64,000 bases of DNA, taken from positions 6,411 through 70,410 of the forward strand of contig JAFQAU010000264.1 in assembly GCA_017399885.1 (NCBI GenBank), written 5' to 3'. The DNA is from Lachnospiraceae bacterium (lineage in GTDB: Bacteria > Bacillota > Clostridia > Lachnospirales > Lachnospiraceae). Position 1 is the first letter of the stretch. Each line of letters begins with the position of its first letter. Under the pieces are notes generated by a model. It made no database searches. It saw nothing but the letters and a program-made list of their open reading frames with translations, and had not been told where the DNA came from. The translations under genes were made by a program, and so were the position numbers. Shown in pieces: positions 1 to 64,000 of this stretch.

Positions 1-690
1 ATGATAGCTTACACCATCAAAATAATCGTTACATGGATAACCGGTTACCATCTTAGTTTGTATTCCTACACTTCTCATCATGGAAGCGGTCAATGCCGAA
101 ATGTCATAACAGATTCCTTTTTTGGTACGGAAAGTTTCATTAATGTCTGGCATATAATAAGATAAGTTACCACTTTCATTTTCAGCAAATTTGTCATAAT
201 CATAATCAAATTTCTTTACCAAATAGGCACGAATTCCTTTGATCTTTGACATTTGGCTTTTATATTTTTTTGCAATTTTATTTGCCTTTTTTATTGCCTT
301 ATTCTTTTCTTCCCATTTAATCATCTCATTAGATGACAAATATGCTGTTTTATAATCTTCCAATTCCAATTCAATTTCTTCCGAAGTTAATGGACTATAC
401 TTATTATCCTCAATATGCTGTAGGACACATATATTATAGGTGCCATTTCCTGAAGTTAGTGGAATAGAAACTTCAACATCCTTTTGTTCTACAAAATAAT
501 TATATTGATTACTTTCTCCCGATTTCTTTACCGTAACCGCAATCTTAGATTCATCCTCATTTTCATAAGTTACTGTTACAGTTCCATTCTCATTATCAGC
601 AATACCGACTCCGTTACTTGCTTCAATTTCTCCCCCCTGGGAAAAGAACAAAATAGCCCCAAAAAGTAACGCATAACATATCTTCTTCAT
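1..690 (-). CDS. Secreted transglutaminase-like (papain-fold) protein, N-terminal 230 codons; the gene runs off the left edge
   Basis: Absent from the ORF track because there is no stop in the window. My translation from the ATG at 688-690 gives MKKICYALLFGAILFF (signal peptide). Near the edge it gives RTKKGICYDISALTASMMRSVGIQTKMVTGY, a transglutaminase-core-like Cys motif. Confidence 0.6.
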   Translation of the reverse strand, partial: MKKICYALLFGAILFFSQGGEIEASNGVGIADNENGTVTVTYENEDESKIAVTVKKSGESNQYNYFVEQKDVEVSIPLTSGNGTYNICVLQHIEDNKYSPLTSEEIELELEDYKTAYLSSNEMIKWEEKNKAIKKANKIAKKYKSQMSKIKGIRAYLVKKFDYDYDKFAENESGNLSYYMPDINETFRTKKGICYDISALTASMMRSVGIQTKMVTGYPCNDYFDGVSYH

Positions 691-831
691 AAGTCTTCAC
701 CCCTCATGCAAAACGATCCTTTGGTTACATTTTATATTTTTTGGAAACATCTTACTTTTTTATGTAATCTCTAGTTTTATATTACTACTTGTTTTTTTCA
801 CTGTCAATAATTTTGTTATCGGTCTTTTTTC

Positions 832-1512
832 CTATTGCATTTTTTTACATCTTACTATAATACGTCTTGTCCCATTGTCTTCACAGGATAATAAAGTCAG
901 AGTATCCTCTCCCTCTATTGGATTACAAATCCAAACTTCTGTAGGATCTACTATAAATTGTTCGTATACTTTATACTGATAGGTCTGATTATGTATATCA
1001 GCTACTGTAACAATATCTCCCTCTTCAAGCAAATGTATATTTTTAAAAAATTCTCCGTAGTATCCTCCCCTATGACCTGCAAGCACACAATTTCCTTTTC
1101 CCCCAATCGCTGCTGTTTCTTCCATATGTCCTATGGTTGCTCTTAGATTTTCTTTCTTAGCCCCTTCTACTACCACCAATTTCATATGTAATTTCTCACA
1201 GGATATTAAACCTATAATTTTTTGTTGTGCAACTATTTCTTTTACTTCATCTGCTGTATATTTAGAAAAATCTGTGGTAGCCTCCGCATGCTCTGAAAAA
1301 TCTACCAATACCTGTTCTTCTTTCTCTTGTTTTTTTGGTTTTACGGTAGGAATGGGATTTTGCATATGGGCATGAACCAGAAGCTCGTACTCTTGGAGCA
1401 ATGCCTTTTGTACATCTGCATTTTCCTTTTGTAACATACTGGGTATAAGGAAGATTCCTATCCCTAGCAAAATAAATAGGATTCCTATTATTAATCTCCA
1501 TAATTTTTTCAA
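832..1512 (-). CDS. Sortase-family transpeptidase
   Basis: N-terminal membrane anchor, VLAGHRG (His), TLTLLSCE (catalytic Cys) and RIIVRC (Arg). 226 aa. Confidence 0.8.
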   Translation of the reverse strand: MKKLWRLIIGILFILLGIGIFLIPSMLQKENADVQKALLQEYELLVHAHMQNPIPTVKPKKQEKEEQVLVDFSEHAEATTDFSKYTADEVKEIVAQQKIIGLISCEKLHMKLVVVEGAKKENLRATIGHMEETAAIGGKGNCVLAGHRGGYYGEFFKNIHLLEEGDIVTVADIHNQTYQYKVYEQFIVDPTEVWICNPIEGEDTLTLLSCEDNGTRRIIVRCKKMQ

Positions 1513-1544
1513 GGCTGTCTCCCCCCTTAAAGTTAAGCTTTGGA

Positions 1545-1772
1545 AACGAAAATTTTCTTAATAAAGAAAAAAGGCCATAATCACCCAAAATGCCGGTTCT
1601 TGAATTTTGACGCCTAGCTACTGCTAGGTGGGTTGCCCCACTTAAGTGTCTGTCTTCCACTGCAATGGTGGCTTGACATATTCTTAAAAATATCGGCTTC
1701 CCTAATTCGTAAATGTAGGTTCAAAATATCAAGAGTATCGTACATCCCAGGATTCTTACGACCTAGTTTTAT
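1545..1772 (-). promoter_or_regulatory. Long structured 5-prime leader of the sortase gene (candidate riboswitch or attenuator, class unknown)
   Basis: About 260 nt of untranslated leader. Hairpins read directly: CCTAGC-TACT-GCTAGG (1613-1628), GTGGG-TTGC-CCCAC (1628-1641, a GCAA loop on the transcribed strand) and CCAC-TGCAATG-GTGG (1657-1670). A T6 run lies on the transcribed strand at 1567-1572. Confidence 0.35.
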
Positions 1773-1779
1773 TGTATTC

Positions 1780-1808
1780 ATTATAATTGATTTTATGCAT
1801 AAATTCAA
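1780..1808 (-). promoter_or_regulatory. Sigma-A-type promoter for the sortase leader
   Basis: Minus strand: TTGAAT (1808-1803), 17 nt spacer, TATAAT (1785-1780). Confidence 0.45.
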
Positions 1809-1861
1809 TATGCAAGTTAAACAAACTATAAGCCAAAACCCCATAAAAATCGACCAAAAAT

Positions 1862-3367
1862 TTAAAGGTCTTTGTCTTCTATCATATCCTCTTCAATCTT
1901 CTCAAAGGTAAAAGTAAATTTTGTTCCTTTTCCAACCTTACTTTCCACTTGAATATTTCCATCATGCTTTTCTACTATATATTTAACAATTACAAGTCCC
2001 AAACCGGATCCCTTTTCATTTTGGCATAGCTTGGACTTATAGAACTTTTCAAATATATATGGTAATTCCTCTTCTGCAATACCAACGCCTTCATCTTCTA
2101 TTATCACTTTAATCTTTTCTGCTTCTTCTACATCAATTCTAATGGTACTATTTGGCGGGGAAAACTTCATTGCATTATCCAAAATATTCTGAAATAATTG
2201 TCTCAACCGGTCATAATCCCCCTGCATTACCACCCAGTCTTTATTTTTTCTCAATTGTAATTGTAATTCTTTTTCCTGTGCTATTTTTTTATAGTTTCTT
2301 AAAATATCATAAAATATCTGGATCAGATTTACAGGTTCTTTTACAATTTCAAAATGAGGATTTTGTACTTTTGATAAGGTAAGTAGGTCACCTACTAATC
2401 GCTCCATTCCCTGACATTCAGCAACCATTCGCTGGTAATATTTCTGTTTTTTTTCCTCCACTGTAACAATTCCATCTGCCAAGGTCTCTGCATACCCTCG
2501 CATCACTGTAATAGGCGTACGAAGCTCATGAGACACATTGGCAAAAAAATCTAATCGCATTTGTTCCATGGCATTTCTTTCAGATTCATTTTTTTCCAAT
2601 TTTTCTGCCAGTTTATCCATGCTTTGTGCCAAAACACCTATCTCGTTATTTTTGCATATCTTTGTACGTCTTTCATAATTCCCTTTTGCCAATTCCAACG
2701 CCACTCTTCTCATTGCTGATATTGGCTTGGTAATAACCTTCGCCAAAACCAAAGCTAACAGCAATGAAATTAAAATTCCGGCAACAATACTGTATAAAAT
2801 ATATTTTCTTGACGCTTGAATCATAGCATCTCTCTCTTCCACATAGGAGTTCAATAATGCAATACCTACAATTTTCCCACCTGCATTATAAATAGGCGCA
2901 GCAACACACATCATTGTTCTCTCGTAAATGGAATCATAGCCTGATTTATATGAAATTTTTCCTTTTTTTGCTTTTTTAATTACAGCATTGGTCCCTTCTG
3001 ATAAATCAATATGGCTAATATCCGCATTCGTAAACTCTTTTTCTAAATACTCTTCTGAATCCGGATTTTTTATTAACCAAATATCTGTTGTATTGCTATT
3101 CTCTAAGGTTACTAGATATTCCATATAAGTCAAACTACCCTGGGTATCATTTTCACTTATGAATTGTGACATCTTCTGCCCAATTTGCTCTACTTGAGAC
3201 TTTAACTGTTTCTTATAGGACTTTATTATATTTTCTTCATATAGATTTAAATACATAGAACCAATTATTAAAGCAAATAACGTTAAAACCACACCAAAAG
3301 ATATATATACCTGTAGAAATAATCCATTCTTTATCCTTAGTCTATACATTCTCCTCATTGATTTCAA
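1862..3367 (-). CDS. Sensor histidine kinase (HAMP-HisKA-HATPase)
   Basis: Two TM segments flank an extracytoplasmic domain. H-box FFANVSHELRTPIT; G-box GSGLGLVIVKYIV. It overlaps the upstream response regulator gene. Confidence 0.85.
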   Translation of the reverse strand: MKSMRRMYRLRIKNGLFLQVYISFGVVLTLFALIIGSMYLNLYEENIIKSYKKQLKSQVEQIGQKMSQFISENDTQGSLTYMEYLVTLENSNTTDIWLIKNPDSEEYLEKEFTNADISHIDLSEGTNAVIKKAKKGKISYKSGYDSIYERTMMCVAAPIYNAGGKIVGIALLNSYVEERDAMIQASRKYILYSIVAGILISLLLALVLAKVITKPISAMRRVALELAKGNYERRTKICKNNEIGVLAQSMDKLAEKLEKNESERNAMEQMRLDFFANVSHELRTPITVMRGYAETLADGIVTVEEKKQKYYQRMVAECQGMERLVGDLLTLSKVQNPHFEIVKEPVNLIQIFYDILRNYKKIAQEKELQLQLRKNKDWVVMQGDYDRLRQLFQNILDNAMKFSPPNSTIRIDVEEAEKIKVIIEDEGVGIAEEELPYIFEKFYKSKLCQNEKGSGLGLVIVKYIVEKHDGNIQVESKVGKGTKFTFTFEKIEEDMIEDKDL

Positions 3368-4046
3368 ATTTATATCCCACTCCCCATATTGTTTTTATAC
3401 TCCATCCGGGGTGTTCGAACTTGTCTATTTTTGCACGTAAACGCTTGATATGTGAGTCCACGGTTCGACTATCTCCAAAATAATCATACCCCCACAGACT
3501 ATCCAAAAGATTGTCTCTTGTATATACCTTATTAGGGTGCTGTCCTAAAATCCACATAGTCTCAATCTCTTTCTTTGTAAGAGATACCTTTTCCCCATTA
3601 ATAGAAGCTGTGTATTCCTCTAAATTTACAGTTAAATTATCTATACTAAGCATTTTATCATTTTTTACTATCGTATGATTGTTTTTTGGTGTTCTTCTTA
3701 ATACAGCTCGAACCCTTGCCATTACTTCGTTAGGACTGAATGGTTTTACAATATAATCATCTGCTCCAATATCTAATCCCATTACTCTTTCAAAATCCTC
3801 TCCTCTTGCAGTTACAAGAATAATTGGTACATTAGACTTATGTCTGATACTTCGACATACTTCATATCCATCTATTTTAGGCATCATGATATCTAATAAA
3901 ACCAAAACCGGTCTATATTTTTCAAACTTAGTTAAAGCCTCCTGTCCATCTCTTGCTACAATAGGTTCATATCCCTCTTTCTCAATATAGGCCGATAAAA
4001 TATCTGTAATATCTTCATTATCATCCGCAATTAATATTTTTTTCAT
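3342..4046 (-). CDS. OmpR-family response regulator
   Basis: Receiver domain (ILIADDNEDI, LLDIMMP) plus a winged-helix C-terminus (IKTIWGVGYKF). Confidence 0.9.
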   Translation of the reverse strand: MKKILIADDNEDITDILSAYIEKEGYEPIVARDGQEALTKFEKYRPVLVLLDIMMPKIDGYEVCRSIRHKSNVPIILVTARGEDFERVMGLDIGADDYIVKPFSPNEVMARVRAVLRRTPKNNHTIVKNDKMLSIDNLTVNLEEYTASINGEKVSLTKKEIETMWILGQHPNKVYTRDNLLDSLWGYDYFGDSRTVDSHIKRLRAKIDKFEHPGWSIKTIWGVGYKFEINEENV

Positions 4047-4217
4047 CTGTCTCTCCTCCTAAACCTACTTGAAGTGTTTTTAGTTACACATTCTTTTTCA
4101 TTATAAGGTTAATTTTTTTCAAAAACAAGGCAAATTAACTTAAAAGTAACACACAGTTGACAAAGTTCTTTTATATCATCACAACAAAGTAATATAATAA
4201 TTAAGGAGCGAGTATCT

Positions 4218-4865
4218 ATGAATAAAAATCTTTTTAAGCGTTCTGTGATTTTTTTCCTTCTTTGTTTCATTATGGTAAACTCCAATGTTGCTTCTTCGAT
4301 TTCTCACATGAATATTACCATATACGCAAGCGATAAATCACCTAAGCTCAATGTAAAAAAGAAATCTATGCTAAAAAATCAGACGTTTAAGATAATTGTA
4401 TATCGTTTAAAAAAGAACCAAACTGTTGTTTTTTCTGTAAAAGACCCGAATATTGTGTCTATTATTGAAACAAAAGAGAAACAATGTACCATACAAGCAT
4501 TAGCAGTGGGTAAGACAAAGGTGATTGCTACCATCTACAAGGATGACAAGAAAGTGAAGACGTTAAAATGCAAAATTACAGTTACCCCACCTGCTGTGAG
4601 CGTACAATTTAAAGTAGAAGAAGTTGACCTGGAAGAAAACACATCCATGAATTTATGCACTTTAACCAATTTAAAACCCAAGGATACTGCTGAGGTACCT
4701 GTTTTTACAGCAGAAGATAATGATGTTCTTCGAGTATCTCCAAATGGATTTATCACAGGTCTTAAGACTGGTTCTGTGAAGGTTACCGCTACAATTTCCA
4801 ATGGGAAAAGTGATACCATTACAGTTAATGTTGTTGAGGCCTCAAATGAAGAGAACGAAGGATAA
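4218..4865 (+). CDS. Secreted protein with two bacterial Ig-like (Big_2-type) domains
   Basis: Signal peptide. Two repeats end in GKTKVIATI and GSVKVTATISNGKSDTITVNV, the usual Big_2 C-terminal strand pattern. No LPXTG motif. Confidence 0.6.
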   Translation: MNKNLFKRSVIFFLLCFIMVNSNVASSISHMNITIYASDKSPKLNVKKKSMLKNQTFKIIVYRLKKNQTVVFSVKDPNIVSIIETKEKQCTIQALAVGKTKVIATIYKDDKKVKTLKCKITVTPPAVSVQFKVEEVDLEENTSMNLCTLTNLKPKDTAEVPVFTAEDNDVLRVSPNGFITGLKTGSVKVTATISNGKSDTITVNVVEASNEENEG

Positions 4866-4885
4866 TTTGTTTCATAGTACAACGA

Positions 4886-4929
4886 AGTAGCTACTGTTCC
4901 ATATTGAAGGACACAGTAGCTTTTTTTTA
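4886..4929 (+). terminator. Rho-independent terminator
   Basis: AGTAGCTACTGT...ACAGTAGCT stem followed by T8. Confidence 0.8.
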
Positions 4930-5216
4930 CTTTTTTTACACAATAACAGTAACCGTTCAGCCCTAAGATTAATCTGTTCCCCCTAATACCACCAATTGAT
5001 AAATCCGCCTGCTAATGGTTCAACCTAAGCACTAAACCCTTTCAAGTACCAGCAAGTGCAACAAATTGTTGCATTTTTATACTGTTTCAACTAATTGCAT
5101 TTTTTCTCTTTCTATTGTATATTTACCTTGCAAATTTGTAACAGCTCAACTAAAGGCTTTGCTGTTACATCATAAGTCTATATTGTTATAGAAAATTTTA
5201 TACAAAGGAGATTTTT

Positions 5217-5732
5217 ATGCAAAATCATATTTTTAGCCAATCTTACCTAAGGTACTATTCTAGGCTTCTTTCCTTTGCACACACCCATTTATCCGATTAT
5301 TCTTTGGCAGAGGATTTTGTCCAGGACTTCTTCCTGTATATCTACGAACAATTTCACGATTTTCCTGAAGAAGAACTTCTATTTCATACTTTTTTTCAAA
5401 GGTTATCCCCTATGAATGTAAATTCCCTTAATTTTTCTTTTCCTGAAAATAATGCCCCCTCAAGGAACTATCCTCATTCTGAAGATTTTATTTTTTTTCA
5501 ATTCTTTCATAAGCAAAATATAGATCATAAAAACCAATCTGTTCTATCCAAAATTTTCTCAAGTTTAACCCCTCTAGAAAAAAGAATCCTGCACCTTACT
5601 GTAAATAAAAAGAAAAACGCGAAGGAAATTGGTAAACTTCTTTCTCTTAGTCACAGCGCTGTACGAAAAAGATTAGAACGTCTTCGAAAAAAAATTTATG
5701 CTCTTTATGAAAAACAACTTTCAAATTTATAG
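5217..5732 (+). CDS. Divergent sigma-70/ECF-like protein (clear region-4 HTH, weak region 2)
   Basis: The C-terminus LTPLEKRILHLTVNKKKNAKEIGKLLSLSHSAVRKRLERLRKKI resembles sigma region 4. The N-terminal part is poorly conserved. Confidence 0.45.
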   Translation: MQNHIFSQSYLRYYSRLLSFAHTHLSDYSLAEDFVQDFFLYIYEQFHDFPEEELLFHTFFQRLSPMNVNSLNFSFPENNAPSRNYPHSEDFIFFQFFHKQNIDHKNQSVLSKIFSSLTPLEKRILHLTVNKKKNAKEIGKLLSLSHSAVRKRLERLRKKIYALYEKQLSNL

Positions 5733-5876
5733 ACATTTTCCCTATTTTCCCTTACACTAAAAACAAGAATCACGCTTTTGGTATTTCATATCACACAAGA
5801 GAATTTTTAAGAAAGGAATCTATACAAACACTTTACATTTGTGCTTATCAGATACGCATAGAATGTACTTGTTAGA

Positions 5877-6839
5877 ATGGAAAAAAAAATGGAAAATTTT
5901 ATTTACAGCATAAACGCCACAATGCCAGTATTTTTTGTTATGATAATTGGCTACATACTCAGACAAACCGGGATGCTTGATGAACATTTTGCAAAGAAGG
6001 CAAATAAATTCAACTTTACTGTTACCCTACCCGCCCTCTTATTCCAGGATATGGCATCTAGCGATTTGCGTAGCAATTTTGACTTAAGGTTCGTGCTTTT
6101 TTGCGCCATTGTAACTAGCATTTGTTTTTGGGGAATTTGGGGCGCTTCAAAGCTATTTGTACGGAATAATCAGATTCGTGGTGCTTTTGTGCAAGGGTCC
6201 TTTCGTGGAAGTGCCGCGGTCTTCGGAATTGCTTTTATTGTAAATATTTATGGAGATTCTGCAATGGCTCCACTTATGATTCTAGGTGCAGTTCCCCTTT
6301 ATAACATTTATTCTGTTATTGTACTAACCTTTGAGGCATCAGATTTGAATGATGGAAACAGCTCTATAAAAAAGGCATTCCTAAACATCTGCAAAAATCC
6401 AATTATACTTGCCATACTGGTTTCTACTATCTTTTCTTTTTTCGGATTATACGAAAGGACACCATTGGTAATTACAAAAACAGTAAAAAATATTGCTAGC
6501 CTTGCATCACCTCTAGCCTTACTTTCTATTGGAATTACCTTTGAAGGAAAGAAAGCACTGGCAAAAATAAAACCCACTCTGGTTGCAACCATTCTAAAGC
6601 TTGTTATACAACCTGCTATTTTTCTTCCTGTTGCACTACATATGGGATTTACCGGTGAAAAGTTAATTGCATTGATTATTATGCTAGGTGCACCAACTAC
6701 CCCTTCCTGTTACATCATGGCAAAAAACATGAATAATGATGGTATTCTAAGCTCTAGTATTATTGTAACAACTACCTTGCTCTCTTCTATTACCTTGACA
6801 CTATGGATTTTTATTATTAAATCCCTAGGATATTTATAA
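5877..6839 (+). CDS. AEC (auxin efflux carrier/malate permease-like) family transporter
   Basis: About 10 TM segments. N-terminus INATMPVFFVMIIGYILRQTGMLDEHFAKKANKFNFTVTLPALLF is typical of the AEC family. Confidence 0.75.
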   Translation: MEKKMENFIYSINATMPVFFVMIIGYILRQTGMLDEHFAKKANKFNFTVTLPALLFQDMASSDLRSNFDLRFVLFCAIVTSICFWGIWGASKLFVRNNQIRGAFVQGSFRGSAAVFGIAFIVNIYGDSAMAPLMILGAVPLYNIYSVIVLTFEASDLNDGNSSIKKAFLNICKNPIILAILVSTIFSFFGLYERTPLVITKTVKNIASLASPLALLSIGITFEGKKALAKIKPTLVATILKLVIQPAIFLPVALHMGFTGEKLIALIIMLGAPTTPSCYIMAKNMNNDGILSSSIIVTTTLLSSITLTLWIFIIKSLGYL

Positions 6840-6970
6840 GAACTAACAGGCTCACAAGGGCAGTCTGCTTGGTGTTTCCTATGAAACTTACAAATGTGCT
6901 TTTTTATTGAATCAAATTCCCTCTTATGTTATAATCAGATTGCTATTTTACTTAAGAGGAGGACCCTTCT

Positions 6971-7615
6971 GTGAAAAGTTTTAAAATAAAATTATTCCCA
7001 TGGAAACATGTGTGGATTCTTTCCTACTTTTTTATTTATCTGATTTGGTTTTTCTATTTAGAAAGCAGGACAGATTTGCATCATTTTTCCATACATTGTA
7101 AATTGGACGACTACATACCCTTTTGCGAATATTTCGTGATTCCTTATTTACTATGGTTTTTATACATTGCTTTGGTAGTGATTTATTTGTTTTTTACAAA
7201 TGTTTCTGATTATTATAAGTGCTGCGCCTTTTTGTTTATTGGAATGACCATATGTTTGATTATTTATACTTTTTTTCCAAATCAGCAGAATTTAAGACCG
7301 GTACAATTGCCAAGAAATAATATTTTTTCAGATATGGTTGCAATTTTATATGGTACAGATACCAGTACAAATGTATGTCCAAGTATTCATGTATTTAACT
7401 CTATTGGTGTTCATATAGCAATTCTAAAAAATGAACAATTACGTAAGAAGAAATGGATTGTAGTGTGTTCAACTATTTTGGCTATTAGCATTTGTCTGGC
7501 AACCGTATTTCTAAAACAACACTCTGTTGTAGATGGTATATGTGGAGTCCTTTTGGCTATTCTTATGTATGTACTGGTTTACGTAATAAAGTGGGAAAAC
7601 AACCAAACCGTTTAG
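6971..7615 (+). CDS. PAP2-superfamily integral membrane protein
   Basis: GTG start. Polytopic, with PSIHV and KQHSVVDG motifs (PAP2 C2/C3-like). Confidence 0.6.
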   Translation: MKSFKIKLFPWKHVWILSYFFIYLIWFFYLESRTDLHHFSIHCKLDDYIPFCEYFVIPYLLWFLYIALVVIYLFFTNVSDYYKCCAFLFIGMTICLIIYTFFPNQQNLRPVQLPRNNIFSDMVAILYGTDTSTNVCPSIHVFNSIGVHIAILKNEQLRKKKWIVVCSTILAISICLATVFLKQHSVVDGICGVLLAILMYVLVYVIKWENNQTV

Positions 7616-7674
7616 TCACCCCACCCAACTGATGCACATAGTATTTTTTGTATAAACAGCATGGCGTAATATAA

Positions 7675-7740
7675 GCTGTGGCACCATAAACGATAACAGT
7701 TCATAGCAATCTGTTACCATTTATAGTGCCACAGCTTTTT
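7675..7740. terminator. Bidirectional terminator hairpin with a nested TAACAG/CTGTTA inner hairpin
   Basis: GCTGTGGCAC (7675-7684) pairs with GTGCCACAGC (7726-7735), followed by T5. It lies between convergent genes. Confidence 0.7.
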
Positions 7741-8755
7741 AATTAAATCCAAATATTTTCTTTGAAATATGATATCCAATTACGATAATCTTTCTACCTG
7801 TTCTATTCTTTCTCTGCATCATCCAGCCAAGTAAATAACGATTCATTTCACGATATAAACGCTCGTTTTTTTTCTTTAAATAATTCCAAAGCTCTTCTCT
7901 TTTGGCAATACTTTCTTCCGTATTTAACTTTACAAGAAAAACCGAACTTACTGTCATCATCATTACAAGATATTTTACCATATATTTTCTTAATTGCTTG
8001 CATTTTACCTTTGTTAAATCATGACTGTCTATCATTATTTTGGTTACGCGAATCTGCTGATCAATTCGTCCCATCATAACGGTTTCATTTACAGACTGAT
8101 CCTCTCTTCCAATATAGTAACGATAGAAATCTACATCCATATAGTACAGCTTCTTAACGAATGGCAGTGGAACATAAACAAATATATTATCCACATAAAA
8201 AGTATGTTTTGGAAGCTGTAGTCCACATTCTCTTAACATTTTTGTACGGTAAATCACAGAATGCATTAATATATTCTGACTTGACTTAAATTTACCAATC
8301 TCTGACCACCCAAAAATTTTATCAACTGGTAAACAACTTCGATAGTCAATTACTTTTTGTTTTTTTAATTCTAATTTTTCATAAACATAATTAGAAATCA
8401 GCATATCTATCATTTCGCCTGATTCTACAAATTCTTTTAGCTTATCAATGATCTTATATAATGCTTGTTCCTCTACCCAATCATCACTATCCACTACTTT
8501 ATAGTATAAGCCTTTGGCATGTCGAAGTCCTGCATTTACTGCCTCTCCATGCCCACCATTTTCCTGATTCACGACCCGTACGATTGTTGGGTATTTTTTT
8601 TCATATTCTTCTGCTATTTTTTGTGTATTATCCTTAGAACCATCATTTACAATAATGATTTCCAGATCCTCTCCACCAGGTAACAACGACTTTATTGCCC
8701 GTTCCATATATGCTTCTGAGTTATAGCATGGAATTGCTACGCTTAATATTTTCAT
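7739..8755 (-). CDS. Family 2 glycosyltransferase
   Basis: ILSVAIPCYNSEAYMERAIKSLL, IIIVNDGSKDNT, and VVDSDDW (DxD). Confidence 0.85.
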   Translation of the reverse strand: MKILSVAIPCYNSEAYMERAIKSLLPGGEDLEIIIVNDGSKDNTQKIAEEYEKKYPTIVRVVNQENGGHGEAVNAGLRHAKGLYYKVVDSDDWVEEQALYKIIDKLKEFVESGEMIDMLISNYVYEKLELKKQKVIDYRSCLPVDKIFGWSEIGKFKSSQNILMHSVIYRTKMLRECGLQLPKHTFYVDNIFVYVPLPFVKKLYYMDVDFYRYYIGREDQSVNETVMMGRIDQQIRVTKIMIDSHDLTKVKCKQLRKYMVKYLVMMMTVSSVFLVKLNTEESIAKREELWNYLKKKNERLYREMNRYLLGWMMQRKNRTGRKIIVIGYHISKKIFGFN

Positions 8756-8962
8756 TTTTTCCTCCCTAAAATTCTATTGCGTGGAATTAGACACTTCTCG
8801 TATTTAAAATTGCCCACTCCTATTCCTGTTATCCCATTTCCTACGGTCAGCGCGGTAGATACGCACACCTACCTAAACTGTTACCTCTCTTTATTCTATA
8901 CTGAATTACCTATATTGACAAGAAAGATTCTAGGAACTATATTTTATAAAAATACCTTTGAA

Positions 8963-9676
8963 CTACAAACAACCTCGTATTCCCAAAAGTAGCAACAAAT
9001 GTAGGGGATAGAAGAGATAAAACATGTATTTATTTTGTTTTCCTCTTTGTCCATTGTAAAAATGTAATGGAATAAAAGCAAATACTGCCCCTATTTCCAA
9101 AATTCCCATAAAGCCAACCTCTACAATACTACCAAATATAACCCTATACTTTTCCTGCTCCCTAAGCACATAAAATACTACTATCAATAAAACTCCAGCC
9201 CCACCGTAATCCGTTCGCAGTAGGTCTGCTAGGATAAACATGGAAAATACACAGACCATTTGTCCAAACCAGTTGTGCTTCCAGCGCTGCATGCATACAA
9301 TAGCCAACAGTCCAAAAAACATGGTAAAATATACATTCTGATAACTCCAATCAAAACATTTATCGAACAATACCAAATCAAAGGGAATCTCTGAAATCAA
9401 TCCAAAGATAAATAATCGAAATAGGTATTTTTTTATATTTTTTGTATGCACAGCCCCTTCTACAATAAAGAAACAAAAGATAGGAAAAGCTAACCTTCCG
9501 ATTTCTCTTAATATAAAATAGAGAATCATCATAGATGTATCTTCCATTAACTGTGGATATGCTTTTTCCATAAAATTAACAGTTGCATGGTCAATAAACA
9601 TGGTTATGATTGCTATCCATTTTATTGTAGAGGCTGTTAAGCCTTTCTCTTTCCTTTCAGCTAAATTACTTTCCAT
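8963..9676 (-). CDS. TraX-family membrane protein
   Basis: LTASTIKWIAIITMFIDH N-terminal signature; polytopic. Confidence 0.7.
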   Translation of the reverse strand: MESNLAERKEKGLTASTIKWIAIITMFIDHATVNFMEKAYPQLMEDTSMMILYFILREIGRLAFPIFCFFIVEGAVHTKNIKKYLFRLFIFGLISEIPFDLVLFDKCFDWSYQNVYFTMFFGLLAIVCMQRWKHNWFGQMVCVFSMFILADLLRTDYGGAGVLLIVVFYVLREQEKYRVIFGSIVEVGFMGILEIGAVFAFIPLHFYNGQRGKQNKYMFYLFYPLHLLLLLGIRGCL

Positions 9677-10451
9677 TTTCTTCCCCTACCTTTACTGCAT
9701 CTAATGATAAGGATAAAATATCTTTTACTTCTTCTTCTGAAATCTTTGTATATTCTGCAAGCTCCTTAATTGTAGCCACTCTTCCCATATCCTCCGCTAA
9801 CACCTTGGCAGCTTCGCTAATTAACCCTGTTTTTGCTACCATAGTAGTCTCCCAGTCAGTTTCATCATTTTCTTCATCTATGACGGTAACGATTGCCATC
9901 TTAATATGATCTCTAAGGAAGCTATCTCCATCCTCAATGTTTGCTATTGTGGTAACCTGTTCTAAACCTTCCCATAAGCCTAAGTTACCTTCCTGTATTA
10001 AATCCTCCACAGATATACCTTTTCCCTTATATGCATTGGCAATCTCTACAACAATAGGCAAATATCCTTCTAATAAACGTTCCTTTGCTTTTTCTTCTCC
10101 ATTGCGAAGCTGTATAAAAAGGGTGGTCTGCTCTTTTTCTGATATTTGACTGATATTGTCCAGCTCTTCCATATAAAATGATAATACCTGTGATTCCTCC
10201 CCTTTTTCCTCTGTGTCTACTTCTTTACTGGTTTCTTTTTCTATTTCTTTTGGAAATTCCTTATGTATGAATCCTGCGACTTTTATGCCATTCTCACCTA
10301 AATACTGATATATATGCTGATAATGACCTTCTTCTAACTCCATATCACGAAAGTATTCTTCAATCTCTTCTTTTGTTATATAATTTTCCTGCACCTTTGC
10401 AACCTGCGTAATTGCTTCTAGCATTTCCATAAATTTGCCTTTATCTAACAT
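9666..10451 (-). CDS. Sigma-70-like protein with regions 2 and 3 but no region 4
   Basis: VEDLIQEGNLGLWEGLEQ resembles region 2.2. RVATIKELAEYTKISEEEVKDILSLS resembles region 3. The protein ends without a region-4 HTH and is very acidic. Confidence 0.5.
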   Translation of the reverse strand: MLDKGKFMEMLEAITQVAKVQENYITKEEIEEYFRDMELEEGHYQHIYQYLGENGIKVAGFIHKEFPKEIEKETSKEVDTEEKGEESQVLSFYMEELDNISQISEKEQTTLFIQLRNGEEKAKERLLEGYLPIVVEIANAYKGKGISVEDLIQEGNLGLWEGLEQVTTIANIEDGDSFLRDHIKMAIVTVIDEENDETDWETTMVAKTGLISEAAKVLAEDMGRVATIKELAEYTKISEEEVKDILSLSLDAVKVGEENGK

Positions 10452-10638
10452 CTTTTACCTACTTTACCTTTCCTTTATTTTTATCTATTCAACAAATAGA
10501 ACGTAATCTTATGCCGGTCTACTTTAATATTTACTGTTCTTATTGTGCCCTTTCTTACAGTCATCCTGAAAATGGTCAGACCAACATAAACTGTTACGTT
10601 CTTTTCATTATACAAATCTATAAAGTATTACGCAAGTG

Positions 10639-11109
10639 TTAAGCTAATAACTCTATAAGCTTCTCTAACACAAATCTAACACTGGCATCACGTACCTGAT
10701 TTCTCCCAAGATTTCCAAACTGTTTTATAAAAGTAGTAACTTTTCCACAAATTGAAAATCCAAAGCAAACCATTCCCACCGGTTTTTCTGGTGTTCCTCC
10801 TCCCGGACCAGCAACTCCGGTAACACTTACACCCACCTGTGCTTGATTTACTTTGGCTATTCCTTCTGCCATTTCTCTGGCTGTTTCTTCACTTACTGCC
10901 CCATATTTATCCAAGGTATCCTTTTTTACCTGCAGATACTTCATTTTTGCTTCATTGGAATAGGTTATCACACCAGCACCTAAAACCTTTGAAGCATCTG
11001 GTACATCTACCAATGCTGCAGTTACTTTTCCTCCTGTACAGGATTCTGCACAGGATATAAAATAATTTTTTTCTATTAATTTTTTTATCACTTCTTCTGC
11101 CTTTTTCAT
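10639..11109 (-). CDS. pncC: CinA C-terminal domain protein / nicotinamide-nucleotide amidohydrolase
   Basis: SCAESCTGG and VSVTGVAGPGGG motifs. 156 aa. Confidence 0.85.
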   Translation of the reverse strand: MKKAEEVIKKLIEKNYFISCAESCTGGKVTAALVDVPDASKVLGAGVITYSNEAKMKYLQVKKDTLDKYGAVSEETAREMAEGIAKVNQAQVGVSVTGVAGPGGGTPEKPVGMVCFGFSICGKVTTFIKQFGNLGRNQVRDASVRFVLEKLIELLA

Positions 11110-11276
11110 AAACTTTAAATTACTCCGTTTCTATTATTTTCCTTGTAACAGTTCAGCTCTGCTCATTCATAAAGTGCCAAAATATACTCTTGCATAGCTA
11201 AACTGTTACAACTTAAGGATATAAGCCCTGCTTTTTTCACAGTATACCCTTATCAATTGCGAATATTCCATAAAGC

Positions 11277-12371
11277 CTAATAAAGTTTTCCGCTTCCTTC
11301 TTTCATCTCTAAAGCCGGTATACGCTTTGTCATAACCGGATGGTCTGCAAGTAAGTTGTACCACCATACAAAGAAACCTTTTACTCCTTTAGCATATTCC
11401 AAATAATCCTCCTTGTCTACCATCTTATACAAATGCTTTCCTGCAATAAGTGAAAACATTGCATCAACTCCGTCTACCCCTGTAACCTTTTGCGCTAAAC
11501 GATCACAGCTATATTCCCTTGCACGGGAAGCGGTAGAAGCTAAAATCGGAACCAGCCTTGCATATAATATTTTCACAGTATATCCAAAGGTTGCATGCTT
11601 ATATTTAATGTGCGCCATTTCATGGGCCAAAATAAAGGAAATTGCATCTAAATCTTCATGTTCCCGATATGCTACCTCAAAAATATCCGCATAAATTTCT
11701 ATGTACTGTTTTCGTACTATAAAGCTGGAAAATGCATTTAAAATTCCGTTTTGCTGGATAATGTACACTTCCGGCACTTTTTTCATATCCAGTCTTTTTG
11801 CATATAACTGTACCCGTTCATATATTTCCGGAAAGTTCTTTTCTGTAATACGGATGGACATGGTACGGTATTTCTGATAATACACATTCAATGCTAAGGG
11901 CAAAATAAAAATCATTGCAATTGCCATAATTGCATACATGTAAAGTGTTTCTTCATCTTCATCCATGATTTCATTTTCTGTTGTTTCATCTGTTTCTATA
12001 GCATTCGTCTTTTTCTCTGTCTCATTTTGCTTTTCTGTCTTTTTAGCATCGGTCTTGGTTATGTTTTCCTCTTTCTTATCAGTTGCATTTTTCTCCTTCT
12101 GTTCTTGTGCTTCCATTTCCTGTTCCACTTCTACTGTTATTTCTTTCATTTCCTGACCGATTTTGTTCACAAATTTAGATGTGTATACAGTGATGACTGC
12201 TATACAGACAATTAGAATCAATACATTAAGTACGCATAATCCACGATACCATCTTTTCTCTGACTTGTGCCTGCAACCTTCGATTTCTTTCTTTGACAGC
12301 ACATAATTATTCTCTGGTGCTCCCTGCTGTTCATACCAATCTTGTGTAGTCATTTTTTCTTCTTCCTTCAT
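11277..12371 (-). CDS. M48-family zinc metalloprotease, membrane-anchored, with a Lys/Glu/Thr-rich insert
   Basis: HEMAHIKYKH (HExxH). TM segments. A low-complexity EQKEKNATDKKEENITKTDAKKTEKQNETEKKTN stretch. Confidence 0.75.
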   Translation of the reverse strand: MKEEEKMTTQDWYEQQGAPENNYVLSKKEIEGCRHKSEKRWYRGLCVLNVLILIVCIAVITVYTSKFVNKIGQEMKEITVEVEQEMEAQEQKEKNATDKKEENITKTDAKKTEKQNETEKKTNAIETDETTENEIMDEDEETLYMYAIMAIAMIFILPLALNVYYQKYRTMSIRITEKNFPEIYERVQLYAKRLDMKKVPEVYIIQQNGILNAFSSFIVRKQYIEIYADIFEVAYREHEDLDAISFILAHEMAHIKYKHATFGYTVKILYARLVPILASTASRAREYSCDRLAQKVTGVDGVDAMFSLIAGKHLYKMVDKEDYLEYAKGVKGFFVWWYNLLADHPVMTKRIPALEMKEGSGKLY

Positions 12372-12619
12372 ACAAAATTCTCCTTTTTTATTTTTTTTGT
12401 TTCTTTTGCGTTCTTCTATAATATAACAGATAATTTTGTATTTTTTTTAATTTGTGACCAATTGTATTATTATAGGGATAAATTGTCATAAAAAGCAAAA
12501 CTATCACTCAAATATCACATTTTGTCAATGTGTTTGCTAGATTAGTCTCGATAAACGTAACTGTTCAGAATCAAATATTATTTAGTTGGGCATTGAACAT
12601 TTTCCAAGGGCTTGTTTTA

Positions 12620-14107
12620 CTACTTCTCAATCGGCAGCAATAAATCCAGAACAAAAATATAATGTTCTTTGTTTTCCTTGCAGGAAATCTGCATTTCGCC
12701 CTTGTATTTCTTTACTGCTGCCTCTATATTTTTAAGTCCAAACCCATGTCTTGTCTTATCTTGTTTTTGGGTTGGAATTCCGTTCGAATCCACCTGTTTT
12801 TCTTGCTCACAGGCATTTTCTGTGTGAATAACAAAAAATTTACCATTGTTTTTAAATTGTATACGAAGCACTTTTTCAGATACAGAACATTCTCTTAATG
12901 CTTCCAGTCCGTTATCCACTGCATTGGATACCATCTTACACCAATCCATAGCATCTATATAAGGCATATACGGTATCATTCCCGTTACTGCAAATGTAAT
13001 GTCTTCTTTTTTCGCACTTTTTAACTTTACATTCAAAATTGCATCTACAATATCGTTCCCTGTCTGAATTTCCATTGAAACTTCGGAAACTGCCTCATTA
13101 AAGCTTCCTAAATATTCTTGCAATTCTATATATTTTTCTTCCTTTGCAAGCATCTGTATACAGGCCAAATGATTCTTCATGTCATGACGAAGCTTTCTTG
13201 TCTCAATCTGGGCGTCCTTGTAGGATTCGTAAAATGCCAAGGTTTCTCTTGCATTTTTCTCATGAACTGCGCTGAGTTCTTCATAATAGTCCGCAGAGGT
13301 TCCTATATAAATAATTCGAATGACCATTATAAGCGCAAAAATAGCAAATGCCAGGTAAAGAAATGTGGAACCTGCTCCAAGCCTAAATCCATCTTCCGCC
13401 TCACTTGAGGATAATGTCGCTCCAAAAAAACTAATGGTGTTGGAAATCAAAACAACAAGAAGCTTTTCATTTTTATGTACTCGTTTTGAAAACTTATATT
13501 TTTTATCTAAATAATAAATATATATATACAGCGGAAGTAATAAGGCATCCAAAATCAAACCCGTTATTGTACCGGCTATTATACTGATCCAATCACCATT
13601 TCCTCCAAAACCATGTATAATAATATCTAATATAGAAATCGGCAAATATGTAGTAAATATCACTGGCCAAATCCAAAAACTATTTCTAAATTTCTTCTCT
13701 TTGGTCGCACAAAAGAAAAACGCCTGACCAAAGAATAAGCATAAAAGCATTTGCACACCTTCCGTTTTCTCTGTCCATGTAACACTTGTAAGTAATTCAC
13801 ACAATCCTATTATCCATAAACTAGGTTTGATATGTGAAAGTTTATATAACAAGGTGGGCTTTTTCATTGTTTCTCTTAATGTGCCTTTTCGAAAAACAGA
13901 AACCTCTATTCCATATACATGTACATATACAATCCATAGCATAATCATAGTAATTATAGCATCTATTATTTCATATATATTTGTTATGCTCATGTTCTTT
14001 TCCAAACCTTTCATAAAATACCGTGCAACCAACCATTTTGGAGAAGTTCCCCTGCAAAACATAGCTTTGCACATATCTGTTCCAAATCTGCCATGAAGCA
14101 ATTTCAT
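12620..14107 (-). CDS. AgrC/LytS-like polytopic GHKL sensor kinase (start uncertain, possibly Met at 13993)
   Basis: Multi-TM N-terminal half. H-box RKLRHDMKNHL; HGFGLKNIEAAVKKYKG. Adjacent to a LytTR regulator. Confidence 0.8.
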   Translation of the reverse strand: MKLLHGRFGTDMCKAMFCRGTSPKWLVARYFMKGLEKNMSITNIYEIIDAIITMIMLWIVYVHVYGIEVSVFRKGTLRETMKKPTLLYKLSHIKPSLWIIGLCELLTSVTWTEKTEGVQMLLCLFFGQAFFFCATKEKKFRNSFWIWPVIFTTYLPISILDIIIHGFGGNGDWISIIAGTITGLILDALLLPLYIYIYYLDKKYKFSKRVHKNEKLLVVLISNTISFFGATLSSSEAEDGFRLGAGSTFLYLAFAIFALIMVIRIIYIGTSADYYEELSAVHEKNARETLAFYESYKDAQIETRKLRHDMKNHLACIQMLAKEEKYIELQEYLGSFNEAVSEVSMEIQTGNDIVDAILNVKLKSAKKEDITFAVTGMIPYMPYIDAMDWCKMVSNAVDNGLEALRECSVSEKVLRIQFKNNGKFFVIHTENACEQEKQVDSNGIPTQKQDKTRHGFGLKNIEAAVKKYKGEMQISCKENKEHYIFVLDLLLPIEK

Positions 14108-14237
14108 GAGGCCGGGGTCAAAATCCTGTAGTTTATTGGCAATTTAGGTTATGGGCTTTTGCCCCTGGCATCATGTCATTTACTTAAGCCTTGAAAGTTT
14201 TCGAATGGCTTGAAGTGTAAATCGTTGCCTTTACAAA

Positions 14238-14975
14238 TTATAACTCATTGATTGTCTCAACAAGTGCTTTTTTTAAGGCTCCTGTCTTTCCACGACTAAT
14301 TGGGAGTGTAATCCCTGTTTTTAACACAATTTCTTTACCAGTATAGGATTCCAGATACATCAACTGTGCCAAATAACTTCTATGGCAACGGAAAAATCCA
14401 CTCCCTTTCAGTTGTTCTTCCGCTTCCGTAATGGTTCCCCGCACTTTGTAAGTTTTCACACAATCAGTATGTTTATGCTCTAACACATAATAATACACAT
14501 CATTTTTCATAGATTCCACATACAAAATGGAAGAAACCGGTACCTTAATATCCTGTTCGGAAGTATGTAATAATAAGGTCTTCTCCTGCAAGAAACGTCT
14601 CTCAACTTCATTAAGTGCTTCTACAAGCTTGTCCTTTTCCAAAGGTTTTCCTAAAAAACGAAAGGCATTTACTTCGTATCCCTGCATTGCCATCTCTGTA
14701 TGGCTGGTAAGAAAAATAAGTATTTCTGTGCCACCATAATCCCGTAGCCTTTTTGCCGTCTCGAAACCATCCAACTGCTTCATTTCTATATCCAAGAATA
14801 AGAGATCATAATGTGGTAATTGTCCCACCTGTTTTCCCTGTTCGTACTTTTCTATCAGTTTCTCCCCAGAAGAAAAGCTGTCTACTATTACATCCAGACT
14901 GTGGTAATAGGCCTCAATCTCCTTTACAATCTGTGCACGAAATAAAGTTTCATCTTCGCAAATTGCAATTCTCAT
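14238..14975 (-). CDS. LytR/AlgR (LytTR) family response regulator
   Basis: Receiver domain (MRIAICEDE, FLDIEM) plus LytTR C-terminus (FFRCHRSYLAQL). Confidence 0.9.
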   Translation of the reverse strand: MRIAICEDETLFRAQIVKEIEAYYHSLDVIVDSFSSGEKLIEKYEQGKQVGQLPHYDLLFLDIEMKQLDGFETAKRLRDYGGTEILIFLTSHTEMAMQGYEVNAFRFLGKPLEKDKLVEALNEVERRFLQEKTLLLHTSEQDIKVPVSSILYVESMKNDVYYYVLEHKHTDCVKTYKVRGTITEAEEQLKGSGFFRCHRSYLAQLMYLESYTGKEIVLKTGITLPISRGKTGALKKALVETINEL

Positions 14976-15069
14976 ACATTTGTTCCTTTCTCAGTCAAAC
15001 TATAACCTCATTGTAACACAATAGAAGAAATTATCACAAGCAAGAAACTAATTATTCAATAGCTTTTCT

Positions 15070-15113
15070 ATAACAGTTCAGCCCTATGCATCCTCCATGC
15101 ATAGGGCTGAACT
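15070..15113. repeat. GTAACAGTT-family hairpin
   Basis: ATAACAGTTCAGCCCTATGCAT...ATGCATAGGGCTGAACT, a perfect 16-bp stem with no T-tract. Confidence 0.8.
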
Positions 15114-15196
15114 CCCTCATAATTCATTCTTTTAGCGCATAGCTTGACAGCAAGTGTCAAGCTTATATATAAACGGTTACTTTCTTTATCTCTATA

Positions 15197-16351
15197 TTAT
15201 ATCTTTTGTTGCTTTCCCTTAGCAATAACCAAAGAAACCGCGAAAATAGCAATAATGAAAAGTACTAATATACCATAATATCCCCATATTTCAGTTGAAA
15301 TTTTCGCACCATCCTCCATTGTCTGAATACTTTCAATACATTTTACATACCAATAAGTTGGTAAAAGACGACATACCTTTATTAAATTCTCACCAAACCA
15401 GGTAACCGGAACAAACACACCACCAAGGAAACATAATACAATCCCCAAAGTATTTGCTATAATATTTAGCCACGTACTGTTTTTTGCATACTGCACCGCC
15501 AGAACTGTAATTGCCAATGCAATAAAGGAAAATAACGCCAGATTTATCATCACAATTAATCCTTTTATAGTAAACATAAATTCCGGATATAAAATCATCG
15601 AACCTACTGAAAAAACTATAATAGCCAATACAACAAATACGACACATCCTAGAATTTTCTGTAAATTTATGGTTAGTAATTTTGTAGCAGAACAGTTATT
15701 CCGCATATTTATGTTTTTCTCGCTAAATACATTTAGAATTGGTCCTATTCCCAACATAATTAAACAGATTATAATATATGGTGCAAAGCTAAAATAATAT
15801 ACCCACTCTTGTGTTTCTACAGTCTGGCTTCCATCCTCTAGTAGCACTTTACCTTCTTTTTTTAACTGTTCTCTTGCCTTTTCATCTGCAATAGAGACTT
15901 CATAACCACAATTTAGGTAAATCTGTACTGCTGATATGTATTCTGAGATTTTGCTGATAGCCAATTCTCCATACTGTAAATCATTTATCTTGGATACCTC
16001 TATTAATGCCTGTTTTTCTCCAGCCACGATACGTTCTGTAAAATCCTTTGGAATCGTAATTACACAGTCTATATTTCGATAAAACATAGCATCCATAAGC
16101 ACATCTTTATCGTTCTCTATTTCTACTTTCTCATTATTTTGTGATAAATAGTCTATTAAATATTTTCCAAATTCACCTTGGTCCTCATTAAATGCCGCAA
16201 AGCTAATTTCTGCTTCCTGAAATCCTTTATAAGAAGCCTCTTCCCCATTGCCTGCCATGGAAATAAGCAGTATCATAAATACAACCAAATATACAATTAA
16301 GCTTATTTTATTTCGATTCAGTATTTTTAGGAAACTCTTAAATACTTGCAT
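15197..16351 (-). CDS. ABC-2 type exporter permease
   Basis: N-terminal TM, large extracytoplasmic domain, then a 5-TM bundle. Overlaps the upstream permease gene. Confidence 0.75.
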   Translation of the reverse strand: MQVFKSFLKILNRNKISLIVYLVVFMILLISMAGNGEEASYKGFQEAEISFAAFNEDQGEFGKYLIDYLSQNNEKVEIENDKDVLMDAMFYRNIDCVITIPKDFTERIVAGEKQALIEVSKINDLQYGELAISKISEYISAVQIYLNCGYEVSIADEKAREQLKKEGKVLLEDGSQTVETQEWVYYFSFAPYIIICLIMLGIGPILNVFSEKNINMRNNCSATKLLTINLQKILGCVVFVVLAIIVFSVGSMILYPEFMFTIKGLIVMINLALFSFIALAITVLAVQYAKNSTWLNIIANTLGIVLCFLGGVFVPVTWFGENLIKVCRLLPTYWYVKCIESIQTMEDGAKISTEIWGYYGILVLFIIAIFAVSLVIAKGKQQKI

Positions 16352-17468
16352 ATTTTTCCCTCCTTACTAACATATAACTTATTATCCAAAATACAGCTGC
16401 CATCACTAACATGGTTACAATGTTTTGGGTAAATCTCTTATAATCTGAATATACATTTAAACTATATAGTGCATCAGAAATCAATGCTGCAGGATTTAAA
16501 TCATTCAAAATTGGCATTTTTTGCTCTACCACATTTTTCATATTTCCTACCATCAAACCACTTAAAAAGCTCTCCAGCATGGAAATGGATATTGCCACAC
16601 CTTGGCGAATGTTTTCATTAAATTTACCTGTAATGGCATAAACAAGCATTCCCTGGGAAATTCCAATAAGCCCTCCTACTATAGTGGTTAGGAAAACCAA
16701 ACCCAGCTGTGAACCAAAATCTACTTTTAACACACAGACTAAATATAATAATGCAAGAATTAATACAACTGACTGAACAAAAAATGATGCAATAAAGTCA
16801 CTAAATATTAATTTAAATTTAGTAGTTCCGGAAATGGTTCTTCTTGCTGCCAAAGGGGATACATTAGCCTTCAGATGCTTTACATTTTCTCCACCTACAA
16901 AAACTCCATACATACACGCCATGGCGATCAATGCATAAAAATAGTTCATCATGGCATCCATATTTCCATTTGACATACTCTTTTGCTTAATATAATCTCC
17001 ACTATCAGCCAAATCTTTCACTACATACTGTAGTTTTGTTGGATTCTCTGTTGCTATTTCTTCTATAATACCCTTCTTTTGCTCGTATTGGTCTAATATT
17101 GTTTTTAATATAGTTTCATATACCCCTTCTTCTTTAATTGTTAGAGTAATCTCTTCATCATTTCTATAAATTCCCTTTATTTTTTCTTCCTCTAATAATT
17201 TCTCTGCCTCTGATTTGTCTGTCCGTTTTAATTGAAGCATACCTTCTTCCTTTGATAATTCTTCTAAAACAGTAGAGAAATTTTTATCCCCATTTTCCAT
17301 TTCTACATAGGCAATCGCAATGGACTCAAACTTTTCCTCATTTTCCATATAGCCTCCAAAGCTTACTTTAAATAAGGTGCCTAGCACGATTGGAAATACT
17401 AATATCCAAAATAATAATCCCCAGTCTCGTGCAAAATTTATGATTCTATACTTTATATGTCTTACCAT
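16338..17468 (-). CDS. ABC-2 type exporter permease
   Basis: Same architecture as its neighbour; lies in an operon with the ATPase. Confidence 0.75.
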   Translation of the reverse strand: MVRHIKYRIINFARDWGLLFWILVFPIVLGTLFKVSFGGYMENEEKFESIAIAYVEMENGDKNFSTVLEELSKEEGMLQLKRTDKSEAEKLLEEEKIKGIYRNDEEITLTIKEEGVYETILKTILDQYEQKKGIIEEIATENPTKLQYVVKDLADSGDYIKQKSMSNGNMDAMMNYFYALIAMACMYGVFVGGENVKHLKANVSPLAARRTISGTTKFKLIFSDFIASFFVQSVVLILALLYLVCVLKVDFGSQLGLVFLTTIVGGLIGISQGMLVYAITGKFNENIRQGVAISISMLESFLSGLMVGNMKNVVEQKMPILNDLNPAALISDALYSLNVYSDYKRFTQNIVTMLVMAAVFWIISYMLVRREKYASI

Positions 17469-17478
17469 GTTTAACCTC

Positions 17479-18420
17479 CTAATCTCTTAACTGTTTTCCT
17501 GTAATTTCAAGAAATACGTCATTCAAAGTCGGTAATTCAGAAAATACCCTTCCAAATGAAATTTCATTTTCCCCTAAGTATTCTAATACACGAACCAAAT
17601 TGTGTTTTCCACCATTAAAATAGATCACCAAATTATTATCCTGATATTCCGTCTGGTATACATGTGGAAGCTTTGAAATACAATCCTTATGTTCCTTGGA
17701 TAATTGCAATATTTCAACAGTTAACTTTTCTCCTGTTTTTATCATTTTCTTTAGTTCTTCTTTGGTGCCTAATGCTATACTTTTTCCCTTATCCATAATG
17801 GCAATTCTGGTACAGATTTGCTCCACTTCCTCCATATAATGAGAGGTATATATAATGGTAGCACCTTGCCTGTTTAATTCCTCAATTCCTTCTAATATTT
17901 TATTTCTGCTTTGTGGGTCTACTGCCACGGTAGGCTCATCCATAATAATCAGTTTTGGCTTATGGGCAATTCCACACGCAATATTTAATCTTCTAAGTAA
18001 ACCTCCGGAAAGCTTTGGTGGTAACATCTTTTTATAATCCTCAAGCCCTACAAATTGTATTGCTTCTTCCACGTACTGTTTACGAAGTTTTTTATCGTTT
18101 ATGTACAATCCACAAAAATAATCTATATTTTCATAAACAGTTAGTCCCTCAAAGACAGCTACATTTTGTAAAACTACCCCGATTTCTTTTTTTAAGTGAT
18201 ATTTATTTGGTGCCATTTTTTCTCCAAATAATTTTATTTCTCCTTTGTCAAAGCTTAGCAATGATAACAGGCAGTTTATGGTTGTGGTTTTTCCTGAACC
18301 ATTTGGCCCTAGCAATCCAAAAATTTCCCCTTGGTTAATTTCCAAATTAAAATGGTCTAGTGCCAATAAATCTCCATAACGTTTTACTAAATTTTTTATT
18401 TCTACAATTTTTTCTGACAT
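17479..18420 (-). CDS. ABC transporter ATP-binding protein (DrrA-like)
   Basis: Walker A GPNGSGKTT, signature LSGGLLRRL, Walker B LIIMDEPT. Confidence 0.9.
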   Translation of the reverse strand: MSEKIVEIKNLVKRYGDLLALDHFNLEINQGEIFGLLGPNGSGKTTTINCLLSLLSFDKGEIKLFGEKMAPNKYHLKKEIGVVLQNVAVFEGLTVYENIDYFCGLYINDKKLRKQYVEEAIQFVGLEDYKKMLPPKLSGGLLRRLNIACGIAHKPKLIIMDEPTVAVDPQSRNKILEGIEELNRQGATIIYTSHYMEEVEQICTRIAIMDKGKSIALGTKEELKKMIKTGEKLTVEILQLSKEHKDCISKLPHVYQTEYQDNNLVIYFNGGKHNLVRVLEYLGENEISFGRVFSELPTLNDVFLEITGKQLRD

Positions 18421-18600
18421 ACGCTCCTCTTTTCTGCACTACCAATTCTTTCTAACTGTAACGGTAGTGCCAATTACAGTCTTTGGTTTCCTATCAAGTT
18501 TTCCTTACACTATTACTTTAACATAACTGCTTTGTTCCTTTTAGTGTGCTTCGTCATGAAATGGATATGACATTTGTCATTTTTTTTAACCATAAACAAA

Positions 18601-18663
18601 GCGTATGGCTATTGTAGCATGTATATGCTAGCATAACCATACGCCTTGTTTTGAATCACTTAT
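18601..18663 (-). terminator. Hairpin terminator module, also present at 31764-31803
   Basis: GCGTATGGCTATTGTAGCATG-TATA-TGCTAGCATAACCATACGC. The transcribed strand continues TTTGTTT. Confidence 0.55.
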
Positions 18664-18710
18664 TATATTTTGTTATCCTGTAATAAAATGCTTGGGTCAA
18701 AAGGTACACA

Positions 18711-19022
18711 TCATAATAAATTTCTATATTCTCTCCGTCCATCCACAACAGCATAAATTATTACCATTTTCTCTAATTCATTAACTTTATAAAATATCAA
18801 ATGTTTTTCTACAACAAGAACTCTATATCCTTGTTTTCGAAGTATTGAATATTGGGGTATACTTCCTGAGTATGAAAATTCCTCTAATCGGTTAATACTT
18901 TTTTCGATTTTATCAAGATAATTTAATGCAATATCTACACTACCTGAATCTTCTGCGATATAAAAAATAATTTCCCGTAGCTGTTCATTGGCTTTTTCTG
19001 TCCTTAGTATCTGATACCTCAT
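18711..19022 (-). CDS. RelE/ParE-family type II toxin
   Basis: 103 aa with a 4-bp overlap with the upstream antitoxin. C-terminus IIYAVVDGRREYRNLL is typical of ParE/RelE. Confidence 0.75.
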   Translation of the reverse strand: MRYQILRTEKANEQLREIIFYIAEDSGSVDIALNYLDKIEKSINRLEEFSYSGSIPQYSILRKQGYRVLVVEKHLIFYKVNELEKMVIIYAVVDGRREYRNLL

Positions 19023-19297
19023 ACATGATTCCTTTCAAGAAGTGATTTTCTTATATCATCAAAAGTATTCTGCACTGGTTCAATTCTTCCATTTGCCACA
19101 TCATCTTCTGCCTCTGCTAGGGTACGCAGTAATTCCAATTCTGATTTCATTTGATAATAATCTTGTACCCCCATTATTGCCGTATCTCCACGACCATGAA
19201 CGGTAATAATTACTGGCGTTCTATTTTCATGACATTCCTTTGAAATTTCACTATAATGATTTCGTAAATCTGATGATGGTCTGATAATTGCTCCCAT
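19019..19297 (-). CDS. Phd/YefM-family antitoxin
   Basis: 92 aa. RPSSDLRNHYSEISKECHENRTPVIITVHGRGDTAIMGVQDY matches the Phd/YefM N-terminal fold pattern. Confidence 0.75.
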   Translation of the reverse strand: MGAIIRPSSDLRNHYSEISKECHENRTPVIITVHGRGDTAIMGVQDYYQMKSELELLRTLAEAEDDVANGRIEPVQNTFDDIRKSLLERNHV

Positions 19298-19467
19298 AAA
19301 TTACACCCCCATAGTTTAATATAGTCAAATTATATCATAATATGTATATACTGTCTATATTCATTACACCATTGCAATGTAATGCACTATAAAATCACCC
19401 AGAAATGTACTACTATTGTAACAATTTCTGTCCGTTATTTTATCCGCCATTGTTTATATTTTCTGTC

Positions 19468-21957
19468 CTATTTTATACTTACCACAATCGTAGCATACGA
19501 TTCTAGCTCCATACTTTCTTCTCCTGTTTTTTTCTGATTTTCCTTTCCAAATATTACTTTCCCCTTTGCAAGTAATTTATGTTCTACCACAACTGCTTTT
19601 CCAGATAAATTATGTAAAACAAGTAATTTTTCCCCATCCGCTTCTCTTACATACACCATCATTTCTTCCTGACCTACATCCACCGCCTGATAGTTTCCAT
19701 AGCATAATGCCTTATTTTGTTTGCGAAGTGCAATTAATTGTTTATAATGCTGATACATAGAATCCGTATCTGTTTTCTGCTGTTCTTTTGCAGATATCAA
19801 CTCTTTATTGTAGGTACTTTCTTCCCATGTGGTGTCCATATCCGAACCATCCTCACTCCATTTTAACGGCTCACGAATGTATTCATCCGGTTTTTCTCCC
19901 AGCATACCAAGTTCTTCCCCATAATAAATAAATGGATTTCCCGGTAGAGTAAGGTAAATACTTGCTGCCAGTTTTGCCTGTTCCTCTGTTTCTAATTGAG
20001 AACATACTCGGTTCTGGTCATGATTTCCGGCAAATACTCCATCTATGAAATTTTCATCTACTTTTTGATATTCTTTTGACAAATTCTCAATTAATTCTGC
20101 CAGACTTACTCCTGTAGTTGCTGATTGTGCATTTCCCTGCTGGATTGCTGTAATCAAATCACTTTGGAATGTAAAATTAAATTTGGTATCAAATGGCTGG
20201 GCATATTCCGCAAGTGTTTCTGTTTCCTGCCATGCCTCACCTACTAAATACACATCCGGATTTACTTCCTCGCAAGCGAGGGCAAATTCATTCCACCATT
20301 GCATATTCGCCTGTAAGGAATCCTGCTGTTGTTTAAATTCGTTAACCCCATAAATATGCATGGCTGCATCCAAACGGAAACCGTCTACACCAAGTTCCAG
20401 CCATTTCTTTGCAGAATTTATGATTTCTTCTCGTACCTTTACATTGTTATAATTCAAATCCGGCATATCTGCTGAGAAAATCCCATAGTAATAATCGGTT
20501 CCATTCTTATGCCATACCGTATCTCCCCAGTTAGAAACGTCTGCACTGTCATAATCTTTCGTGTCTGATTTCTTTACCCAACGATAGTAATTGCGATATT
20601 CACTGTTTTCATCTTCTATGGCATTTTGAAACCAAGGATGTTCACTACTTGTATGATTAATAACAAAATCCATAATTACCTTAATATCCCGTTTATGCGC
20701 TTCTTTGATTAATTTCTCAAAATCCTGTTCCGTACCATACTCTGCATTTACAGAGTTATAATCGGTCACATCATAACCATGATATGAAGGAGATGCATGA
20801 ATCGGCATTAGCCAGATACCTTCTATGCCTAAATCTTTTAAGTAATTAAGCTTAGCGGTTACTCCATTGAAATCTCCCACACCATCTCCATCAGAATCTG
20901 CAAAGGAGCGAACAAATATTTCATAATATACGCCCTGCTTTTCTTTCCTATCACCTTTGTTTCTATACTTCATATCAAAATCTGAAGTATCATATGCATC
21001 ATAAGAACAAGGCTCATATTCCTTTGTTTCCTCTTTTGTTTTCCATTCTTCCTGCTGTTCTAAAAAACACTCCCAGGAAATTTTATAAACTTTACTTCCT
21101 TTTCCTTCGCTATAAGTCACAAAATAAAGCATATTGTCATTTGCACTAAGAGAATAGTATATAATGCCTGCCTCTACCAATTCTTGTGGCAAATACAATT
21201 TTTCTGTTTCTGTAATACGTTCTTCATCATGACTTACCTGATAAAATTCATCAAGATAGTTCTGCTCATCATATGTCGCCATAATGATTTCTTTTTCTTT
21301 ATCCAAAACTTTTGCAATACCAGAATTCTTTACATCCTCACTTAATTCCAACTTTTTTGTTTCATATCCTTGTTCTGTTTTTTTTGCACAATATGCTTTC
21401 ACATCTTGTTCTTCAATATCTTCTATACTTGAAGATGCATAATAAAGATTATTCTGTTCATCTATGTCTGCCAGAACATTGATATCTTCCAAATTTACAT
21501 TTTCTAATTCTGTTATGTTCTTTAACGCCCCCTTCTCTAAGCTTCCTTCATAAATTTTAAGACTTGAAAATATTTCCGGATGTTCTTGTATATTCCAATC
21601 TTCTGATGTATATGCAGAAAAATACATTTTCGCTCCATCCTTTGACACAACCGCATTTTGTACTAAATAGGTAGATGGAATTTCAATTGCCTGCGCATCA
21701 CTATATCCTTCCTCGGTTTCTTTTAATTGAAACCATTGATATGCTTCTAAAATTTCTGTTGCATTTGGATTATATCCATGTACAAACATCTGATTTGTTG
21801 CTTCTACTTCTTGTACTCCCGTTATCATATACTCTTCCGGTATCACAATGTCCATACATTCTGTTAAAGATTCTACTCTTTCTTCTTGTTGCTGATTGCA
21901 TCCTGCAAGAAGCAGACCACATATAGCAACTAAAAATGATACTGTTTTTTTATTCAC
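19468..21957 (-). CDS. Lipoprotein with an N-terminal domain of unknown function fused to a GH13 alpha-amylase-family catalytic domain
   Basis: Lipobox LLAGC. GH13 regions: DFVINH, GVDGFRLDAAMHI, YLVGEAW and FAGNHDQNR. Confidence 0.9.
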   Translation of the reverse strand: MNKKTVSFLVAICGLLLAGCNQQQEERVESLTECMDIVIPEEYMITGVQEVEATNQMFVHGYNPNATEILEAYQWFQLKETEEGYSDAQAIEIPSTYLVQNAVVSKDGAKMYFSAYTSEDWNIQEHPEIFSSLKIYEGSLEKGALKNITELENVNLEDINVLADIDEQNNLYYASSSIEDIEEQDVKAYCAKKTEQGYETKKLELSEDVKNSGIAKVLDKEKEIIMATYDEQNYLDEFYQVSHDEERITETEKLYLPQELVEAGIIYYSLSANDNMLYFVTYSEGKGSKVYKISWECFLEQQEEWKTKEETKEYEPCSYDAYDTSDFDMKYRNKGDRKEKQGVYYEIFVRSFADSDGDGVGDFNGVTAKLNYLKDLGIEGIWLMPIHASPSYHGYDVTDYNSVNAEYGTEQDFEKLIKEAHKRDIKVIMDFVINHTSSEHPWFQNAIEDENSEYRNYYRWVKKSDTKDYDSADVSNWGDTVWHKNGTDYYYGIFSADMPDLNYNNVKVREEIINSAKKWLELGVDGFRLDAAMHIYGVNEFKQQQDSLQANMQWWNEFALACEEVNPDVYLVGEAWQETETLAEYAQPFDTKFNFTFQSDLITAIQQGNAQSATTGVSLAELIENLSKEYQKVDENFIDGVFAGNHDQNRVCSQLETEEQAKLAASIYLTLPGNPFIYYGEELGMLGEKPDEYIREPLKWSEDGSDMDTTWEESTYNKELISAKEQQKTDTDSMYQHYKQLIALRKQNKALCYGNYQAVDVGQEEMMVYVREADGEKLLVLHNLSGKAVVVEHKLLAKGKVIFGKENQKKTGEESMELESYATIVVSIK

Positions 21958-21995
21958 TTTTATTCTACATCCTCTCTGTAATAAGATACTTTATA

Positions 21996-22050
21996 GTAAC
22001 AGTTCAAGCAGGAGCAACACTTGGCTGATTGCCCCTGCCTGAACTGTTGC
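21996..22050. repeat. GTAACAGTT-family hairpin with a GATTGCCCCTG core
   Basis: GTAACAGTTCAAGCAGG...CCTGCCTGAACTGTTGC. Confidence 0.7.
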
Positions 22051-22369
22051 ACTTTATATGATACCACAGAAACACCTAAATTTGATAGAATTAAAATCTT
22101 CTAAAAAGCACACGGTATTCTCTTAAGACAGAATATAGAAAATATAAAATATCTATAAATACTTCATAAACTTTATATAAAAATTTGATTTTTCCCTTGT
22201 ACGCCCAAAGTAAATTTGTTATCATAATGAAATCTTACAATTTTCTGATTCATTTCGAATCGAGATCCCAAAAAACAATAAAAAGCATAGTGTTTCAAAA
22301 GAACTTCTGTTATAATCTAATTAGAAAATACAATTTTCATCACAATTCTGATAATTCCTTTCGAAGCCT

Positions 22370-23374
22370 ATGCAGCAAAGAAAGGATATAAAAATGCCAA
22401 CAATAAAGAAAGTAAAATTCAAAAACAACAAAATGAAAAAAATCGTTGTAATTAATTCATCTTACCAACAAAAAAGCTATACCAGCAGAGAATATAAAGA
22501 CCGGTTGTTTAAGTTCATTTTCAAGGACAAAGAAAAATTGTTATCCTTATACAATGCTTTAAATAACACAAATTACAATAATCCGGAGGATATCGAAATT
22601 ACAACGTTAGAAGATGTGATTTATTGTAACATGAAAAATGATGTATCTTTTATTATTGATGGAAGATTAAGTTTATTTGAACATCAGAGTACATTAAACC
22701 AAAACATGCCTTTACGTGGATTATTATACTTTGCAAAACAATTTGAAAAATATATAGAATCCTATCATTTGAATATTTATCGAAGTAACTTAGTGGAATT
22801 GCCAACCCCTAAGTTTGTTGTATTTTATAATGGGAAAGATATGAAAGAAGACCGAAGAATTTTGCGACTATCAGATGCTTTTTCAAAGACAAACGAAGAG
22901 GCTTGCATGGAATTGGAAGCTCTTGTATTAAATATTAATTACGGCAAAAACAAAGAACTGATGGATTGTTGTCGCCCATTAATGGAGTACTCCTACTTTG
23001 TAAAAGAAGTAAAAAAACATTCCCAAAAAATGGAACGTGACCATGCTATTAATACTGCAGTAGATGCGTGTATTGAGAAAAATATTTTAAAAGAAATCTT
23101 AATCAAAAACAGGGCGGAGGTTGTAGATATGTTGTTAACAGAATATAATGAAGAAAAAATACTTCGTCTTATGGAAGATGAGTTAGAAGAAATGAAAATT
23201 CAGTTGGAACAAGAACAACTAGAAAAACAAACATTCAAATCTCAACTAGAACAGGAGCAATTGGAAAAACAAACATTCAAATCTCAACTAGAACAGGAAC
23301 AATTGGAAAAACAAAAGTTGTTAAAAAAATTAGCAGAATTAGAATGTAAATTAGGAAAGAAAGATAACGAATAA
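22370..23374 (+). CDS. Rpn/YhgA-like PD-(D/E)XK nuclease (putative transposase family) with a C-terminal coiled-coil repeat
   Basis: YKDRLFKFIF and LFEHQSTLNQNMPLRGLLYF (the EhQS...R..lY hallmark). The start may instead be ATG 22394. Confidence 0.6.
   Translation: MQQRKDIKMPTIKKVKFKNNKMKKIVVINSSYQQKSYTSREYKDRLFKFIFKDKEKLLSLYNALNNTNYNNPEDIEITTLEDVIYCNMKNDVSFIIDGRLSLFEHQSTLNQNMPLRGLLYFAKQFEKYIESYHLNIYRSNLVELPTPKFVVFYNGKDMKEDRRILRLSDAFSKTNEEACMELEALVLNINYGKNKELMDCCRPLMEYSYFVKEVKKHSQKMERDHAINTAVDACIEKNILKEILIKNRAEVVDMLLTEYNEEKILRLMEDELEEMKIQLEQEQLEKQTFKSQLEQEQLEKQTFKSQLEQEQLEKQKLLKKLAELECKLGKKDNE
23201..23315 (+). repeat. Tandem 42-bp coding repeat (about 2.7 copies)
   Basis: QLEQEQLEKQTFKS repeated, with near-identical DNA units. 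Confidence 0.85.
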
Positions 23375-23388
23375 GGCGAATTCCTCTT

Positions 23389-23475
23389 CACTACTTCCTT
23401 ATGAATACAGATTACTTCGCAACATATCAGATGAGGCTTTTTATCCCCATCTGATACGAGCATCCCCCACTTAAT
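23389..23475 (+). repeat. ATCAGATG-hairpin element, copy 1 (copy 2 at 60242-60335)
   Basis: CTACTTCCTTATGAATACAGATTACTTCGCAACATATCAGATGAGGCTTTTTATCCCCATCTGATACGAGCATCCC is nearly identical to 60242-60335. Confidence 0.8.
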
Positions 23476-23495
23476 GCGGAACAGTTACCTTTATG

Positions 23496-24389
23496 CTACA
23501 CATTTGTAGATGTGGGATTGCTTGTTTTGTGTTCAAAATAATACAAATACACATCTTCCAAATTAGCAGGTGCTACCATGTGTGGATATTGTTCCGGTTT
23601 TACCTTCGTAATTATTTTTACCTTTATGCCTTCTATACCTTGCCTAACATTGCTTACAAGATAAGTTTCCATGACTTCCTTTTGCTGCTGGGAATCAATC
23701 TGTATTTCATATATGTAAGGTTGGATCTTTCTCATTAGCTCAGAAGGAGTTCCCTTTTCTTGCATTCTTCCATTCTTCATCAATAAAATTTCTCTAGCAA
23801 TGGATTCCACATCAGATACAATGTGTGTGGCTACTAATATAATACGATTCTCTGCAATTTGGCTTATAAAATTACGAATCCGAATTCGTTCTTGTGGGTC
23901 AACTCCTGCTGTTGGTTCATCCATAATAATTATTTTTGGATTTCCTAATAAAGACTGTGCAATCAGCACTCTTTGTTTCATGCCTCCGGAAAAGGATCCT
24001 ATCTTTTCAAAACGTTTCTCATACAAATTTAGGGAAGCAAGCAATTCCGGAACTTGTTTTTTTAATTCTGCATTGCTACAACCTTTCAATTTCCCCACAT
24101 ATTTTAAAAAGCCTTCGGCTGAAAAATGCTCATAAAAACCTTGTTGCTGCGGAACATAACCAAGCATGGCGCGATACTCTTTTCCCATAGACAGAATTTC
24201 TTTTCCATTCACTAAAATATTTCCGCTGGTTCTTTTTAAATTATCTGTTAACAAGTTCATTAAAGTGGACTTTCCCGCTCCATTAGGACCTAATATTCCA
24301 TATATTCCTTCCTCCAAAGTAATATTAAAATCATGTAACGCCACTTTTTCCCCATATTCTTTTCGTAAATGTTCTATTTCTAACTTCAT
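23496..24389 (-). CDS. ABC transporter ATP-binding protein
   Basis: GPNGAGKST, FSGGMKQRVLIAQSL, IIIMDEPT. Confidence 0.9.
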   Translation of the reverse strand: MKLEIEHLRKEYGEKVALHDFNITLEEGIYGILGPNGAGKSTLMNLLTDNLKRTSGNILVNGKEILSMGKEYRAMLGYVPQQQGFYEHFSAEGFLKYVGKLKGCSNAELKKQVPELLASLNLYEKRFEKIGSFSGGMKQRVLIAQSLLGNPKIIIMDEPTAGVDPQERIRIRNFISQIAENRIILVATHIVSDVESIAREILLMKNGRMQEKGTPSELMRKIQPYIYEIQIDSQQQKEVMETYLVSNVRQGIEGIKVKIITKVKPEQYPHMVAPANLEDVYLYYFEHKTSNPTSTNV

Positions 24390-24450
24390 ATTGTCTCCTC
24401 GTATAATAAGTTTCTATATATTCAACTAAATGACATGGAAGACTAACCTG

Positions 24451-26598
24451 CTACGTTGTATATTTTTTCATCCCAACATATCCTAGTATCCCGCTTATGC
24501 CCATTTGTAGCACAATCAAAATCGTGCTCCTTAAAAAGCCCTGTTCTATTAACATATTTCCATAGCACATTGGTTGTATAACAGAGATATATTTTAATTC
24601 TTCGATTCCAACAATATATCCTGCCGCCGGAATAAGAATAACCATCACATTCAGTAATAATCCTTTTCTACCTTTTACATAGATAGAAATGGTACTTATG
24701 ATAAATCCAATTGCAATACAATTTAATAATTGCACCACTCCTACTAAAACAAAAAATGTTTTACAATTCATTTCAAGTGGAAAATCTCCAAAAAATTCTA
24801 AGCTTTGTATGGGTGCATCCAAACAAGTGAACGAATACAATTTTTCCACTTCATATATATCCAGACAGTAGGTACCCAAACTTAGGACAGTAGAAATTCC
24901 AATCATAATTCCAAGCTTTTTCCAAAACAAGCTTCCTCTTCCATGTTTTGTTGCTCGCAACATATGTTCTGTGCCTACTTGTGTATCATAAGAAAATAAT
25001 CCACTACAAAGAAATACTAACAGCATTAAAATTAACATTATCTTTAGGTTCTTGTTTCCTATCCTTGTTTCCATATAGCTATGATGATCTGTGAAAAGAA
25101 TCTCATAAGGTCTATCATTTAAAAAATATGTATTTCTTCCATACTCTGTTCTTTGGTATTCCATATATTGAATTTTTTCATTTATGATATCCATGCACTG
25201 GGATAGAATTTCATATTTTTCCTTTTCTCGTTCTGCGTTACGCATTGCATTTTCACTAATTTTTCCCTTTTCGTATTGCGAAATCGCTTTTTTGTACTTT
25301 TTCTGCTCCCGCTTTAAAACTTTTGTTTGCCCTTTCACATAATCGGTTAGTTTTCCTATGTCCTCTCCACTATATTCCACATAAATATCCTGCATTTTTG
25401 CACTTGCTCCATAATAAGATATCTCTGTCAAATCTAACATAGACAACAACAAAACAATCCATATTGTCATTGCTATCCAACCTTTTTCTAAAACAAATAC
25501 TTTATAACACTCCATGCTTACAACGGAACGCCGTGACAAAAATTTATGATAAATAGTGCTGATTTTTCTTCCAATTTCTCCAATTACTTTTTCAATAGGA
25601 CTTTTCTCTTTTATTGGTCTACGTCTGACAGAAATCACACCACATAGTATAGTTGCACACAAACCTAGCAAAAACGTATAACATAAAAAAGTAGAAAACG
25701 AATTTAAGATTGCATTTCCCACTTTTAAATTTCTGTATGCTAAGGTCCATTTGTTAAAATACAGTATATTATATACGTTCCAGCATTTTAAAAACAAATA
25801 TGGACTTTGTTCCTCCAAACCGTTCCATAGCTTTCCCTCCATAAAAAATACAAGAAGCAAAAATAATAAAGAAAGCTTTCTATTGCGAAATAGTAACATT
25901 CCCATCCATAGAACCATGGCTAATGCCAGCATTGTAACAATTCTTAACCCTACATATCCTACTAAAAATTCTGAAATAGAAATGGTATAAATAAAATCTT
26001 TCAACATAAAAACAGATTGAATTGGATTTTTTAAATCACCCCAGCCGCCATAAATACAAAAGGAAAGCAGAAGAACACTTGCATATGTTATAAATGTAAA
26101 ACCAACTATTCCACATACAAGTGCTCGTACTCTCCATAAAAACATTCCAATTCTTCCATTTTTGGAAGCATAAAAAATGACTTTCTGTCCAATTCTCTCA
26201 TCTTCAAAAAAGTACCATAAAAGAATACAAACAAATATAAAAAGAAAATAAGAAAGTTCTTTATATTCCAATACGGACGTGATTGCTTTGTAATTTCCGT
26301 TTTTTACTTTCACATCCAATAACTTTTCATAATCCTGCTTTGTTTTTTCTATGTTTTTTTGAGAAAAAGCATCCTGCTTTTGGAAAATGCTTATCTTACC
26401 CAACGTTTCACTGGCAGTTTGGGTCTCCTCTACATAGTTTGCATAGTTAGAAATGTGTTCTAACTGTTCTTTTTCCTCTTCCAAACTTATCCCGCCATCT
26501 TTATATTGCAAAAAAATATAGCCAAAAATTGCAAAAACTACCAGCAAAATCGTTGCCACTATCATTTTCTTTTCCGTAAAAATTCTTCTCTCTTCCAT
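24451..26598 (-). CDS. Large polytopic membrane protein (putative ABC-2-like permease) with a central charged coiled-coil insert
   Basis: 715 aa. Two multi-TM blocks are separated by KVLKREQKKYKKAISQYEKGKISENAMRNAEREKEKYE. Lies in an operon with the ATPase. Confidence 0.55.
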   Translation of the reverse strand: MEERRIFTEKKMIVATILLVVFAIFGYIFLQYKDGGISLEEEKEQLEHISNYANYVEETQTASETLGKISIFQKQDAFSQKNIEKTKQDYEKLLDVKVKNGNYKAITSVLEYKELSYFLFIFVCILLWYFFEDERIGQKVIFYASKNGRIGMFLWRVRALVCGIVGFTFITYASVLLLSFCIYGGWGDLKNPIQSVFMLKDFIYTISISEFLVGYVGLRIVTMLALAMVLWMGMLLFRNRKLSLLFLLLVFFMEGKLWNGLEEQSPYLFLKCWNVYNILYFNKWTLAYRNLKVGNAILNSFSTFLCYTFLLGLCATILCGVISVRRRPIKEKSPIEKVIGEIGRKISTIYHKFLSRRSVVSMECYKVFVLEKGWIAMTIWIVLLLSMLDLTEISYYGASAKMQDIYVEYSGEDIGKLTDYVKGQTKVLKREQKKYKKAISQYEKGKISENAMRNAEREKEKYEILSQCMDIINEKIQYMEYQRTEYGRNTYFLNDRPYEILFTDHHSYMETRIGNKNLKIMLILMLLVFLCSGLFSYDTQVGTEHMLRATKHGRGSLFWKKLGIMIGISTVLSLGTYCLDIYEVEKLYSFTCLDAPIQSLEFFGDFPLEMNCKTFFVLVGVVQLLNCIAIGFIISTISIYVKGRKGLLLNVMVILIPAAGYIVGIEELKYISVIQPMCYGNMLIEQGFLRSTILIVLQMGISGILGYVGMKKYTT

Positions 26599-26607
26599 TT
26601 TTTACTC

Positions 26608-27771
26608 CTATTTATCTGCTAGCATGGTATATGGTGCAAGAAGAATATCGTCATTAGCCTCTTTTCTACTTTCGCATACTTTTCCAGTTGTATCTAATAC
26701 AGATTGCTCTGTACTTTTTTCTTCACTTACTGTTTTTGTTTCATAGACAATTTTTTTGTCATAATCAAATAGTCGAACACTTATTGTTTTGTCAGAATTT
26801 TTTTCTGCTTTATAAAAAATTTCTTCTTTGCCGTCTGTTAGATTTTTCCTTTTAATATTGTAAGCAGAATCAATGTAATACAGATTTTGTTCTAACACCA
26901 TAAAATCTTTATAGCTATTCTGGCATACACAGGATACTTCCGCACTCTCTGTATGGTATGCATATATACTATCTATTATTTCATTGGAATCTTCTTTCGT
27001 CTTTCCCATTTGGAATAAGACATACTTTCCATATGGTTTTATCCTATAGATGGAAGTGCCTTTTCCCGATACTTCATAAAGACTTTCTACCTGCGCGTTG
27101 GTTTCTAGCTTTATTCGATACAGTGTTGCTTCTTCACATCCCATATAATAATCCGTAAAGTATACATATCCTCTATGTATTTGCATTTCCGGCATATAAT
27201 ATCTTGTAGAAATTTCATCTCCATCCTCTTTTTCTTCTACATACTGTCTCATTACTTTACAAATTTTCTCCCGCACAGCACCATCCGGGCTTATTTTACA
27301 AATCCAGATGTATTCTTCCTCTATCATTGGTGTATACAAATCTCCCTCATAATTCCATAATATCCCCATAGGAAAGTTTTCTTCCTTAAAATAAGCATTA
27401 CAAGAATCGCTACTATGCTCACAATTGCTTTTTCCACAAACGTATACCGTTTCTCCTGTTGCATAATCAAAGTATTGTAAATAGCTTCCACTTTGTTTGC
27501 CTTGGATACCATCCATCCCCTCAGTTTCATAACGTCCCTCTTTTGTATATACTGTTGTGGAATAGCTTGGTCGATTAGATTGGCAATCCGTTTCATACGC
27601 ATAACCATAATCAGATTCTTGTATCATTTCCGATTTACCGGCATCTGTAATTTCTATTTGTTCCTTGGTATCTTTTGTGCCTTTGCTATTTGTTTCCGTC
27701 GATGCACAGCCGGAAAATAAAAACATACCTCCCGCTAACATTAGTGTACATAAATAATAATTTTTCTTCAT
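26608..27771 (-). CDS. Lipoprotein, probably beta-propeller (DUF5050-like)
   Basis: Lipobox LFSGCAS. Repeated aromatic-rich strands such as YVYFTDYY, LYRIKL and NLYYIDSAYNIKRKNL. Confidence 0.5.
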   Translation of the reverse strand: MKKNYYLCTLMLAGGMFLFSGCASTETNSKGTKDTKEQIEITDAGKSEMIQESDYGYAYETDCQSNRPSYSTTVYTKEGRYETEGMDGIQGKQSGSYLQYFDYATGETVYVCGKSNCEHSSDSCNAYFKEENFPMGILWNYEGDLYTPMIEEEYIWICKISPDGAVREKICKVMRQYVEEKEDGDEISTRYYMPEMQIHRGYVYFTDYYMGCEEATLYRIKLETNAQVESLYEVSGKGTSIYRIKPYGKYVLFQMGKTKEDSNEIIDSIYAYHTESAEVSCVCQNSYKDFMVLEQNLYYIDSAYNIKRKNLTDGKEEIFYKAEKNSDKTISVRLFDYDKKIVYETKTVSEEKSTEQSVLDTTGKVCESRKEANDDILLAPYTMLADK

Positions 27772-27889
27772 AAGTTTCCCATCCTTTGTTCTATTTATAC
27801 TCTATTGATAAACTACTCCTATGTTAAGAAATTCTCAACATAGGAGTTCAATTTAGTATCTGCTCATGGTTCTTAAATTATTGCACAAA

Positions 27890-28273
27890 TTAGTATGTTG
27901 CGATTGCAGATAATATTACGTTACCTTCTGTATAAAGGGACACATAAGATTTTAGCTTTTGTCCACTATATGACTTAACAAATTCACATGAATCTCCTGC
28001 ATGATGTGTTACTTTTAATGTGCCACCACCTTGTTTTGTTTTGGTCACATCGTATGAAAAATATTGATCCTTATATGCATAATACTCATAACCTTTCACA
28101 CGTATCCAATGATTTCCAGAACTGCCAGAATTAAAAGTTGTAGTTACTTTCTTGTCTGAAGTCGCCAATACTGCACTAATGGAAGCCGCATAACACTTAT
28201 TACCTGTAATTAACAACATTGCAAATGCAAGTGCTAAAAATGAACCTATACTTTTCTTTAATTTCCTTTTCAT
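27890..28273 (-). CDS. Small secreted protein of unknown function; first gene of the cassette-driven operon
   Basis: 127 aa. Sec signal peptide ending CYA-AS. No family recognised. Confidence 0.6.
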   Translation of the reverse strand: MKRKLKKSIGSFLALAFAMLLITGNKCYAASISAVLATSDKKVTTTFNSGSSGNHWIRVKGYEYYAYKDQYFSYDVTKTKQGGGTLKVTHHAGDSCEFVKSYSGQKLKSYVSLYTEGNVILSAIATY

Positions 28274-28383
28274 AATAATACCATTCCTTCCTTCTCTTTT
28301 CTATTATCTTTTTTGATGAATTATGAAACTTTTCATAGATATATTTTCACCATATATCTTTTTTCTCCTCCTTTCTCCGAAAC

Positions 28384-28470
28384 ATTATACCCCATTCCCT
28401 TTTCAAAATCTTTGAATCCATGGGGATAATTTTTGTCGATTTTTGTCGGTTTTTGTCGATTTCTTTCCAA
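28384..28470 (-). promoter_or_regulatory. TGTCG-box promoter cassette E1
   Basis: Boxes TGTCGA, TGTCGG and TGTCGA at 28434, 28444 and 28454. Conserved AAAATCTTTGAATCCATGGGGAT. Minus-strand TATAAT at 28389-28384. Confidence 0.6.
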
Positions 28471-28484
28471 CAATTATATTTTTA

Positions 28485-28513
28485 TTGAGATTTTAATCTT
28501 TTAATGTTAGAAT
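28485..28513 (+). promoter_or_regulatory. Plus-facing promoter, homologous to the promoter of the Spo0A-like regulator gene, now reading into the IS
   Basis: TTGAGA, 17 nt spacer, TAGAAT with a TGT extended -10. Near-identical to 37278-37306. Confidence 0.55.
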
Positions 28514-28632
28514 ACACTTAGTTATATTTTGAACATATCGGTAACAGGTCAATCTCCTGTTAAACCAAAGTCTTTTACTTAATTTCGTAATCCTATGTTA
28601 AGCTTGGAATACTATAACACCGTAACTTTATA

Positions 28633-30309
28633 CCTGAATCCGTGAAACTGAATATTTTTTTATGCTGCTTCGCTTGATTTCTTTCGAAGCAGCATGTATG
28701 TATTGAATATAACAATTTTTCCTCTCTAAAATTAAAAATTGTGCTATAAAAGGGCAGACTTCTCCCACTGCAGTAAAAATTACATTTTGAATTGTTCTTT
28801 TTATAGACTGAAATCTGCAAATGCAGTATAAACTTCTGAAAACGTATATCTCCATACATTACTTTTCCCGAGCCCGATAACCAATTGCCTTGCGTGTGTC
28901 GTTACATGACTTGCCATCATGATTAGGTTGCTTATTACCGTTCTCAGTCTACGACGTTTTACTTTATGCCTTGTTTTGCGTCTTCCAATGGTTTCCTGTC
29001 CAATCATACGCAGAATGTTGTATGCCAAAATTGTCAACTCCAGCACCAGCTCGTTTGTATCAAACTTTCCTGAAGGAAGACGTTCCACATCCATATCTGT
29101 TTTTATTTCACTGTGGAACTGTTCACATTCTCCGTGGGCATGGTAATGTCTGATTACTTCATCATCTGTCATTCCGGTGTTTTCCCACCATGTTTCCACC
29201 TCCACTTCTGCCGGAAAAAGAAACTGGCCTTTTTTGTCTATGGTTCGTTATGATTTCATATCCAATACGAATTGTAACTGTTTTTAAAATTCCATCTTCT
29301 GCAGTATAAGAAATATCTTTCCAATCACTTCCTGTATAGATGATTTTTCCCTCACGTGGTTTTGTGATGTTCTGACAGTGTTTTTGTGCCATTACAAGCC
29401 ATTCTTCCTTACTTTCACGACGTAGGTTTCTTTTAATGATAAACTGACAGCCTTCTTCTAAAAGAATACCAATATCTTCAGTTGCATCATTTCCGGAGTC
29501 CAAACGTATCAAAAGAGGTTCATTTGTAATCTGTTTACACAGGCGGATTGTTTCGCGTAAAAATTCCGGTGTGTGTTTCTGACAGTGCTGCTTTCCTTCC
29601 CTTAGTTCAGCATTAATTAAATAGCCTTCTGTTCCTATATATGCCATGATAGGTGCGTATCCGTCGTATCCTTTGTAGGTGCGTGATACGCCTTCTTTCT
29701 TGGTTTTTGAGTTATCAAATGGAGTAACATCAATGTCTACCGGAACATATCCACTTGGAAGTCTGCCTGGAACTATTCCGTTGGAACACAACATTTTCAC
29801 ATTTTCAGACAGAATTATTTCACGCATAGAACTGCCAATGTCATCCATTCTCTGACGAAGTGTTTCCTCTGAAGGCAGTGCTCTTACGATGCCCAGTGTA
29901 TCCTTGTAGAATTCAATATCATCATCCATCTCATGAACAGCTCCATACTGTGGTTTTCCCATACATAGCATGCCGATATAAGTAAGCAGAATGTCTCCGT
30001 TTTTTATCTGATGCTGTGACCTGTTTTTGGTAACATCCATCCGGTTACAGTGCTTCACAAAATCGCTTTTTCCAAGAATTGCACCAACAATAGAAAGACC
30101 ACTTGCAGGAATAATGCGTTCATTTGTAAATTCAATCTTTATCTTACTCATACAACCTGCTCCTTAAAATAGTTTTCTGCTAAGATTATTATAACAGAAA
30201 AAAGTAGCACCGAATGGGTGAATTTTGAATTATACAAAAAATAACGAAATAATGTGCTTGCTCCTATACTTAAAGGGTTATGTAATTATGTGAGTTTCAC
30301 GGATTAAGG
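28633..30309 (-). mobile_element. IS1380-family insertion sequence (about 1.68 kb)
   Basis: Terminal inverted repeats CCTGAATCCGTGAAACT (28633-28649) and AGTTTCACGGATTAAGG (30293-30309). They enclose the transposase reading frames. Confidence 0.75.
28801..30151 (-). pseudogene. IS1380-family DDE transposase split by a frameshift
   Basis: The 329-aa and 134-aa ORFs overlap. Motifs VDIDVTPFDNSKTKKEGVSRTYKGYDGYAP, IRLDSGND and HGECEQFHSEIKTDMDVERLPSGKFDTNE. The frames switch at the T6 run (A6 on the coding strand) at 29230-29235. Confidence 0.7.
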
Positions 30310-31355
30310 TTTTTGGTTACAGCATTTCTTACCTTTATGACACTTCCGGGAACCTCTGATCCTATTCTTACAAGCTTTTTTCCGCCTTTTATTATCATTT
30401 TCCCGTTTACTATAGGAATGAGCATACAGGCAAATGAAATCCCCCGCTCCACTTTGGTCAATCTTTCTCCTGTTACGAAATCTACTCCTGTTACAGCTTC
30501 TTGGGCATCCTTTATATCTCCCAATACCGGCATTGTACTTATACCTGCGGATGCCACGCCTTCCACTATTTCTTCTGTTTGTTTCGTTTTTAAAATAGAA
30601 TTTTCTAGAGTGACACTAAGTTCCCACTGTTTTTGGATAGCTTCTTCTATCTCTTTTCCGTTTTCGTCATAATACTTTTCACAAGCTTCCTTCATCTCTT
30701 TTAAGTCCATGTAAGCTTGTGTATGAAAGCAACTTCTTTTTTCATAATCTGTTATTCTACGATTTTCCGATTGTCGGGATTGGATAAAATTTCTGGTATC
30801 TCTGATTAACCCTTCTAAAGACTCTATCTCATTCTGGCAAAAAGAAGCATCCAGTTGTGCTATCTTCCATTCCGTTTCCGTCAGGTCTTCGATTCTCTTG
30901 TCATAATCAATTCGTATGGCATCTGTAGATAAAGATTGGATTTCTACAATATCCTCTATTGAACGCAAATCTGCATTAATATCTTCTATGATATCATCCA
31001 GTTCAAAATATGTAAACTTAATATGCCCCTTCATCTCTTCCAAAGGATCTTCCGGTATTCTTGCATGTGGGTCACTATCCACGTTTTCCATAAATTGATT
31101 GGCATATAAATTAATCTTGCTATAAAAATCATCTAATATCATTCGGATAGAACTAAGGATAGTTTGGTGTACTTCTTGAAAGTAATCCTTAATATTTATT
31201 GCTGCTTTTCCTTGAAATTCTTCTATTTCCTGCAAGGCATCTATTTGTGTCTGTAAGGTGTCTATCATTTCTGCACATGCATTTAGTGATTGAAAGCTTT
31301 TTTCACGAAACAGACGTATTTTCTCATAATCCAGCACAAAAAGGTGTTTATCCAT
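30297..31355 (-). CDS. LXG-domain polymorphic toxin N-terminal module with a pre-toxin TG domain; the C-terminal toxin domain is missing (truncated by the IS)
   Basis: LXG-type N-terminus (FQGKAAINIKDYFQEVH). PT-TG motif PVLGDIKDAQEAVTGVDFVTGERL. The last codons and the stop lie inside the IS inverted repeat. Confidence 0.75.
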   Translation of the reverse strand: MDKHLFVLDYEKIRLFREKSFQSLNACAEMIDTLQTQIDALQEIEEFQGKAAINIKDYFQEVHQTILSSIRMILDDFYSKINLYANQFMENVDSDPHARIPEDPLEEMKGHIKFTYFELDDIIEDINADLRSIEDIVEIQSLSTDAIRIDYDKRIEDLTETEWKIAQLDASFCQNEIESLEGLIRDTRNFIQSRQSENRRITDYEKRSCFHTQAYMDLKEMKEACEKYYDENGKEIEEAIQKQWELSVTLENSILKTKQTEEIVEGVASAGISTMPVLGDIKDAQEAVTGVDFVTGERLTKVERGISFACMLIPIVNGKMIIKGGKKLVRIGSEVPGSVIKVRNAVTKNLNP

Positions 31356-31437
31356 TTCTTTTCTCCAATTCTGTTACAATTTTCTAACTACCCCTAAAAT
31401 TACATTTTTGTGTTACTCTCCCCCCTACTACCTCAAT

Positions 31438-31518
31438 AATATACCTCGTTCTCTTTTACAAATCTTTGAATCCATGGTTGTCAATTAGTGTGGGTTTTTG
31501 TCGGTTTCTTTCCAAAAG
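31438..31518 (-). promoter_or_regulatory. TGTCG-box promoter cassette E2 (degenerate)
   Basis: CAAATCTTTGAATCCATGG, then TGTCA, TGTGG and TGTCG at 31479, 31489 and 31499. Minus-strand TATATT at 31443-31438. Confidence 0.5.
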
Positions 31519-31763
31519 TAACAACGCAGTAGACAATAATTGTCTGGTATCAGCTGGTAGATTTTTTTTATGCTCATAAAAAACACACCCTTTCGAAACA
31601 TTTTTCTTGTTGCTAAGAGTGCGTTTATATCAGCCTATTGGAAATTCATATCAAGTTTTTTCTTTCGTATACCTAAGGGCAAATTTCAATTTAAACATTC
31701 CATTCCCGCTGGTAATGGACTAAAAAATTTGAGATAGTGAAGTCCTAAAGTATAACCATAATA

Positions 31764-31803
31764 CATGCTACAATAGCCATACGCCTTGTTTTGAATCGCT
31801 TAC
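31764..31803 (-). repeat. Second copy of the 18601-18663 terminator module
   Basis: CATGCTACAATAGCCATACGCCTTGTTTTGAATCGCTTAC. Its first 21 nt are the exact reverse complement of 18601-18621. Confidence 0.7.
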
Positions 31804-31828
31804 GGATAAATAGCATAAATGACCCATT

Positions 31829-32503
31829 CTATATGTCCACCCTTCCATCCTTCATAACAAGTACCCGGTCAGCTCTTTTGGCCAAATCTAAATCATGGGT
31901 AACCAATAAAATAGTCTGTGAAAATGCTTCTTGACATTCTTTTAACAGATCCATTACCTCAAGAGAGTTTTCTTTATCCAGATTCCCTGTTGGTTCATCC
32001 GCTAAGATCAAAAGTGGCTTAGAAATCATAGCTCTTGCTATGGCAACCCTTTGTCTTTGTCCCCCTGACAATTGATCCGGCATACGATTTAATAGCTGTT
32101 CAATTCCCAGCCTTTTTGTTAATACATGAAAATATTCCCAATCTATACTACTGCTATCTAATTGTACCGGGATTAATATATTGTCTTTTACTGTTAATAT
32201 GCTAATTAATTGGTAAGATTGATAAATAAAACCAATCTTTCTTCTTCGAAATTCTGCTTGTTTGATTTTGTTATATGCAATAATATTCTCTCCTCCAATG
32301 TAAATTTCTCCACTATCTGCCTTATCTAAAGTACCAAGCACATTTAAAAGCGTAGACTTACCACTTCCACTTTTCCCAAGGATGGCAACACATTCTCCTT
32401 TTCTTACCTGAAAGGATACTTTATTCAATACTTGCACTGCACTATCTCCCTCGCCATATTGCTTACATAAGTCCTTTACTTTTATCATATACTTTTCTTC
32501 CAT
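31829..32503 (-). CDS. ABC transporter ATP-binding protein (FtsE/MacB/LolD-like) with no cognate permease
   Basis: [35 protein letters not shown]. Confidence 0.85.
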
Positions 32504-32644
32504 TTCTTTTACCAGACCTTCCTAACATTTTATTCCAATGGTTCAAAATATGGATTCTTCCATATAATCATATGAACTACAACTATTCTTATCTTCCAAG
32601 TTCTCCTTTTGCAATACAGAAGGAACTCCATTTATCGACCAAAT

Positions 32645-32720
32645 AGTATACCCCAATTTCTTTCCAAAATCTTTGAATCCATGGGGATCATTTTTGTCGG
32701 TTTTTGTCGGTTTCTTTCCA
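32645..32720 (-). promoter_or_regulatory. TGTCG-box promoter cassette E3
   Basis: Boxes TGTCGG at 32695 and 32705. Minus-strand TATACT at 32650-32645. The cassette matches E4 over about 70 nt. Confidence 0.6.
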
Positions 32721-32834
32721 AAATTATATTTTTAATAGCAATTCAACCATGTCATTCGTATTTTTTCAGAATATACATTAAGACAAAAAAATATACATCC
32801 AGACTGGCAAAACACTTATGTCTAGCGTTAACCA

Positions 32835-33058
32835 GAACAAAGTGGACAAGTCCACTTCAACTCCCTAAATCCCTCATTCATGAGGGACTTGCTCCACTTT
32901 ATGTGCCAGATGCGTGTTGCATGCCTTTTGCAACAATGTTCCTTACGCATCTACTCTGTACGCTATTTTACTAAAACTCGTACCTCGTTAAGTAAAATAT
33001 GTGTGTGCAAATCCTCGCGGAGCTTTTTTGCTTTATAGGACGAAGTTTCCTATAAAAA
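32835..33058 (+). repeat. 225-bp four-hairpin repeat, copy 1
   Basis: Near-identical to 56053-56277. Internal stems: AAAGTGGACAAGTCC/GGACTTGCTCCACTTT, CCCTCAT/ATGAGGG, GATGCGT/ACGCATC, TTTTACT/AGTAAAA and CTTTATAGGA/TCCTATAAAG. Confidence 0.85.
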
Positions 33059-33067
33059 GTAAAAAAA

Positions 33068-33126
33068 ATATGTGTAAGTTGACTATGAGAGCAAATTCTC
33101 ATGTGCAACTTACACATATTTTTTTC
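33068..33126. terminator. Bidirectional rho-independent terminator (ends the 36842-33250 operon)
   Basis: ATATGTGTAAGTTG...CAACTTACACATAT, flanked by A8 and T7. Confidence 0.8.
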
Positions 33127-33249
33127 ATGACTAAACTGTTACGAAAAATTCAGATATACCCGTTGTCTCGCATAAATTCTTTATAATTCATGCTCCCTCA
33201 CTTTCCTATTGCTTGGTAGTCTGTGATTTTTCCGAAAGACATCCTATGT

Positions 33250-33993
33250 TTAACCTTCCACCTGATATTTTTCCATACAGCGTTTTATAATCTCGTGCTT
33301 TATTTTATTTCTGATTTCTAAAATTTTTTCTTCTTTGCAAAAAAATTCATAGTCCTTTATATCTCCATATGTATAAATAAACTCCTTACTATCTGGCATT
33401 AATTGGGTTGTATCTTTATCAATTTTAAGGTAAGAAAAATATCCACCTGATAGACTATAATAGTTTTTATAACCAAACTTATCCAGCTTTAAGTCTTCTT
33501 CCTTTGACAAACCACTGGAAGTCTGAAATGAATTTATAAATATTAAATACTGATTTTCTTCCTGCATTAAACTTCTATAATCTGCATACATTGCTAATTG
33601 GTTCTTTTCATTCCATTTGAATCCATCTACATCAGATATCCAAATGGTTTGGTCTGCAAGTTCTTCTTCCTTTCCTTTTAATACATTAAGAACCCGAACC
33701 TCTTGTACTCCCAAATAAGAATCGCTTATGTAATTTCCCGTAGGTTCTCCTATCACAATGCATTCACAGTCATCCCACTCTGTTACATAATAATCAAAAT
33801 ATTTTATGTAGTGTTTTTTATACTCCTTTTTGCTTTCTAATCCACCCTCTATTTGAATTTCTCTGTCATCAAAATCACTTAAATGACTAGCGTATTCAAT
33901 GCCCACATCTGTAAATTTTGTTTTTCCATATTGTCCAATCAATCCAACAGCAATGTAAAAAATAAGAAATAATAGAATTCGTTTTTTTATCAT
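33250..33993 (-). CDS. Membrane-anchored extracytoplasmic protein of unknown function
   Basis: Single N-terminal TM (ILLFLIFYIAVGLIG). 247 aa. Last gene of the operon. Confidence 0.55.
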   Translation of the reverse strand: MIKKRILLFLIFYIAVGLIGQYGKTKFTDVGIEYASHLSDFDDREIQIEGGLESKKEYKKHYIKYFDYYVTEWDDCECIVIGEPTGNYISDSYLGVQEVRVLNVLKGKEEELADQTIWISDVDGFKWNEKNQLAMYADYRSLMQEENQYLIFINSFQTSSGLSKEEDLKLDKFGYKNYYSLSGGYFSYLKIDKDTTQLMPDSKEFIYTYGDIKDYEFFCKEEKILEIRNKIKHEIIKRCMEKYQVEG

Positions 33994-34036
33994 TCTCTTC
34001 CCTGCTTTCTATCAGTTATTGTTACGTTATTATCAC

Positions 34037-34666
34037 TTATGATTCTAATAAAACACCGTGGTTTATAGGAAATACTTTATCACAAAGTGTTTCTATGTCC
34101 AAAGAATTATGGCTTGCAATAACGATAATAGCACCTCTTTTGGCTTCTTCTAAAACCAACTTATGAAACAACTCCACACTTTTATTATCTAATGCATTAG
34201 TTGGTTCATCCAATAATAGTACCTTAGGCTTCTCCATGATTGCCTGTGCCAAAATTAATTTTTGTCTCATTCCTAGGGAATATTTCTTTATATGACGCTT
34301 ATCCTTTGGATCTAATCCCACTCTTTTTAGGGCATCTTTTATTTCTTCTTTTCCAACAATTCCATTTATCTTGGCTAAGTATAATAAGTTGTCCATGGCT
34401 GATAAATCAGGGAATAATCCTATATTTTCCAATACTAAACCAACATTTTTTAATTTATGATTCGGTACTTCTTTTCCATCCACTAAAATTGTTCCTTCAC
34501 TAGGACTGATTAAACCGGAAAGCATTCGAATCAACATACTTTTTCCGGAACCATTTGGCCCAATTAAACCATATATTTTTCCACTCTCTAATTGCATATG
34601 AATATTATCTAATACTCTTTGGTTTTGAATACTTTTTCCAATTCCCACCAGTTCAATTCTCTCCAT
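34037..34666 (-). CDS. ABC transporter ATP-binding protein
   Basis: Start trimmed to MERIELVG (ATG 34666), just after the upstream stop. GPNGSGKSM, YSLGMRQKLILAQAI, LLLDEPT. Confidence 0.85.
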   Translation of the reverse strand: MERIELVGIGKSIQNQRVLDNIHMQLESGKIYGLIGPNGSGKSMLIRMLSGLISPSEGTILVDGKEVPNHKLKNVGLVLENIGLFPDLSAMDNLLYLAKINGIVGKEEIKDALKRVGLDPKDKRHIKKYSLGMRQKLILAQAIMEKPKVLLLDEPTNALDNKSVELFHKLVLEEAKRGAIIVIASHNSLDIETLCDKVFPINHGVLLES

Positions 34667-34668
34667 AT

Positions 34669-35430
34669 TTATACCTCTTCCATACCTAAAGACACATCTG
34701 TCTTTGCTAATTTTCTCACAACATATTCTGTTTCTAAAATACACAATCCAATATAATAAAATAGAATAACAAATTGCATAACTACAGAATCTACCAAATA
34801 TACAGAAAGTGCATTTACCGGATTCCAAAAAGATAACCAATGGTACGCTCCAATCACAGGAATTTGCTCAAATTTCAGGCAAAGTTGTACCAAAAGTATC
34901 AATCCCAGATATCCCGAAAAAAATCCTACTGCAATTTGTGTTTTTACTGCTATAAAATTGATCCCTATAATCATTTGGTACATCAGTATAGTGTAAGCAA
35001 GACTCATTAGTAAAAACAATTCTATTATTTCCATATTTGGCCCTGTTTTTGTTTTCAGACAGCATAATATAAATATGCTTGTAAAATAACTAATAGAAAA
35101 AAAGAAGGCACTTACTAAGAGTTCTTTCATTCTTTTTCGAAACCAATCCGCCCTATTTTCTACTCGAAGTAATACGTAAATTCCTGGACCAAAAAAGTCT
35201 TGGTATAAAACCATTCCAAAGAAAAGAGAAAACACCACCACACCCACCATATTTTCCATGGTTAAAATAAAGGATTGATGGGACAAAATTGTTTTCATAT
35301 CAAAGGTAGCACTTAAAAAAAGCTGGTGTATGGGAATCCCTTCTTCACAGTCCCCAATTAACAAATAAAAATTTATACAAAGGGAAAGCAGAAAGGCAAC
35401 TATGCTTATTTTTCCAATTTTCTTTTTCAT
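34669..35430 (-). CDS. Polytopic membrane protein (putative ABC-2 permease subunit)
   Basis: Start trimmed to MKKKIGKISIV (ATG 35430), a 4-bp overlap with the upstream gene. About 6 TM segments. Confidence 0.6.
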   Translation of the reverse strand: MKKKIGKISIVAFLLSLCINFYLLIGDCEEGIPIHQLFLSATFDMKTILSHQSFILTMENMVGVVVFSLFFGMVLYQDFFGPGIYVLLRVENRADWFRKRMKELLVSAFFFSISYFTSIFILCCLKTKTGPNMEIIELFLLMSLAYTILMYQMIIGINFIAVKTQIAVGFFSGYLGLILLVQLCLKFEQIPVIGAYHWLSFWNPVNALSVYLVDSVVMQFVILFYYIGLCILETEYVVRKLAKTDVSLGMEEV

Positions 35431-36272
35431 TGTAATTGGTTCTCCTCTCGTTTTATGTGAATCCAAAAAACAGCCAAACTAAGGAAAAGGATTCCTATGT
35501 AAAGGAAAGGCACCTTCCATTCTGAAATTCCAAAATAATTTTGAATTACAACCAGATTATTAATATCCGTATGAATTAATCTCACCCCATAACGGTGAAA
35601 TAGCCAAAATAGGGCATAATTTGGCACAAAGATTAAAAGCTTGTATTTTTTTACAATATGTGCAGTTACAAATGCCACAATTCCACAAATTCCCGCCAGT
35701 ATTCCAATTTGTATAGAAAATAGTACATTGTATAATGTGGGATGTGCTATATAAAACTCTGGAAATAAGAGAAGTGCATGTTCTAGTCCTTCTTCTGCAT
35801 AAAAAACATTGGTAAAAAAAACATCCCGTTGCCCATAATAAGATTCCTGGGTATTATGTATGGTAAAATAATTTAATAAAATATTCCAAAACAGTGGTAC
35901 AACCATAACAATAAAACCTCCAAGAAAACAAGCGGCAAGCTTCCCTACGTAATAAACTCTTTTTTCTGTTCTACAAAGACTATAGATATCTGCTTTTTTT
36001 TCTTTTTCATCAAAATAGTGTAATGCAAAAGGCATAGACACGATAATAGGAAAAAGATATAGAAATTTATCTGCATAAGGCGCGTACTCAAAACATGCAA
36101 ACCACTCACTACTTCTTATAACATTAGAAATATCCATTCCCATATTTTCTGTAATCAGTTTTATATAAGTGAGTGCACAATAAACACTCATGATACCCAA
36201 TGAAATCCAAAATGTTTTCGTCTGAAACATTAAGTAACACTGCGCCCAAATGCTCCGTATGTATTTTTTCAC
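35427..36272 (-). CDS. Polytopic membrane protein (putative ABC-2 permease subunit)
   Basis: 281 aa, about 6 TM segments, in the operon. Confidence 0.6.
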   Translation of the reverse strand: MKKYIRSIWAQCYLMFQTKTFWISLGIMSVYCALTYIKLITENMGMDISNVIRSSEWFACFEYAPYADKFLYLFPIIVSMPFALHYFDEKEKKADIYSLCRTEKRVYYVGKLAACFLGGFIVMVVPLFWNILLNYFTIHNTQESYYGQRDVFFTNVFYAEEGLEHALLLFPEFYIAHPTLYNVLFSIQIGILAGICGIVAFVTAHIVKKYKLLIFVPNYALFWLFHRYGVRLIHTDINNLVVIQNYFGISEWKVPFLYIGILFLSLAVFWIHIKREENQLQ

Positions 36273-36413
36273 TTTTTACTTCCTCTCTTTACTTCCATAT
36301 TTTCTAGTGTAGTTTCATATCTTCTACATATTCACCATGTTTATTCTGAACTTATATAGGAAATCACCTATATAAGTTCAGAATAAAATATCACAACTCC
36401 TTTGTTGGATAAT

Positions 36414-36842
36414 TTAATTTGTATCTACATCAAATTGTCCTGAAATTTTACAATCCAAGGCTGGATCGTTTCCCATTGCCCTAAAATTAATACAAACTCC
36501 TGGTCTTCGATATTCGCTTTTTAATTTGTATACACTATTCTTATCTTTTCTTAGAGTAACTTCATTCTTATTATCCAAAACATTGGAACCATTACTTCTA
36601 AATCTTGCTTTTATTTTTTTATAATTTGATTCGCTTCCATCTGCTTTATAGATATCATATAAGTCGACTGCTATTGAACTTTTATCAGTTGCTTTTGAAC
36701 AAGATGCTATTTTTGTAAATTCATTACTGTCAACATATGCATACTGAAATTGCGTTGCAACTGCATCTACACTTACACTTCCTGCTATTGATGTAATTAT
36801 TACTGCTCCGACCATTATTTTTTTTAATTTGTTATTAAACAT
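36414..36842 (-). CDS. Small secreted protein of unknown function; first gene of the cassette-driven operon
   Basis: Start trimmed to MFNNKLKKIMVGAVIITSIAGSVSVDA (signal peptide). Mature part about 115 aa with two Cys pairs possible. Confidence 0.6.
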   Translation of the reverse strand: MFNNKLKKIMVGAVIITSIAGSVSVDAVATQFQYAYVDSNEFTKIASCSKATDKSSIAVDLYDIYKADGSESNYKKIKARFRSNGSNVLDNKNEVTLRKDKNSVYKLKSEYRRPGVCINFRAMGNDPALDCKISGQFDVDTN

Positions 36843-37033
36843 ATTTAGTTTCCTTTCTTTTACACATTGTATCACATTTATAGGTGTATGGCAAAACATC
36901 AGAAATTTTATTTTGCTCCTATGTTACTCTACTACTTTAAAATCCTATATTCTCATCTTTTACACTTTTCATTAATATTAAAAAATAATAGACATGTAGA
37001 GTTTTTCTTCACTCCTCCTCTCTCCGTTTGCAC

Positions 37034-37222
37034 AGTATACTACAATTTCTTTCCAAAATCTTTGAATCCATGGGGATCATTTTTGTCGGTTTTTGTCGGT
37101 TTTTGTCGGTTTCTTTCCAAAATCTTTGAATCCATGGGGATCATTTTTGTCGGTTTTTGTCGGTTTCTTTCCAAAATCTTTGAATTTTTGGGGATCTGTT
37201 TTGTCGGTTTCTTTCCAAAAAT
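37034..37222 (-). promoter_or_regulatory. TGTCG-box promoter cassette E4, tandemly triplicated (six boxes)
   Basis: The unit TTTCCAAAATCTTTGAATCCATGGGGATCA(TTTTTGTCGG)n repeats three times. Boxes at 37084, 37094, 37104, 37148, 37158 and 37202. Minus-strand TATACT at 37039-37034. Confidence 0.65.
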
Positions 37223-37277
37223 TATATTTTTGCATAGCTGAACTCTTAGGAACTATTTAAATTTATTCTGAATTTTA

Positions 37278-37306
37278 TTGAGATTTTAATTTTTTAATGT
37301 TAGAAT
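37278..37306 (+). promoter_or_regulatory. Promoter of the Spo0A-like regulator gene
   Basis: TTGAGA (37278-37283), 17 nt spacer, TAGAAT (37301-37306) preceded by TGT. About 70 bp downstream of the last box. Confidence 0.55.
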
Positions 37307-37405
37307 ATCATTAGTCATATTGTGAATATTTAGAACCATAAATCCTACCAAAGCTTGAAATACAATAACACTCTAATCTAATAGGATAAATAGAAAGGAA
37401 CAAAA

Positions 37406-38188
37406 ATGAAACATCCACTTAGTGTACTGTTAATTGAAGATGAGCAGATTGTATGTGACAGCTTTCGATATACCATAGAAGAATATCCTGACATCCATTT
37501 AGTTGCTGTTACGAATAAAATATCAGAAGGGATTTCCTTTACAAAGAAGTATATACCCAATGTGATTTTGTTAGATTTAGAACTGCATAATGGGGAGGGA
37601 AATGGTCTGATATTTTTAAAAGAGCTCCAGAATATCTCTTTAGAAATTAAACCTTACATTCTGATTACTACCAATAACTCCAGTCAATCCACCTACCGTT
37701 TTGCAAGACAGTTAGGCGCAGATATGATTATGTACAAGTATCAGAATGATTACACAGAAAAAAATGTAATTGATTTTCTTGCCATGATAGGTGACATGCT
37801 GTTGGAGAATCAGTATTCTTCCACAGCACATAGTAGTTCTACTCCATCACCTTTCGAAGAACGTCAGTCAATTCGCAGACAAATCAGCCGAGAATTGGAT
37901 TGTTTAGAAATGAGTCCCAAGATTGTAGGTTATCAATACCTTATAGACGCCATTGTACTCTTCATGGATAATTCCAATGAAAACATTTGCAAGGTGCTGG
38001 CGAAAAAGTATCATAAAACTCCCGGCAGTGTTGATCGTGGCATGCGCAATGCAATCAACAGTACGTGGAATAAAACAGCTCCTGACATTTTATTTACACA
38101 TTATACCGGTAGAGTCTCCTCAGACAAGGGAACACCTACAGTCATGGAATTCATTTCCTACTTTGCACGCAAATTCAAGTGCAAATAA
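37406..38188 (+). CDS. Response regulator with a Spo0A-type C-terminal DNA-binding domain (Spo0A paralog)
   Basis: Receiver domain (LLIEDEQ, ILLDLELH). The C-terminal domain aligns by eye to Spo0A_C: KIVGYQYLIDAI, AKKYHKTPGSVDRGMRNAINSTW and GTPTVMEFISYFARKF. Confidence 0.8.
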   Translation: MKHPLSVLLIEDEQIVCDSFRYTIEEYPDIHLVAVTNKISEGISFTKKYIPNVILLDLELHNGEGNGLIFLKELQNISLEIKPYILITTNNSSQSTYRFARQLGADMIMYKYQNDYTEKNVIDFLAMIGDMLLENQYSSTAHSSSTPSPFEERQSIRRQISRELDCLEMSPKIVGYQYLIDAIVLFMDNSNENICKVLAKKYHKTPGSVDRGMRNAINSTWNKTAPDILFTHYTGRVSSDKGTPTVMEFISYFARKFKCK

Positions 38189-38315
38189 CCTTTATGTTTA
38201 AAAGTTATTAATTAATATTGACCATAAGTAGTCTAACAACATGAAATCAGCTCCTTTTCTGTAAAGTAAGAATAGAATACTGATTTTTTTTCATTTTTTA
38301 TTTGAAAACATGACT

Positions 38316-38350
38316 GTCAATTTCTGTCGATTTTTGGGGGTTTTTGTCCA
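38316..38350 (+). promoter_or_regulatory. Phased TGTC boxes (E5) immediately upstream of the kinase gene
   Basis: TGTCA at 38316, TGTCG at 38326 and TGTCC at 38346, on a 10-bp register. Confidence 0.4.
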
Positions 38351-39855
38351 TGATTGAAAAAAACGTATTTTTATCATTGATTCGATATATGTGCATTGTT
38401 TTTTGTACTTCCTACATATACGAAAAGCTTATCCATGCAAAAGGACATATACAGAAAAATTTATGCTTTAATTTATTCTTCGGAATTGGTATGAGTATAC
38501 TGGCGTTATCCCTGCCTAGAGAACTGCATTTTTTTATCATGCCTACCATAGGGTGTATCTTTATTCTTTATTTTAAAAAACAATATACTTATCCCATTGA
38601 AAGCATATTCACAGGTGTTATTCTGTCTATGAGCATGTGCTATAGCTTTTTTTACATTGCAACAGTTTTTATTATTATAGTTCTTTGCATACCTTGCTAC
38701 CTATTGTTTCACCACATGTTTTATTTTGTTACATTACAATTGTTCTTTGCCTTATTCCAAACACTGTTTTGTTTTTTGTTTTTTCGCATAAAACGTTTCA
38801 AACATGGAATGTCTTTTTTGAAAAAAAGCTATATTGCAAACCTAGGAGTTTATATTGGAAGCATCATTCTAATCTGTGCAATGGTTGTTTCTAGCGTACC
38901 AAAAAATGTGGAAACAGAAGATCGCTTCTTTTTTTTACTTTTATTTCCAATCGTTATTATTTTATTTTTTAATATCTATATTTGGTGCAAACATCATTTA
39001 CGCAAACAATATATGCAACAGGTGAGAGAACGGGAATATACCCGACTGGAAGAACAATTTGCCCAAAGCTTACAGGAAATAAAAATGCTAAAAGAAGAAA
39101 ATGAAACCCTTAGCAAACTGGTTCATAGAGATAATAAATTAATTCCCTCTATGCAACTGGCGGTTCAGCAATATCTTAGTTCTTTGCATCCGGATAATGC
39201 CAAAGAACTAGAAGTCACGGGGCAGAGACTCTTAGAACAGCTGAATCAGGAAATGCAGGATAGGAATGAAACCTTATTTTCTATTACCTCTCTAAAAAAA
39301 CAGTTACCAACTACATCTATCCCTACGTTAGATCTATGTCTACAGTATATGTGGTACAAATGCGAAGCGGAAAATATTTCTCTTAATATGACCGTGGCCG
39401 AGAATATTTCCCCATTAATTGACACAATTTCAGCGAAGGATTTGCAAACCTTGTTAGCAGACCTACTGGAAAACGCACGAATTGCATTAAAAAATTGTGA
39501 TAAAAGAAATATTCTTATTCAAATAGAAATTGATAATAGTGTGCCATCTCTTGCTGTTTGGGATAGTGCCTCTGTATTTCCCAAGGAGGTTTTATACCAT
39601 TTTGGCAAGAAACGTTATACCACCCACAAAAAAGATGGTGGCAGTGGTATTGGTATGATTGCCATACAAGAAATATTACAACGTTATCAAGCGTCTATTA
39701 TCATTGACGAAAAATTAACGGAAGAAACACTTTATAAAAAAAAGGTTGAAATTTCCTTTGATAATCAATATGCTTATATTTTACACACAGAACGTTCTCT
39801 AGAGGAATATGCTTATTTAAGCAGACGGGATAACTTACAAATTTTTGCAGAATAA
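38344..39855 (+). CDS. Polytopic sensor kinase with an AgrC-like GHKL domain (the true start is probably ATG 38350)
   Basis: About 6-7 TM segments, a coiled-coil linker, a possible H-box LVHRDNKLIP, and an ATPase region DLLENARIAL...GGSGIGMIAIQEIL. Confidence 0.7.
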   Translation: MSMIEKNVFLSLIRYMCIVFCTSYIYEKLIHAKGHIQKNLCFNLFFGIGMSILALSLPRELHFFIMPTIGCIFILYFKKQYTYPIESIFTGVILSMSMCYSFFYIATVFIIIVLCIPCYLLFHHMFYFVTLQLFFALFQTLFCFLFFRIKRFKHGMSFLKKSYIANLGVYIGSIILICAMVVSSVPKNVETEDRFFFLLLFPIVIILFFNIYIWCKHHLRKQYMQQVREREYTRLEEQFAQSLQEIKMLKEENETLSKLVHRDNKLIPSMQLAVQQYLSSLHPDNAKELEVTGQRLLEQLNQEMQDRNETLFSITSLKKQLPTTSIPTLDLCLQYMWYKCEAENISLNMTVAENISPLIDTISAKDLQTLLADLLENARIALKNCDKRNILIQIEIDNSVPSLAVWDSASVFPKEVLYHFGKKRYTTHKKDGGSGIGMIAIQEILQRYQASIIIDEKLTEETLYKKKVEISFDNQYAYILHTERSLEEYAYLSRRDNLQIFAE

Positions 39856-39942
39856 GGTATGGCAAAGCATGCAAGCATATGAGGAAATATAATGTGGCAA
39901 ATGCGTGCTTACACCCTATGTCATTTATGGAAGGAGTTTTTT

Positions 39943-41013
39943 ATGAATACAGTATTATACAACAAACTGCTGATTTCATTACTTTGTGTTACCTTGGCAT
40001 TTTCTCTTTATACCAGTGTTTCCATACCATTAGTTAGCAGTATTTTATTGGGTGTTACTATTAGCTGCCTTAACAGTTATTTTTCAAATAATAAATTTAC
40101 TTTGGTTTCTTTCACTATTTATTTCATTTTTAGTTTTTATTTTCCCGCTTTTTTTGTTCTTGTACCATTGCTCCTTTATGATGCCCCACATTTACCAAAG
40201 AACGAAAGAACTTGTCTTTACTGTATTACAGTTTTATTATTCTTTCTAAATGGATACAATTTTTCTCTATCCGGTATGCTTTTACTTATTTATGCTTTTC
40301 TTTCTCTATTGCTATCAAAGCAGCAAATTGCTTATAGAAAGCTTATGGATAGTTACAAAAAAAATAGAGATGAGATCACTGAGTATAATCTGATCTTAAG
40401 CAAAAAAAATAAAGCTTTACTAGAAAAACAGGATTACGAAATTCACGTTGCTACCTTAAAAGAAAGAAACCGAATTGCCAGAGAAATTCATGACAATGTT
40501 GGCCATATGCTTTCCCGATCTCTTTTACAACTTGGCGCTATCTTAGCCATTTATAAAGACGAGGCAATACGGGAACATCTATTAGCACTTAAGAACACCT
40601 TAAATGAAGCTATGGACAACATCCGTAACAGCGTACATGATTTACACGATTCTTCTATGGATCTGGAAGAAAATATTCATGCAATTTTAAAGGATTTTCA
40701 AAATTATCACATTTCATTTCTCTATGATGCCAGTGATAATCTTCCCAAAAATATAAAATATTGTATCGCTACTATCATAAAAGAAGCCTTATCAAATGTG
40801 GTAAAACATAGCAATGCAGACAGCATTTCTATTGTCATTCGGGAACATCCATCCTTTTGCCAGGTGCAAATCCAAGACAATGGAACAAATATATCCATAA
40901 TAGACTCCGGCATGGGACTAAATAGTATGAAAGAACGAATCGATTCTTTGAGTGGTTTTCTTAAAATTGATACCTCTAAAGGATTCCAAATTTTCTTCTC
41001 TATTCCTTTATAA
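39943..41013 (+). CDS. NarL-partner (HisKA_3) sensor histidine kinase
   Basis: Start trimmed to MNTVLYNK after the GGAAGGAG RBS. Multi-TM N-terminus. ARIAREIHDNVGHMLS H-box. GMGLNSMKERI. Confidence 0.85.
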   Translation: MNTVLYNKLLISLLCVTLAFSLYTSVSIPLVSSILLGVTISCLNSYFSNNKFTLVSFTIYFIFSFYFPAFFVLVPLLLYDAPHLPKNERTCLYCITVLLFFLNGYNFSLSGMLLLIYAFLSLLLSKQQIAYRKLMDSYKKNRDEITEYNLILSKKNKALLEKQDYEIHVATLKERNRIAREIHDNVGHMLSRSLLQLGAILAIYKDEAIREHLLALKNTLNEAMDNIRNSVHDLHDSSMDLEENIHAILKDFQNYHISFLYDASDNLPKNIKYCIATIIKEALSNVVKHSNADSISIVIREHPSFCQVQIQDNGTNISIIDSGMGLNSMKERIDSLSGFLKIDTSKGFQIFFSIPL

Positions 41014-41148
41014 TACTATAATTCCGGTGACATATAAATCTTTACATTCTCTTTGGAATTATGTTACTATTAAACCAAAAGTGGTGTGATATAACCACAG
41101 ATAACAAAAGTTACATGAATGAAATACATTTGTGAAAGGATTTTATTT

Positions 41149-41772
41149 ATGCGAATAATTATTGTAGATGATGACAATTTAGTTTCTCTTTCTTTAAAAA
41201 CCATATTAGAAGCCAGTGGTGAAATAGAGGTTTTAGATATAGGACGGAATGGAGAGGAAGCTATTGTCCTGTTTGAAAAATATAAACCTGATGTTTTGCT
41301 TATGGATATTCGGATGACTACTATGAGTGGACTAGAAGCTGCAAAAGAAATTCTTTCCAAGCACCCACAAGGAAAGATCTTATTTCTTACCACCTTTTCT
41401 GACGACGAATACATCATTCAGGCACTTTCCTTAGGTGCAAAGGGGTATATTTTAAAACAAGACTTTGATAGTATTCTCCCTGCCTTAAAAGCAGTGTATA
41501 GCGGACAGAATGTTTATGGTAGCAACATTGTAGAAAAGCTCCCTACACTCATGCAGAATCCTACACGCAAGTTTGATTATGAAAAACATGGAATCACTCC
41601 TAAGGAAATGGAGCTTATTGTCCTTGTATCCAAAGGACTTAACAATAAAGAAATCTCAGAGCAGCTGTATTTAAGCGAAGGAACCATCAGAAATTATTTA
41701 AGTTCCATTTTGGAAAAGCTACAGCTTAGAGACCGTACCCAATTGGCAATATTCTATCTAAATAATACTTAG
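41149..41772 (+). CDS. NarL/LuxR-family response regulator
   Basis: Start trimmed to MRIIIVDDD. C-terminal HTH LSEGTIRNYLSSILEKLQLRDRTQLA. Confidence 0.9.
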   Translation: MRIIIVDDDNLVSLSLKTILEASGEIEVLDIGRNGEEAIVLFEKYKPDVLLMDIRMTTMSGLEAAKEILSKHPQGKILFLTTFSDDEYIIQALSLGAKGYILKQDFDSILPALKAVYSGQNVYGSNIVEKLPTLMQNPTRKFDYEKHGITPKEMELIVLVSKGLNNKEISEQLYLSEGTIRNYLSSILEKLQLRDRTQLAIFYLNNT

Positions 41773-41828
41773 AACAAGGTGGACAAGTCCTCTTCAACTC
41801 CCTAAATCCCTCATTCAGGAAGGACTTG
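41772..41828 (+). repeat. Partial copy (first hairpin) of the 225-bp repeat
   Basis: GAACAAGGTGGACAAGTCCTCTTCAACTCCCTAAATCCCTCATTCAGGAAGGACTTGC. Confidence 0.7.
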
Positions 41829-41950
41829 CATTGAGTTAGGTATATCTTTGCATTTACCGGGCTGACTGTAGGAAAGAATATATCATGAATAGATTGGGGC
41901 AATCAACCATGTGATTGCCCCTGTGGAAACAGCTATTTCATTTCTGTATT

Positions 41951-42709
41951 TTAATAACTTAATTTTTTCAAAAATTCCCTTGTTCTCTCATTACTTGGAT
42001 TATCTATTACATCCTCCGGTTTTCCTTCCTCTACAATGACTCCTTCATCCATAAAAATAACTCTGTCTGAAACTGCCCTTGCAAAATCTATTTCGTGGGT
42101 CACTATTACCATGGTCATTTTTTCCGCTGCCAGCTGTTTTATCAGCTTTAAAATCTCTGCTGTAAGTTCCGGATCTAATGCAGAAGTAGGCTCATCAAAA
42201 TACAGCATTTTAGGTCGCATTGCCATTGCTCTTGCTATGGCAACCCTTTGCTTTTGCCCTCCTGATAACTGGCTTGGATATGCATTTTCCTTATCTTCCA
42301 ATCCAACTTTTTTTAATAAGGCTCTTGCTTCTTCATAAACCTCTTCCTTTTTTCTTTTTTCCACTGAAATTGGTGCATCTACAATATTCTTTAATACAGA
42401 ATAGTGAGGAAACAAATTAAAATCCTGAAATACCAATCCAAAATTCTCGCAAACCTTTCGCAATTCCTTAGAATGGGGATAAATCGCCCTTCCATGCTTG
42501 GAATGAATGATATTTTTTTCACTATAGCTTAGTTCTCCTGCATCCATTTTTTCCAGGAAGGTAGCACATCGAAGCAAAGTAGACTTTCCACTTCCCGAAG
42601 GTCCTATAATAGATACGACTTCCCCTTCCTTTATCTGTAAACTGATGTCTTTTAAAACTACCTTTTCTCCAAACTTTTTCTTTAAATTCTTTATCTCTAA
42701 AACTTTCAT
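41951..42709 (-). CDS. Polar amino-acid ABC transporter ATP-binding protein
   Basis: [43 protein letters not shown]. Confidence 0.9.
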   Translation of the reverse strand: MKVLEIKNLKKKFGEKVVLKDISLQIKEGEVVSIIGPSGSGKSTLLRCATFLEKMDAGELSYSEKNIIHSKHGRAIYPHSKELRKVCENFGLVFQDFNLFPHYSVLKNIVDAPISVEKRKKEEVYEEARALLKKVGLEDKENAYPSQLSGGQKQRVAIARAMAMRPKMLYFDEPTSALDPELTAEILKLIKQLAAEKMTMVIVTHEIDFARAVSDRVIFMDEGVIVEEGKPEDVIDNPSNERTREFLKKLSY

Positions 42710-42803
42710 TTCCTCACCTGCCTATTGATAATAGTAACAGGTAGCCAAAAGACTGCCCTGTTACAACGCACAACAATGTGTGCAAGGACTACCGAAATAG
42801 TAG

Positions 42804-44429
42804 TTACTGAAAATATTCCATTTTTTTCTCTATCCTTTTCATAACAAATGCCACGATAAAGTTAAATACATAGTAAAATACACCCGCAACAAATAATGGC
42901 ATAATACTGGTTTGTGCTGCCGAAATCTGTTTTGCAAGGGTAAACATTTCCGTATAAGCCAGTGCAAATGCCAAAGAGGTATCTTTTACCAAAGTGATTA
43001 CTTCATTGGTGACCGGTGGCATAATACGCTTTAACATCTGTGGAAAAATAATCTTAACAAAGGTCTGTGTCCTACTATAACCAAGCACCAATGCAGCTTC
43101 TCTTTGTCCTTTTGGCACTCCCTGTATTCCCGCGCGATATATCTCTGCAAAATAAGCTGCATAATTTAGGGAAAATCCAATAATTACTGCAAGGAAACGA
43201 TAGGAATTTGATAAGTTCACTGTTATCATATATTGTTCTGGTAGAAATGTATTGATGTACTGTGAAAAATAATAGGGGCCAAAAAATACAACCAAAAGCT
43301 GTAGCATTAATGGTGTCCCTCGCATAATGGATATATAGATTCCAGATATCCAATTTAATATACGGTACCTGGACATACGTGCAAATGCAATCAACAGACC
43401 TAGTGGAAGTGCAAATACTAATGTTAGGAAAAATATACTTAAGGTTGCAACCATTCCTTCTCCCAATTGTTTTACAACAGGTAAAATATCTGATTTATTT
43501 CCTTTTGGTGTATTCGTATCTTGGTTCTCTTCCTTTTCATTCTTAGGGTTATCTAAAACAGCTTCCGATTCTGTTTCTTCCCCTGTGCTCTCTTCTGTGA
43601 TTCCTAGTTGTTCTCCCAGACAAACACAATCTTCCAAGTCCCATTTTTTTGAAATCTTCATAAATGTGCCATCTTCAACCATTTCCTTTAAAGTATCTTG
43701 CACCTGATCACGTAATTTTGTATTTCCAAGCTTAAAACCTACTGCATACTGTTCTGTAGACACTCTTGTTTCTAAAATGCGAAACGTTTCTCCTCTAGAC
43801 TCCACTTGATATTTGGCTACTCCAATATCCATACCAATGGCATCTACCATTCCACTTTCCAAATTCATAAATGCACTATTGTAATCCCCTATTTGTTGCA
43901 ATTCTTTAAAGGATGTACAAAGTGCCAGATTTTCTTCTGTGGCTCCCTCACCGGTAAATGCAGCCAACGCTGAAGAATCCGACTGGACTGCTACTATTTT
44001 ATTCTCTAAATGTGATAGCTCTGTAATATCAGAGTCGTTTCGAACAATGATAACCTGTGAATTATCTACATAAGGAACCGTCCAAGTATATTCATCTTCT
44101 CTTCCATTCACGGTAAATCCATTCCAAATACAATCTATGGTTCCGGAATTTAATTCCATATCTTTAGAATTCCACTCAATGGGTTGCTTTACCAACGTCC
44201 ATCCCTGTCTTTTACATACTTCCTGTGCCAAATCTAAATCATATCCCACATAATCCCCATTTTCATCCTTATATCCATAAGGCGGAAATTCTGCATCAAA
44301 TCCTACCACTAATGTCGTATCACTCTTTTCAGCCTGTATTTTTTCCCATACCGGCGTTATCAATGGCAATAAAAAAAACGATAGCACGAAGCAAAATAAC
44401 AGTGCATATCTATTTAATTTTTTTCTCAA
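42804..44429 (-). CDS. Fused amino-acid ABC substrate-binding domain and permease
   Basis: The N-terminal half is SBP_bac_3-like (LVVGFDAEFPPYGY). The C-terminal half carries the permease EAA-loop region (EAALVLGYSRTQTFVKIIFPQ). Confidence 0.85.
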   Translation of the reverse strand: MRKKLNRYALLFCFVLSFFLLPLITPVWEKIQAEKSDTTLVVGFDAEFPPYGYKDENGDYVGYDLDLAQEVCKRQGWTLVKQPIEWNSKDMELNSGTIDCIWNGFTVNGREDEYTWTVPYVDNSQVIIVRNDSDITELSHLENKIVAVQSDSSALAAFTGEGATEENLALCTSFKELQQIGDYNSAFMNLESGMVDAIGMDIGVAKYQVESRGETFRILETRVSTEQYAVGFKLGNTKLRDQVQDTLKEMVEDGTFMKISKKWDLEDCVCLGEQLGITEESTGEETESEAVLDNPKNEKEENQDTNTPKGNKSDILPVVKQLGEGMVATLSIFFLTLVFALPLGLLIAFARMSRYRILNWISGIYISIMRGTPLMLQLLVVFFGPYYFSQYINTFLPEQYMITVNLSNSYRFLAVIIGFSLNYAAYFAEIYRAGIQGVPKGQREAALVLGYSRTQTFVKIIFPQMLKRIMPPVTNEVITLVKDTSLAFALAYTEMFTLAKQISAAQTSIMPLFVAGVFYYVFNFIVAFVMKRIEKKMEYFQ

Positions 44430-44516
44430 AGCTTTGTCCTCCTACAGTTATATAGTAAATATTTGCCTTTGCAAATAGAACTTGCAATGTTACAGTATAG
44501 CCCCCAGACTGAACTG

Positions 44517-45239
44517 TTACCCTTCCACAACCTTCTGTAATTCCTTTTGTTTCATTATATTTCTATAATCCTGATTTACCAATTCATAATGTGGTTTTCT
44601 TATAATACTTCTTTTGCATAGTTTACAAAATACCACTGCACTCTCTACTCTCTTCTCCATGGTAATTGGTGCAAAATACTCTTTATCTATATTTTCTTTG
44701 GATAATATTCCCCTGATATCACCTTCATATATTTTATAATCATGCAGGATTTCCATTAAATCATCTGGTCTGTATGCATAATAAGGCTTCTCAATGGAAT
44801 ATCCTAACTGTTGTAAAATTAATACAATAAATTCTATACACGTAAATGCTTTATATACCTCAAATCCCTTAGTTACCGGGAATGTAAGTACAGAAAATAA
44901 ATTATACATATACTCAGAATCATTTCTAATGGTATCCACAAGTGCCCGCACCGTTTGGTATTCCTCTATAGAAACTGATAATTCAAATACCATACATTGC
45001 AATTGCATATCTTTATTTAAAGTATAACTATTAATTGATTCTTTAACCAAATGTCCCAATAAATAAGAATAATATTGTGGGCGTGCAAATGCATATATTT
45101 GTTTTAATTCTTTATCAAAGCTAATTGCTGCATGATTAAATTTTATATTGCCAAACTTTCGTATACATTTAGCAAATCTAGTGGGAGTCTGAGAAATAAC
45201 AATATAAATTTTCCTCTCATTCATCTGCCAAACCTCCAT
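44517..45239 (-). CDS. Hypothetical protein
   Basis: Long ORF with coding-like composition. No family recognised. Confidence 0.4.
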   Translation of the reverse strand: MEVWQMNERKIYIVISQTPTRFAKCIRKFGNIKFNHAAISFDKELKQIYAFARPQYYSYLLGHLVKESINSYTLNKDMQLQCMVFELSVSIEEYQTVRALVDTIRNDSEYMYNLFSVLTFPVTKGFEVYKAFTCIEFIVLILQQLGYSIEKPYYAYRPDDLMEILHDYKIYEGDIRGILSKENIDKEYFAPITMEKRVESAVVFCKLCKRSIIRKPHYELVNQDYRNIMKQKELQKVVEG

Positions 45240-45365
45240 TTTATTCTTTTCTCTATAACATTATCCTTATAATCTCTTTTTAACATTTATTTCACTCCAT
45301 AACTTCTCCGGCTCATCCACCAATGCCATTAGGCATATTTAAAAAATTTTATAATATCAGAAAAG

Positions 45366-45394
45366 GGAGCACCTAAGTTTTTCTCAAGTGCTCC
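45366..45394. terminator. Hairpin terminator
   Basis: GGAGCAC...GTGCTCC with T-rich flanks on both strands. Confidence 0.6.
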
Positions 45395-45477
45395 TTTTTA
45401 TTTCTCTATGGTAAAATGTGCACAAAATAATTTAGAATCATTCTGTGTACCCAATTGGACGCAATACAGTACCCCTC

Positions 45478-45909
45478 TTACCGAACTCTTACATGATGCT
45501 TATACATGAAATCATCATCATTGGAACACAAATATAAAACTCCCTCTATGAAACCAATTATCCATGGAAGTCCTGCCCAAGAAAAAATAAAATACAAAAT
45601 CCCCATACCTGTCTTCCCTAGGTAAAACTTATGTACCCCAAATCCTCCCAAAAAAATGGCCAATATACCTGCTAAGATACGATTCTTCATTGGCCACATA
45701 GGATTTATCCCTGGTACATAAACCGTCTGAGGTGGTGCCTGCTGAATAATCACCTTCGGTTGTGGCTGTTGGCTATATGTATTTTGTGAATACGGTTGCT
45801 GATACTGTTGTGTAGTATTTTGTACTAGTATCTTTTCACCGCAATATTTACACTCTGTTGCACCCGGATAAATCGGGGCCCCACATTGTGGACATTCATT
45901 TTCTCCCAT
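45478..45909 (-). CDS. Zinc-ribbon plus TM2-domain membrane protein
   Basis: CPQCGAPI...CKYCG; a Q/P-rich linker; LAIFLGGFGVHKFYLGK. Confidence 0.75.
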   Translation of the reverse strand: MGENECPQCGAPIYPGATECKYCGEKILVQNTTQQYQQPYSQNTYSQQPQPKVIIQQAPPQTVYVPGINPMWPMKNRILAGILAIFLGGFGVHKFYLGKTGMGILYFIFSWAGLPWIIGFIEGVLYLCSNDDDFMYKHHVRVR

Positions 45910-45978
45910 ACTATACTCCTCCTTTTATATCTTTTACTTCACTGGTAACTGTTAAGCCTAAGGGCTGGTCTGTTTCAT

Positions 45979-47025
45979 TTATTCTACTTTCTTTCCACAT
46001 TCTGAACAGAACTTATCACCTGGTGTTATTTTATTTCCACACCCACATATTCTTTCGCTATTATTTGCTCCACATTCAGAGCAAAACTTAGAGGTAAACG
46101 ATATCCTTGCTCCACAAGAGATGCACTGCTTTGTAGATTCTTTCTGAATAGGATTCCCTATTGTCTGGTTCATAGAAGCCCCCATTCCCATAGCTGCTCC
46201 CATTCCAATTCCACCAGCCGCAAATGCTCCGGCTACTCCACTTTGATTATTTGCAGCACCTTCATATACATCAAAGGATCTCTTGGTTACATATCTTCCC
46301 TCTCCCATAATTTCAAATGCTGCCTTGTCCTCAAGAATCTTATTAATCTGTTCAAAGTCTTCATCTGGGAAATTTATGGATTGAATATAAAAATTCGTAA
46401 CATAAAAACCACAATCACCAAATGGAAGGCTAATTTCATCTTTTACTTTCTCTGATAAATCATCTAACTCTGCTGAAATCTCTAATGCAGAAATTCCATT
46501 TTTGATAATCGCATCTGCTATAGCTGCCTTCACTTTAATGACAAGAAGCCCTCTATAATATTCTTTTACTTTATCTAATTTTACAACATCATTCAGTTGC
46601 ATTCCACCAATCACGTCTCTAAACAAGGTCACAGGATCCTTCACCCGAAGTGACATTTGACCAAATGCACGAATCCTTAATTTTACAAAATATTTTGGAT
46701 CAATGAGCTGCACAGGATCTGAGGTTCCCCAATTAACATCTAATTTAATAGATGTATTAATAAAATAAATTTCTGCACTAAACGGTGTTTTCCCACCAAA
46801 TGGAAGATTTATGAAATTCCTTAGGATAGCCAAATTCTCTGTCTTCAACGTATATGTACCCGGAAAAAACACATCTGCTACCACTCCACCTTTCACAAAT
46901 ATGGCAGCCTGCCCCTCCTGTACAATAAGCGGTGTTCCTAGCACCAAATCCTCGGAAGGATATTTATATATTAACCAATCGCGACTTTTTAATCCATCAA
47001 AACGTACAACATCAACTATCGCCAT
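45979..47025 (-). CDS. SPFH-domain (YdjI-like) protein with a C-terminal double zinc ribbon
   Basis: Start trimmed to MAIVDVVRF after an AGGAGA RBS. C-terminus CISCGA...CSECG...CGCGN...CSECG. Confidence 0.7.
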   Translation of the reverse strand: MAIVDVVRFDGLKSRDWLIYKYPSEDLVLGTPLIVQEGQAAIFVKGGVVADVFFPGTYTLKTENLAILRNFINLPFGGKTPFSAEIYFINTSIKLDVNWGTSDPVQLIDPKYFVKLRIRAFGQMSLRVKDPVTLFRDVIGGMQLNDVVKLDKVKEYYRGLLVIKVKAAIADAIIKNGISALEISAELDDLSEKVKDEISLPFGDCGFYVTNFYIQSINFPDEDFEQINKILEDKAAFEIMGEGRYVTKRSFDVYEGAANNQSGVAGAFAAGGIGMGAAMGMGASMNQTIGNPIQKESTKQCISCGARISFTSKFCSECGANNSERICGCGNKITPGDKFCSECGKKVE

Positions 47026-47119
47026 CGTCTTCATCTCCTTAATTAAGTATTTATTCCCTTTACACAATTAAAAAAATCATAGCAAATATTTCACGAAAAA
47101 TCAAGCACAATACACATAT

Positions 47120-48403
47120 TTACAAGATTATGCGAATCCTAGTCCCAAGCTCCATACGGGACAAAATTTCAAAATATCCTCCATGCTTATCTACTATCCA
47201 CTTTGCAATAGAAAGTCCCAATCCGGTACCTTTATATTTTCTAGCATCATCAGAACGGTAAAAGCGTTCAAACATATGCTCTACATCTGATTCTGCCATA
47301 CCAATCCCCGTATCCTGTACCTGAAGATAGGGTCTTCCTTCTCCATTTCTTCCTATGCTTAAAATGATCTCATCCTGTTCCTTTGTATACTTAGCAGAAT
47401 TGTCCACCAAAATCCGAACTGCTTGCTTTAGCATCATATAATCCCCCTCCACATAAATATCCTCTGTTGGACGATAGCGATACACATGTTGCTCATCAAT
47501 CAATAAGGATTCCTCATAAACCTCCTGCATGCATGCTTGTAATGAAATATTCTGCTTTTCCAACTTAGTTTTTCCACTATCTCCTCTAGCAAGAAATAAC
47601 AACTGCTCCACAAGATGCTTCATATGACCTGCCTCACGTTGAAGCGCAGTAATGGATTCATTTAGTACTTTTTCATCTTCTGTTCCCCATCTTGCTAACA
47701 TATTGACATAACCTTCAATTACAGCAATTGGTGTACGAAGCTCATGAGAGGCATCATTCACAAAACGTGCCTGCTGACGGTATGTATCCCGCATTCGCAT
47801 CAACAAATTATTCATAGCTGCTTCTATTCCCTGCAAATCTTTATCTCCAAAGGATAGTAACTCTGTTTCTTCTGGCTGAATGGTAGAAATTACGTCCTCT
47901 ATATACTGATACTTCTCTTCTGTAAAGGACATCCGACTTAATTCATCTGCTTTTATGGCAATTTCGTTAATAGGTGCAAGAATTCTTCTAATTTCCCGTT
48001 CGTTCTTTCCATAGGAAAATACAATGCCTAGTAAATGTATGGTCAAAAAAATCATACAAATTCTACCAATATTTACAAGGAACGGATATATTAACACAGT
48101 TAACAGAATTTCTTCCTGTTCCCCTCTTACCACATAGCAGCACTCTTTTATAAAAGAAATCCCTACCAGACTCCTTGAGCTGGAGAAAGAAATTTCACCA
48201 ATTATAGCATATTCATATATAAGCAATGCCCCCACAAACATAAACACAAAAAGAAGCATACTCTGTTTTATATACAGTAGTAGCTCCTGTCCCATCATGC
48301 GTCGATTCATTTTTTTTACGATGGATGTCATGTTTCTTTCCTGATTCCCTGTTTTCCCATATTTATCCCGCATAATTTTCCCTTCCTCATGTGTGCTGTA
48401 CAT
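47120..48403 (-). CDS. Sensor histidine kinase
   Basis: FVNDASHELRTPIA, GTGLGLSIAKWIV. Confidence 0.85.
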   Translation of the reverse strand: MYSTHEEGKIMRDKYGKTGNQERNMTSIVKKMNRRMMGQELLLYIKQSMLLFVFMFVGALLIYEYAIIGEISFSSSRSLVGISFIKECCYVVRGEQEEILLTVLIYPFLVNIGRICMIFLTIHLLGIVFSYGKNEREIRRILAPINEIAIKADELSRMSFTEEKYQYIEDVISTIQPEETELLSFGDKDLQGIEAAMNNLLMRMRDTYRQQARFVNDASHELRTPIAVIEGYVNMLARWGTEDEKVLNESITALQREAGHMKHLVEQLLFLARGDSGKTKLEKQNISLQACMQEVYEESLLIDEQHVYRYRPTEDIYVEGDYMMLKQAVRILVDNSAKYTKEQDEIILSIGRNGEGRPYLQVQDTGIGMAESDVEHMFERFYRSDDARKYKGTGLGLSIAKWIVDKHGGYFEILSRMELGTRIRIIL

Positions 48404-48479
48404 TGTATTTTATCCTGTTTTTGCTCCGTGTTATATAGACCTTAAATATAGCAGTTTAGCCTTCTTTCCGGCCAAACTG

Positions 48480-49178
48480 CTATTTCGATTTAATAACATA
48501 CCCTACGCCACGAACCGTTTCTATCATATGTACTCCATAAACCTCATCAATTTTTGATCGAAGATATCGAATGTATACATCTACTACATTGGTTTCCCCC
48601 ACATAATTAAAACCACATACCCGTTCTAATAAAGTATCTCTTGAGAGTACTATGTCCTTATTTTCCAATAAAGTTTGTAGCATCATAAATTCCCGATTAG
48701 TAAGAATAATTTCCTCTCCTGCATAGGTAACCTGATGCTTTTGGGGAGAAAGTACAAGTTCCCCCCAAACAAGCACCCCTTCTTGTGTAGTATCTATATT
48801 TTTAACCGCAGCGTGACTTCGTAACTTTAATGCCACACGAATTCGAGCCAAAAGTTCTTCTATTGCAAAGGGCTTTGTAATATAATCCACTGCCCCTGCA
48901 TCCAAACCTGCTACCTTATCCATAACTGCATCTCTTGCAGTTAGAAGAATAACCGGTGTCGGTTTTGTCTGTTGCAATCGACGTAATACTTCTAAACCAT
49001 TTAACTTTGGAAGCATAATATCCAGTAAAATCAAAGAAAAATCTCTACCTGTGGCAAGCTCTAGTGCATCTCTTCCATTATCTGTTCGGGTTACCTCGTA
49101 TCCTTCATGCTGTAATTCTAATTCAATAAATCTTGCTAATCCTTCATCATCTTCTACTACCAGAATATTCGACTCCAT
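48480..49178 (-). CDS. OmpR-family response regulator
   Basis: ILVVEDDEG, LLDIMLP, VRGVGYVIK. Confidence 0.9.
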   Translation of the reverse strand: MESNILVVEDDEGLARFIELELQHEGYEVTRTDNGRDALELATGRDFSLILLDIMLPKLNGLEVLRRLQQTKPTPVILLTARDAVMDKVAGLDAGAVDYITKPFAIEELLARIRVALKLRSHAAVKNIDTTQEGVLVWGELVLSPQKHQVTYAGEEIILTNREFMMLQTLLENKDIVLSRDTLLERVCGFNYVGETNVVDVYIRYLRSKIDEVYGVHMIETVRGVGYVIKSK

Positions 49179-49206
49179 TGGTTAACCTCTTTTCTTATCT
49201 GCTTAA

Positions 49207-49740
49207 TTATTGCTTATTGTACTCCTCTTTTACTTTTTCACCAAAGGCACCTGCCTTATTCATAACATCATTTACGCCACTTAAATCTGCCTTCCCACAG
49301 AAATGATAATGGCATTCAAAGAATAAGGAAATAACCATAGCAGGAATTGCTAACTGCCATGCAAATAATAATATTAATACCAATCCCCATACTGGCATTT
49401 TAATTACTTCCTCACCTTTATGATTTATGCAGAAATAATTCTCTTTGCTTTTTTTCCATAATTTTTTTATGATACGTTTTATCTTTGAGAAAAATTCTTC
49501 CCCTGATGTATTCTGCGAATAAATAGTATTTGGCACTGATATGTACTGTGTTTGTTCCTCATAGCTTGTAGAATAGCTGCTGTTATTTGGAGCTTTAACC
49601 TTCCCTAGCTGCTCAAGATAAACCATTGCATCTAATAAATCCCAGTTACTCTGCTCTAATGCCATCTTTGCCTCTTCATAACTTACATTTGCTCTTTGTC
49701 TTAATTTTTCAACCTTTTCTAACTGTTCCATACTTCTCAC
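49207..49740 (-). CDS. Membrane protein with an N-terminal UBA/EF-Ts-like domain
   Basis: VSYEEAKMALEQSNWDLLDAMVYLE, plus a C-terminal TM pair. Confidence 0.5.
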   Translation of the reverse strand: MRSMEQLEKVEKLRQRANVSYEEAKMALEQSNWDLLDAMVYLEQLGKVKAPNNSSYSTSYEEQTQYISVPNTIYSQNTSGEEFFSKIKRIIKKLWKKSKENYFCINHKGEEVIKMPVWGLVLILLFAWQLAIPAMVISLFFECHYHFCGKADLSGVNDVMNKAGAFGEKVKEEYNKQ

Positions 49741-50070
49741 CTTATCCCTTTCATTTTAACAACTTAGAGCCCCTGTAAAATTATCTCTTTTGTAACGGTT
49801 CAGCCAAGGACCAAACGGTTACTCTCTTTTCTATATTTTATCAATTTCTATCCAGGGTTGCAAGCTTTCCATGCTTGCCATTCTAAGTATATGTGACTGT
49901 CATGTCGTTGTTTACAGTATTTAATATAAACTCTTTTTCTTAATTAAACTTTTAAGAAAGATTAAAATTAGATTAATTTAAATTAATTTAGATTAAATCC
50001 TCTTTCTAACCACCCCATACCCATCCCCCCGAGCGTTCTTGCTTTATAGGACGAACTTTCCTATAAAGAA

Positions 50071-50102
50071 AAAAACAGTTCAGCAATTTGCTGAACTGTT
50101 TT
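50071..50102 (-). terminator. Rho-independent terminator built on the AACAGTTCAGC motif
   Basis: AACAGTTCAGCAA/TTGCTGAACTGTT stem, with T7 on the transcribed strand. Confidence 0.8.
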
Positions 50103-50114
50103 AACTTTCTACTA

Positions 50115-50921
50115 TTATTTTAACAAAAGCAAAGGATTCACACTTTCCCCGTCTTCTTTTACCTGAAAATACAAATTACAGCCTTCATTTGTATAGTATT
50201 TACTAGGAGCTGCTAAGTTCCCTAATACTTGTCCTTCCTGTATGGTATCACCTTTTTTTACAGATACGTCCTTTAGCTGCCCATAAATAAATTTATAATT
50301 ATTTGCTTTAGCAACAACAGTAAGACCCGTTTCCGTATTTTCGCTTACTTTGGTAATTACACAATCACAAGCCGAAACTACACTGTCTCCCTCTTTTCCC
50401 TCTATGATAACAGCCGGATTACACTTATACTGTCCTAATGTAGAAAAATAAATACTTTTATCCATACTAAATGGCATTAGAATCTTTCCATCTATAGGCC
50501 ATGTTAATCCACTTTCTACCTCCTCCGGATTACCCACAGATGCAACTTCCTCTGTCTGAGACTCCTCTTCTACCTTTTCTTTTATTGATACATCTGATTT
50601 TGGTTCAGCTGTTATAATTTCTGCTTCTTCTTTTACTATAGGTTGTTCAGTTTCTTTTGCTACAGTATTCCCCGAACTTTCCCCTTGTCCCTCATAAGTA
50701 TTTGCCAACTGCTCTGTCTCTTCTACAGACTCAGCAATTTCTGTTTTGGATTTTGTATTGATGTCATGCTCACCTAATTTTGCCACCTTTTCAGGGGTAG
50801 TTATATTTTCTTCCTGTAATTTTTTTTGTACAGTGACCACGGATAAAATTGCAAATAATGCTAGAAAACAACAGATATAAAATCCTTTTGCCTGATAAAA
50901 TTTCTTCTTCTCTAATTTCAT
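50115..50921 (-). CDS. Membrane-anchored protein with a degenerate M23/LytM domain
   Basis: N-terminal TM and an acidic linker. The LytM-like C-terminus (VKKGDTIQEGQVLGNL) has NPAVII and NLYFQV where HxxxD and HLH are expected. Confidence 0.65.
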   Translation of the reverse strand: MKLEKKKFYQAKGFYICCFLALFAILSVVTVQKKLQEENITTPEKVAKLGEHDINTKSKTEIAESVEETEQLANTYEGQGESSGNTVAKETEQPIVKEEAEIITAEPKSDVSIKEKVEEESQTEEVASVGNPEEVESGLTWPIDGKILMPFSMDKSIYFSTLGQYKCNPAVIIEGKEGDSVVSACDCVITKVSENTETGLTVVAKANNYKFIYGQLKDVSVKKGDTIQEGQVLGNLAAPSKYYTNEGCNLYFQVKEDGESVNPLLLLK

Positions 50922-51221
50922 ATTTATTCCTCCAGATCTTTCCCTTTTTGGGATATTATTTAGTTTGTTTCTTTCTATTTCCTATTCTTCCCCTTATTTT
51001 TTTTTATATACCATTAAAGTAATATTAGTAACCGTTCAGCCAAAAACTGAATTATTACTAATATTATGCTTTTTCTATGGATTGCAATTTAAATATTCTA
51101 GTAATATAATTAAATCGGAGTTTCATAAGTGGCATGCACATAGATGGATTGCTGGGAAAGTTAGCAATCCTACTTAAAATGAATTGAATAGAAAGAAAAT
51201 ATGTAAAGGAGATTTTTTAAT

Positions 51222-51773
51222 ATGTCAAAAGTATTAGTTTTTTTTGCAGAAGGTTTTGAAGAAGTAGAAGCACTTACTGTAGTAGATTTATTACGTCGTG
51301 CCAAAATTGATGTGGAAATGGTTTCCATTACTGATAATTTAATGGTAACAGGTGCACATAATATTACCATCTCCACTGATACGCTTTGGGAAGACGCCCA
51401 TATCTTAAATGCAGATGGTTTTATTCTGCCTGGTGGAATGCCTGGTACTCGTAATTTACAGGCTCACCAAGGTCTACAGAAGCTGTTAATACAAGCAAAT
51501 GAAGAAAAAAAATTAATTGGAGCTATCTGTGCAGCACCTTTAATTCTTGGCACCAATCATCTACTAGAAGGAAAAGATGCTTGCTGTTATCCGGGATTTG
51601 AAGATGATTTAATTGGTGCAAATGTAAATGAGAAGCCTGTAAATCACCACGATAATATCATTACAAGTCGAGGAGTGGGGACTGCCATTGCATTTTCCGG
51701 GGAAATAATCAAAACTCTATGCACAGAAGAAACAGAAAAAGAAATATTAAATTCTATATTATACTGTAAATAA
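51222..51773 (+). CDS. DJ-1/PfpI-family protein
   Basis: VLVFFAEGFEEVEALTVVDLLRRA; nucleophile elbow GAICAAP. Confidence 0.85.
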   Translation: MSKVLVFFAEGFEEVEALTVVDLLRRAKIDVEMVSITDNLMVTGAHNITISTDTLWEDAHILNADGFILPGGMPGTRNLQAHQGLQKLLIQANEEKKLIGAICAAPLILGTNHLLEGKDACCYPGFEDDLIGANVNEKPVNHHDNIITSRGVGTAIAFSGEIIKTLCTEETEKEILNSILYCK

Positions 51774-51924
51774 TCACTTAGCCAATCGGCTAACCGGTTA
51801 CATTAAAAGTCCATCTGGCTAACCTGGCCCGATGGACTTTTAACGAATGAACTACAATATATTGTCATACATAGACAAACATCCAAGTGACTGCCCCTAT
51901 CTAAACTGTTACAAGCATATAATT

Positions 51925-52977
51925 TTACGAAAGTATTCGTTCCATGCTTTCTCTATTCATAGCATATAACAGAGCAGTTTCTTTTTTTATTTTACCTGAT
52001 TGATATAATTCCATTATACTACTATCCATTGACAGCATACCCTCTTCTTTGGCAGTAGCAATGGTAGATGGTATTTGGTGAACTTTTCCATCTCGTATTA
52101 ATGTTCTTATGGCATTGTTCGCTTTTAATATTTCAAATGCGGGCACCTGTCTTCCATCTGTGGTTGGTAGCAATTGCTGAGATACTACTGAGCGTAACAC
52201 CATAGAAAGCTGTATTCGGATCTGTTGTTGTTGCTGTGGCGGAAATACATCTATAATTCTATCTATCGTATTAGCCGCTCCCACTGTATGTAGAGTAGAC
52301 AACACTAAATGACCTGTTTCCGCAGCCGTCATAGCAATTTCAATCGTCTCCAAATCTCGCATTTCCCCGATTAAAATTACATCCGGTGATTCCCGCATTC
52401 CAGCTTTTAATGCACGATTATAATCTTTACTGTCGATTCCAATCTCCCTTTGACTTACGATACTTTTATTATGTGTATGCAGAAATTCTATAGGATCTTC
52501 CAATGTTAGAATATGACAATTCCTACTCTTATTAATCTCATCTATTATATATGCCAATGTGGTACTTTTTCCACTCCCTGCGGAACCTGTTACCAATACC
52601 AATCCCTTTTTTCGTTCACTTAGCTCTAATACCGATTTGGGAATTCCCATTGTTGACACATCCTGTAGTTGAAAATTTACAACACGAAGTACGGCACTCC
52701 ATGAACCACGTTGCCTAAATACATTTACACGAAATCTTCCTACACAGGCTAGGGATACCGAAAAATCATCATCTCCTTGTTCCCCATATTTCCTATCCCG
52801 ATTCCCCATTTCATACAAATGCTCTACCATAGAAAATAACTGGTCCGGCTTTAATGGGCTCTCTCCCTGTTTCTCTATGTTTCCATTTATCTTATAAGAA
52901 ACCGGCTGTCCTGCAATTAAAAATATATCCGATGCTTTTTTTTGCACTGCCATAGTTAATATATCTTCCATTGTCAT
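51925..52977 (-). CDS. pilT: Type IV pilus retraction ATPase PilT
   Basis: GSAGSGKST, GEMRDLETIEIAMTAAETGHLVLSTLHT, AIRTLIRDGKVHQI. Confidence 0.85.
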   Translation of the reverse strand: MTMEDILTMAVQKKASDIFLIAGQPVSYKINGNIEKQGESPLKPDQLFSMVEHLYEMGNRDRKYGEQGDDDFSVSLACVGRFRVNVFRQRGSWSAVLRVVNFQLQDVSTMGIPKSVLELSERKKGLVLVTGSAGSGKSTTLAYIIDEINKSRNCHILTLEDPIEFLHTHNKSIVSQREIGIDSKDYNRALKAGMRESPDVILIGEMRDLETIEIAMTAAETGHLVLSTLHTVGAANTIDRIIDVFPPQQQQQIRIQLSMVLRSVVSQQLLPTTDGRQVPAFEILKANNAIRTLIRDGKVHQIPSTIATAKEEGMLSMDSSIMELYQSGKIKKETALLYAMNRESMERILS

Positions 52978-53002
52978 ATTCCTTCACCCGCCTTTTTGTT
53001 CT

Positions 53003-53560
53003 TTACTCTGTAATCACAACACCATCCCATAGTTCTGTTCCTTCTTCCAGTTCCAATACCAAATTAGAATCTTTTACCATCTTCCACTTTGCAATCTGCA
53101 AGGTACGATTATTATACAATTCTAATTCTACCTCCAAACGACTGCCTTCTTTTATAAAGATATCATAGGAAATGGTTCCTATTTGCAATGGTTTATTTTC
53201 TCCATTTTCATTTTCCACATAGGTACTATTCTCTTTTATTTGCACTTTTACATTCTCTAAATCTGTTATTCCTTCATATCTACCAGCTTGCAAGCCTACT
53301 AAACATTCTTCTAATTTTTCCAGATCTGTCTCTTCCACAAACGCCCCCATTAAACAACGAGTATACTCTGCCTTTGCATCTGCATCATAATACTCTACAA
53401 CAGATTCCCCTGTTTTTTTCGCCAACTTCCACTCATTTACAGAAGCACGCACAGACAGTAATCCAAAAACAGATAGTACCAATGCGAGAAATATCAATAT
53501 CATGGAAGAAATTCCAACATTTAAAACCAAGCCTTTCCCTTCTTTCATGCCAGATACCAA
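53003..53560 (-). CDS. Membrane-anchored protein of the pilus-like operon
   Basis: One N-terminal hydrophobic helix. No canonical prepilin motif. Confidence 0.45.
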   Translation of the reverse strand: MVSGMKEGKGLVLNVGISSMILIFLALVLSVFGLLSVRASVNEWKLAKKTGESVVEYYDADAKAEYTRCLMGAFVEETDLEKLEECLVGLQAGRYEGITDLENVKVQIKENSTYVENENGENKPLQIGTISYDIFIKEGSRLEVELELYNNRTLQIAKWKMVKDSNLVLELEEGTELWDGVVITE

Positions 53561-53572
53561 TCCTTTCTACTA

Positions 53573-54100
53573 CTATTTTACAACCTTTAATTGGAATAAC
53601 TCTATATTATCTTCTTTAAATAACATAGATGGATAACCATGCAATCGATATACACATATTTGATAGTTTTCTAAGGTTTTTCCTTGCATCTCTTGTGAAA
53701 AAGGAATCAAAATCATGCAATAGGTATCTTCCTTAGAAACACTTTGCCACTTATTATCATAATGTAGCACATATACCTTTTCTTTTGCTGCCTCCCCATT
53801 TTTTTCACCTAAATTGGTTACTTGATAGGTTCCATCCTCTTGCATACCTATGCTTGCAGGTATTTCTAATAGCTCTAATTCTTCTACAGCTTCTTCAAAA
53901 TTTTCTGCTGATTTTATTGTTTCTGCAATGGTTTCTGAAAGCATAATTGCCTTTCCTTTGTCCTCTGCTTTACTTTGCATAGTATTGGCAGCCAAAAATA
54001 ATTCTAATAAAAAAACACTTATTATCCCAAATATTCCTATATTGACAATTAATTCGAGCATAGGCATTTTTGCAGACCCAGACTGTTTTTTTCTTTTCAT
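53573..54100 (-). CDS. Pilin-like protein (non-canonical N-terminus)
   Basis: SAKMPMLELIVNIGIFGIISVF resembles a class III signal with Glu at +5, but it lacks the Gly. Confidence 0.4.
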   Translation of the reverse strand: MKRKKQSGSAKMPMLELIVNIGIFGIISVFLLELFLAANTMQSKAEDKGKAIMLSETIAETIKSAENFEEAVEELELLEIPASIGMQEDGTYQVTNLGEKNGEAAKEKVYVLHYDNKWQSVSKEDTYCMILIPFSQEMQGKTLENYQICVYRLHGYPSMLFKEDNIELFQLKVVK

Positions 54101-54154
54101 AACATATTCTCCATTCTACATACTGTAACAATTTATCCAGTGGCTAATCTGTTA

Positions 54155-54634
54155 CTACATACTTCTAAGAAACATGGTTAGGCTTTGGCTTTCTTCTCCA
54201 TCAAAAGACGTAAACTTTAATTTATCATCACTTACTTGTTCTATCCCAAACGCATTTAACTCCATAACCTCTAATCCATCTGCCAGCTTGTATTCCATGC
54301 TCTCTTCCTGAAACAATTCCCTAAGCTTCCCTTCATAACAATATATCATAGTACGGTAAGTTCCACTTTTCAGATTTTCCTTCAATACTAAAATAGGAAT
54401 TCCCTCCTGTTCTATTACTGAAATACAATCCTTTTGGTCACACTGTCTTACCTTGGTTGCTACATAGGACAAAGAAGCTCGCAGATGAAAATTTTCTCCA
54501 TTATTCTCCACTATATTTTTATATACATGTACACCTATGTTTATTAAAACTAAGGAGCCAATTACAAAAGTACAAAGAATAGCTAACACACATGCATAAG
54601 ATATTACCCAGCTACTTTTTTCTCTTTTCTTCAC
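54155..54634 (-). CDS. Membrane-anchored protein of the pilus-like operon
   Basis: One N-terminal TM. 159 aa. Confidence 0.45.
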   Translation of the reverse strand: MKKREKSSWVISYACVLAILCTFVIGSLVLINIGVHVYKNIVENNGENFHLRASLSYVATKVRQCDQKDCISVIEQEGIPILVLKENLKSGTYRTMIYCYEGKLRELFQEESMEYKLADGLEVMELNAFGIEQVSDDKLKFTSFDGEESQSLTMFLRSM

Positions 54635-54645
54635 CCTGCCATCTC

Positions 54646-54972
54646 CTATTCTCTTTCAAATACGTCTACATTAGGCATTATATTTGAAGCAAAAATTTCG
54701 TAATCGATAAAATACTTCTCATGGTTGTATTCTAAGCCATAATATTCCTCTAGATATTCTATATTTGGTGGGTACTCTCCTTCTATGGCATAGCACTGCA
54801 CCACAGCTTTTCTTGTTGCTTGACGAAGTAAATCAATTTGCTGCATATTACTCATATGTTCAAATGAAACCCACCCAACAACAAACGTTGCAACCATGAC
54901 ACAAAAAACGGTTATGGGAAAAATTATTTCTTTTTTCCATTTGCTCTGCTTTTTCTTTTTTAGATTTTTCAA
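54646..54972 (-). CDS. Membrane-anchored protein of the pilus-like operon
   Basis: One N-terminal TM. 108 aa. Confidence 0.45.
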   Translation of the reverse strand: MKNLKKKKQSKWKKEIIFPITVFCVMVATFVVGWVSFEHMSNMQQIDLLRQATRKAVVQCYAIEGEYPPNIEYLEEYYGLEYNHEKYFIDYEIFASNIMPNVDVFERE

Positions 54973-54983
54973 AAAAACGCCCC

Positions 54984-56030
54984 CTAGCCTATTGCAGATA
55001 TAATACTTATCAACGGGAACATAATCGACAATAAAACACAGCCTATAATAAGTGAGAGACTAATTACTAAAGTAATTTCCAGCTTATTGCACATATGCGT
55101 CAACTGTTCACTGATACTTTCATCATATTGGCTACTGATATCCCCTAATACATCTTCAAGCATACCTGACTTTGCTGCCAGACTCACAATTCTTCCTTGC
55201 ATACCGGTTATCAGCTTTTCTTCCTTCATTGCCTCTGCTAAAGATTTATTGTCTTTTACCAACTGTCTGCATTGTTTTATATTTTCTTTTATCTGTGGAT
55301 GGTGATTGGCTTCCTGTGCCAACTCTAATGCTTCCTCCTGGTCCATTCCACTTGATATCATTACAGACATAGAAGAAATAAATTTTCCCACAGCTAGTAA
55401 ATGGGATGTTTTTTTGGTAACAAAAAAATTACAACTAAATTTATTTAATATTTCTTCTCCTTTTTTTGTTCTATACCATAAGATTAAACCAATCCCCACA
55501 ACTAAGACAACAAGAGAAACAATCGCTACTATCTTTCCTGCCCATACTCCAAAATTCATAAATTTCGTGCTAGACGATGCTACATCCACACTTAAATTCT
55601 CAAATACCCTTTGAAACATTGGCAGAATCTTTCCCACCAAAACCAGTAATATTATTGCAATCATAGCAAACATAAGCATGGGGTAAGCAATCACATTTCT
55701 TATACTATCTTTCATGTCTGCTTCCCTTTGATAATAGTATGCCATGGAATTCATTACTGTCTCTAATTTTCCTGTATGTTCCCCTATATTTACCATACTA
55801 AGCAAATAACCAGGAAATGCATTTGTTTCCTTCATAGCATTATGAAAGCTCTCATTTTGCTTTAATTTATCTTCTATACATAACAGCACATGCTTTGTTT
55901 TCTTATCTTCTACTTCCTCTTTTAATATGTAAATGCCATCATATAAAGAAATCCCACTTTTTAATATAATTGCTATTTGATTACAAAAACCAGCCAATTC
56001 TTCTGAACTAAACCTGTTTTGCCCTTTCAT
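54984..56030 (-). CDS. GspF/PilC-family platform protein
   Basis: Start trimmed to MKGQNRF (ATG 56030, GGAGGG RBS). Duplicated helical domain plus TM segments. The ORF-track extension to 56168 lies inside a repeat. Confidence 0.65.
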   Translation of the reverse strand: MKGQNRFSSEELAGFCNQIAIILKSGISLYDGIYILKEEVEDKKTKHVLLCIEDKLKQNESFHNAMKETNAFPGYLLSMVNIGEHTGKLETVMNSMAYYYQREADMKDSIRNVIAYPMLMFAMIAIILLVLVGKILPMFQRVFENLSVDVASSSTKFMNFGVWAGKIVAIVSLVVLVVGIGLILWYRTKKGEEILNKFSCNFFVTKKTSHLLAVGKFISSMSVMISSGMDQEEALELAQEANHHPQIKENIKQCRQLVKDNKSLAEAMKEEKLITGMQGRIVSLAAKSGMLEDVLGDISSQYDESISEQLTHMCNKLEITLVISLSLIIGCVLLSIMFPLISIISAIG

Positions 56031-56052
56031 AACATCCCTCCATCTTTTCCTA

Positions 56053-56277
56053 GAACAAAGTGGACAAGTCCACTTCAACTCCCTAAATCCCTCATTCATG
56101 AGGGACTTGCTCCACTTTGCGTGCCAGATGCGTGTTGCATGCCTTTTGCAACAATGCTCCTTACGCATCTACTCTGTACGCTATTTTACTAAAACTCGTA
56201 CCTCGTTAAGTAAAATATGTGTGTGCACATCCCCGGGTCGCGTTTTTGCTTTATAGGACGAACTTTCCTATAAAGTA
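56053..56277 (+). repeat. 225-bp four-hairpin repeat, copy 2
   Basis: Near-identical to 32835-33058, same orientation. Confidence 0.85.
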
Positions 56278-56433
56278 AAGCAAGAAAAGTTCCCTATTTC
56301 TCTATTTTACACAAGAGAAATAAGGAACTTTCCAGTAACAGTTAGATTGGACCTGTGCACATCCTCACGAAGCATTTTATGCTTTGTAGAACGAACTTCC
56401 TATAAGTAAAAAAACCATTCAACTGATTACATC

Positions 56434-58887
56434 CTATAACTCTACTTTTATTTTCTCCAAATGCCAGATATCTTTTGCGTATTCTTCTATTGTTCTATCC
56501 GAAGAGAATTTACCACATTTTGCTGTATTTAATATGGCAGATTTCGCCCAACCTGCTTCATCTCTATATGCTTTCTCCACTTTTTTCTGTGCTGCTTCGT
56601 AGGAACGGAAATCTTTTAGGATAAAGTACTGGTCTGCCCTTTCTCCACCATTCTTCTCTAATAAAGAGTTATATATCTCACGGAATAACTCCGGATTGTC
56701 CTTAGAATAAAATCCATTAATCAACTGGGTTAATACCGTACGTATATCCTGATCGATATTATATATATCCTTTGGATTATATTGGTTATTGTGCTCATAT
56801 GCAATTACCTCATCTGAGCTTAATCCAAAGATAAATGCATGCTCTTCTCCAACCTCTTCCACAATCTCTACGTTAGCTCCGTCCATGGTTCCAAGGGTTA
56901 ATGCTCCATTTAACATAAATTTCATATTACCTGTACCGGAAGCTTCCTTACTTGCAGTAGAAATCTGCTCTGAAACATCTGCTGCTGCAAATATCCATTC
57001 TGCATTGGATACTCTGTAATCTTCTATAAATACTACCTTGATCTTTCCATCAATAGATGTATCATTATTAATCACGTCTCCAACGCTGTTTATTAACTTA
57101 ATAATTGCTTTCGCTCTACGATAACCAGCAGATGCCTTTGCACCAAAAATAAATGTTCTTGGATAGAAATCCATAGAAGGATTCTTCTTTAACTCATTGT
57201 ATATATGCATTATATGCAGAATATTCAATAACTGACGCTTATATTCATGAAGTCTCTTAACCTGTACATCGAAAATAGAACGCGGATCTACTTCAATACC
57301 ATTATGGTCTTTAATGTATTTTGCTAAACGTACCTTGTTCTGGTACTTAATCTGCATAAACTCTCTCTGACATTTTTCATCATCTGCATAAATAGCCAAT
57401 TTATCAATATGTGACAAATCGGTAATCCAATCAGAACCAATCTTACTGGTTACCCAGTCTGCTAATAGTGGGTTACCATGTAACAGGAATCTTCTTTGTG
57501 TAATACCATTGGTCTTATTATTGAACTTTTCTGGCATCATCTGATAGAAGTCTTTTAATTCCTGATTCTTAAGAATCTCTGTATGCAATCTTGCTACACC
57601 ATTTACGGAGAAGCTTGCAGCAATTGCAAGATGAGCCATCTTTACCTGCCCATCATATATGATTGCCATCTTCTTTACTTTCTCATAATCATTTGGATAC
57701 ACTTCTTGTATCTTCATAATAAATCTCTTATTGATTTCTTCCACAATTTGATAAATACGAGGAAGTAATCTTGAGAACAATTCTAATGGCCATTTCTCAA
57801 GAGCCTCCGACATAATGGTGTGGTTGGTATAAGCACATGTCTTGTTAGTTACCTCCCATGCTTCATCCCATTCTAAACCATACTCATCTAATAATATCCT
57901 CATGAACTCTGCTACTGTAACTGTTGGATGGGTATCATTCAACTGGAAGCATACTTTTTCATGAATATTACGAATATCATCATGGGTCTGCATATATTTC
58001 GTAACAGCTCTTTGAATACTTGCTGATACAAAGAAATACTGCTGCTTTAAGCGTAGCTCTTTACCGGCATAGTGATTATCATTTGGATACAGTACTTCAC
58101 AAATAGTTCTGGCAAGATTCTGCTGCTCTACCGCTTTTTGATAATCTCCTTTATCAAAGGAATCTAAGCTAAAGGTATCTATAGCCTCTGCATCCCAAAT
58201 ACGCAACGTATTTACCATGTTATTGTTGTAGCCTACAATTGGCAAATCGTACGGTATGGCTCTTACAGACTGGTAATTCTCCTGTACATATTTCTCTTTT
58301 CCATTCTCGTCTCTATAAACGGCTACATGCCCGCCAAATTTAACCTCTACTGCATATTCAGCTCTCTTCATTTCAAATGGATTGCCATGCTTTAACCAAT
58401 CATCCGGTGTTTCTATCTGGAATCCATTTTCAATCTTCTGTTTGAACATTCCATACTTGTAACGAATACCACAACCATACGCAGGATACCCCAAAGTTGC
58501 CAACGAATCTAAGAAACACGCAGCAAGTCTTCCAAGACCACCATTTCCAAGTGCTGCATCCGGTTCCTGATCCTCAATTACATCTAAATCTAAACCTAAC
58601 TCTTCTATGGCCTCTTTAATCGCCTGATTTCCTTTTAAATTAATAATGATGTTCCCTAAAGCTCTCCCCATTAAGAATTCCATGGATAAATAATATACAA
58701 TCTTTTTATCTTCCTTCTCAAACTGTTTGTGGGAAGCCATCCACTGATCCACTACAATATCCTTTGCAGCATAAGCTACAGCTTGAAATAATTGTTGCTG
58801 ATCTGCTTCCTCCACAGAACGTCTGAATAATACCTTTAGATTATCTACCACATTTTGTTTAAATTCTTCTTTACTTATTTCTGCCAT
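56434..58887 (-). CDS. glgP: Glycogen/maltodextrin phosphorylase
   Basis: EASGTGNMKFMLNG PLP-lysine motif. Start trimmed to MAEISKEEF after a GGAGGGG RBS. Confidence 0.95.
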   Translation of the reverse strand: MAEISKEEFKQNVVDNLKVLFRRSVEEADQQQLFQAVAYAAKDIVVDQWMASHKQFEKEDKKIVYYLSMEFLMGRALGNIIINLKGNQAIKEAIEELGLDLDVIEDQEPDAALGNGGLGRLAACFLDSLATLGYPAYGCGIRYKYGMFKQKIENGFQIETPDDWLKHGNPFEMKRAEYAVEVKFGGHVAVYRDENGKEKYVQENYQSVRAIPYDLPIVGYNNNMVNTLRIWDAEAIDTFSLDSFDKGDYQKAVEQQNLARTICEVLYPNDNHYAGKELRLKQQYFFVSASIQRAVTKYMQTHDDIRNIHEKVCFQLNDTHPTVTVAEFMRILLDEYGLEWDEAWEVTNKTCAYTNHTIMSEALEKWPLELFSRLLPRIYQIVEEINKRFIMKIQEVYPNDYEKVKKMAIIYDGQVKMAHLAIAASFSVNGVARLHTEILKNQELKDFYQMMPEKFNNKTNGITQRRFLLHGNPLLADWVTSKIGSDWITDLSHIDKLAIYADDEKCQREFMQIKYQNKVRLAKYIKDHNGIEVDPRSIFDVQVKRLHEYKRQLLNILHIMHIYNELKKNPSMDFYPRTFIFGAKASAGYRRAKAIIKLINSVGDVINNDTSIDGKIKVVFIEDYRVSNAEWIFAAADVSEQISTASKEASGTGNMKFMLNGALTLGTMDGANVEIVEEVGEEHAFIFGLSSDEVIAYEHNNQYNPKDIYNIDQDIRTVLTQLINGFYSKDNPELFREIYNSLLEKNGGERADQYFILKDFRSYEAAQKKVEKAYRDEAGWAKSAILNTAKCGKFSSDRTIEEYAKDIWHLEKIKVEL

Positions 58888-58963
58888 TACAAAACCCCTC
58901 CATATTGTCCCTTTCCATATATTATATTTTTTACCCAATTATTCCATTTTATAAACAATTGGA

Positions 58964-59596
58964 TTATTTTTTTCTGTTTAGCATCTGATTTTTCATAACA
59001 TATCTTGCTAATTCCTCACTCGGCTGTCCCAATGCACAACCATATACATATTCTTTGCGATTCTCATCTACTAATTGTATACGAACCACATGCCCACACA
59101 ATCGCATAAATTTACCTTCTGTAACCTCTAGTCTTACCTCTATACGTTTGTTCATTTCCAGCTCTTCATTGCTAACTACAGCAAATCCACCTTCACTAAC
59201 ATCCTTTAGTACCATCTTAATCGCTCTGGCCCCTTCCGCAAATGTAACAGAAGCCAGTGTCTCTTTACCAATAAACAAACGATATGCTCCTCTACGATTA
59301 ATATGCTCCGCATTGGTATCGCTCAATGTAACCTTATAATACACTTCCTGTTTTAAAGTAACCTTCTCAATCTTCACATCTGACCAAACATATAGTTTGC
59401 TTTGTTGCATATAGAAAAGATTCGCTATCATTTCCTGAGAAAATTGCGCAAAAGAACCATCTGCTTCTAAAATCTTCTCTACCAAAACGATATTATTCTT
59501 AATTGCCACTATTTTTGTGTCGTATTTTCTTACTTCACCACCCAAATAATACTCCAGCTTTACGGGTGTATTTCCTTTTAATTCACTTATATTCAT
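58964..59596 (-). CDS. PilZ-domain (c-di-GMP-binding) protein, YcgR-like
   Basis: RRGAYRL (RxxxR) and KDVSEGGFAV (DxSxxG). Confidence 0.8.
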   Translation of the reverse strand: MNISELKGNTPVKLEYYLGGEVRKYDTKIVAIKNNIVLVEKILEADGSFAQFSQEMIANLFYMQQSKLYVWSDVKIEKVTLKQEVYYKVTLSDTNAEHINRRGAYRLFIGKETLASVTFAEGARAIKMVLKDVSEGGFAVVSNEELEMNKRIEVRLEVTEGKFMRLCGHVVRIQLVDENRKEYVYGCALGQPSEELARYVMKNQMLNRKK

Positions 59597-60100
59597 ATAG
59601 CATCCCTCATTCTCTCTTAATGGCGAATAAAAGTTCTAATGCATCCTTGCTTTCCTTTCTTGTAGGTAACCCCGTAATAAAACTTTTCAAGTAACATTAT
59701 ATACTTTTTTTACAATCATTACAAGCTTTTTCATGCGTTTTGCACAAAGATTTCATTATATCTTTATAATTATTACATAGTTTTTAACAAATTATTGTAT
59801 TTTTATTAACTTTCCTAAAGTAGATTGTATGGAAGTAGATTATTTTTTCTATACCCATCACTTTTTAATCCATTTCATCCCTATCAAAGAAAAAACACAC
59901 TTTCTCCACAGCACAAATGCTATAAAAATAATGCGTTCTTCTTAAAAATATTCTGTTTTGATTTCAGATGTCCTTATATGGAGGCATAAAGAATGACAAT
60001 ATCCCTCATTTCCATTAAACACGGTATCTCGAATCTCATGAAAGTTTTTTGTTTCTATATCACACCGTAGCCCGTAATACATACCTTGTACACCCTCAGC

Positions 60101-60131
60101 GTAACAGTTAAGCCGCAAGGCTAAACTGTTA
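60101..60131. repeat. GTAACAGTT-family hairpin
   Basis: GTAACAGTTAAGCCGCAAGGCTAAACTGTTAC, almost the reverse complement of 63018-63049. Confidence 0.8.
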
Positions 60132-60241
60132 CAAATATGCCAAACCACAGCTTGCAACCGTTGCTATTGCGCTAACTGCAACTAGAGCACCGCTGACCGT
60201 TTGCATAAAGCCTTCGTAAAGCGGACATTCGGAATCCGCTT

Positions 60242-60335
60242 CGCTACTTCCTCATGAACGCAGATTGCTTCGCAATACATCAGATGGGGCTTTTTTTCCC
60301 CATCTGATACGAGCATCCCCTTGTCCTCACTTAAT
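60242..60335 (+). repeat. ATCAGATG-hairpin element, copy 2
   Basis: See 23389-23475. Confidence 0.8.
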
Positions 60336-60345
60336 ACTACTCATT

Positions 60346-61143
60346 TTAAGATTGGGGATTGCTCGTTCTGCGTTCAAATCTTTTTTCACTTTCCAGTTCT
60401 TCATAGATTTCCCGGCTAATCTGGTTTTGATGCTCTATTGCTTCCTGTATACCGGTTGCATTTACTTGGTTATATACCTGGGATTTTTCCAATGCTTCAT
60501 ACAGATCTAAAAAATGGGCTTTCTCATTCAAGACTCGCTTGCGAGTCTTGGCGTGGAATTCGGGTCAGCTTTTGCTGACAAAGTTCTTATCCGAATTCCT
60601 GCGCATCCTTGCGTGGAGTATATCAGACGGGAGTCCCTCCCGTCTGATATACTCCCCTGTTTGATAGCGTTCTATATGACGGTCATGGTTCTTATAATCC
60701 TGAATCAGATTTTTTGTTGCAAATATTAACTTTTCTAATTCAGAGATTTCATTGTTGCAAAAATCTGCATCCAACATAGCAATCATATCCTCTTTTTTGT
60801 TGATGTAACTTTTTACATCATCGAAGCTTTCCGCTAAGCTGGTGGTATCAATAAGCTCTAAGTCTATAATATCCTGCACACTTTTTAGGCTCGCATTCAC
60901 TTCATCTATCACACTATCTAAGTCAAAAAATACCATGTTCATGTGATTCTTTGGCTCATCCATACCTGCTTGTGGTATGCGAGCTGTTGGAGAAGCATCA
61001 ACTTCTGATACAAACAATTCTGCATATAAATTAATCTTATTGAAAAAGTCACTTTCAACTGTAATCATAGAGCTTATAAGAATGGGATAAACTTGTCCAA
61101 AATAGTTTTTTATACTCTCTGCTGCAATTCCCACTACCTCCAA
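60346..61143 (-). pseudogene. LXG-domain toxin gene fragment, 5-prime truncated and interrupted by a palindromic insertion
   Basis: GIAAESIKNYFGQVYPILISSMITVESDFFNKINLYAELF aligns with GKAAINIKDYFQEVHQTILSSIRMILDDFYSKINLYANQF of 30297-31355. Homology resumes after the insertion (AHFLDLYEAL...IQEAIEHQ). Confidence 0.7.
60529..60655. repeat. About 125-bp triple-palindrome insertion inside the LXG fragment
   Basis: CAAGACTCGCTTGCGAGTCTTG (60529-60550), GGAATTCGG...CCGAATTCC (60555-60599) and GGAGTATATCAGACGGGAGTCCCTCCCGTCTGATATACTCC (60615-60655). Confidence 0.75.
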
Positions 61144-61705
61144 TAAAAACTCGTATCATTACTGTAACAAGTAACATTCCTACCATAGGCAATAATGCTA
61201 AAAATAAATTTGTATTATTTTTTTGAGGTTTTGCCAAAGGATTTTTAATGGAGATTCCTTCCGTAGATAATACCGTCTGTATTCTGGTATTCCTTATAAA
61301 TACCGGATAAGTACTATTATCCGCTTCTTTGTCCTTATTTACAGCTTCTTTATCTACAAGTTTTAACAACATTCCATTCTGTAATCCTTGCTCCCAAAGA
61401 CTTTTACTTCCTTCAAAACACAGATATGGTCTTTCGCACAATGATAATTTAACAATTTCTTCTTTTAAATACCAAAATATCTCTTTTAAATCCCTATTTT
61501 GTCTAAATAAATATTCTAATGCTATTTCTTTTGATATTTCATCATATTTTTCGTATTTGATCGAACCTTCTGTATAATACTCTATCAATCCAGTACGTTT
61601 CCATCTTGAATTATCTCCGAAAACATATTCATAATTTTTTCTCCCACAAGACTTAACAATTACATCCATATTTTCCTCATCTAATAAACGCATATATTTT
61701 TCCAT
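61055..61705 (-). CDS. Hypothetical protein (candidate immunity protein); its 3-prime end is fused out of frame into the LXG fragment
   Basis: Good RBS (AGGAGA). Soluble N-terminal domain plus one TM. The last 25 or so codons overlap the LXG-homologous DNA in another frame. Confidence 0.45.
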   Translation of the reverse strand: MEKYMRLLDEENMDVIVKSCGRKNYEYVFGDNSRWKRTGLIEYYTEGSIKYEKYDEISKEIALEYLFRQNRDLKEIFWYLKEEIVKLSLCERPYLCFEGSKSLWEQGLQNGMLLKLVDKEAVNKDKEADNSTYPVFIRNTRIQTVLSTEGISIKNPLAKPQKNNTNLFLALLPMVGMLLVTVMIRVFIGGSGNCSREYKKLFWTSLSHSYKLYDYS

Positions 61706-61707
61706 AT

Positions 61708-62202
61708 CTATCTCCTATAATTTTGTATCAGATTAATATTCTTTGGAACTTTAATATTTTCTGAAAGCTCAAACATTTTATCTTCAATTTTAAAATATTC
61801 TTCTGTATCTCACATGAAAACTCTTGCCTGTTCGTACAACCCATGCATTTCCGAACTATTCTTCAATGCAAAGCTTTCTGGTGTATGAAATTGAAGCTCA
61901 AATATCTGACCTTCTGGTGATTTTACTTGTGCATTGATTCCATTATAAGGATTTGTTTCATCAATCCATGTATTCTTTAGCTTAATAACTTTATATCCTC
62001 TAGATTCTAAGTCTGATATTGTTTTTTTTGTTGTTTCTACTAAATTCTCTGGTTCCTGTATTTCTGTATATCGTACAATATCATGAATCTCTAATATAGG
62101 CGTTGATTTAGGTCTTAAATAAACTTTCTCAAATACTGATGAAGGACTCTTTATTCTGTATTCAAGCCCATCTAAATAGCCTCCATTTTTTATTACTATA
62201 AT
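61708..62202 (-). pseudogene. Orphan toxin C-terminal-module fragment with no start codon and an in-frame stop
   Basis: My translation is NGGYLDGLEYRIKSP...GQIFELQFHTPESFALKNSSEMHGLYEQARVFM, then a stop at 61810-61812, then DTEEYFKIEDKMFEL. No ATG/GTG/TTG near the 5-prime end. Confidence 0.45.
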
Positions 62203-62432
62203 TCATCTTCATATGGCAATCGTACCATATTTACAAAACGGTCTTCAATTGCACCCAGTAATTTATAATTTTTTTTTGCTGTATTTAAAGAAACTTTATT
62301 CGGTCCTATAATTTTATCAGGCTTATCTTGAGCATCTTCATCATATTGCCAAAAACAAACCTCACAAACATCTGTAATAACTTCACAACAATCTTCAATT
62401 GTTAAACATCCACAACATGGACATCTCTTCAT
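62196..62432 (-). CDS. Cysteine-rich CPCC-family protein (immunity-type)
   Basis: MKRCPCCGCLTIEDCCEVITDVCEVCFWQYD matches the CPCC family signature. Confidence 0.7.
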   Translation of the reverse strand: MKRCPCCGCLTIEDCCEVITDVCEVCFWQYDEDAQDKPDKIIGPNKVSLNTAKKNYKLLGAIEDRFVNMVRLPYEDEL

Positions 62433-62454
62433 AATGATTCACACTCCTTAACAT

Positions 62455-62988
62455 TTATTTTGGTGCATACTTTTCTATTTGTTCTAACCAATAATCCATT
62501 TTATCATCTGGTTTAAAATATGTTGATATTCCACCATATTCATTTATTATACCAAACTCATTAGTCGCTGTATCGTATCTAAAATATGTTCCTTCATTAG
62601 ATACAAAAGATTGTGTAGTTGAGGTTGGATTCTTCTCCAAAAAGTTTCTTGCATCTTTTAAGTATTCTTCTGGAGATGTATATCCATGCTTGCCTGCATG
62701 CTTATTTAATGTACTTTTACCTTTACCATTTACAAAATCTACATCTGCCTTTCTTGTTCCTTTATATAATTGACATCCAAAGTTACTACCACTCTCACCA
62801 ATACTTTTACCATACACCGTCTCATTCTTCGGCACATCATCCAAATCTCTAACCTTTATCCTCTGTCCATCTGGCGTTATATACTCATACGAATACAGCT
62901 CTCCATTTTTGATTTTTCTGACTGTGTCTTTCGCTTCTCCAATATATTTGTTTATATTTATCTTTTCATCTATCCATACTTTTTGCAA
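62455..62988 (-). CDS. Candidate polymorphic-toxin C-terminal domain (class not recognised), detached from its LXG carrier
   Basis: TTG start only. The frame stays open upstream into the repeat element. Basic and Gly-rich with KHAGKHGY. Followed 22 bp later by the CPCC gene. Confidence 0.45.
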   Translation of the reverse strand: MQKVWIDEKININKYIGEAKDTVRKIKNGELYSYEYITPDGQRIKVRDLDDVPKNETVYGKSIGESGSNFGCQLYKGTRKADVDFVNGKGKSTLNKHAGKHGYTSPEEYLKDARNFLEKNPTSTTQSFVSNEGTYFRYDTATNEFGIINEYGGISTYFKPDDKMDYWLEQIEKYAPK

Positions 62989-63017
62989 ATATACTTTATA
63001 TTTCGCTGTATTCTTAG

Positions 63018-63165
63018 GTAACAGTTCAACCTTGCGGCTTAACTGTTACGTTGTAAGTCCATATAAAATCGGGCAAAATCAGCCCGATGGACTTACAACC
63101 TATATAATGTACTGTATTGGTACGTGGACAATCAACAGGGTGATTGCCCCTGGCTGAATAGTTAC
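63018..63165 (+). repeat. 148-bp three-hairpin composite element, copy A
   Basis: GTAACAGTT hairpin, then GTTGTAAGTCCAT...ATGGACTTACAAC, then GCAATCA...TGATTGCCCCTGG. Near-identical to 63841-63988. Confidence 0.85.
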
Positions 63166-63840
63166 ACTCTTAGTTACAAGATTACCTACCTTTATGATAG
63201 TCCCATGAATTTCTGAACCTACTTTTATAAACTTTTTTCCAAATTTTGTTACCATTTTCCCAGTGACTACAGGAATAAACATACAGACTACTGAAATTTT
63301 TTGTTCCATTTTGCTCAGTTTTTCTCCTGTCACCAAGTCTACTCCGGTTATAGCTTCTTGTACATCTTTTATATCTCCTACTACCGGTACGGTGCTTATC
63401 CCTACGGATGCCGCACCTTCCATGGCTTCTTCTGTTTGTTGGGATTTTAAAAGAGCTCTTTCCAGTTTTTCACTAAGCTCCCATTGTTTCTGGATTGCTT
63501 CTTCTATCTCTTTTCCATTCTCGTCATAATACTTTTCACAAATTTCTTTCATGTCTTTTAAGTGCAGGTAAGCTTGTGTATGAAAGTAGCTTCCTGTTTC
63601 GTAATCCGTTATATTACGCTTTTCCGACTGTTGGGATTTGATATAATTTCTGGTATCTCTAATTAATCCATCTAAAGCTTCTACCTCATTCTCACAAAAA
63701 TCAGAATCCAGTTGCGCTATCTTCCATTCCATTTCTGTCAAATCTTCGATTCTTTTCTCATAGTCCATTCGTATGGCATCTGTGAATAAAGGCTGTATTT
63801 CCACTATATCCTCTATAGATCGTAAATCTGCATTAATATC
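63166..63840 (-). pseudogene. Internal LXG/PT-TG fragment (equivalent to residues about 125-347 of 30297-31355)
   Basis: DINADLRSIEDIVEIQ is identical in both copies. PT-TG motif PVVGDIKDVQEAITGVDLVTGEKL. Roughly 85 percent DNA identity by eye. Both ends abut the 148-bp element. Confidence 0.75.
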
Positions 63841-63988
63841 ACAACTGTTCAGCCTCGCGACTGAACAGTTGCGTTGTAAGTCCATATAAAATCGGGCAAA
63901 ATCAGCCCGATGGACTTACAACCTATATAATGTACTGTATTGGTACGTGGGCAATCAGCGAGGTGATTGCCCCTGGATGAACAGTTAC
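63841..63988 (+). repeat. 148-bp three-hairpin composite element, copy B
   Basis: Direct repeat of copy A at an 823-bp offset. Confidence 0.85.
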
Positions 63989-64000
63989 TTAATGGCTTTT

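Follow-up and report, generated by a model that had tools for sequence, protein, structure and literature searches.

A Spo0A-type response regulator, its histidine kinase and 10-bp-phased box arrays in a repeated control region of a Lachnospiraceae genome

The 64-kb stretch of Lachnospiraceae DNA analyzed here (the window) harbors, on a gene island of gut-Clostridia type, a gene for a response regulator with a Spo0A-type DNA-binding domain, followed by a histidine kinase gene, and a repeated cassette of phased TGTCG(G/A) boxes in their surroundings. This combination, pointed out in an initial annotation of the window, was confirmed as real. Taken as a whole it is probably best explained by a two-component system that has the arrays as its operator and a bidirectional control region that was copied. 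The features are listed in Table 1.

Table 1. Features of the regulator region in the window.
Feature	Position	Strand	Basis or remark
Operon 1: 127-aa secreted protein, 387-aa lipoprotein, 715-aa polytopic permease, ABC ATPase	23496..28273	-	
Cassette E1; boxes TGTCGA, TGTCGG, TGTCGA at 28434/28444/28454	28382..28470	+	
Regulator-gene leader remnant, cut off by IS	28480..28632	+	similarity to window leader, L107
IS element, DDE_Tnp_1_4 transposase split by frameshift	28633..30309	-	terminal inverted repeats CCTGAATCCGTGAAACT / AGTTTCACGGATTAAGG
LXG / pre-toxin-TG polymorphic toxin gene, cut short before toxin domain	30297..31355	-	
Cassette E2, degenerate; boxes TGTCAA, TGTGGG, TGTCGG at 31479/31489/31499	31438..31517	+	
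Stand-alone ABC ATPase gene, MacB/LolD type, downstream of 32.6-kb cassette	31829..32503	-	
32.6-kb cassette; boxes TGTCGG twice, at 32695/32705	32643..32731	+	
Operon 2: 142-aa secreted protein, 281-aa and 265-aa polytopic membrane proteins, ABC ATPase, 247-aa protein	33250..36842	-	
Control region E3/E4; three tandem cassette units of 64, 54 and 44 bp	37032..37231	+	
Promoter-like TTGTCG-N16-TATATT, last box as -35 element	37201..37228	+	
Canonical sigma-A-like promoter TTGAGA-N17-TAGAAT, TG extension	37278..37306	+	100 bp upstream of regulator start codon
Response regulator, receiver and Spo0A_C DNA-binding domain, 260 aa	37406..38188	+	Pfam, TIGR02875, fold
Degenerate box array TGTCAA, TGTCGA, TGGGGG, TGTCCA, regulator-kinase junction	38315..38350	+	
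Cognate polytopic histidine kinase	38344..39855	+	HATPase_c_5, hydrophobic segments, conserved boxes

The regulator and its kinase

Both domains that had been assigned to the regulator in that annotation match their Pfam profiles above the cut-off, namely Response_reg over residues 7-112 (E 3.8e-10) and Spo0A_C (PF08769) over residues 160-256, where positions 1-103 of the 104 in the profile are covered (E 7.9e-20, 71 bits vs a cut-off of 25). D12, D57, T88/T89 and K111 of the receiver are invariant in the family alignment. The model of the C-terminal domain (pLDDT 93) has the Spo0A-C structures 1FC3 and 1LQ1 as its sole structural matches (TM 0.78-0.85). With TIGR02875, the Spo0A equivalog profile, the regulator scores 85 bits (E 4e-24) against a cut-off of 200 bits and is therefore not Spo0A proper, although it shares the type of DNA-binding domain; the same profile is matched by 34/34 aligned relatives, the best with an E value of 5.6e-36. 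These data support a Spo0A-type protein distinct from Spo0A itself, in agreement with the earlier view of a paralog rather than the sporulation master regulator, and no spo0A gene is found inside the 64-kb window. The paralog is not private to one genome but a member of a large and widespread family of more than 446 protein clusters.

The kinase, which is of the GHKL type, matches HATPase_c_5 (31 bits vs a cut-off of 22, Pfam) and contains about 6-7 hydrophobic segments within its first ~215 residues; its true start is likely the ATG at 38350. Across 53 kinases encoded downstream of family regulators H261 (V/I-H-x-D-N-K), N377, D407xG and G433xGxG are kept, and the gene order regulator to kinase is found in 43 of the 50 relatives with enough downstream DNA. 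While the adjacent, polytopic and cognate nature of the kinase is thereby upheld, the AgrC likeness originally ascribed to it is partial, as it concerns only the polytopic N-terminus and the type of catalytic domain; the partner regulator is not of the LytTR type. No agrB- or agrD-like genes were recognized among the ORFs examined in the window.

Phased boxes in the window and in the regulator family

The 17-mer TTTGAATCCATGGGGAT of the cassette occurs exactly at 28411, 32672, 37061 and 37125 and with 3 mismatches at 31465 and 37179, always on the plus strand, while the only other match with up to 3 mismatches in the 64 kb, at 17314 on the minus strand, is at chance level (7 matches in total vs 0.41 expected). 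For TGTCGR-N4-TGTCGR with at most 1 mismatch, 8 matches are found vs 0.06 expected in the 64-kb window, all within 28434-38330, and the exact 10-bp spacing of the boxes, confined to 28.4-38.4 kb, is thus borne out. Tandem Repeats Finder delimits period-10 arrays at 28429-28462, 32691-32713, 37080-37112, 37144-37166 and 38314-38333 as well as 64-bp and 54-bp super-repeats spanning 37046-37210; the TGTCGG boxes of the latter region begin at 37084/37094/37104, 37148/37158 and 37202. Out of the five loci initially counted as cassettes four are such, whereas the fifth, at 38315-38350, is a bare degenerate array without the cassette's left half, and its last box runs into the start codon of the kinase. 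In another clade, 11 loci have a comparable second array between the regulator and kinase genes, at +922 to +934 counted from the start of the regulator.

In 65 of 79 distinct relatives (41-53% identity) the 320 bp preceding the regulator gene contain a 10-bp-phased TTTTTGTTGG array that points the same way as the gene and adjoins a -10. Self-similarity is highest at lag 10 for 45 of the 72 distinct upstream regions. If one mismatch is allowed, the pattern [GTTG-N6]x3 yields 59 arrays in 447 kb, 55 of them up to 300 bp upstream of a regulator start in the orientation of the gene and none in the opposite orientation; a position weight matrix scan gives 81 matches, 65 of which lie in the regulator promoters of the 65 loci. 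This family-wide orientation therefore points to autoregulation. No paper on the operator or regulon of this family was found in the literature.

The residue Q of the recognition helix (S-V-E-R-A-M-Q-N-A-I) is found in 113 of 120 listed relatives, and core position 4 of the box is T in 99% and C in 0% of 165 units; these units come from loci chosen by the pattern [GTTG-N6]x3 with no more than one mismatch, a criterion that in part fixes the core. In contrast to the family majority, the three proteins of the window clade carry R at this position, as does Spo0A, and their boxes read TGTC (TGTCGG/A in the window and in the related contig L107, TGTCC in L110). As judged from these alignments, recognition helix and box covary, with Q going together with TGTTG in most of the family and R with TGTC in the window clade; a metagenomic variant (L149, a contig at 3x coverage) combines R with TGTTG boxes and runs counter to this. 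Spo0A makes base-specific contacts to G2, C4 and G5 of TGTCGAA (PMC3485338). The TGTCG core of this 0A box is shared by the window-clade boxes TTTTTGTCGG, with G5 not retained in L110. Based on array conservation in the relatives and on helix-box covariation, the arrays very probably represent the operator through which the regulator would control its own gene, and the predicted binding put forward in the initial annotation is thus strongly backed by phylogenetic footprinting.

The commonest starting points of the -10 in the family are 4, 9 and 14 nt past a box G; because the inspected 9-nt sites have TATAAT at 14 nt, the register is read as 4 or 14 nt. In the window clade, however, the plus-strand -10 begins 20 nt past the box G, and a canonical box-independent promoter is situated nearer to the regulator gene than the array. 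Due to this differing geometry and the nearer promoter, the effect of the array on the regulator gene appears less clear in this clade. The layout TTGTCG-N16-TATATT recurs at 28453-28480, a version of it with the spacer reduced to 15 nt lies at 32704-32730, and the TTGAGA-N17-TAGAAT promoter is duplicated at 28485-28513 (35 bases, 97% identical). The plus-strand promoter-like sites and TTGAGA-N17-TAGAAT are absent from the initial annotation.

Cassette copies and the adjoining minus-strand genes

Minus-strand -10 hexamers are found at 28384-28389 (TATAAT, E1), 31438-31443 (TATATT, E2), 32645-32650 (TATACT, 32.6-kb cassette) and 37034-37039 (TATACT, E3). The fixed 45 bp to the reference box previously stated for four cassettes holds for three of them, while at E2 it is 46 bp because of a 1-bp indel. 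The hexamer is kept at the same distance within 1 bp in the 75%-identical L110, where the DNA in between has diverged. Moreover, cassette conservation ends exactly at this hexamer in all four copies, and downstream of each copy a minus-strand start codon follows at a distance of 82-191 bp. The fixed distance and its retention in L110 suggest activator-dependent minus-strand promoters for the four neighboring units, and their control by the regulator is plausible. Relative to these units the boxes are reversed and about 45 bp from the -10, a geometry shown in no other family member. Within the 3-kb flanks available for most loci, arrays away from the own promoter or the regulator-kinase junction occur only in L188, L189 and L190, with the second array of L188 upstream of an ABC ATPase gene. 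There is little support for a multi-target use of arrays outside the window, since nearly all relatives carry them only at these two sites within the flanks.

The ATPases of operons 1 and 2 match ABC_tran (3.1e-30 and 1.7e-35, respectively), whereas the remaining proteins of both operons have no family match in Pfam or NCBIfam. The stand-alone ATPase matches an NCBIfam LolD-like family (1.7e-68) and a bacteriocin-export-type ABC family (5e-62), and the LXG ORF matches Pfam LXG (2.7e-22) and PT-TG (1e-12). This ORF terminates inside an inverted repeat of the IS element, which provides its last codons and stop codon, while the other IS end abuts the cut regulator leader (junction 28632/28633). 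The remnant is 88% identical to the regulator leader 37273-37329 over 57 nt. In contig L107 the E1-side DNA continues without a break into P0002, a regulator gene that shares 88% identity with that of the window, with the secreted-protein and regulator genes divergent. Since L107 carries a regulator gene in continuous DNA there, this comparison shows that E1 formerly had its own regulator gene and that the IS replaced it in the window, where it truncated the LXG gene as well. The cassette copies largely reflect duplication of the module ABC operon <- cassette -> regulator-kinase, one copy of which lost its regulator to the IS.

Proposed mechanism and alternative explanations

In the favored reading, 37406-39855 would encode a two-component system of conventional design that belongs to a large and so far uncharacterised family, the receiver taking phosphate from the adjacent membrane-embedded kinase with 6-7 transmembrane segments as the sensor. 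The phosphorylated regulator would bind head to tail on direct repeats one helical turn apart, for which TTTTTGTTGG is the consensus of the family and TTTTTGTCGG that of the window clade, and, with the array at or over the -35 region of its own promoter, would activate rather than repress, resulting in positive autoregulation. The window control region would be bidirectional and copied, each copy also facing a minus-strand -10 without a -35. One signal sensed by the kinase would thus govern a regulon of two ABC-exporter operons, both with the small secreted protein first, the stand-alone ABC ATPase and the LXG toxin gene. The copies would have arisen by duplication of the module, and one would later have lost regulator, kinase and LXG 3′ end in an IS-associated deletion.

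It is rather unlikely, but deserves consideration, that the arrays autoregulate only the plus-strand regulator-kinase operon and that the E1, 31.4-kb and 32.6-kb copies are relics of duplication and IS activity next to uncontrolled minus-strand genes. Family arrays follow the regulator gene's orientation and lie almost solely at its own promoter, the loss of the regulator gene from E1 is demonstrable, non-coding DNA into which a 223-bp repeat has inserted follows the 32.6-kb copy, and E2 is degenerate and lacks a plus-strand -10. The end of conservation at the minus-strand hexamer, its distance in L110, the nearby minus-strand start codons and the array preceding an ABC gene in L188 are not accounted for in this way. 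Quite improbable appears a role of the boxes as targets, or additional targets, of genuine Spo0A, which would tie the operons to the sporulation or stationary-phase decision instead of a private signal: TGTCGAT and TGTCGGT agree with the 0A box at 6/7 and 5/7 positions, the contacted bases included, and the window clade, having reverted to the Spo0A-like Arg, may share its specificity, but throughout the family the arrays accompany the gene of the paralog itself, and their sequence tracks the paralog's helix.

T tracts phased at one helical turn are a classic recipe for static bending, and T makes up 72-87% at each of positions 1-5 in the 10-bp unit. It is nevertheless highly improbable that the tracts work mainly as intrinsically curved, UP-element-like DNA, strengthening promoters close by with no dedicated protein involved, as the GTTG core is conserved above the T tract (90-99%, partly fixed by the collection criterion), covaries at one base with a recognition-helix residue and belongs to arrays specific to the promoters of one regulator family. 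Scarcely credible is a selfish miniature mobile element or replication-slippage product devoid of a regulatory role, in spite of the repetition, the local tandem duplication in 64/54/44-bp units and the breaking of metagenomic assemblies at the cassette. All copies share one orientation inside a single 10-kb stretch, the cassette sequences read have no terminal inverted repeats, a homologous cassette occupies the orthologous position in the 88%- and 75%-identical relatives, and the conservation of the box arrays extends across the family. When 185,579 genomes were scanned, 105 stretches with one match each were returned, about the number estimated by chance for a 17-mer in 596 Gb, and none of them had adjoining boxes.

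Dozens of unrelated metagenomic relatives share this layout, which makes this an uncharacterised regulator family and not a curiosity of one genome.

Domain architecture of the regulator and its pairing with a kinase

The 260-residue regulator had been annotated from the sequence as a receiver joined to a Spo0A-like DNA-binding domain, yet as too divergent for the sporulation master regulator, and profile searches agree with both statements. Pfam assigns residues 7-112 to Response_reg (E 3.8e-10) and residues 160-256 to Spo0A_C (PF08769), the latter over profile positions 1-103 of 104 (E 7.9e-20; 71.3 bits against a cut-off of 25). TIGR02875, the NCBIfam equivalog model of Spo0A, is matched with 85.3 bits (E 4e-24), which is below its cut-off of 200 bits; it is also matched by all 34 aligned family members, with a best E-value of 5.6e-36. 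In these 34 sequences D12, D57, T88/T89 and K111 are invariant, consistent with a functional receiver.

In a comparison with PDB sequences, residues 170-258 in the C-terminal half of the regulator match only the Spo0A effector domains, entries 1FC3 and 1LQ1, with E about 2.5e-6. As a fold search with the full-length protein is dominated by the receiver, the C-terminal domain was searched alone. Its AlphaFold model (residues 150-260; pLDDT 93.1, pTM 0.87) likewise finds 1FC3 and 1LQ1 as the only significant matches in the PDB (TM 0.76-0.86, rmsd 1.8-3.3 Å), the next structure having E > 1, and the structural alignments give 24-28% identity to Spo0A-C. The predicted model displays the six-helix Spo0A-C fold with its helix-turn-helix. 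Because only these two structures are matched, whereas 85 of the required 200 bits are reached, the domain is assigned to the Spo0A_C fold and the protein is not assigned to the equivalog; judged by its sequence, the regulator is Spo0A-type but not Spo0A itself. Spo0A proper is needed for sporulation and acts on spoIIA, spoIIE and spoIIG; no sporulation genes adjoin the cassettes among the window ORFs annotated with Pfam and NCBIfam. The plasmid and phage collections contain no close match, the phage matches being only 22-31% identical.

A protein search (E <= 1e-5) yields at least 446 clusters, and the best 120 of these, from which the sequence details are taken, comprise proteins of 254-286 residues with both domains in all. 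Identity to the window regulator is 44-53% among the matches listed, three close relatives excepted, and sources that give them a name use 'response regulator' or 'Spo0A C-terminal domain-containing protein'. The sources named for family members include Lachnospiraceae, Anaerocolumna, Herbinix and Clostridium, and at least 493 relatives were confirmed in a metagenome scan. Contigs with the same regulator, or with one of 75-88% identity, span no more than 1-1.6 kb and end at the repeats; upstream DNA of close relatives is usable only from the metagenomic loci L107, L109 and L110. A 'gene' at L109:1-141 was discarded as a spurious read-through of the cassette.

Beyond the regulator gene, after 155 bp and on the same strand, begins the kinase gene, which encodes 503 residues with a GHKL-type HATPase_c_5 domain (PF14501; 31 bits against a Pfam cut-off of 22). 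In a hydropathy scan the N-terminus shows eight overlapping peaks between residues 8 and 216, which correspond to some 6-7 segments, and lacks a large extracellular domain, as in polytopic sensors of the AgrC type (HPK10). The designation 'AgrC-like' is therefore apt for the polytopic N-terminus and HATPase_c_5, but not for the partner, whose output domain is Spo0A_C and not LytTR. Genes resembling agrB or agrD were recognised neither among window ORFs of at least 40 residues at 22-42 kb nor among the ORFs scanned against Pfam and NCBIfam. Directly 3′ of the kinase lies a second, unrelated two-component system (see table).

Fifty distinct relatives have at least 2 kb of downstream DNA. In 41 of them a same-strand ORF of at least 380 residues follows the regulator and two more have a recognisable kinase homolog, giving a kinase 3′ of the regulator in 43 of 50. 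Conservation across 53 kinases downstream of family regulators covers the phospho-accepting histidine (V/I-H-x-D-N-K) as well as the N, G1 and G2 boxes. Adjacency and conserved catalytic boxes together thus argue for a conventional regulator-kinase pair instead of an orphan fed by a phosphorelay. For seven regulators (L135, L157, L160, L187, L191, L194 and L196) the 3 kb that follow contain no kinase homolog, and several of these (L187, L191 and L194) also lack a box array in a listing of self-similarity at lag 10; such kinase-less regulators may be orphan or decaying members.

Box arrays, promoters and layout of the island

Coordinates of features in the window (L110, a metagenomic locus with a related regulator)
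Feature	Position	Strand	Remarks
Regulator gene	37406-38188	+	
Kinase gene	38344-39855	+	
Second two-component system	39892-41772		HisKA_3 kinase and NarL/GerE-type regulator
Cassette E1	28382-28470		
Cassette E2	31438-31517		
32.6-kb cassette copy	32643-32731		
Cassettes E3/E4	37032-37231		
17-mer TTTGAATCCATGGGGAT, exact	28411, 32672, 37061, 37125	+	
17-mer, 3 mismatches	31465, 37179	+	
17-mer, 3 mismatches	17314	-	sole further match in 64 kb
64- and 54-bp super-repeats	37046-37210		Tandem Repeats Finder, which also reports the period-10 arrays
Degenerate box array	38315-38350		over kinase start codon
Promoter-like TTGTCG-N16-TATATT	28453-28480, 37201-37228	+	last box doubles as -35-like hexamer
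Promoter-like, N15 spacer version	32704-32730	+	last box as -35-like hexamer
Canonical TTGAGA-N17-TAGAAT with TG extension	28485-28513, 37278-37306	+	downstream of box-linked sites
Putative leaders with strong Shine-Dalgarno-like runs	28333-28383, 31390-31437, 36990-37033, L110:1-37	-	e.g. GGAGAAAGGAGGAG, GGAGAGAGGAGGAG
Operon 1	23496-28273	-	
Operon 2	33250-36842	-	
LXG gene	30297-31355	-	
ABC ATPase gene	31829-32503	-	
IS element, 1.68 kb	28633-30309		17-nt terminal inverted repeats; frameshifted DDE_Tnp_1_4 transposase in 329-aa and 134-aa ORFs
223-bp repeat	32834-33056, 56052-56274		95.5% identical; hairpin at 32838-32859
223-bp repeat, partial copies	41771-41829, 50039-50067		
42-bp coding tandem repeat	23207-23315		2.6 copies, 92% matches; in ORF 22370-23374, with reiterated QLEQEQLEKQTFKS peptide and no Pfam match
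26-31-nt sequence	31761-31802, 18594-18662		96-97% identical; first copy is region upstream of ABC ATPase stop; both orientations at 18.6 kb

The phasing of TGTCG(G/A) boxes at 10 bp, as proposed in the initial annotation, is borne out: with one mismatch allowed, TGTCGR-N4-TGTCGR is matched 8 times where 0.06 matches are expected, and all of these are confined to 28434-38330. The 17-mer common to the cassettes has seven matches in 64 kb against 0.41 expected. Four of the five loci put forward as cassettes stand, while the fifth is a bare degenerate box array over the kinase start codon.

A cassette repeated in this way might be a miniature inverted-repeat transposable element (MITE), a class marked by terminal inverted repeats, target-site duplication and many copies dispersed in either orientation, or a structured RNA. 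The former is argued against by the confinement of all copies to one strand and to 10 kb, by the lack of terminal inverted repeats in the cassette sequences read and by the outcome of a 17-mer scan of 185,579 representative genomes, one per species, which finds 105 stretches with one match each, none with adjoining boxes and no multi-copy genome; by our estimate, 105 single matches are about the number that a 17-mer gives by chance. A known RNA element is likewise not indicated, since an Rfam scan of 27.5-39 kb returns nothing relevant. The imperfect palindrome TTCCAAAATCTTTGAA within the cassette, considered as the site of a second protein, was set aside as it is not conserved in L110.

Across the family, arrays of the same period are found upstream of the regulator genes. 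Of 72 distinct upstream regions, 45 have their best self-similarity at lag 10 when lags from 6 to 20 are compared. Three successive GTTG-N6 units with at most one mismatch occur 59 times in 447 kb, 55 times within 300 bp upstream of a regulator start in the orientation of the gene and never there in the opposite one. The position weight matrix derived from 165 units reads TTTTTGTTGG as its consensus, the G-T-T-G core standing at 90-99%, and scanning with three such units in register detects 81 sites, 65 of which lie in regulator promoters (65 of 79 distinct loci). The number of boxes ranges from 2 to at least 9. Three units each precede the regulator in L112, L113 and L116, and the longest array seen, in L119, has at least nine TTTTTGT(A/T)GG units, which run into GTGGTATATTAT and fill the 148-bp divergent intergenic region (L119:7854-8000) that separates the regulator gene from a DnaJ-FHA-PP2C-VWA-Ser/Thr kinase operon. 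The -10 element starts most often 4, 9 or 14 nt after the box G; the register is read as 4 or 14 nt, since the 9-nt sites inspected have TATAAT at 14 nt, and with this register the boxes occupy the -35 region and beyond. Arrays at the regulators' own promoters throughout the family are thus what one would expect if the response regulator controlled its own gene through an operator of tandem repeats.

Further arrays are observed at other positions. Eleven loci of one clade, and likewise the window, have a second array at the regulator-kinase junction, and L188 has one some 230 bp ahead of a gene for an ABC ATPase. L189 (6095-6300) and L190 (5990-6075, minus strand) harbor an extra array plus -10 ahead of a short hairpin-terminated region, the hairpin being a long G+C-rich stem in the former and only terminator-like in the latter; each region contains an ORF of 9-13 residues (MSKKKIATI; MKKPLAVVQTVLSL). 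The regulator may thereby control small RNAs or genes for peptides, which would be of interest because the family kinases resemble peptide sensors.

On the plus strand of the window, promoter-like sites that use the last box as a -35-like hexamer are followed by canonical sites at E1 and E3/E4 (see table), which suggests a putative basal promoter in addition to an inducible one. The box-to-(-10) register of this strand is +20, as against the family norm of +4 or +14. On the minus strand all four cassettes end exactly at a TATAAT, TATATT or TATACT hexamer, with a start codon 82-191 bp downstream. As had been proposed, these hexamers have no recognisable -35, none being present at 16-18 bp in the four cassettes. 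Their distance to the reference box, described as a fixed 45 bp, is 46 bp at E2 and so 45-46 bp across the four, and L110 retains TATACT at 46 bp despite diverged intervening sequence. From this arrangement, control of the minus-strand units by the regulator is plausible, with the balance tilting slightly in its favour. A GGAG(G)-like purine run lies within about 10-25 nt of the minus-strand -10 in the window cassettes and L110, weakest at the 32.6-kb copy. Tiny ORFs follow the purine runs at E1 (MVKIYL) and at E2 (an ATG-TAA start-stop). These leader elements could be 5′ mRNA stabilisers or leader peptides.

The present layout of the island appears rearranged. L107 is near-identical to window 27.9-28.63 kb, comprising a secreted-protein gene, cassette E1 and a leader, which in L107 runs directly into a regulator gene (encoding P0002) and in the window ends at 28632. 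One end of the adjoining IS element cuts this regulator-gene leader; the LXG/PT-TG gene takes its final codons and its stop from the far end and for this reason has no toxin domain. The continuity in L107 together with the IS junctions therefore points to an IS-associated deletion of one regulator-kinase pair, and the ancestral order would thus have been operon 1 <- E1 -> regulator-kinase ... LXG <- E2; this implies that the deletion also took the toxin domain and any immunity genes. The surviving pair has a like layout (operon 2 <- E3/E4 -> regulator-kinase). The 32.6-kb copy has the ABC ATPase gene on its minus side and on its plus side only non-coding DNA with the 223-bp repeat, which is unrelated to the cassette and has the appearance of a small mobile or REP-like element of intergenic DNA. 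Operons 1 and 2 are each headed by a small secreted protein, but these two are not homologous, so neither operon is a simple duplicate of the other. Apart from the ATPases, the proteins of both operons match no curated family in Pfam or NCBIfam.

Recognition helix and box position 4

The recognition helix S-(V/I/L)-(E/D/Q)-(R/H/K)-x-(M/I/L)-Q-N-(A/S)-I is found in 113 of the 120 matches listed, most commonly as S-V-E-R-A-M-Q-N-A-I. In the 165 units taken from the triple GTTG-N6 arrays, core position 4 is T in 99% and C in 0%, a value partly fixed by the selection criterion; GTTG boxes are also seen throughout the unbiased lag-10 listing. The window protein, P0002 (88%) and P0003 (75%) possess the helix S-V-D-R-G-(M/I)-R-N-A-I, thus with arginine at the position of the family's glutamine, and at the aligned position Spo0A has arginine as well (E-R-A-I-R-H-A-I). 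By manual count, 16 of 18 window boxes have C at position 4 and none has T. Related boxes are TGTCGG and TGTCGA in L107 and TGTCC in L110. The window boxes, TGTCGG or TGTCGA, have the TGTCG core in common with the 0A box TGTCGAA; the rest of the family has TGTTGG.

Arginine usually goes with a G:C pair and glutamine with an A:T pair. We infer that the Q/R residue of the helix reads box position 4; in Spo0A, base-specific contacts are made to G2, C4 and G5 of TGTCGAA (PMC3485338). An exception to the covariation is L149, a contig of 3x coverage, in which R occurs together with TGTTG boxes. In P0012 (L200:62-844) the helix R and Q are replaced by H and K (S-V-E-H-G-M-K-N-A-I); no cognate kinase is located downstream, and the contig begins 61 bp upstream of the gene, so that boxes are beyond reach. 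The covariation of Q/R with T/C would constitute a clean natural experiment on target change by a Spo0A-type helix-turn-helix.

Relation to known systems and proposed role

Spo0A of B. subtilis and C. difficile resembles the window regulator in its receiver plus Spo0A_C architecture, its C-terminal fold (TM 0.78-0.85), the recognition helix S-V-(E/D)-R-x-(I/M)-R-x-A-I, which is kept in the window clade, the box core TGTCG including G2, C4 and G5, and autoregulation, which is predicted for the window regulator. Reportedly, in work by Zhao et al. from 2002, two Spo0A domains are positioned head to tail on boxes 10 bp apart. Spo0A is fed by a phosphorelay or by orphan PAS kinases, whereas here an adjacent cognate polytopic kinase is present, the predicted operators are perfect-phase arrays of 2-9 boxes, and the neighbours are ABC exporters, secreted proteins and polymorphic toxins instead of sporulation genes. 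Most of the family furthermore has Q for R and TGTTG for TGTCG.

The pho boxes of PhoB/PhoP-type (OmpR-family) regulators are direct repeats phased at about one turn, located at or near the -35 of promoters without a good -35; binding is head to tail, the regulator-kinase operon is positively autoregulated and the array is common to the promoters of the regulon. The phased direct repeats have their counterpart here, where the other features are predicted; the DNA-binding family is unrelated, that of PhoB/PhoP being winged-helix with a period of 11 bp. AgrCA, ComDE and VirSR (HPK10 with LytTR) share with the present system a polytopic HATPase_c_5 kinase without large extracellular domain and direct repeats upstream of an operon that is autoinduced, here by prediction, but their output domain is LytTR, their 9-bp repeats are separated by 12-bp spacers instead of being phased at 10 bp, and the H-box here is V/I-H-x-D-N-K. 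BceRS-BceAB, CprRK-CprABC and LanRK-LanFEG likewise combine a two-component system with ABC exporter operons thought to be induced, and operon 2 with its ATPase, two membrane proteins of about 270 residues and small accessory proteins is LanFEG-like in composition; their regulators, however, are OmpR-type and their kinases have two transmembrane segments. As no curated family is matched by any protein of the two operons other than the ATPases, the likeness to these antimicrobial-peptide detoxification modules is only architectural.

Since the kinase has no extracellular domain, the signal is, from its sequence, most likely membrane-associated or a peptide. Upon sensing, the kinase would phosphorylate D57 of the regulator, the phosphorylated regulator would oligomerise head to tail on the array, and the array-bound form would switch on the regulator-kinase operon itself and, within this island, also the exporter and toxin units on either side. 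The cargo near family members comprises ABC exporters (window, L188), the FHA/PP2C/VWA/kinase operon of L119 and secreted proteins (L116). In L113 a gene for a polymorphic toxin with Ntox15 precedes three immunity genes of the GAD-like/Tdi1 kind (14208-16786), some 5 kb away from the regulator-kinase pair, which echoes the LXG gene beside the cassettes of the window. Such variable cargo fits an accessory, competition-related role and suggests that the systems may serve interbacterial competition in the gut. An accessory role also agrees with the report that mobile elements of gut Firmicutes are enriched in PF08769 (PMC6907783).

Galperin and colleagues described two spo0A paralogs in 10 Clostridiales genomes and three in Anaerostipes hadrus. 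Clo1313_0637 of C. thermocellum, 49% identical to B. subtilis Spo0A, is referred to as 'second Spo0A', Faecalibacterium has three Spo0A homologs, and phage-encoded Spo0A-C copies consist of the effector domain only. Spo0A_C has been taken as a marker that 'uniquely distinguishes Spo0A' (PMC6136694). A cognate kinase, operator or regulon of non-Spo0A Spo0A_C paralogs was not found described in the open-access literature. The system reported here is a two-component system with a predicted tandem-repeat operator on the Spo0A effector fold.

Taken jointly, Spo0A_C might not be a signature of the sporulation switch but serve as output domain in ordinary two-component systems of accessory islands, which form a widespread family found mostly in gut Clostridia; the regulators would autoinduce via 10-bp-phased arrays and control antagonism or defence cargo (ABC exporters, secreted proteins, polymorphic toxins), the helix Q or R would set box base 4 to T or C, and the window clade would have re-created a 0A-like box. 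We advance this combined reading tentatively, as less likely than not to hold. If it is true, the pairing of Q/R with T/C would amount to a simple and readable code for specificity through which paralogous systems can diverge, and the re-created 0A-like box of the window clade could cross-talk with genuine Spo0A.

In gut genomes and metagenomes, the capacity to sporulate is gauged by the presence of spo0A. A large non-Spo0A family with Spo0A_C would lead to false positives in domain-based annotation of Spo0A and sporulation, and it may explain some of the Spo0A homologs reported in non-spore-formers. With the predicted operator TTTTTGTYGG at 10-bp spacing, the regulons of the family should become readable from complete genomes.

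Follow-up and report, generated by a model that had tools for sequence, protein, structure and literature searches.

LXG loci that carry immunity genes downstream, together with orphan toxin/immunity modules, have been described for the Tel toxins of Streptococcus intermedius, and in Bacillus subtilis, Listeria and group B Streptococcus (PMC9900821, PMC8321402, PMC10327511). For the type VII secretion systems (T7SS) T7SSg and T7SSh, adjacency to Tad-like pilus genes has been reported (Garrett, Higginson & Palmer 2024, PMC11217815), and their ubiquitin-like TsxB was described as a separate protein (PMC11217815).

The DNA analysed here, a stretch of 64,000 nucleotides (the window), comes from an uncultured Lachnospiraceae MAG (locus-tag prefix II992). 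Its region at 60.1-64.0 kb very probably forms the downstream half of a type VII secretion effector island that has degenerated. The kind of locus is already known, a decayed T7SS/LXG island, shaped by ordinary gene decay and representing no new system. An earlier, sequence-only reading had described an array of LXG polymorphic toxins as decayed, with a CPCC gene for immunity and without working type VII machinery in the window. This core holds, and Pfam searches backed the LXG, PT-TG and CPCC assignments. Its parse into five items had to be revised, as two of them belong to a single LXG gene that MITE-like hairpin insertions have divided, and an 'immunity gene' is a three-way chimera.

Layout of the island

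The island lies on the minus strand, as do all features below for which a strand was assigned, and runs ~3.5 kb beyond the window end. This extension was obtained from contig L001, which is 100% identical to window positions 52196-64000 and adds 3498 nt. Read along this strand, LXG-0 comes first, with a toxin and an immunity gene of its own, ahead of an orphan toxin/immunity cassette. LXG-B and the CPCC immunity gene follow, and then the RelA/SpoT-like toxin pseudogene and its truncated partner gene. The last elements are the essC stump, the LXG-C fragment and a scar that derives from an ABC-transporter gene. No intact LXG gene was found within the window. A promoter scan gave 20 sites, with 19.2 expected.

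LXG-B, one gene in pieces

The fragment at 63840-63166 and the ORF at 62988-62455, previously listed as separate items, are pieces of a single LXG gene, LXG-B. It starts ~620 nt past the window end, at extended coordinate ~64624 (L001:2880), and is split by four small hairpin-rich insertions, including two copies of a 148-nt MITE-like element. Segment 3 reaches the window with its last 12 nt (63989..64000), as placed by the LXG-A vs LXG-B segment map and the L001 extension. Segment 4 (63166..63840) holds the C-terminal part of the LXG domain and PT-TG; a Pfam search of 63100-63885 returned PT-TG (2.3e-14) and a sub-threshold match to the LXG C-terminal part. In the C-terminus of the gene (62455..63017), a colicin-D-like toxin domain (~62458-62785) comes after a conserved pre-toxin linker, or 'handle' (62783-63016); this stretch contains the 177-aa ORF of the earlier reading. 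Taking out the second copy of the element together with one 8-bp duplication (148+8 nt, 156 nt in all) restored the reading frame. The resulting in-frame junction, ...GNLVTK/NTAKYKVYLQKVW..., matches the uninterrupted paralogue LXG-0.

Copy a of the composite hairpin element lies inside the LXG domain (63841..63988), is 91% identical to copy b and is flanked by the 8-mers GCCATTAA/GATATTAA. It adds an in-frame stop and a terminator-like hairpin (terminator-like site 63911-63891). Copy b (63018..63165) sits exactly at the PT-TG/linker junction, with the target duplication CTAAGAGT on the left (63166-63173) and CTAAGAAT on the right (63010-63017). Inverted repeats mark the ends of the 148-nt element, its target duplications are 8 bp long, and no autonomous partner was identified. 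Single hairpin units of the element are also found alone in intergenic regions, and a solitary palindromic unit at 60097..60132 (no strand assigned) is an inverted copy of its last hairpin (92-94% identity to 63018-63053). Two further insertions in LXG-B lie beyond the window (L001 2936-3098 and 3267-3358). These and the insert in LXG-C, the other three inserts, are single-copy within the 67.5 kb examined. All inserts are strings of strong hairpins with fold z from -4 to -13 (DNA fold z of -9.9 for copy a, -7.2 for copy b and -12.9 for the LXG-C insert).

LXG-B would once have been complete, with LXG, PT-TG, linker and a colicin-D-like tRNase toxin, and with the CPCC gene for immunity. The four insertions, each with an in-frame stop, would have silenced it.

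Toxin domain and CPCC gene

The ORF at 62455-62988 had been called toxin-like, and it is a polymorphic-toxin C-terminal domain, with 116 homologues on PT-TG, RHS and PT-HINT proteins. Pfam and NCBIfam models did not match the domain. By sequence, it matched PDB 8ey4_A (E 2e-4). The AlphaFold model reached a pLDDT of 92, and a Foldseek search with the predicted fold of 62458-62811 retrieved 8ey4_A (E 1.8e-6, TM 0.78 normalised to the target) and the colicin D tRNase (probability 0.98-0.99). The domain is predicted to have a colicin-D-like tRNase fold, shared with colicin D (1V74, 5ZNM, 1TFK) and the CdiA-CT of E. coli O32:H37 (8EY4), although sequence identity to these is just 16-30%. Of two histidines conserved across 45 homologues, one is invariant and the other is kept in at least 90%. 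In contrast to colicin D, the partner of the LXG-B toxin is a CPCC protein and not ImmD.

The 78-aa CPCC gene (62196..62432) is intact, covers the full Cys_rich_CPCC profile (Pfam 1.5e-24) and has a Shine-Dalgarno-like aaggag upstream of its ATG. A 76%-identical CPCC gene is found directly 3' of a homologous toxin in four other metagenome or MAG contigs, at least one from human gut. The earlier CPCC assignment was correct, and the conserved pairing makes the gene a candidate cognate immunity gene of the colicin-D-like toxin. It is likely the only functional part of the region. The gene could still shield the cell from the same toxin delivered by neighbours, as could the immunity genes that are intact a short way beyond the window.

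RelA/SpoT-like pseudogene, essC stump and LXG-C

The RelA/SpoT-like toxin pseudogene, tox4 (61708..62202), is 5'-truncated and without a start, as judged by frame translation and homologues. It lacks ~100 N-terminal residues present in the homologues, and a nonsense codon, TGA, was confirmed at 61810-61812, in agreement with the start-less toxin fragment with an internal stop reported before. The homologues are annotated as RelA/SpoT or (p)ppGpp synthase, tox4 is 65% identical to residues 102-237 of P0117, and the Pfam RelA_SpoT match (E 1e-3) is below threshold.

The next ORF, 61705-61055, had been read as a candidate immunity gene fused out of frame into an LXG fragment. It does run out of frame into LXG-C, but it is not a simple immunity gene: 88 codons of the partner gene are joined in frame to essC codons ~51-155. 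The first part (61442..61705), a truncated candidate immunity gene, represents the first 88 codons of the conserved partner gene of the RelA/SpoT-like toxin. It is 60% identical (E 7e-41) to the N-terminus of a 210-aa gene located 3' of a toxin homologue in contig L020, and the homology ends at ...EEIVKLS. The second part (61130..61441) is the 5' stump of an FHA-less essC, assigned by TIGR03928 and by alignment to P0140. It covers the end of the N-terminal ubiquitin-like domain, the linker and the first transmembrane helix. The stump matched positions 2-58 of the TIGR03928 EssC model (E 2.7e-6) and was 41% identical to P0140 (E 5e-28), which itself scores 1098 bits on TIGR03928 (cutoff 778). 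Because this chimera carries the stump, a type VII gene trace is present in the window, and the earlier statement that no essC is visible was not strictly true.

A related locus that is intact has WXG100 and, in full length, an EssC of the stump's type. When a relative's T7SS proteins were searched against the window by tblastn, EssC residues 1-161 gave the only match. No other T7SS genes were found in the window, where the largest ORF has 834 aa, and no WXG100-like ORF was seen when reading its small-ORF list. This lack of T7SS genes is unsurprising, because LXG genes in other Firmicutes are often encoded away from the T7SS locus (PMC9900821); a complete T7SS may be present elsewhere in the genome.

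Two population alleles differ in the deletions around the essC 5' end. Allele L005 retains the essC start codon and the ubiquitin-like domain, the intact 5' end having a ubiquitin fold, and most of tox4 and the partner gene is missing. In the window, the neighbouring essC is cut down to ~105 codons. We infer that separate deletions came after the insertions in LXG-B, taking away ~90% of essC and whatever stood between essC and LXG-C, and joining essC codon ~51 to half of an immunity-type gene.

LXG-C (60346..61143), fused to the essC stump in a different frame, is an internal fragment of a divergent LXG gene, corresponding to LXG-A residues ~46-247 (Pfam LXG 3.8e-10 at 60565-61143). A 126-nt hairpin insertion (60523-60648) brings an in-frame TGA (60565-60567), and neither PT-TG nor a toxin domain is found downstream. 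LXG-C abuts a deletion scar (60235..60345), a copy of an ABC-ATPase gene 3' end with its terminator, paralogous to 23496-24389 (76% identity over 156 nt to 23382-23537; 89% over the 82-nt terminator). From genes inside the window, a toxin would be neither made nor exported.

LXG-A and identity among the LXG copies

LXG-A (30297..31355) has LXG (Pfam 2.7e-22) and PT-TG (1e-12) and no toxin domain. It is cut after ...VTK(N) by an insertion sequence (IS) of the DDE_Tnp_1_4 type (28633..30309; Pfam 3.4e-16). The IS ends in 16-nt inverted repeats, CCT(T/G)AATCCGTGAAAC, its transposase is divided between two ORFs, and it is not flanked by a target duplication. An IS-free allele, L024, is 99.5% identical up to 30310, and its DNA past the cut point is missing from the window. 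Its LXG-A product has 394 aa and ends within the linker, with an immunity-like gene directly 3'. LXG-A is thus cut by the IS, as previously described, but its toxin domain is already gone in the IS-free allele.

Three LXG segments sharing ~85% DNA identity had been proposed as recombination substrates. Only LXG-A and LXG-B match, with 80.6% identity over 671 nt, ungapped, between segment 4 and LXG-A 30313-30983; LXG-C gave no blastn match, and its protein identity to LXG-A is 38%. The high-identity stretch is instead the 106-234-nt pre-toxin linker, at 94%. For the LXG-B handle, identity is 93.6% with LXG-0 and 94.3% with the orphan cassette, vs 82% for the upstream PT-TG region.

Alternative explanations

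This linker identity would suit a silent cassette reservoir for a live system. In such a reading, the expressed gene would be LXG-0, a little past the window, or some other LXG gene, with a T7SS encoded elsewhere exporting its product; the pieces in the window would be orphan toxin/immunity modules that could recombine into that gene via the linker. The 5' end of LXG-0 is cut off by the contig end; its PT-TG/linker/toxin junction is uninterrupted and followed by toxin and immunity gene, and LXG-0 may be a live gene. The same MAG has another uninterrupted PT-TG/linker/toxin fragment (P0096, II992_00055), and homologous proteins, e.g. P0081, bear the same scaffold with other toxin domains. However, there is a single essC within reach and it has been destroyed, and the RelA/SpoT-like cassette no longer has a linker and is interrupted by a nonsense codon. 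LXG-A and LXG-C are entirely without toxin, and the recovered contigs showed deletions but no recombinant alleles. We consider a reservoir rather unlikely.

It is far less probable that the 177-aa ORF and the CPCC gene act inside the cell as a self-contained toxin-antitoxin-like pair that needs no secretion. The two reading frames are open, lie 22 nt apart and are retained in 11 contigs, and their pairing is kept elsewhere. Yet the 177-aa ORF has a TTG start without a Shine-Dalgarno sequence and begins midway through the LXG linker, which runs on directly from the upstream PT-TG when the 148-nt insertion is taken out. Other lineages always have the domain at the C-terminal end of a larger PT-TG, RHS or PT-HINT carrier. 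Still more improbable are removable insertions, by excision or RNA processing, which would make LXG-B a switchable and not a dead gene. In four of the five insertions the added length is divisible by three (153, 156, 156 and 126 nt), and both 148-nt copies retain their hairpins via compensatory changes, but the remaining one adds 98 nt and shifts the frame, and all carry an in-frame stop. The inserts matched no Rfam family, self-splicing introns included, and an insertion-free LXG-B allele was not found in any recovered contig. Contigs of several assemblies break inside the array, as is typical of repeats, and the fragments could in principle be collapsed or mis-joined paralogues of one or two intact LXG genes. 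Such an artefact was rejected as barely credible: identical junctions, including both 148-nt insertions and the essC-LXG fusion, are shared over 11.8 kb by no fewer than three assemblies, made independently and from different samples (L001 100%, L002 99.9%, L003 99.98%), and the insertions are flanked by target-site duplications. The structure recurs in ENA metagenome assemblies, and all recovered copies are 99.6-100% identical.

Comparison with known systems

A decayed T7SS/LXG island shares several features with described systems. N-terminal FHA domains are lacking in the essC stump, in P0140 and in the other full-length relatives of the stump (~1385 aa), as in the T7SSg and T7SSh ATPases (PMC11217815), and Tad-like pilus genes lie 3-8 kb from the stump, within the window. 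Unlike in T7SSg and T7SSh, the ubiquitin-like fold is here the N-terminus of the ATPase itself, and the accessory genes of the intact relative (a Flg_new/beta-helix protein and a PASTA protein) do not match the descriptions of TsgL or TshG/TshM.

With the LXG loci of Firmicutes, the island shares the N-terminal LXG, the PT-TG pre-toxin, a variable C-terminal toxin and an immunity gene immediately 3'. Start-less orphan C-terminal cassettes with a common short conserved junction are also found in both, as are several paralogues per genome, not all beside T7SS genes. In contrast to those loci, none of the copies in the window is still active: hairpin insertions disrupt LXG-B, LXG-A has lost its toxin domain and been hit by the IS, and LXG-C is truncated by deletions at both ends. 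Adjacent Lap/WXG100 partner genes are lacking, and essC is reduced to a stump.

MITEs, REP/BIME, pneumococcal BOX/RUP and Neisseria Correia elements are small non-coding repeats built of several strong hairpins. The inserts (92-163 nt, non-coding) are of the same build; to REP/BIME, BOX/RUP and Correia elements, the likeness is one of architecture, with no sequence relationship found.

Orphan CdiA-CT/CdiI and Rhs-CT arrays of Proteobacteria hold displaced toxin tips and immunity genes, short homologous 'handles' permit tip replacement, and immunity genes are kept after toxin loss. The island resembles them in its displaced tips with immunity genes, its short handles and immunity outlasting the toxin. 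It differs in its carrier protein and secretion route, and here the delivery gene has decayed too.

Sequence source and independent assemblies

The window derives from an NCBI MAG named 'Lachnospiraceae bacterium' (proteins MBQ36018xx, locus-tag prefix II992). The same region was found in ENA metagenome assemblies from several samples (e.g. ERZ28019354, ERZ28653896 and ERZ28654059). Three ENA contigs matched positions 52196-64000 (11.8 kb) at 100% (L001), 99.9% (L002) and 99.98% (L003) identity. The sequence-only reading had itself raised the possibility that its toxin gene fragments were assembly artefacts of one intact gene; the identical structure in these independent assemblies shows that it is not an artefact. 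L001 also supplied 3,498 nt past the window end, on which the interpretation depended. No relative was found in GTDB genomes with the LXG-A protein or the PilZ protein as query, and JGI metagenomes had no match to the LXG-A protein or to the 33-nt core of the 148-nt element described below.

Searches with Pfam HMMs supported the earlier LXG, PT-TG and Cys_rich_CPCC assignments. The locus belongs to a known kind, the T7SS/LXG toxin island, and is decayed.

LXG-B is one gene split by insertions

The fragment at 63840-63166 and the ORF at 62988-62455 had been taken for separate cassettes. Both are pieces of LXG-B. Aligned to the extended sequence, the DNA of LXG-A (30297-31355) was collinear with this second gene, which starts at L001:2880 with MDKHCFILDYEKIRLFREKS. 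LXG-B is broken by four insertions, each with an in-frame stop: 163 nt at L001 2936-3098 (net +153 nt), 92 nt at L001 3267-3358 (net +98 nt), and 148 nt each at 63841-63988 and 63018-63165 (both +156 nt including the duplication). Fragment 63840-63166 is the stretch between the two 148-nt copies. The copy at 63018-63165 is flanked by CTAAGAGT and CTAAGAAT. Excision of the element with one duplication restores the frame, joining ...GNLVTK to NTAKYKVYLQKVWIDEK..., and the uninterrupted paralogue past the window end, LXG-0, reads VSKNTAKYKVYLRKVWVDKK at this junction, the same as LXG-B after excision. Thus, 62988-62455 is LXG-B's own C-terminus.

A PT-TG domain lies in 63100-63885 (Pfam 2.3e-14). 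The in-window part of LXG-B scored 18.8 bits on the LXG domain (PF04740), below the cutoff of 26.5, because its N-terminal two-thirds lie past 64000.

Hairpin inserts and a 148-nt mobile element

The two 148-nt copies are 91% identical, and both carry a terminator-like hairpin in sense orientation (63911-63891 and 63088-63068). Their termini, GTAACTGTTCA...TGAACAGTTAC, are terminal inverted repeats, and their 8-bp target duplications match at 7/8 and 6/8 positions. With terminal inverted repeats, target duplication, two copies and no transposase, the element is a MITE. As cassette boundaries marking recombination sites the repeats were rejected; transposition was preferred because each copy has its own 8-bp target duplication and because LXG-A runs uninterrupted through both sites. 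The three other inserts in LXG genes (163, 92 and 126 nt) are single-copy and have no clear target duplications. All inserts are strings of strong hairpins (DNA folding z -4 to -13). Rfam left them unmatched, both for the window at the gathering threshold and for 59600-64000 at E <= 1, and known ribozymes or introns were dropped as candidates for this reason.

Of the five small insertions in LXG genes, four have net lengths divisible by three (153, 156, 156 and 126 nt), and the fifth adds 98; all five contain in-frame stops. The terminal hairpins of the 148-nt copies (63018-63050 and 63841-63873) differ by paired compensatory changes (T-A to C-G, A-T to T-A) that leave the stem intact. Hairpins with a stem of at least 10 bp numbered 46 in the window, compared to 16-20 in shuffled sequences. 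Long palindromic units occur window-wide (e.g. 15074-15113, 36339-36387, 48447-48483, 50075-50102, 51802-51843 and 56285-56331). Several fall into recurrent types, among them AACAGTTCAGC..GCTGAACTGTT and AAGTCCATC..GATGGACTT. These types also compose the 148-nt element, which therefore resembles a REP/BIME-like mosaic.

The same 8 bp in the paralogues LXG-A and LXG-B were struck by two different mobile elements (30305-30315 and 63010-63173). An IS breaks LXG-A after gtaaccaaaaa, and in LXG-B the 148-nt element produced its duplication of CTAAGAAT at the corresponding, homologous VTK|N codons. Exactly at this insertion site, paralogue identity rises from 82% to 94%. The shared target is either a coincidence (~1-2%) or a hot spot of insertion or recombination.

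LXG-A, LXG-C and their paralogues

LXG-A had Pfam matches to LXG (2.7e-22; 80.1 bits, cutoff 26.5) and PT-TG (1e-12). The IS that truncates it (28633-30309) has 16-nt inverted repeats and a split DDE transposase, and lacks a target duplication. An IS-free population allele (L024) is 99.5% identical up to 30310. Its LXG-A encodes 394 aa and ends within the linker (..YEYTI*), the conserved stretch between PT-TG and toxin domain; an immunity-like gene and another orphan cassette follow directly. Since this IS-free gene is already without a toxin, LXG-A lost its toxin before the IS arrived. The sequence right of the IS (tataaagt...) was rejected as a continuation of LXG-A, as L024 differs there; the DNA beyond the IS was later deleted or rearranged.

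LXG-C (61143-60346) scored 40.4 bits on PF04740, with the Pfam match in 60565-61143 (3.8e-10), and is equivalent to residues 46-247 of LXG-A, with which it shares 38% protein identity. A 126-nt hairpin insertion at 60523-60648 brings a stop into LXG-C, which ends ahead of any PT-TG domain. Its 3' end adjoins the copied tail (last codons and terminator) of an ABC-ATPase gene that is paralogous to 23496-24389. At 60097-60132, one hairpin unit occurs by itself as an inverted copy. LXG-C has no DNA-level similarity to the other LXG copies. The earlier claim that three LXG segments share about 85% DNA identity was not borne out: LXG-A and LXG-B alone match, at 80.6% over 671 nt in the window and ~90% over 5' segments outside.

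Between LXG-0 and LXG-B, the pre-toxin linker shows 93.6% identity over 234 nt; comparison with the orphan cassette, a start-less toxin and immunity module past the window end, gives 94.3% over 106 nt. The adjoining PT-TG region is only 82% identical. The homogenised stretch is the linker, the usual 'handle' of orphan toxin modules. L001 1-2624 (extended coordinates 64876-67498) holds LXG-0, with an intact junction and a toxin that shares the H-x-GKHG motif, and its 121-aa immunity gene. Past LXG-0 follow a frameshifted 73+66-aa gene, then the start-less orphan toxin (weak Tox-REase-3 match) and a 148-aa immunity gene. The immunity genes outside the window matched neither Pfam nor NCBIfam families. 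P0096 (II992_00055), from a further contig of this MAG, is a PT-TG/linker/toxin gene fragment whose junction is uninterrupted and whose toxin tip differs. As a further paralogue, it brings the LXG-type paralogues in this genome to at least five.

A predicted colicin-D-like toxin and its candidate immunity protein

The toxin domain of LXG-B starts at about GESGSNF and has 116 homologues at the C-termini of PT-TG, RHS and PT-HINT proteins, some annotated as 'pyocin large subunit-like'. The ORF at 62988-62455 had been described as a detached toxin-like C-terminus; it is toxin-like, and it is not detached. The domain matched neither Pfam nor NCBIfam families. By sequence, it matched chain A of PDB 8EY4 (E 2e-4), a contact-dependent inhibition toxin of E. 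coli O32:H37 for which we found no literature. An AlphaFold model built with 45 homologues (pLDDT 92) retrieved 8ey4_A in Foldseek (E 1.8e-6), followed by the colicin D tRNase domain (1v74_A, 5znm, 1tfk) with a probability of 0.98-0.99 and a weaker E of 6e-3 to 2e-2. Among the 45 homologues, H38 is invariant and H42 nearly so. From the model and these matches, the LXG-B toxin is predicted to be a colicin-D-like tRNase.

The CPCC-type gene reported at 62432-62196 was borne out. Cys_rich_CPCC (PF14206) matched over positions 2-75 of its 75 (1.5e-24; 86 bits, cutoff 24.5), and the gene begins 22 nt past the LXG-B stop codon. Four other metagenome or MAG contigs, at least one from human gut, encode a PT-TG protein that bears this toxin domain, and directly after it lies a 78-aa CPCC gene sharing 76% identity with that of the window. 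This conserved adjacency supports the CPCC protein as the candidate cognate immunity protein of the LXG-B toxin.

A RelA/SpoT-like toxin fragment and an essC remnant

The open frame at 62202-61708 (tox4) reads GGYLDGLEYRIKSPSS...ELQFHTPESF...VFM*DTEEY... and matches RelA_SpoT (PF04607) over profile positions 2-98 of 113, at E 1e-3 and 19.8 bits, below the cutoff of 27. The 177-aa ORF, the 62202-61708 fragment and the 216-aa ORF had no Pfam family above threshold. Source records label some of the 21 tox4 homologues as RelA/SpoT-domain or (p)ppGpp synthase proteins, and one homologue, P0117, gave a match of 1e-29 to XopAD-type effectors, at their C-terminus. About 100 N-terminal residues are missing from tox4, and a TGA stands where the homologues continue, which agrees with its description as a toxin-module fragment with no start and an internal stop. 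It is a dead orphan toxin tip.

The ORF at 61705-61055 had been read as a candidate immunity gene fused out of frame to LXG. It is instead a three-way chimera of a partner-gene remnant, an essC stump and an LXG fragment. In L020, the toxin homologue is followed by a 210-aa gene. Over its first ~88 residues, the product of this gene aligns with residues 1-88 of the ORF at 60% identity (E 7e-41). This homology ends at ...EEIVKLS, and the EssC match starts at the next residue (NCBIfam TIGR03928 positions 2-58, E 2.7e-6). The homologue P0140, which itself scores 1,098 bits on TIGR03928 (cutoff 778), is 41% identical to the window ORF (E 5e-28). Only essC codons ~51-155 are present in the window, and at ~61135 the sequence runs on, out of frame, into LXG-C. 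The stump retains an EssC-homologous N-terminal cytoplasmic part and the first transmembrane segment.

A population allele (L005) keeps the true essC start. Its first 80 residues are predicted to form a ubiquitin-like beta-grasp (weak Pfam YukD match; model pLDDT ~80-87; Foldseek TM 0.74-0.80 normalised to ubiquitin targets). Exhaustive HMMER searches with this allele aligned proteins of 1,385-1,420 aa from the first residue, and EssC proteins of ~1,500 aa at the first membrane segment. In L005 (755-1125), window positions 62065-61442, i.e. most of tox4 and the partner-gene remnant, are replaced by 364 nt. The replacement, from one metagenome sample, holds a hairpin element related to L001 2675-2735, a 54-aa ORF and the intact essC 5' end. 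The 54-aa ORF matched neither Pfam nor NCBIfam families, nor does it represent the tail of the 876-aa gene found in the relative. The essC-LXG-C fusion is common to both alleles; in the simplest reading, they would have arisen by two different deletions from a longer ancestor.

Traces of a type VII secretion system

An intact, compact T7SS locus of a relative is found at L007 6962-19392 (ENA contig k141_619627). It encodes a WXG100 protein, an 876-aa Flg_new/beta-helix protein, a 1,385-aa EssC with a ubiquitin-like N-terminus and without FHA domains, and a PASTA membrane protein. Three small helical proteins (one weakly WXG100-like), a lipoprotein and a 546-aa Mbeg1-like lipase follow. The lipase has a long C-terminal extension of unknown fold and may be a reverse-orientation substrate, since it is encoded downstream of both essC and the genes for the small helical proteins.

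When all proteins of this neighbourhood (WXG100, 876-aa protein, EssC, PASTA protein and small helical proteins) were searched against the window by tblastn, only EssC residues 1-161 matched. The three FtsK/SpoIIIE P-loop ATPase domains (~1,300-1,500 aa) are absent from the window, where the largest ORF has 834 aa, and no WXG100-like gene was seen when its small-ORF list was read by eye, rather than with a WXG100 HMM. The essC feature is thus a gene remnant, not an EssC, and the window holds the stump of a T7SS gene and no working one. The earlier statement that no essC or esxA-like gene is visible has to be amended for the essC stump; for esxA it agrees with the small-ORF list.

The stump and its full-length relatives P0140, P0141, P0156 and P0161 might, as a tentative and rather doubtful reading, belong to a T7SS subtype not yet described, in which an FHA-less EssC carries a YukD/EsaB-type ubiquitin-like component fused to its N-terminus. 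If so, its compact gene set would comprise WXG100, a Flg_new/beta-helix surface protein, the fused EssC, a PASTA membrane protein, small helical proteins and a lipase-type effector, and the window would record loss of the system in one Lachnospiraceae lineage with immunity genes kept.

Tad/type IV pilus-like genes (T2SSE ATPase, DUF4860, T2SSF) lie at 51925-56168, 3-8 kb from the essC stump, with glgP and a PilZ gene in between. Tad genes are reported to adjoin the FHA-less T7SSg and T7SSh loci (Garrett et al. 2024, PMC11217815).

Other features of the window

A ~90-nt upstream cassette is common to four minus-strand transcription units (28382-28470, 31450-31501, 32643-32731 and 37032-37215). 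These units are the gene for a 127-aa secreted protein, LXG-A, where the copy is degenerate, an ABC ATPase gene, and the 36414-36899 operon, which has three tandem copies. The cassette consists of 2-3 direct repeats of CCGACAAAAA at a 10-bp period, then CCATGGATTCAAAGATTTTGGAAAG and a -10-like GGTATAnT. From this layout, it looks like a common operator/promoter. A promoter scan performed at chance level and played no part in the readings given here. A 236-nt intergenic repeat occurs at 32821-33056 and 56039-56274 (93% identity), and its 60-nt core also at 41770-41829. Further features are a ParE toxin / Phd-YefM antitoxin pair at 18711-19297 (2.4e-13 and 2.2e-14) and a 6S RNA on the minus strand at 1578-1756 (68.2 bits, gathering score 46.4). 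A 334-aa ORF at 22370-23374 (+), without Pfam or NCBIfam match, has three 42-nt tandem repeats (23195-23320) near its C-terminus, encoding (K)SQLEQEQLEKQTF.

Comparison with known LXG toxin systems

The locus, whose importance we consider limited, is a clear worked example of how a T7SS/LXG island falls apart when small hairpin elements and an IS insert and deletions bring unrelated genes into fusion. The sequence-only reading correctly recognised a decayed LXG array with a CPCC gene, no intact LXG gene and no working T7SS gene in the window. Its parsing of the pieces, their 85% identity, their role as recombination substrates and the complete absence of a T7SS, essC included, did not hold. 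Reading at the level of ORFs mislabels such wrecks, as with the 'immunity gene' made of partner-gene remnant, essC stump and LXG fragment, and it is a warning for annotation that the ORFs of 261, 177 and 216 aa predicted in public assemblies are pieces of pseudogenes. The CPCC gene would add one case of immunity genes outlasting toxin and secretion ATPase, and its retention fits the idea of immunity kept against neighbours. Two leads are out of the ordinary: the type of EssC whose N-terminus is a fused ubiquitin-like part, and the two different mobile elements at the same 8 bp of the LXG/toxin junction.

Good descriptions exist both of LXG toxins that have downstream immunity genes and orphan modules and of LXG genes located far from the T7SS locus (PMC9900821, PMC8321402, PMC10327511). 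The genes studied here differ from LXG polymorphic toxins, the T7SSb substrates, in that none of LXG-A, LXG-B and LXG-C has LXG and toxin domains in a single uninterrupted ORF. They resemble them in the PF04740 LXG domain and in the candidate immunity gene immediately 3' of the LXG-B toxin.
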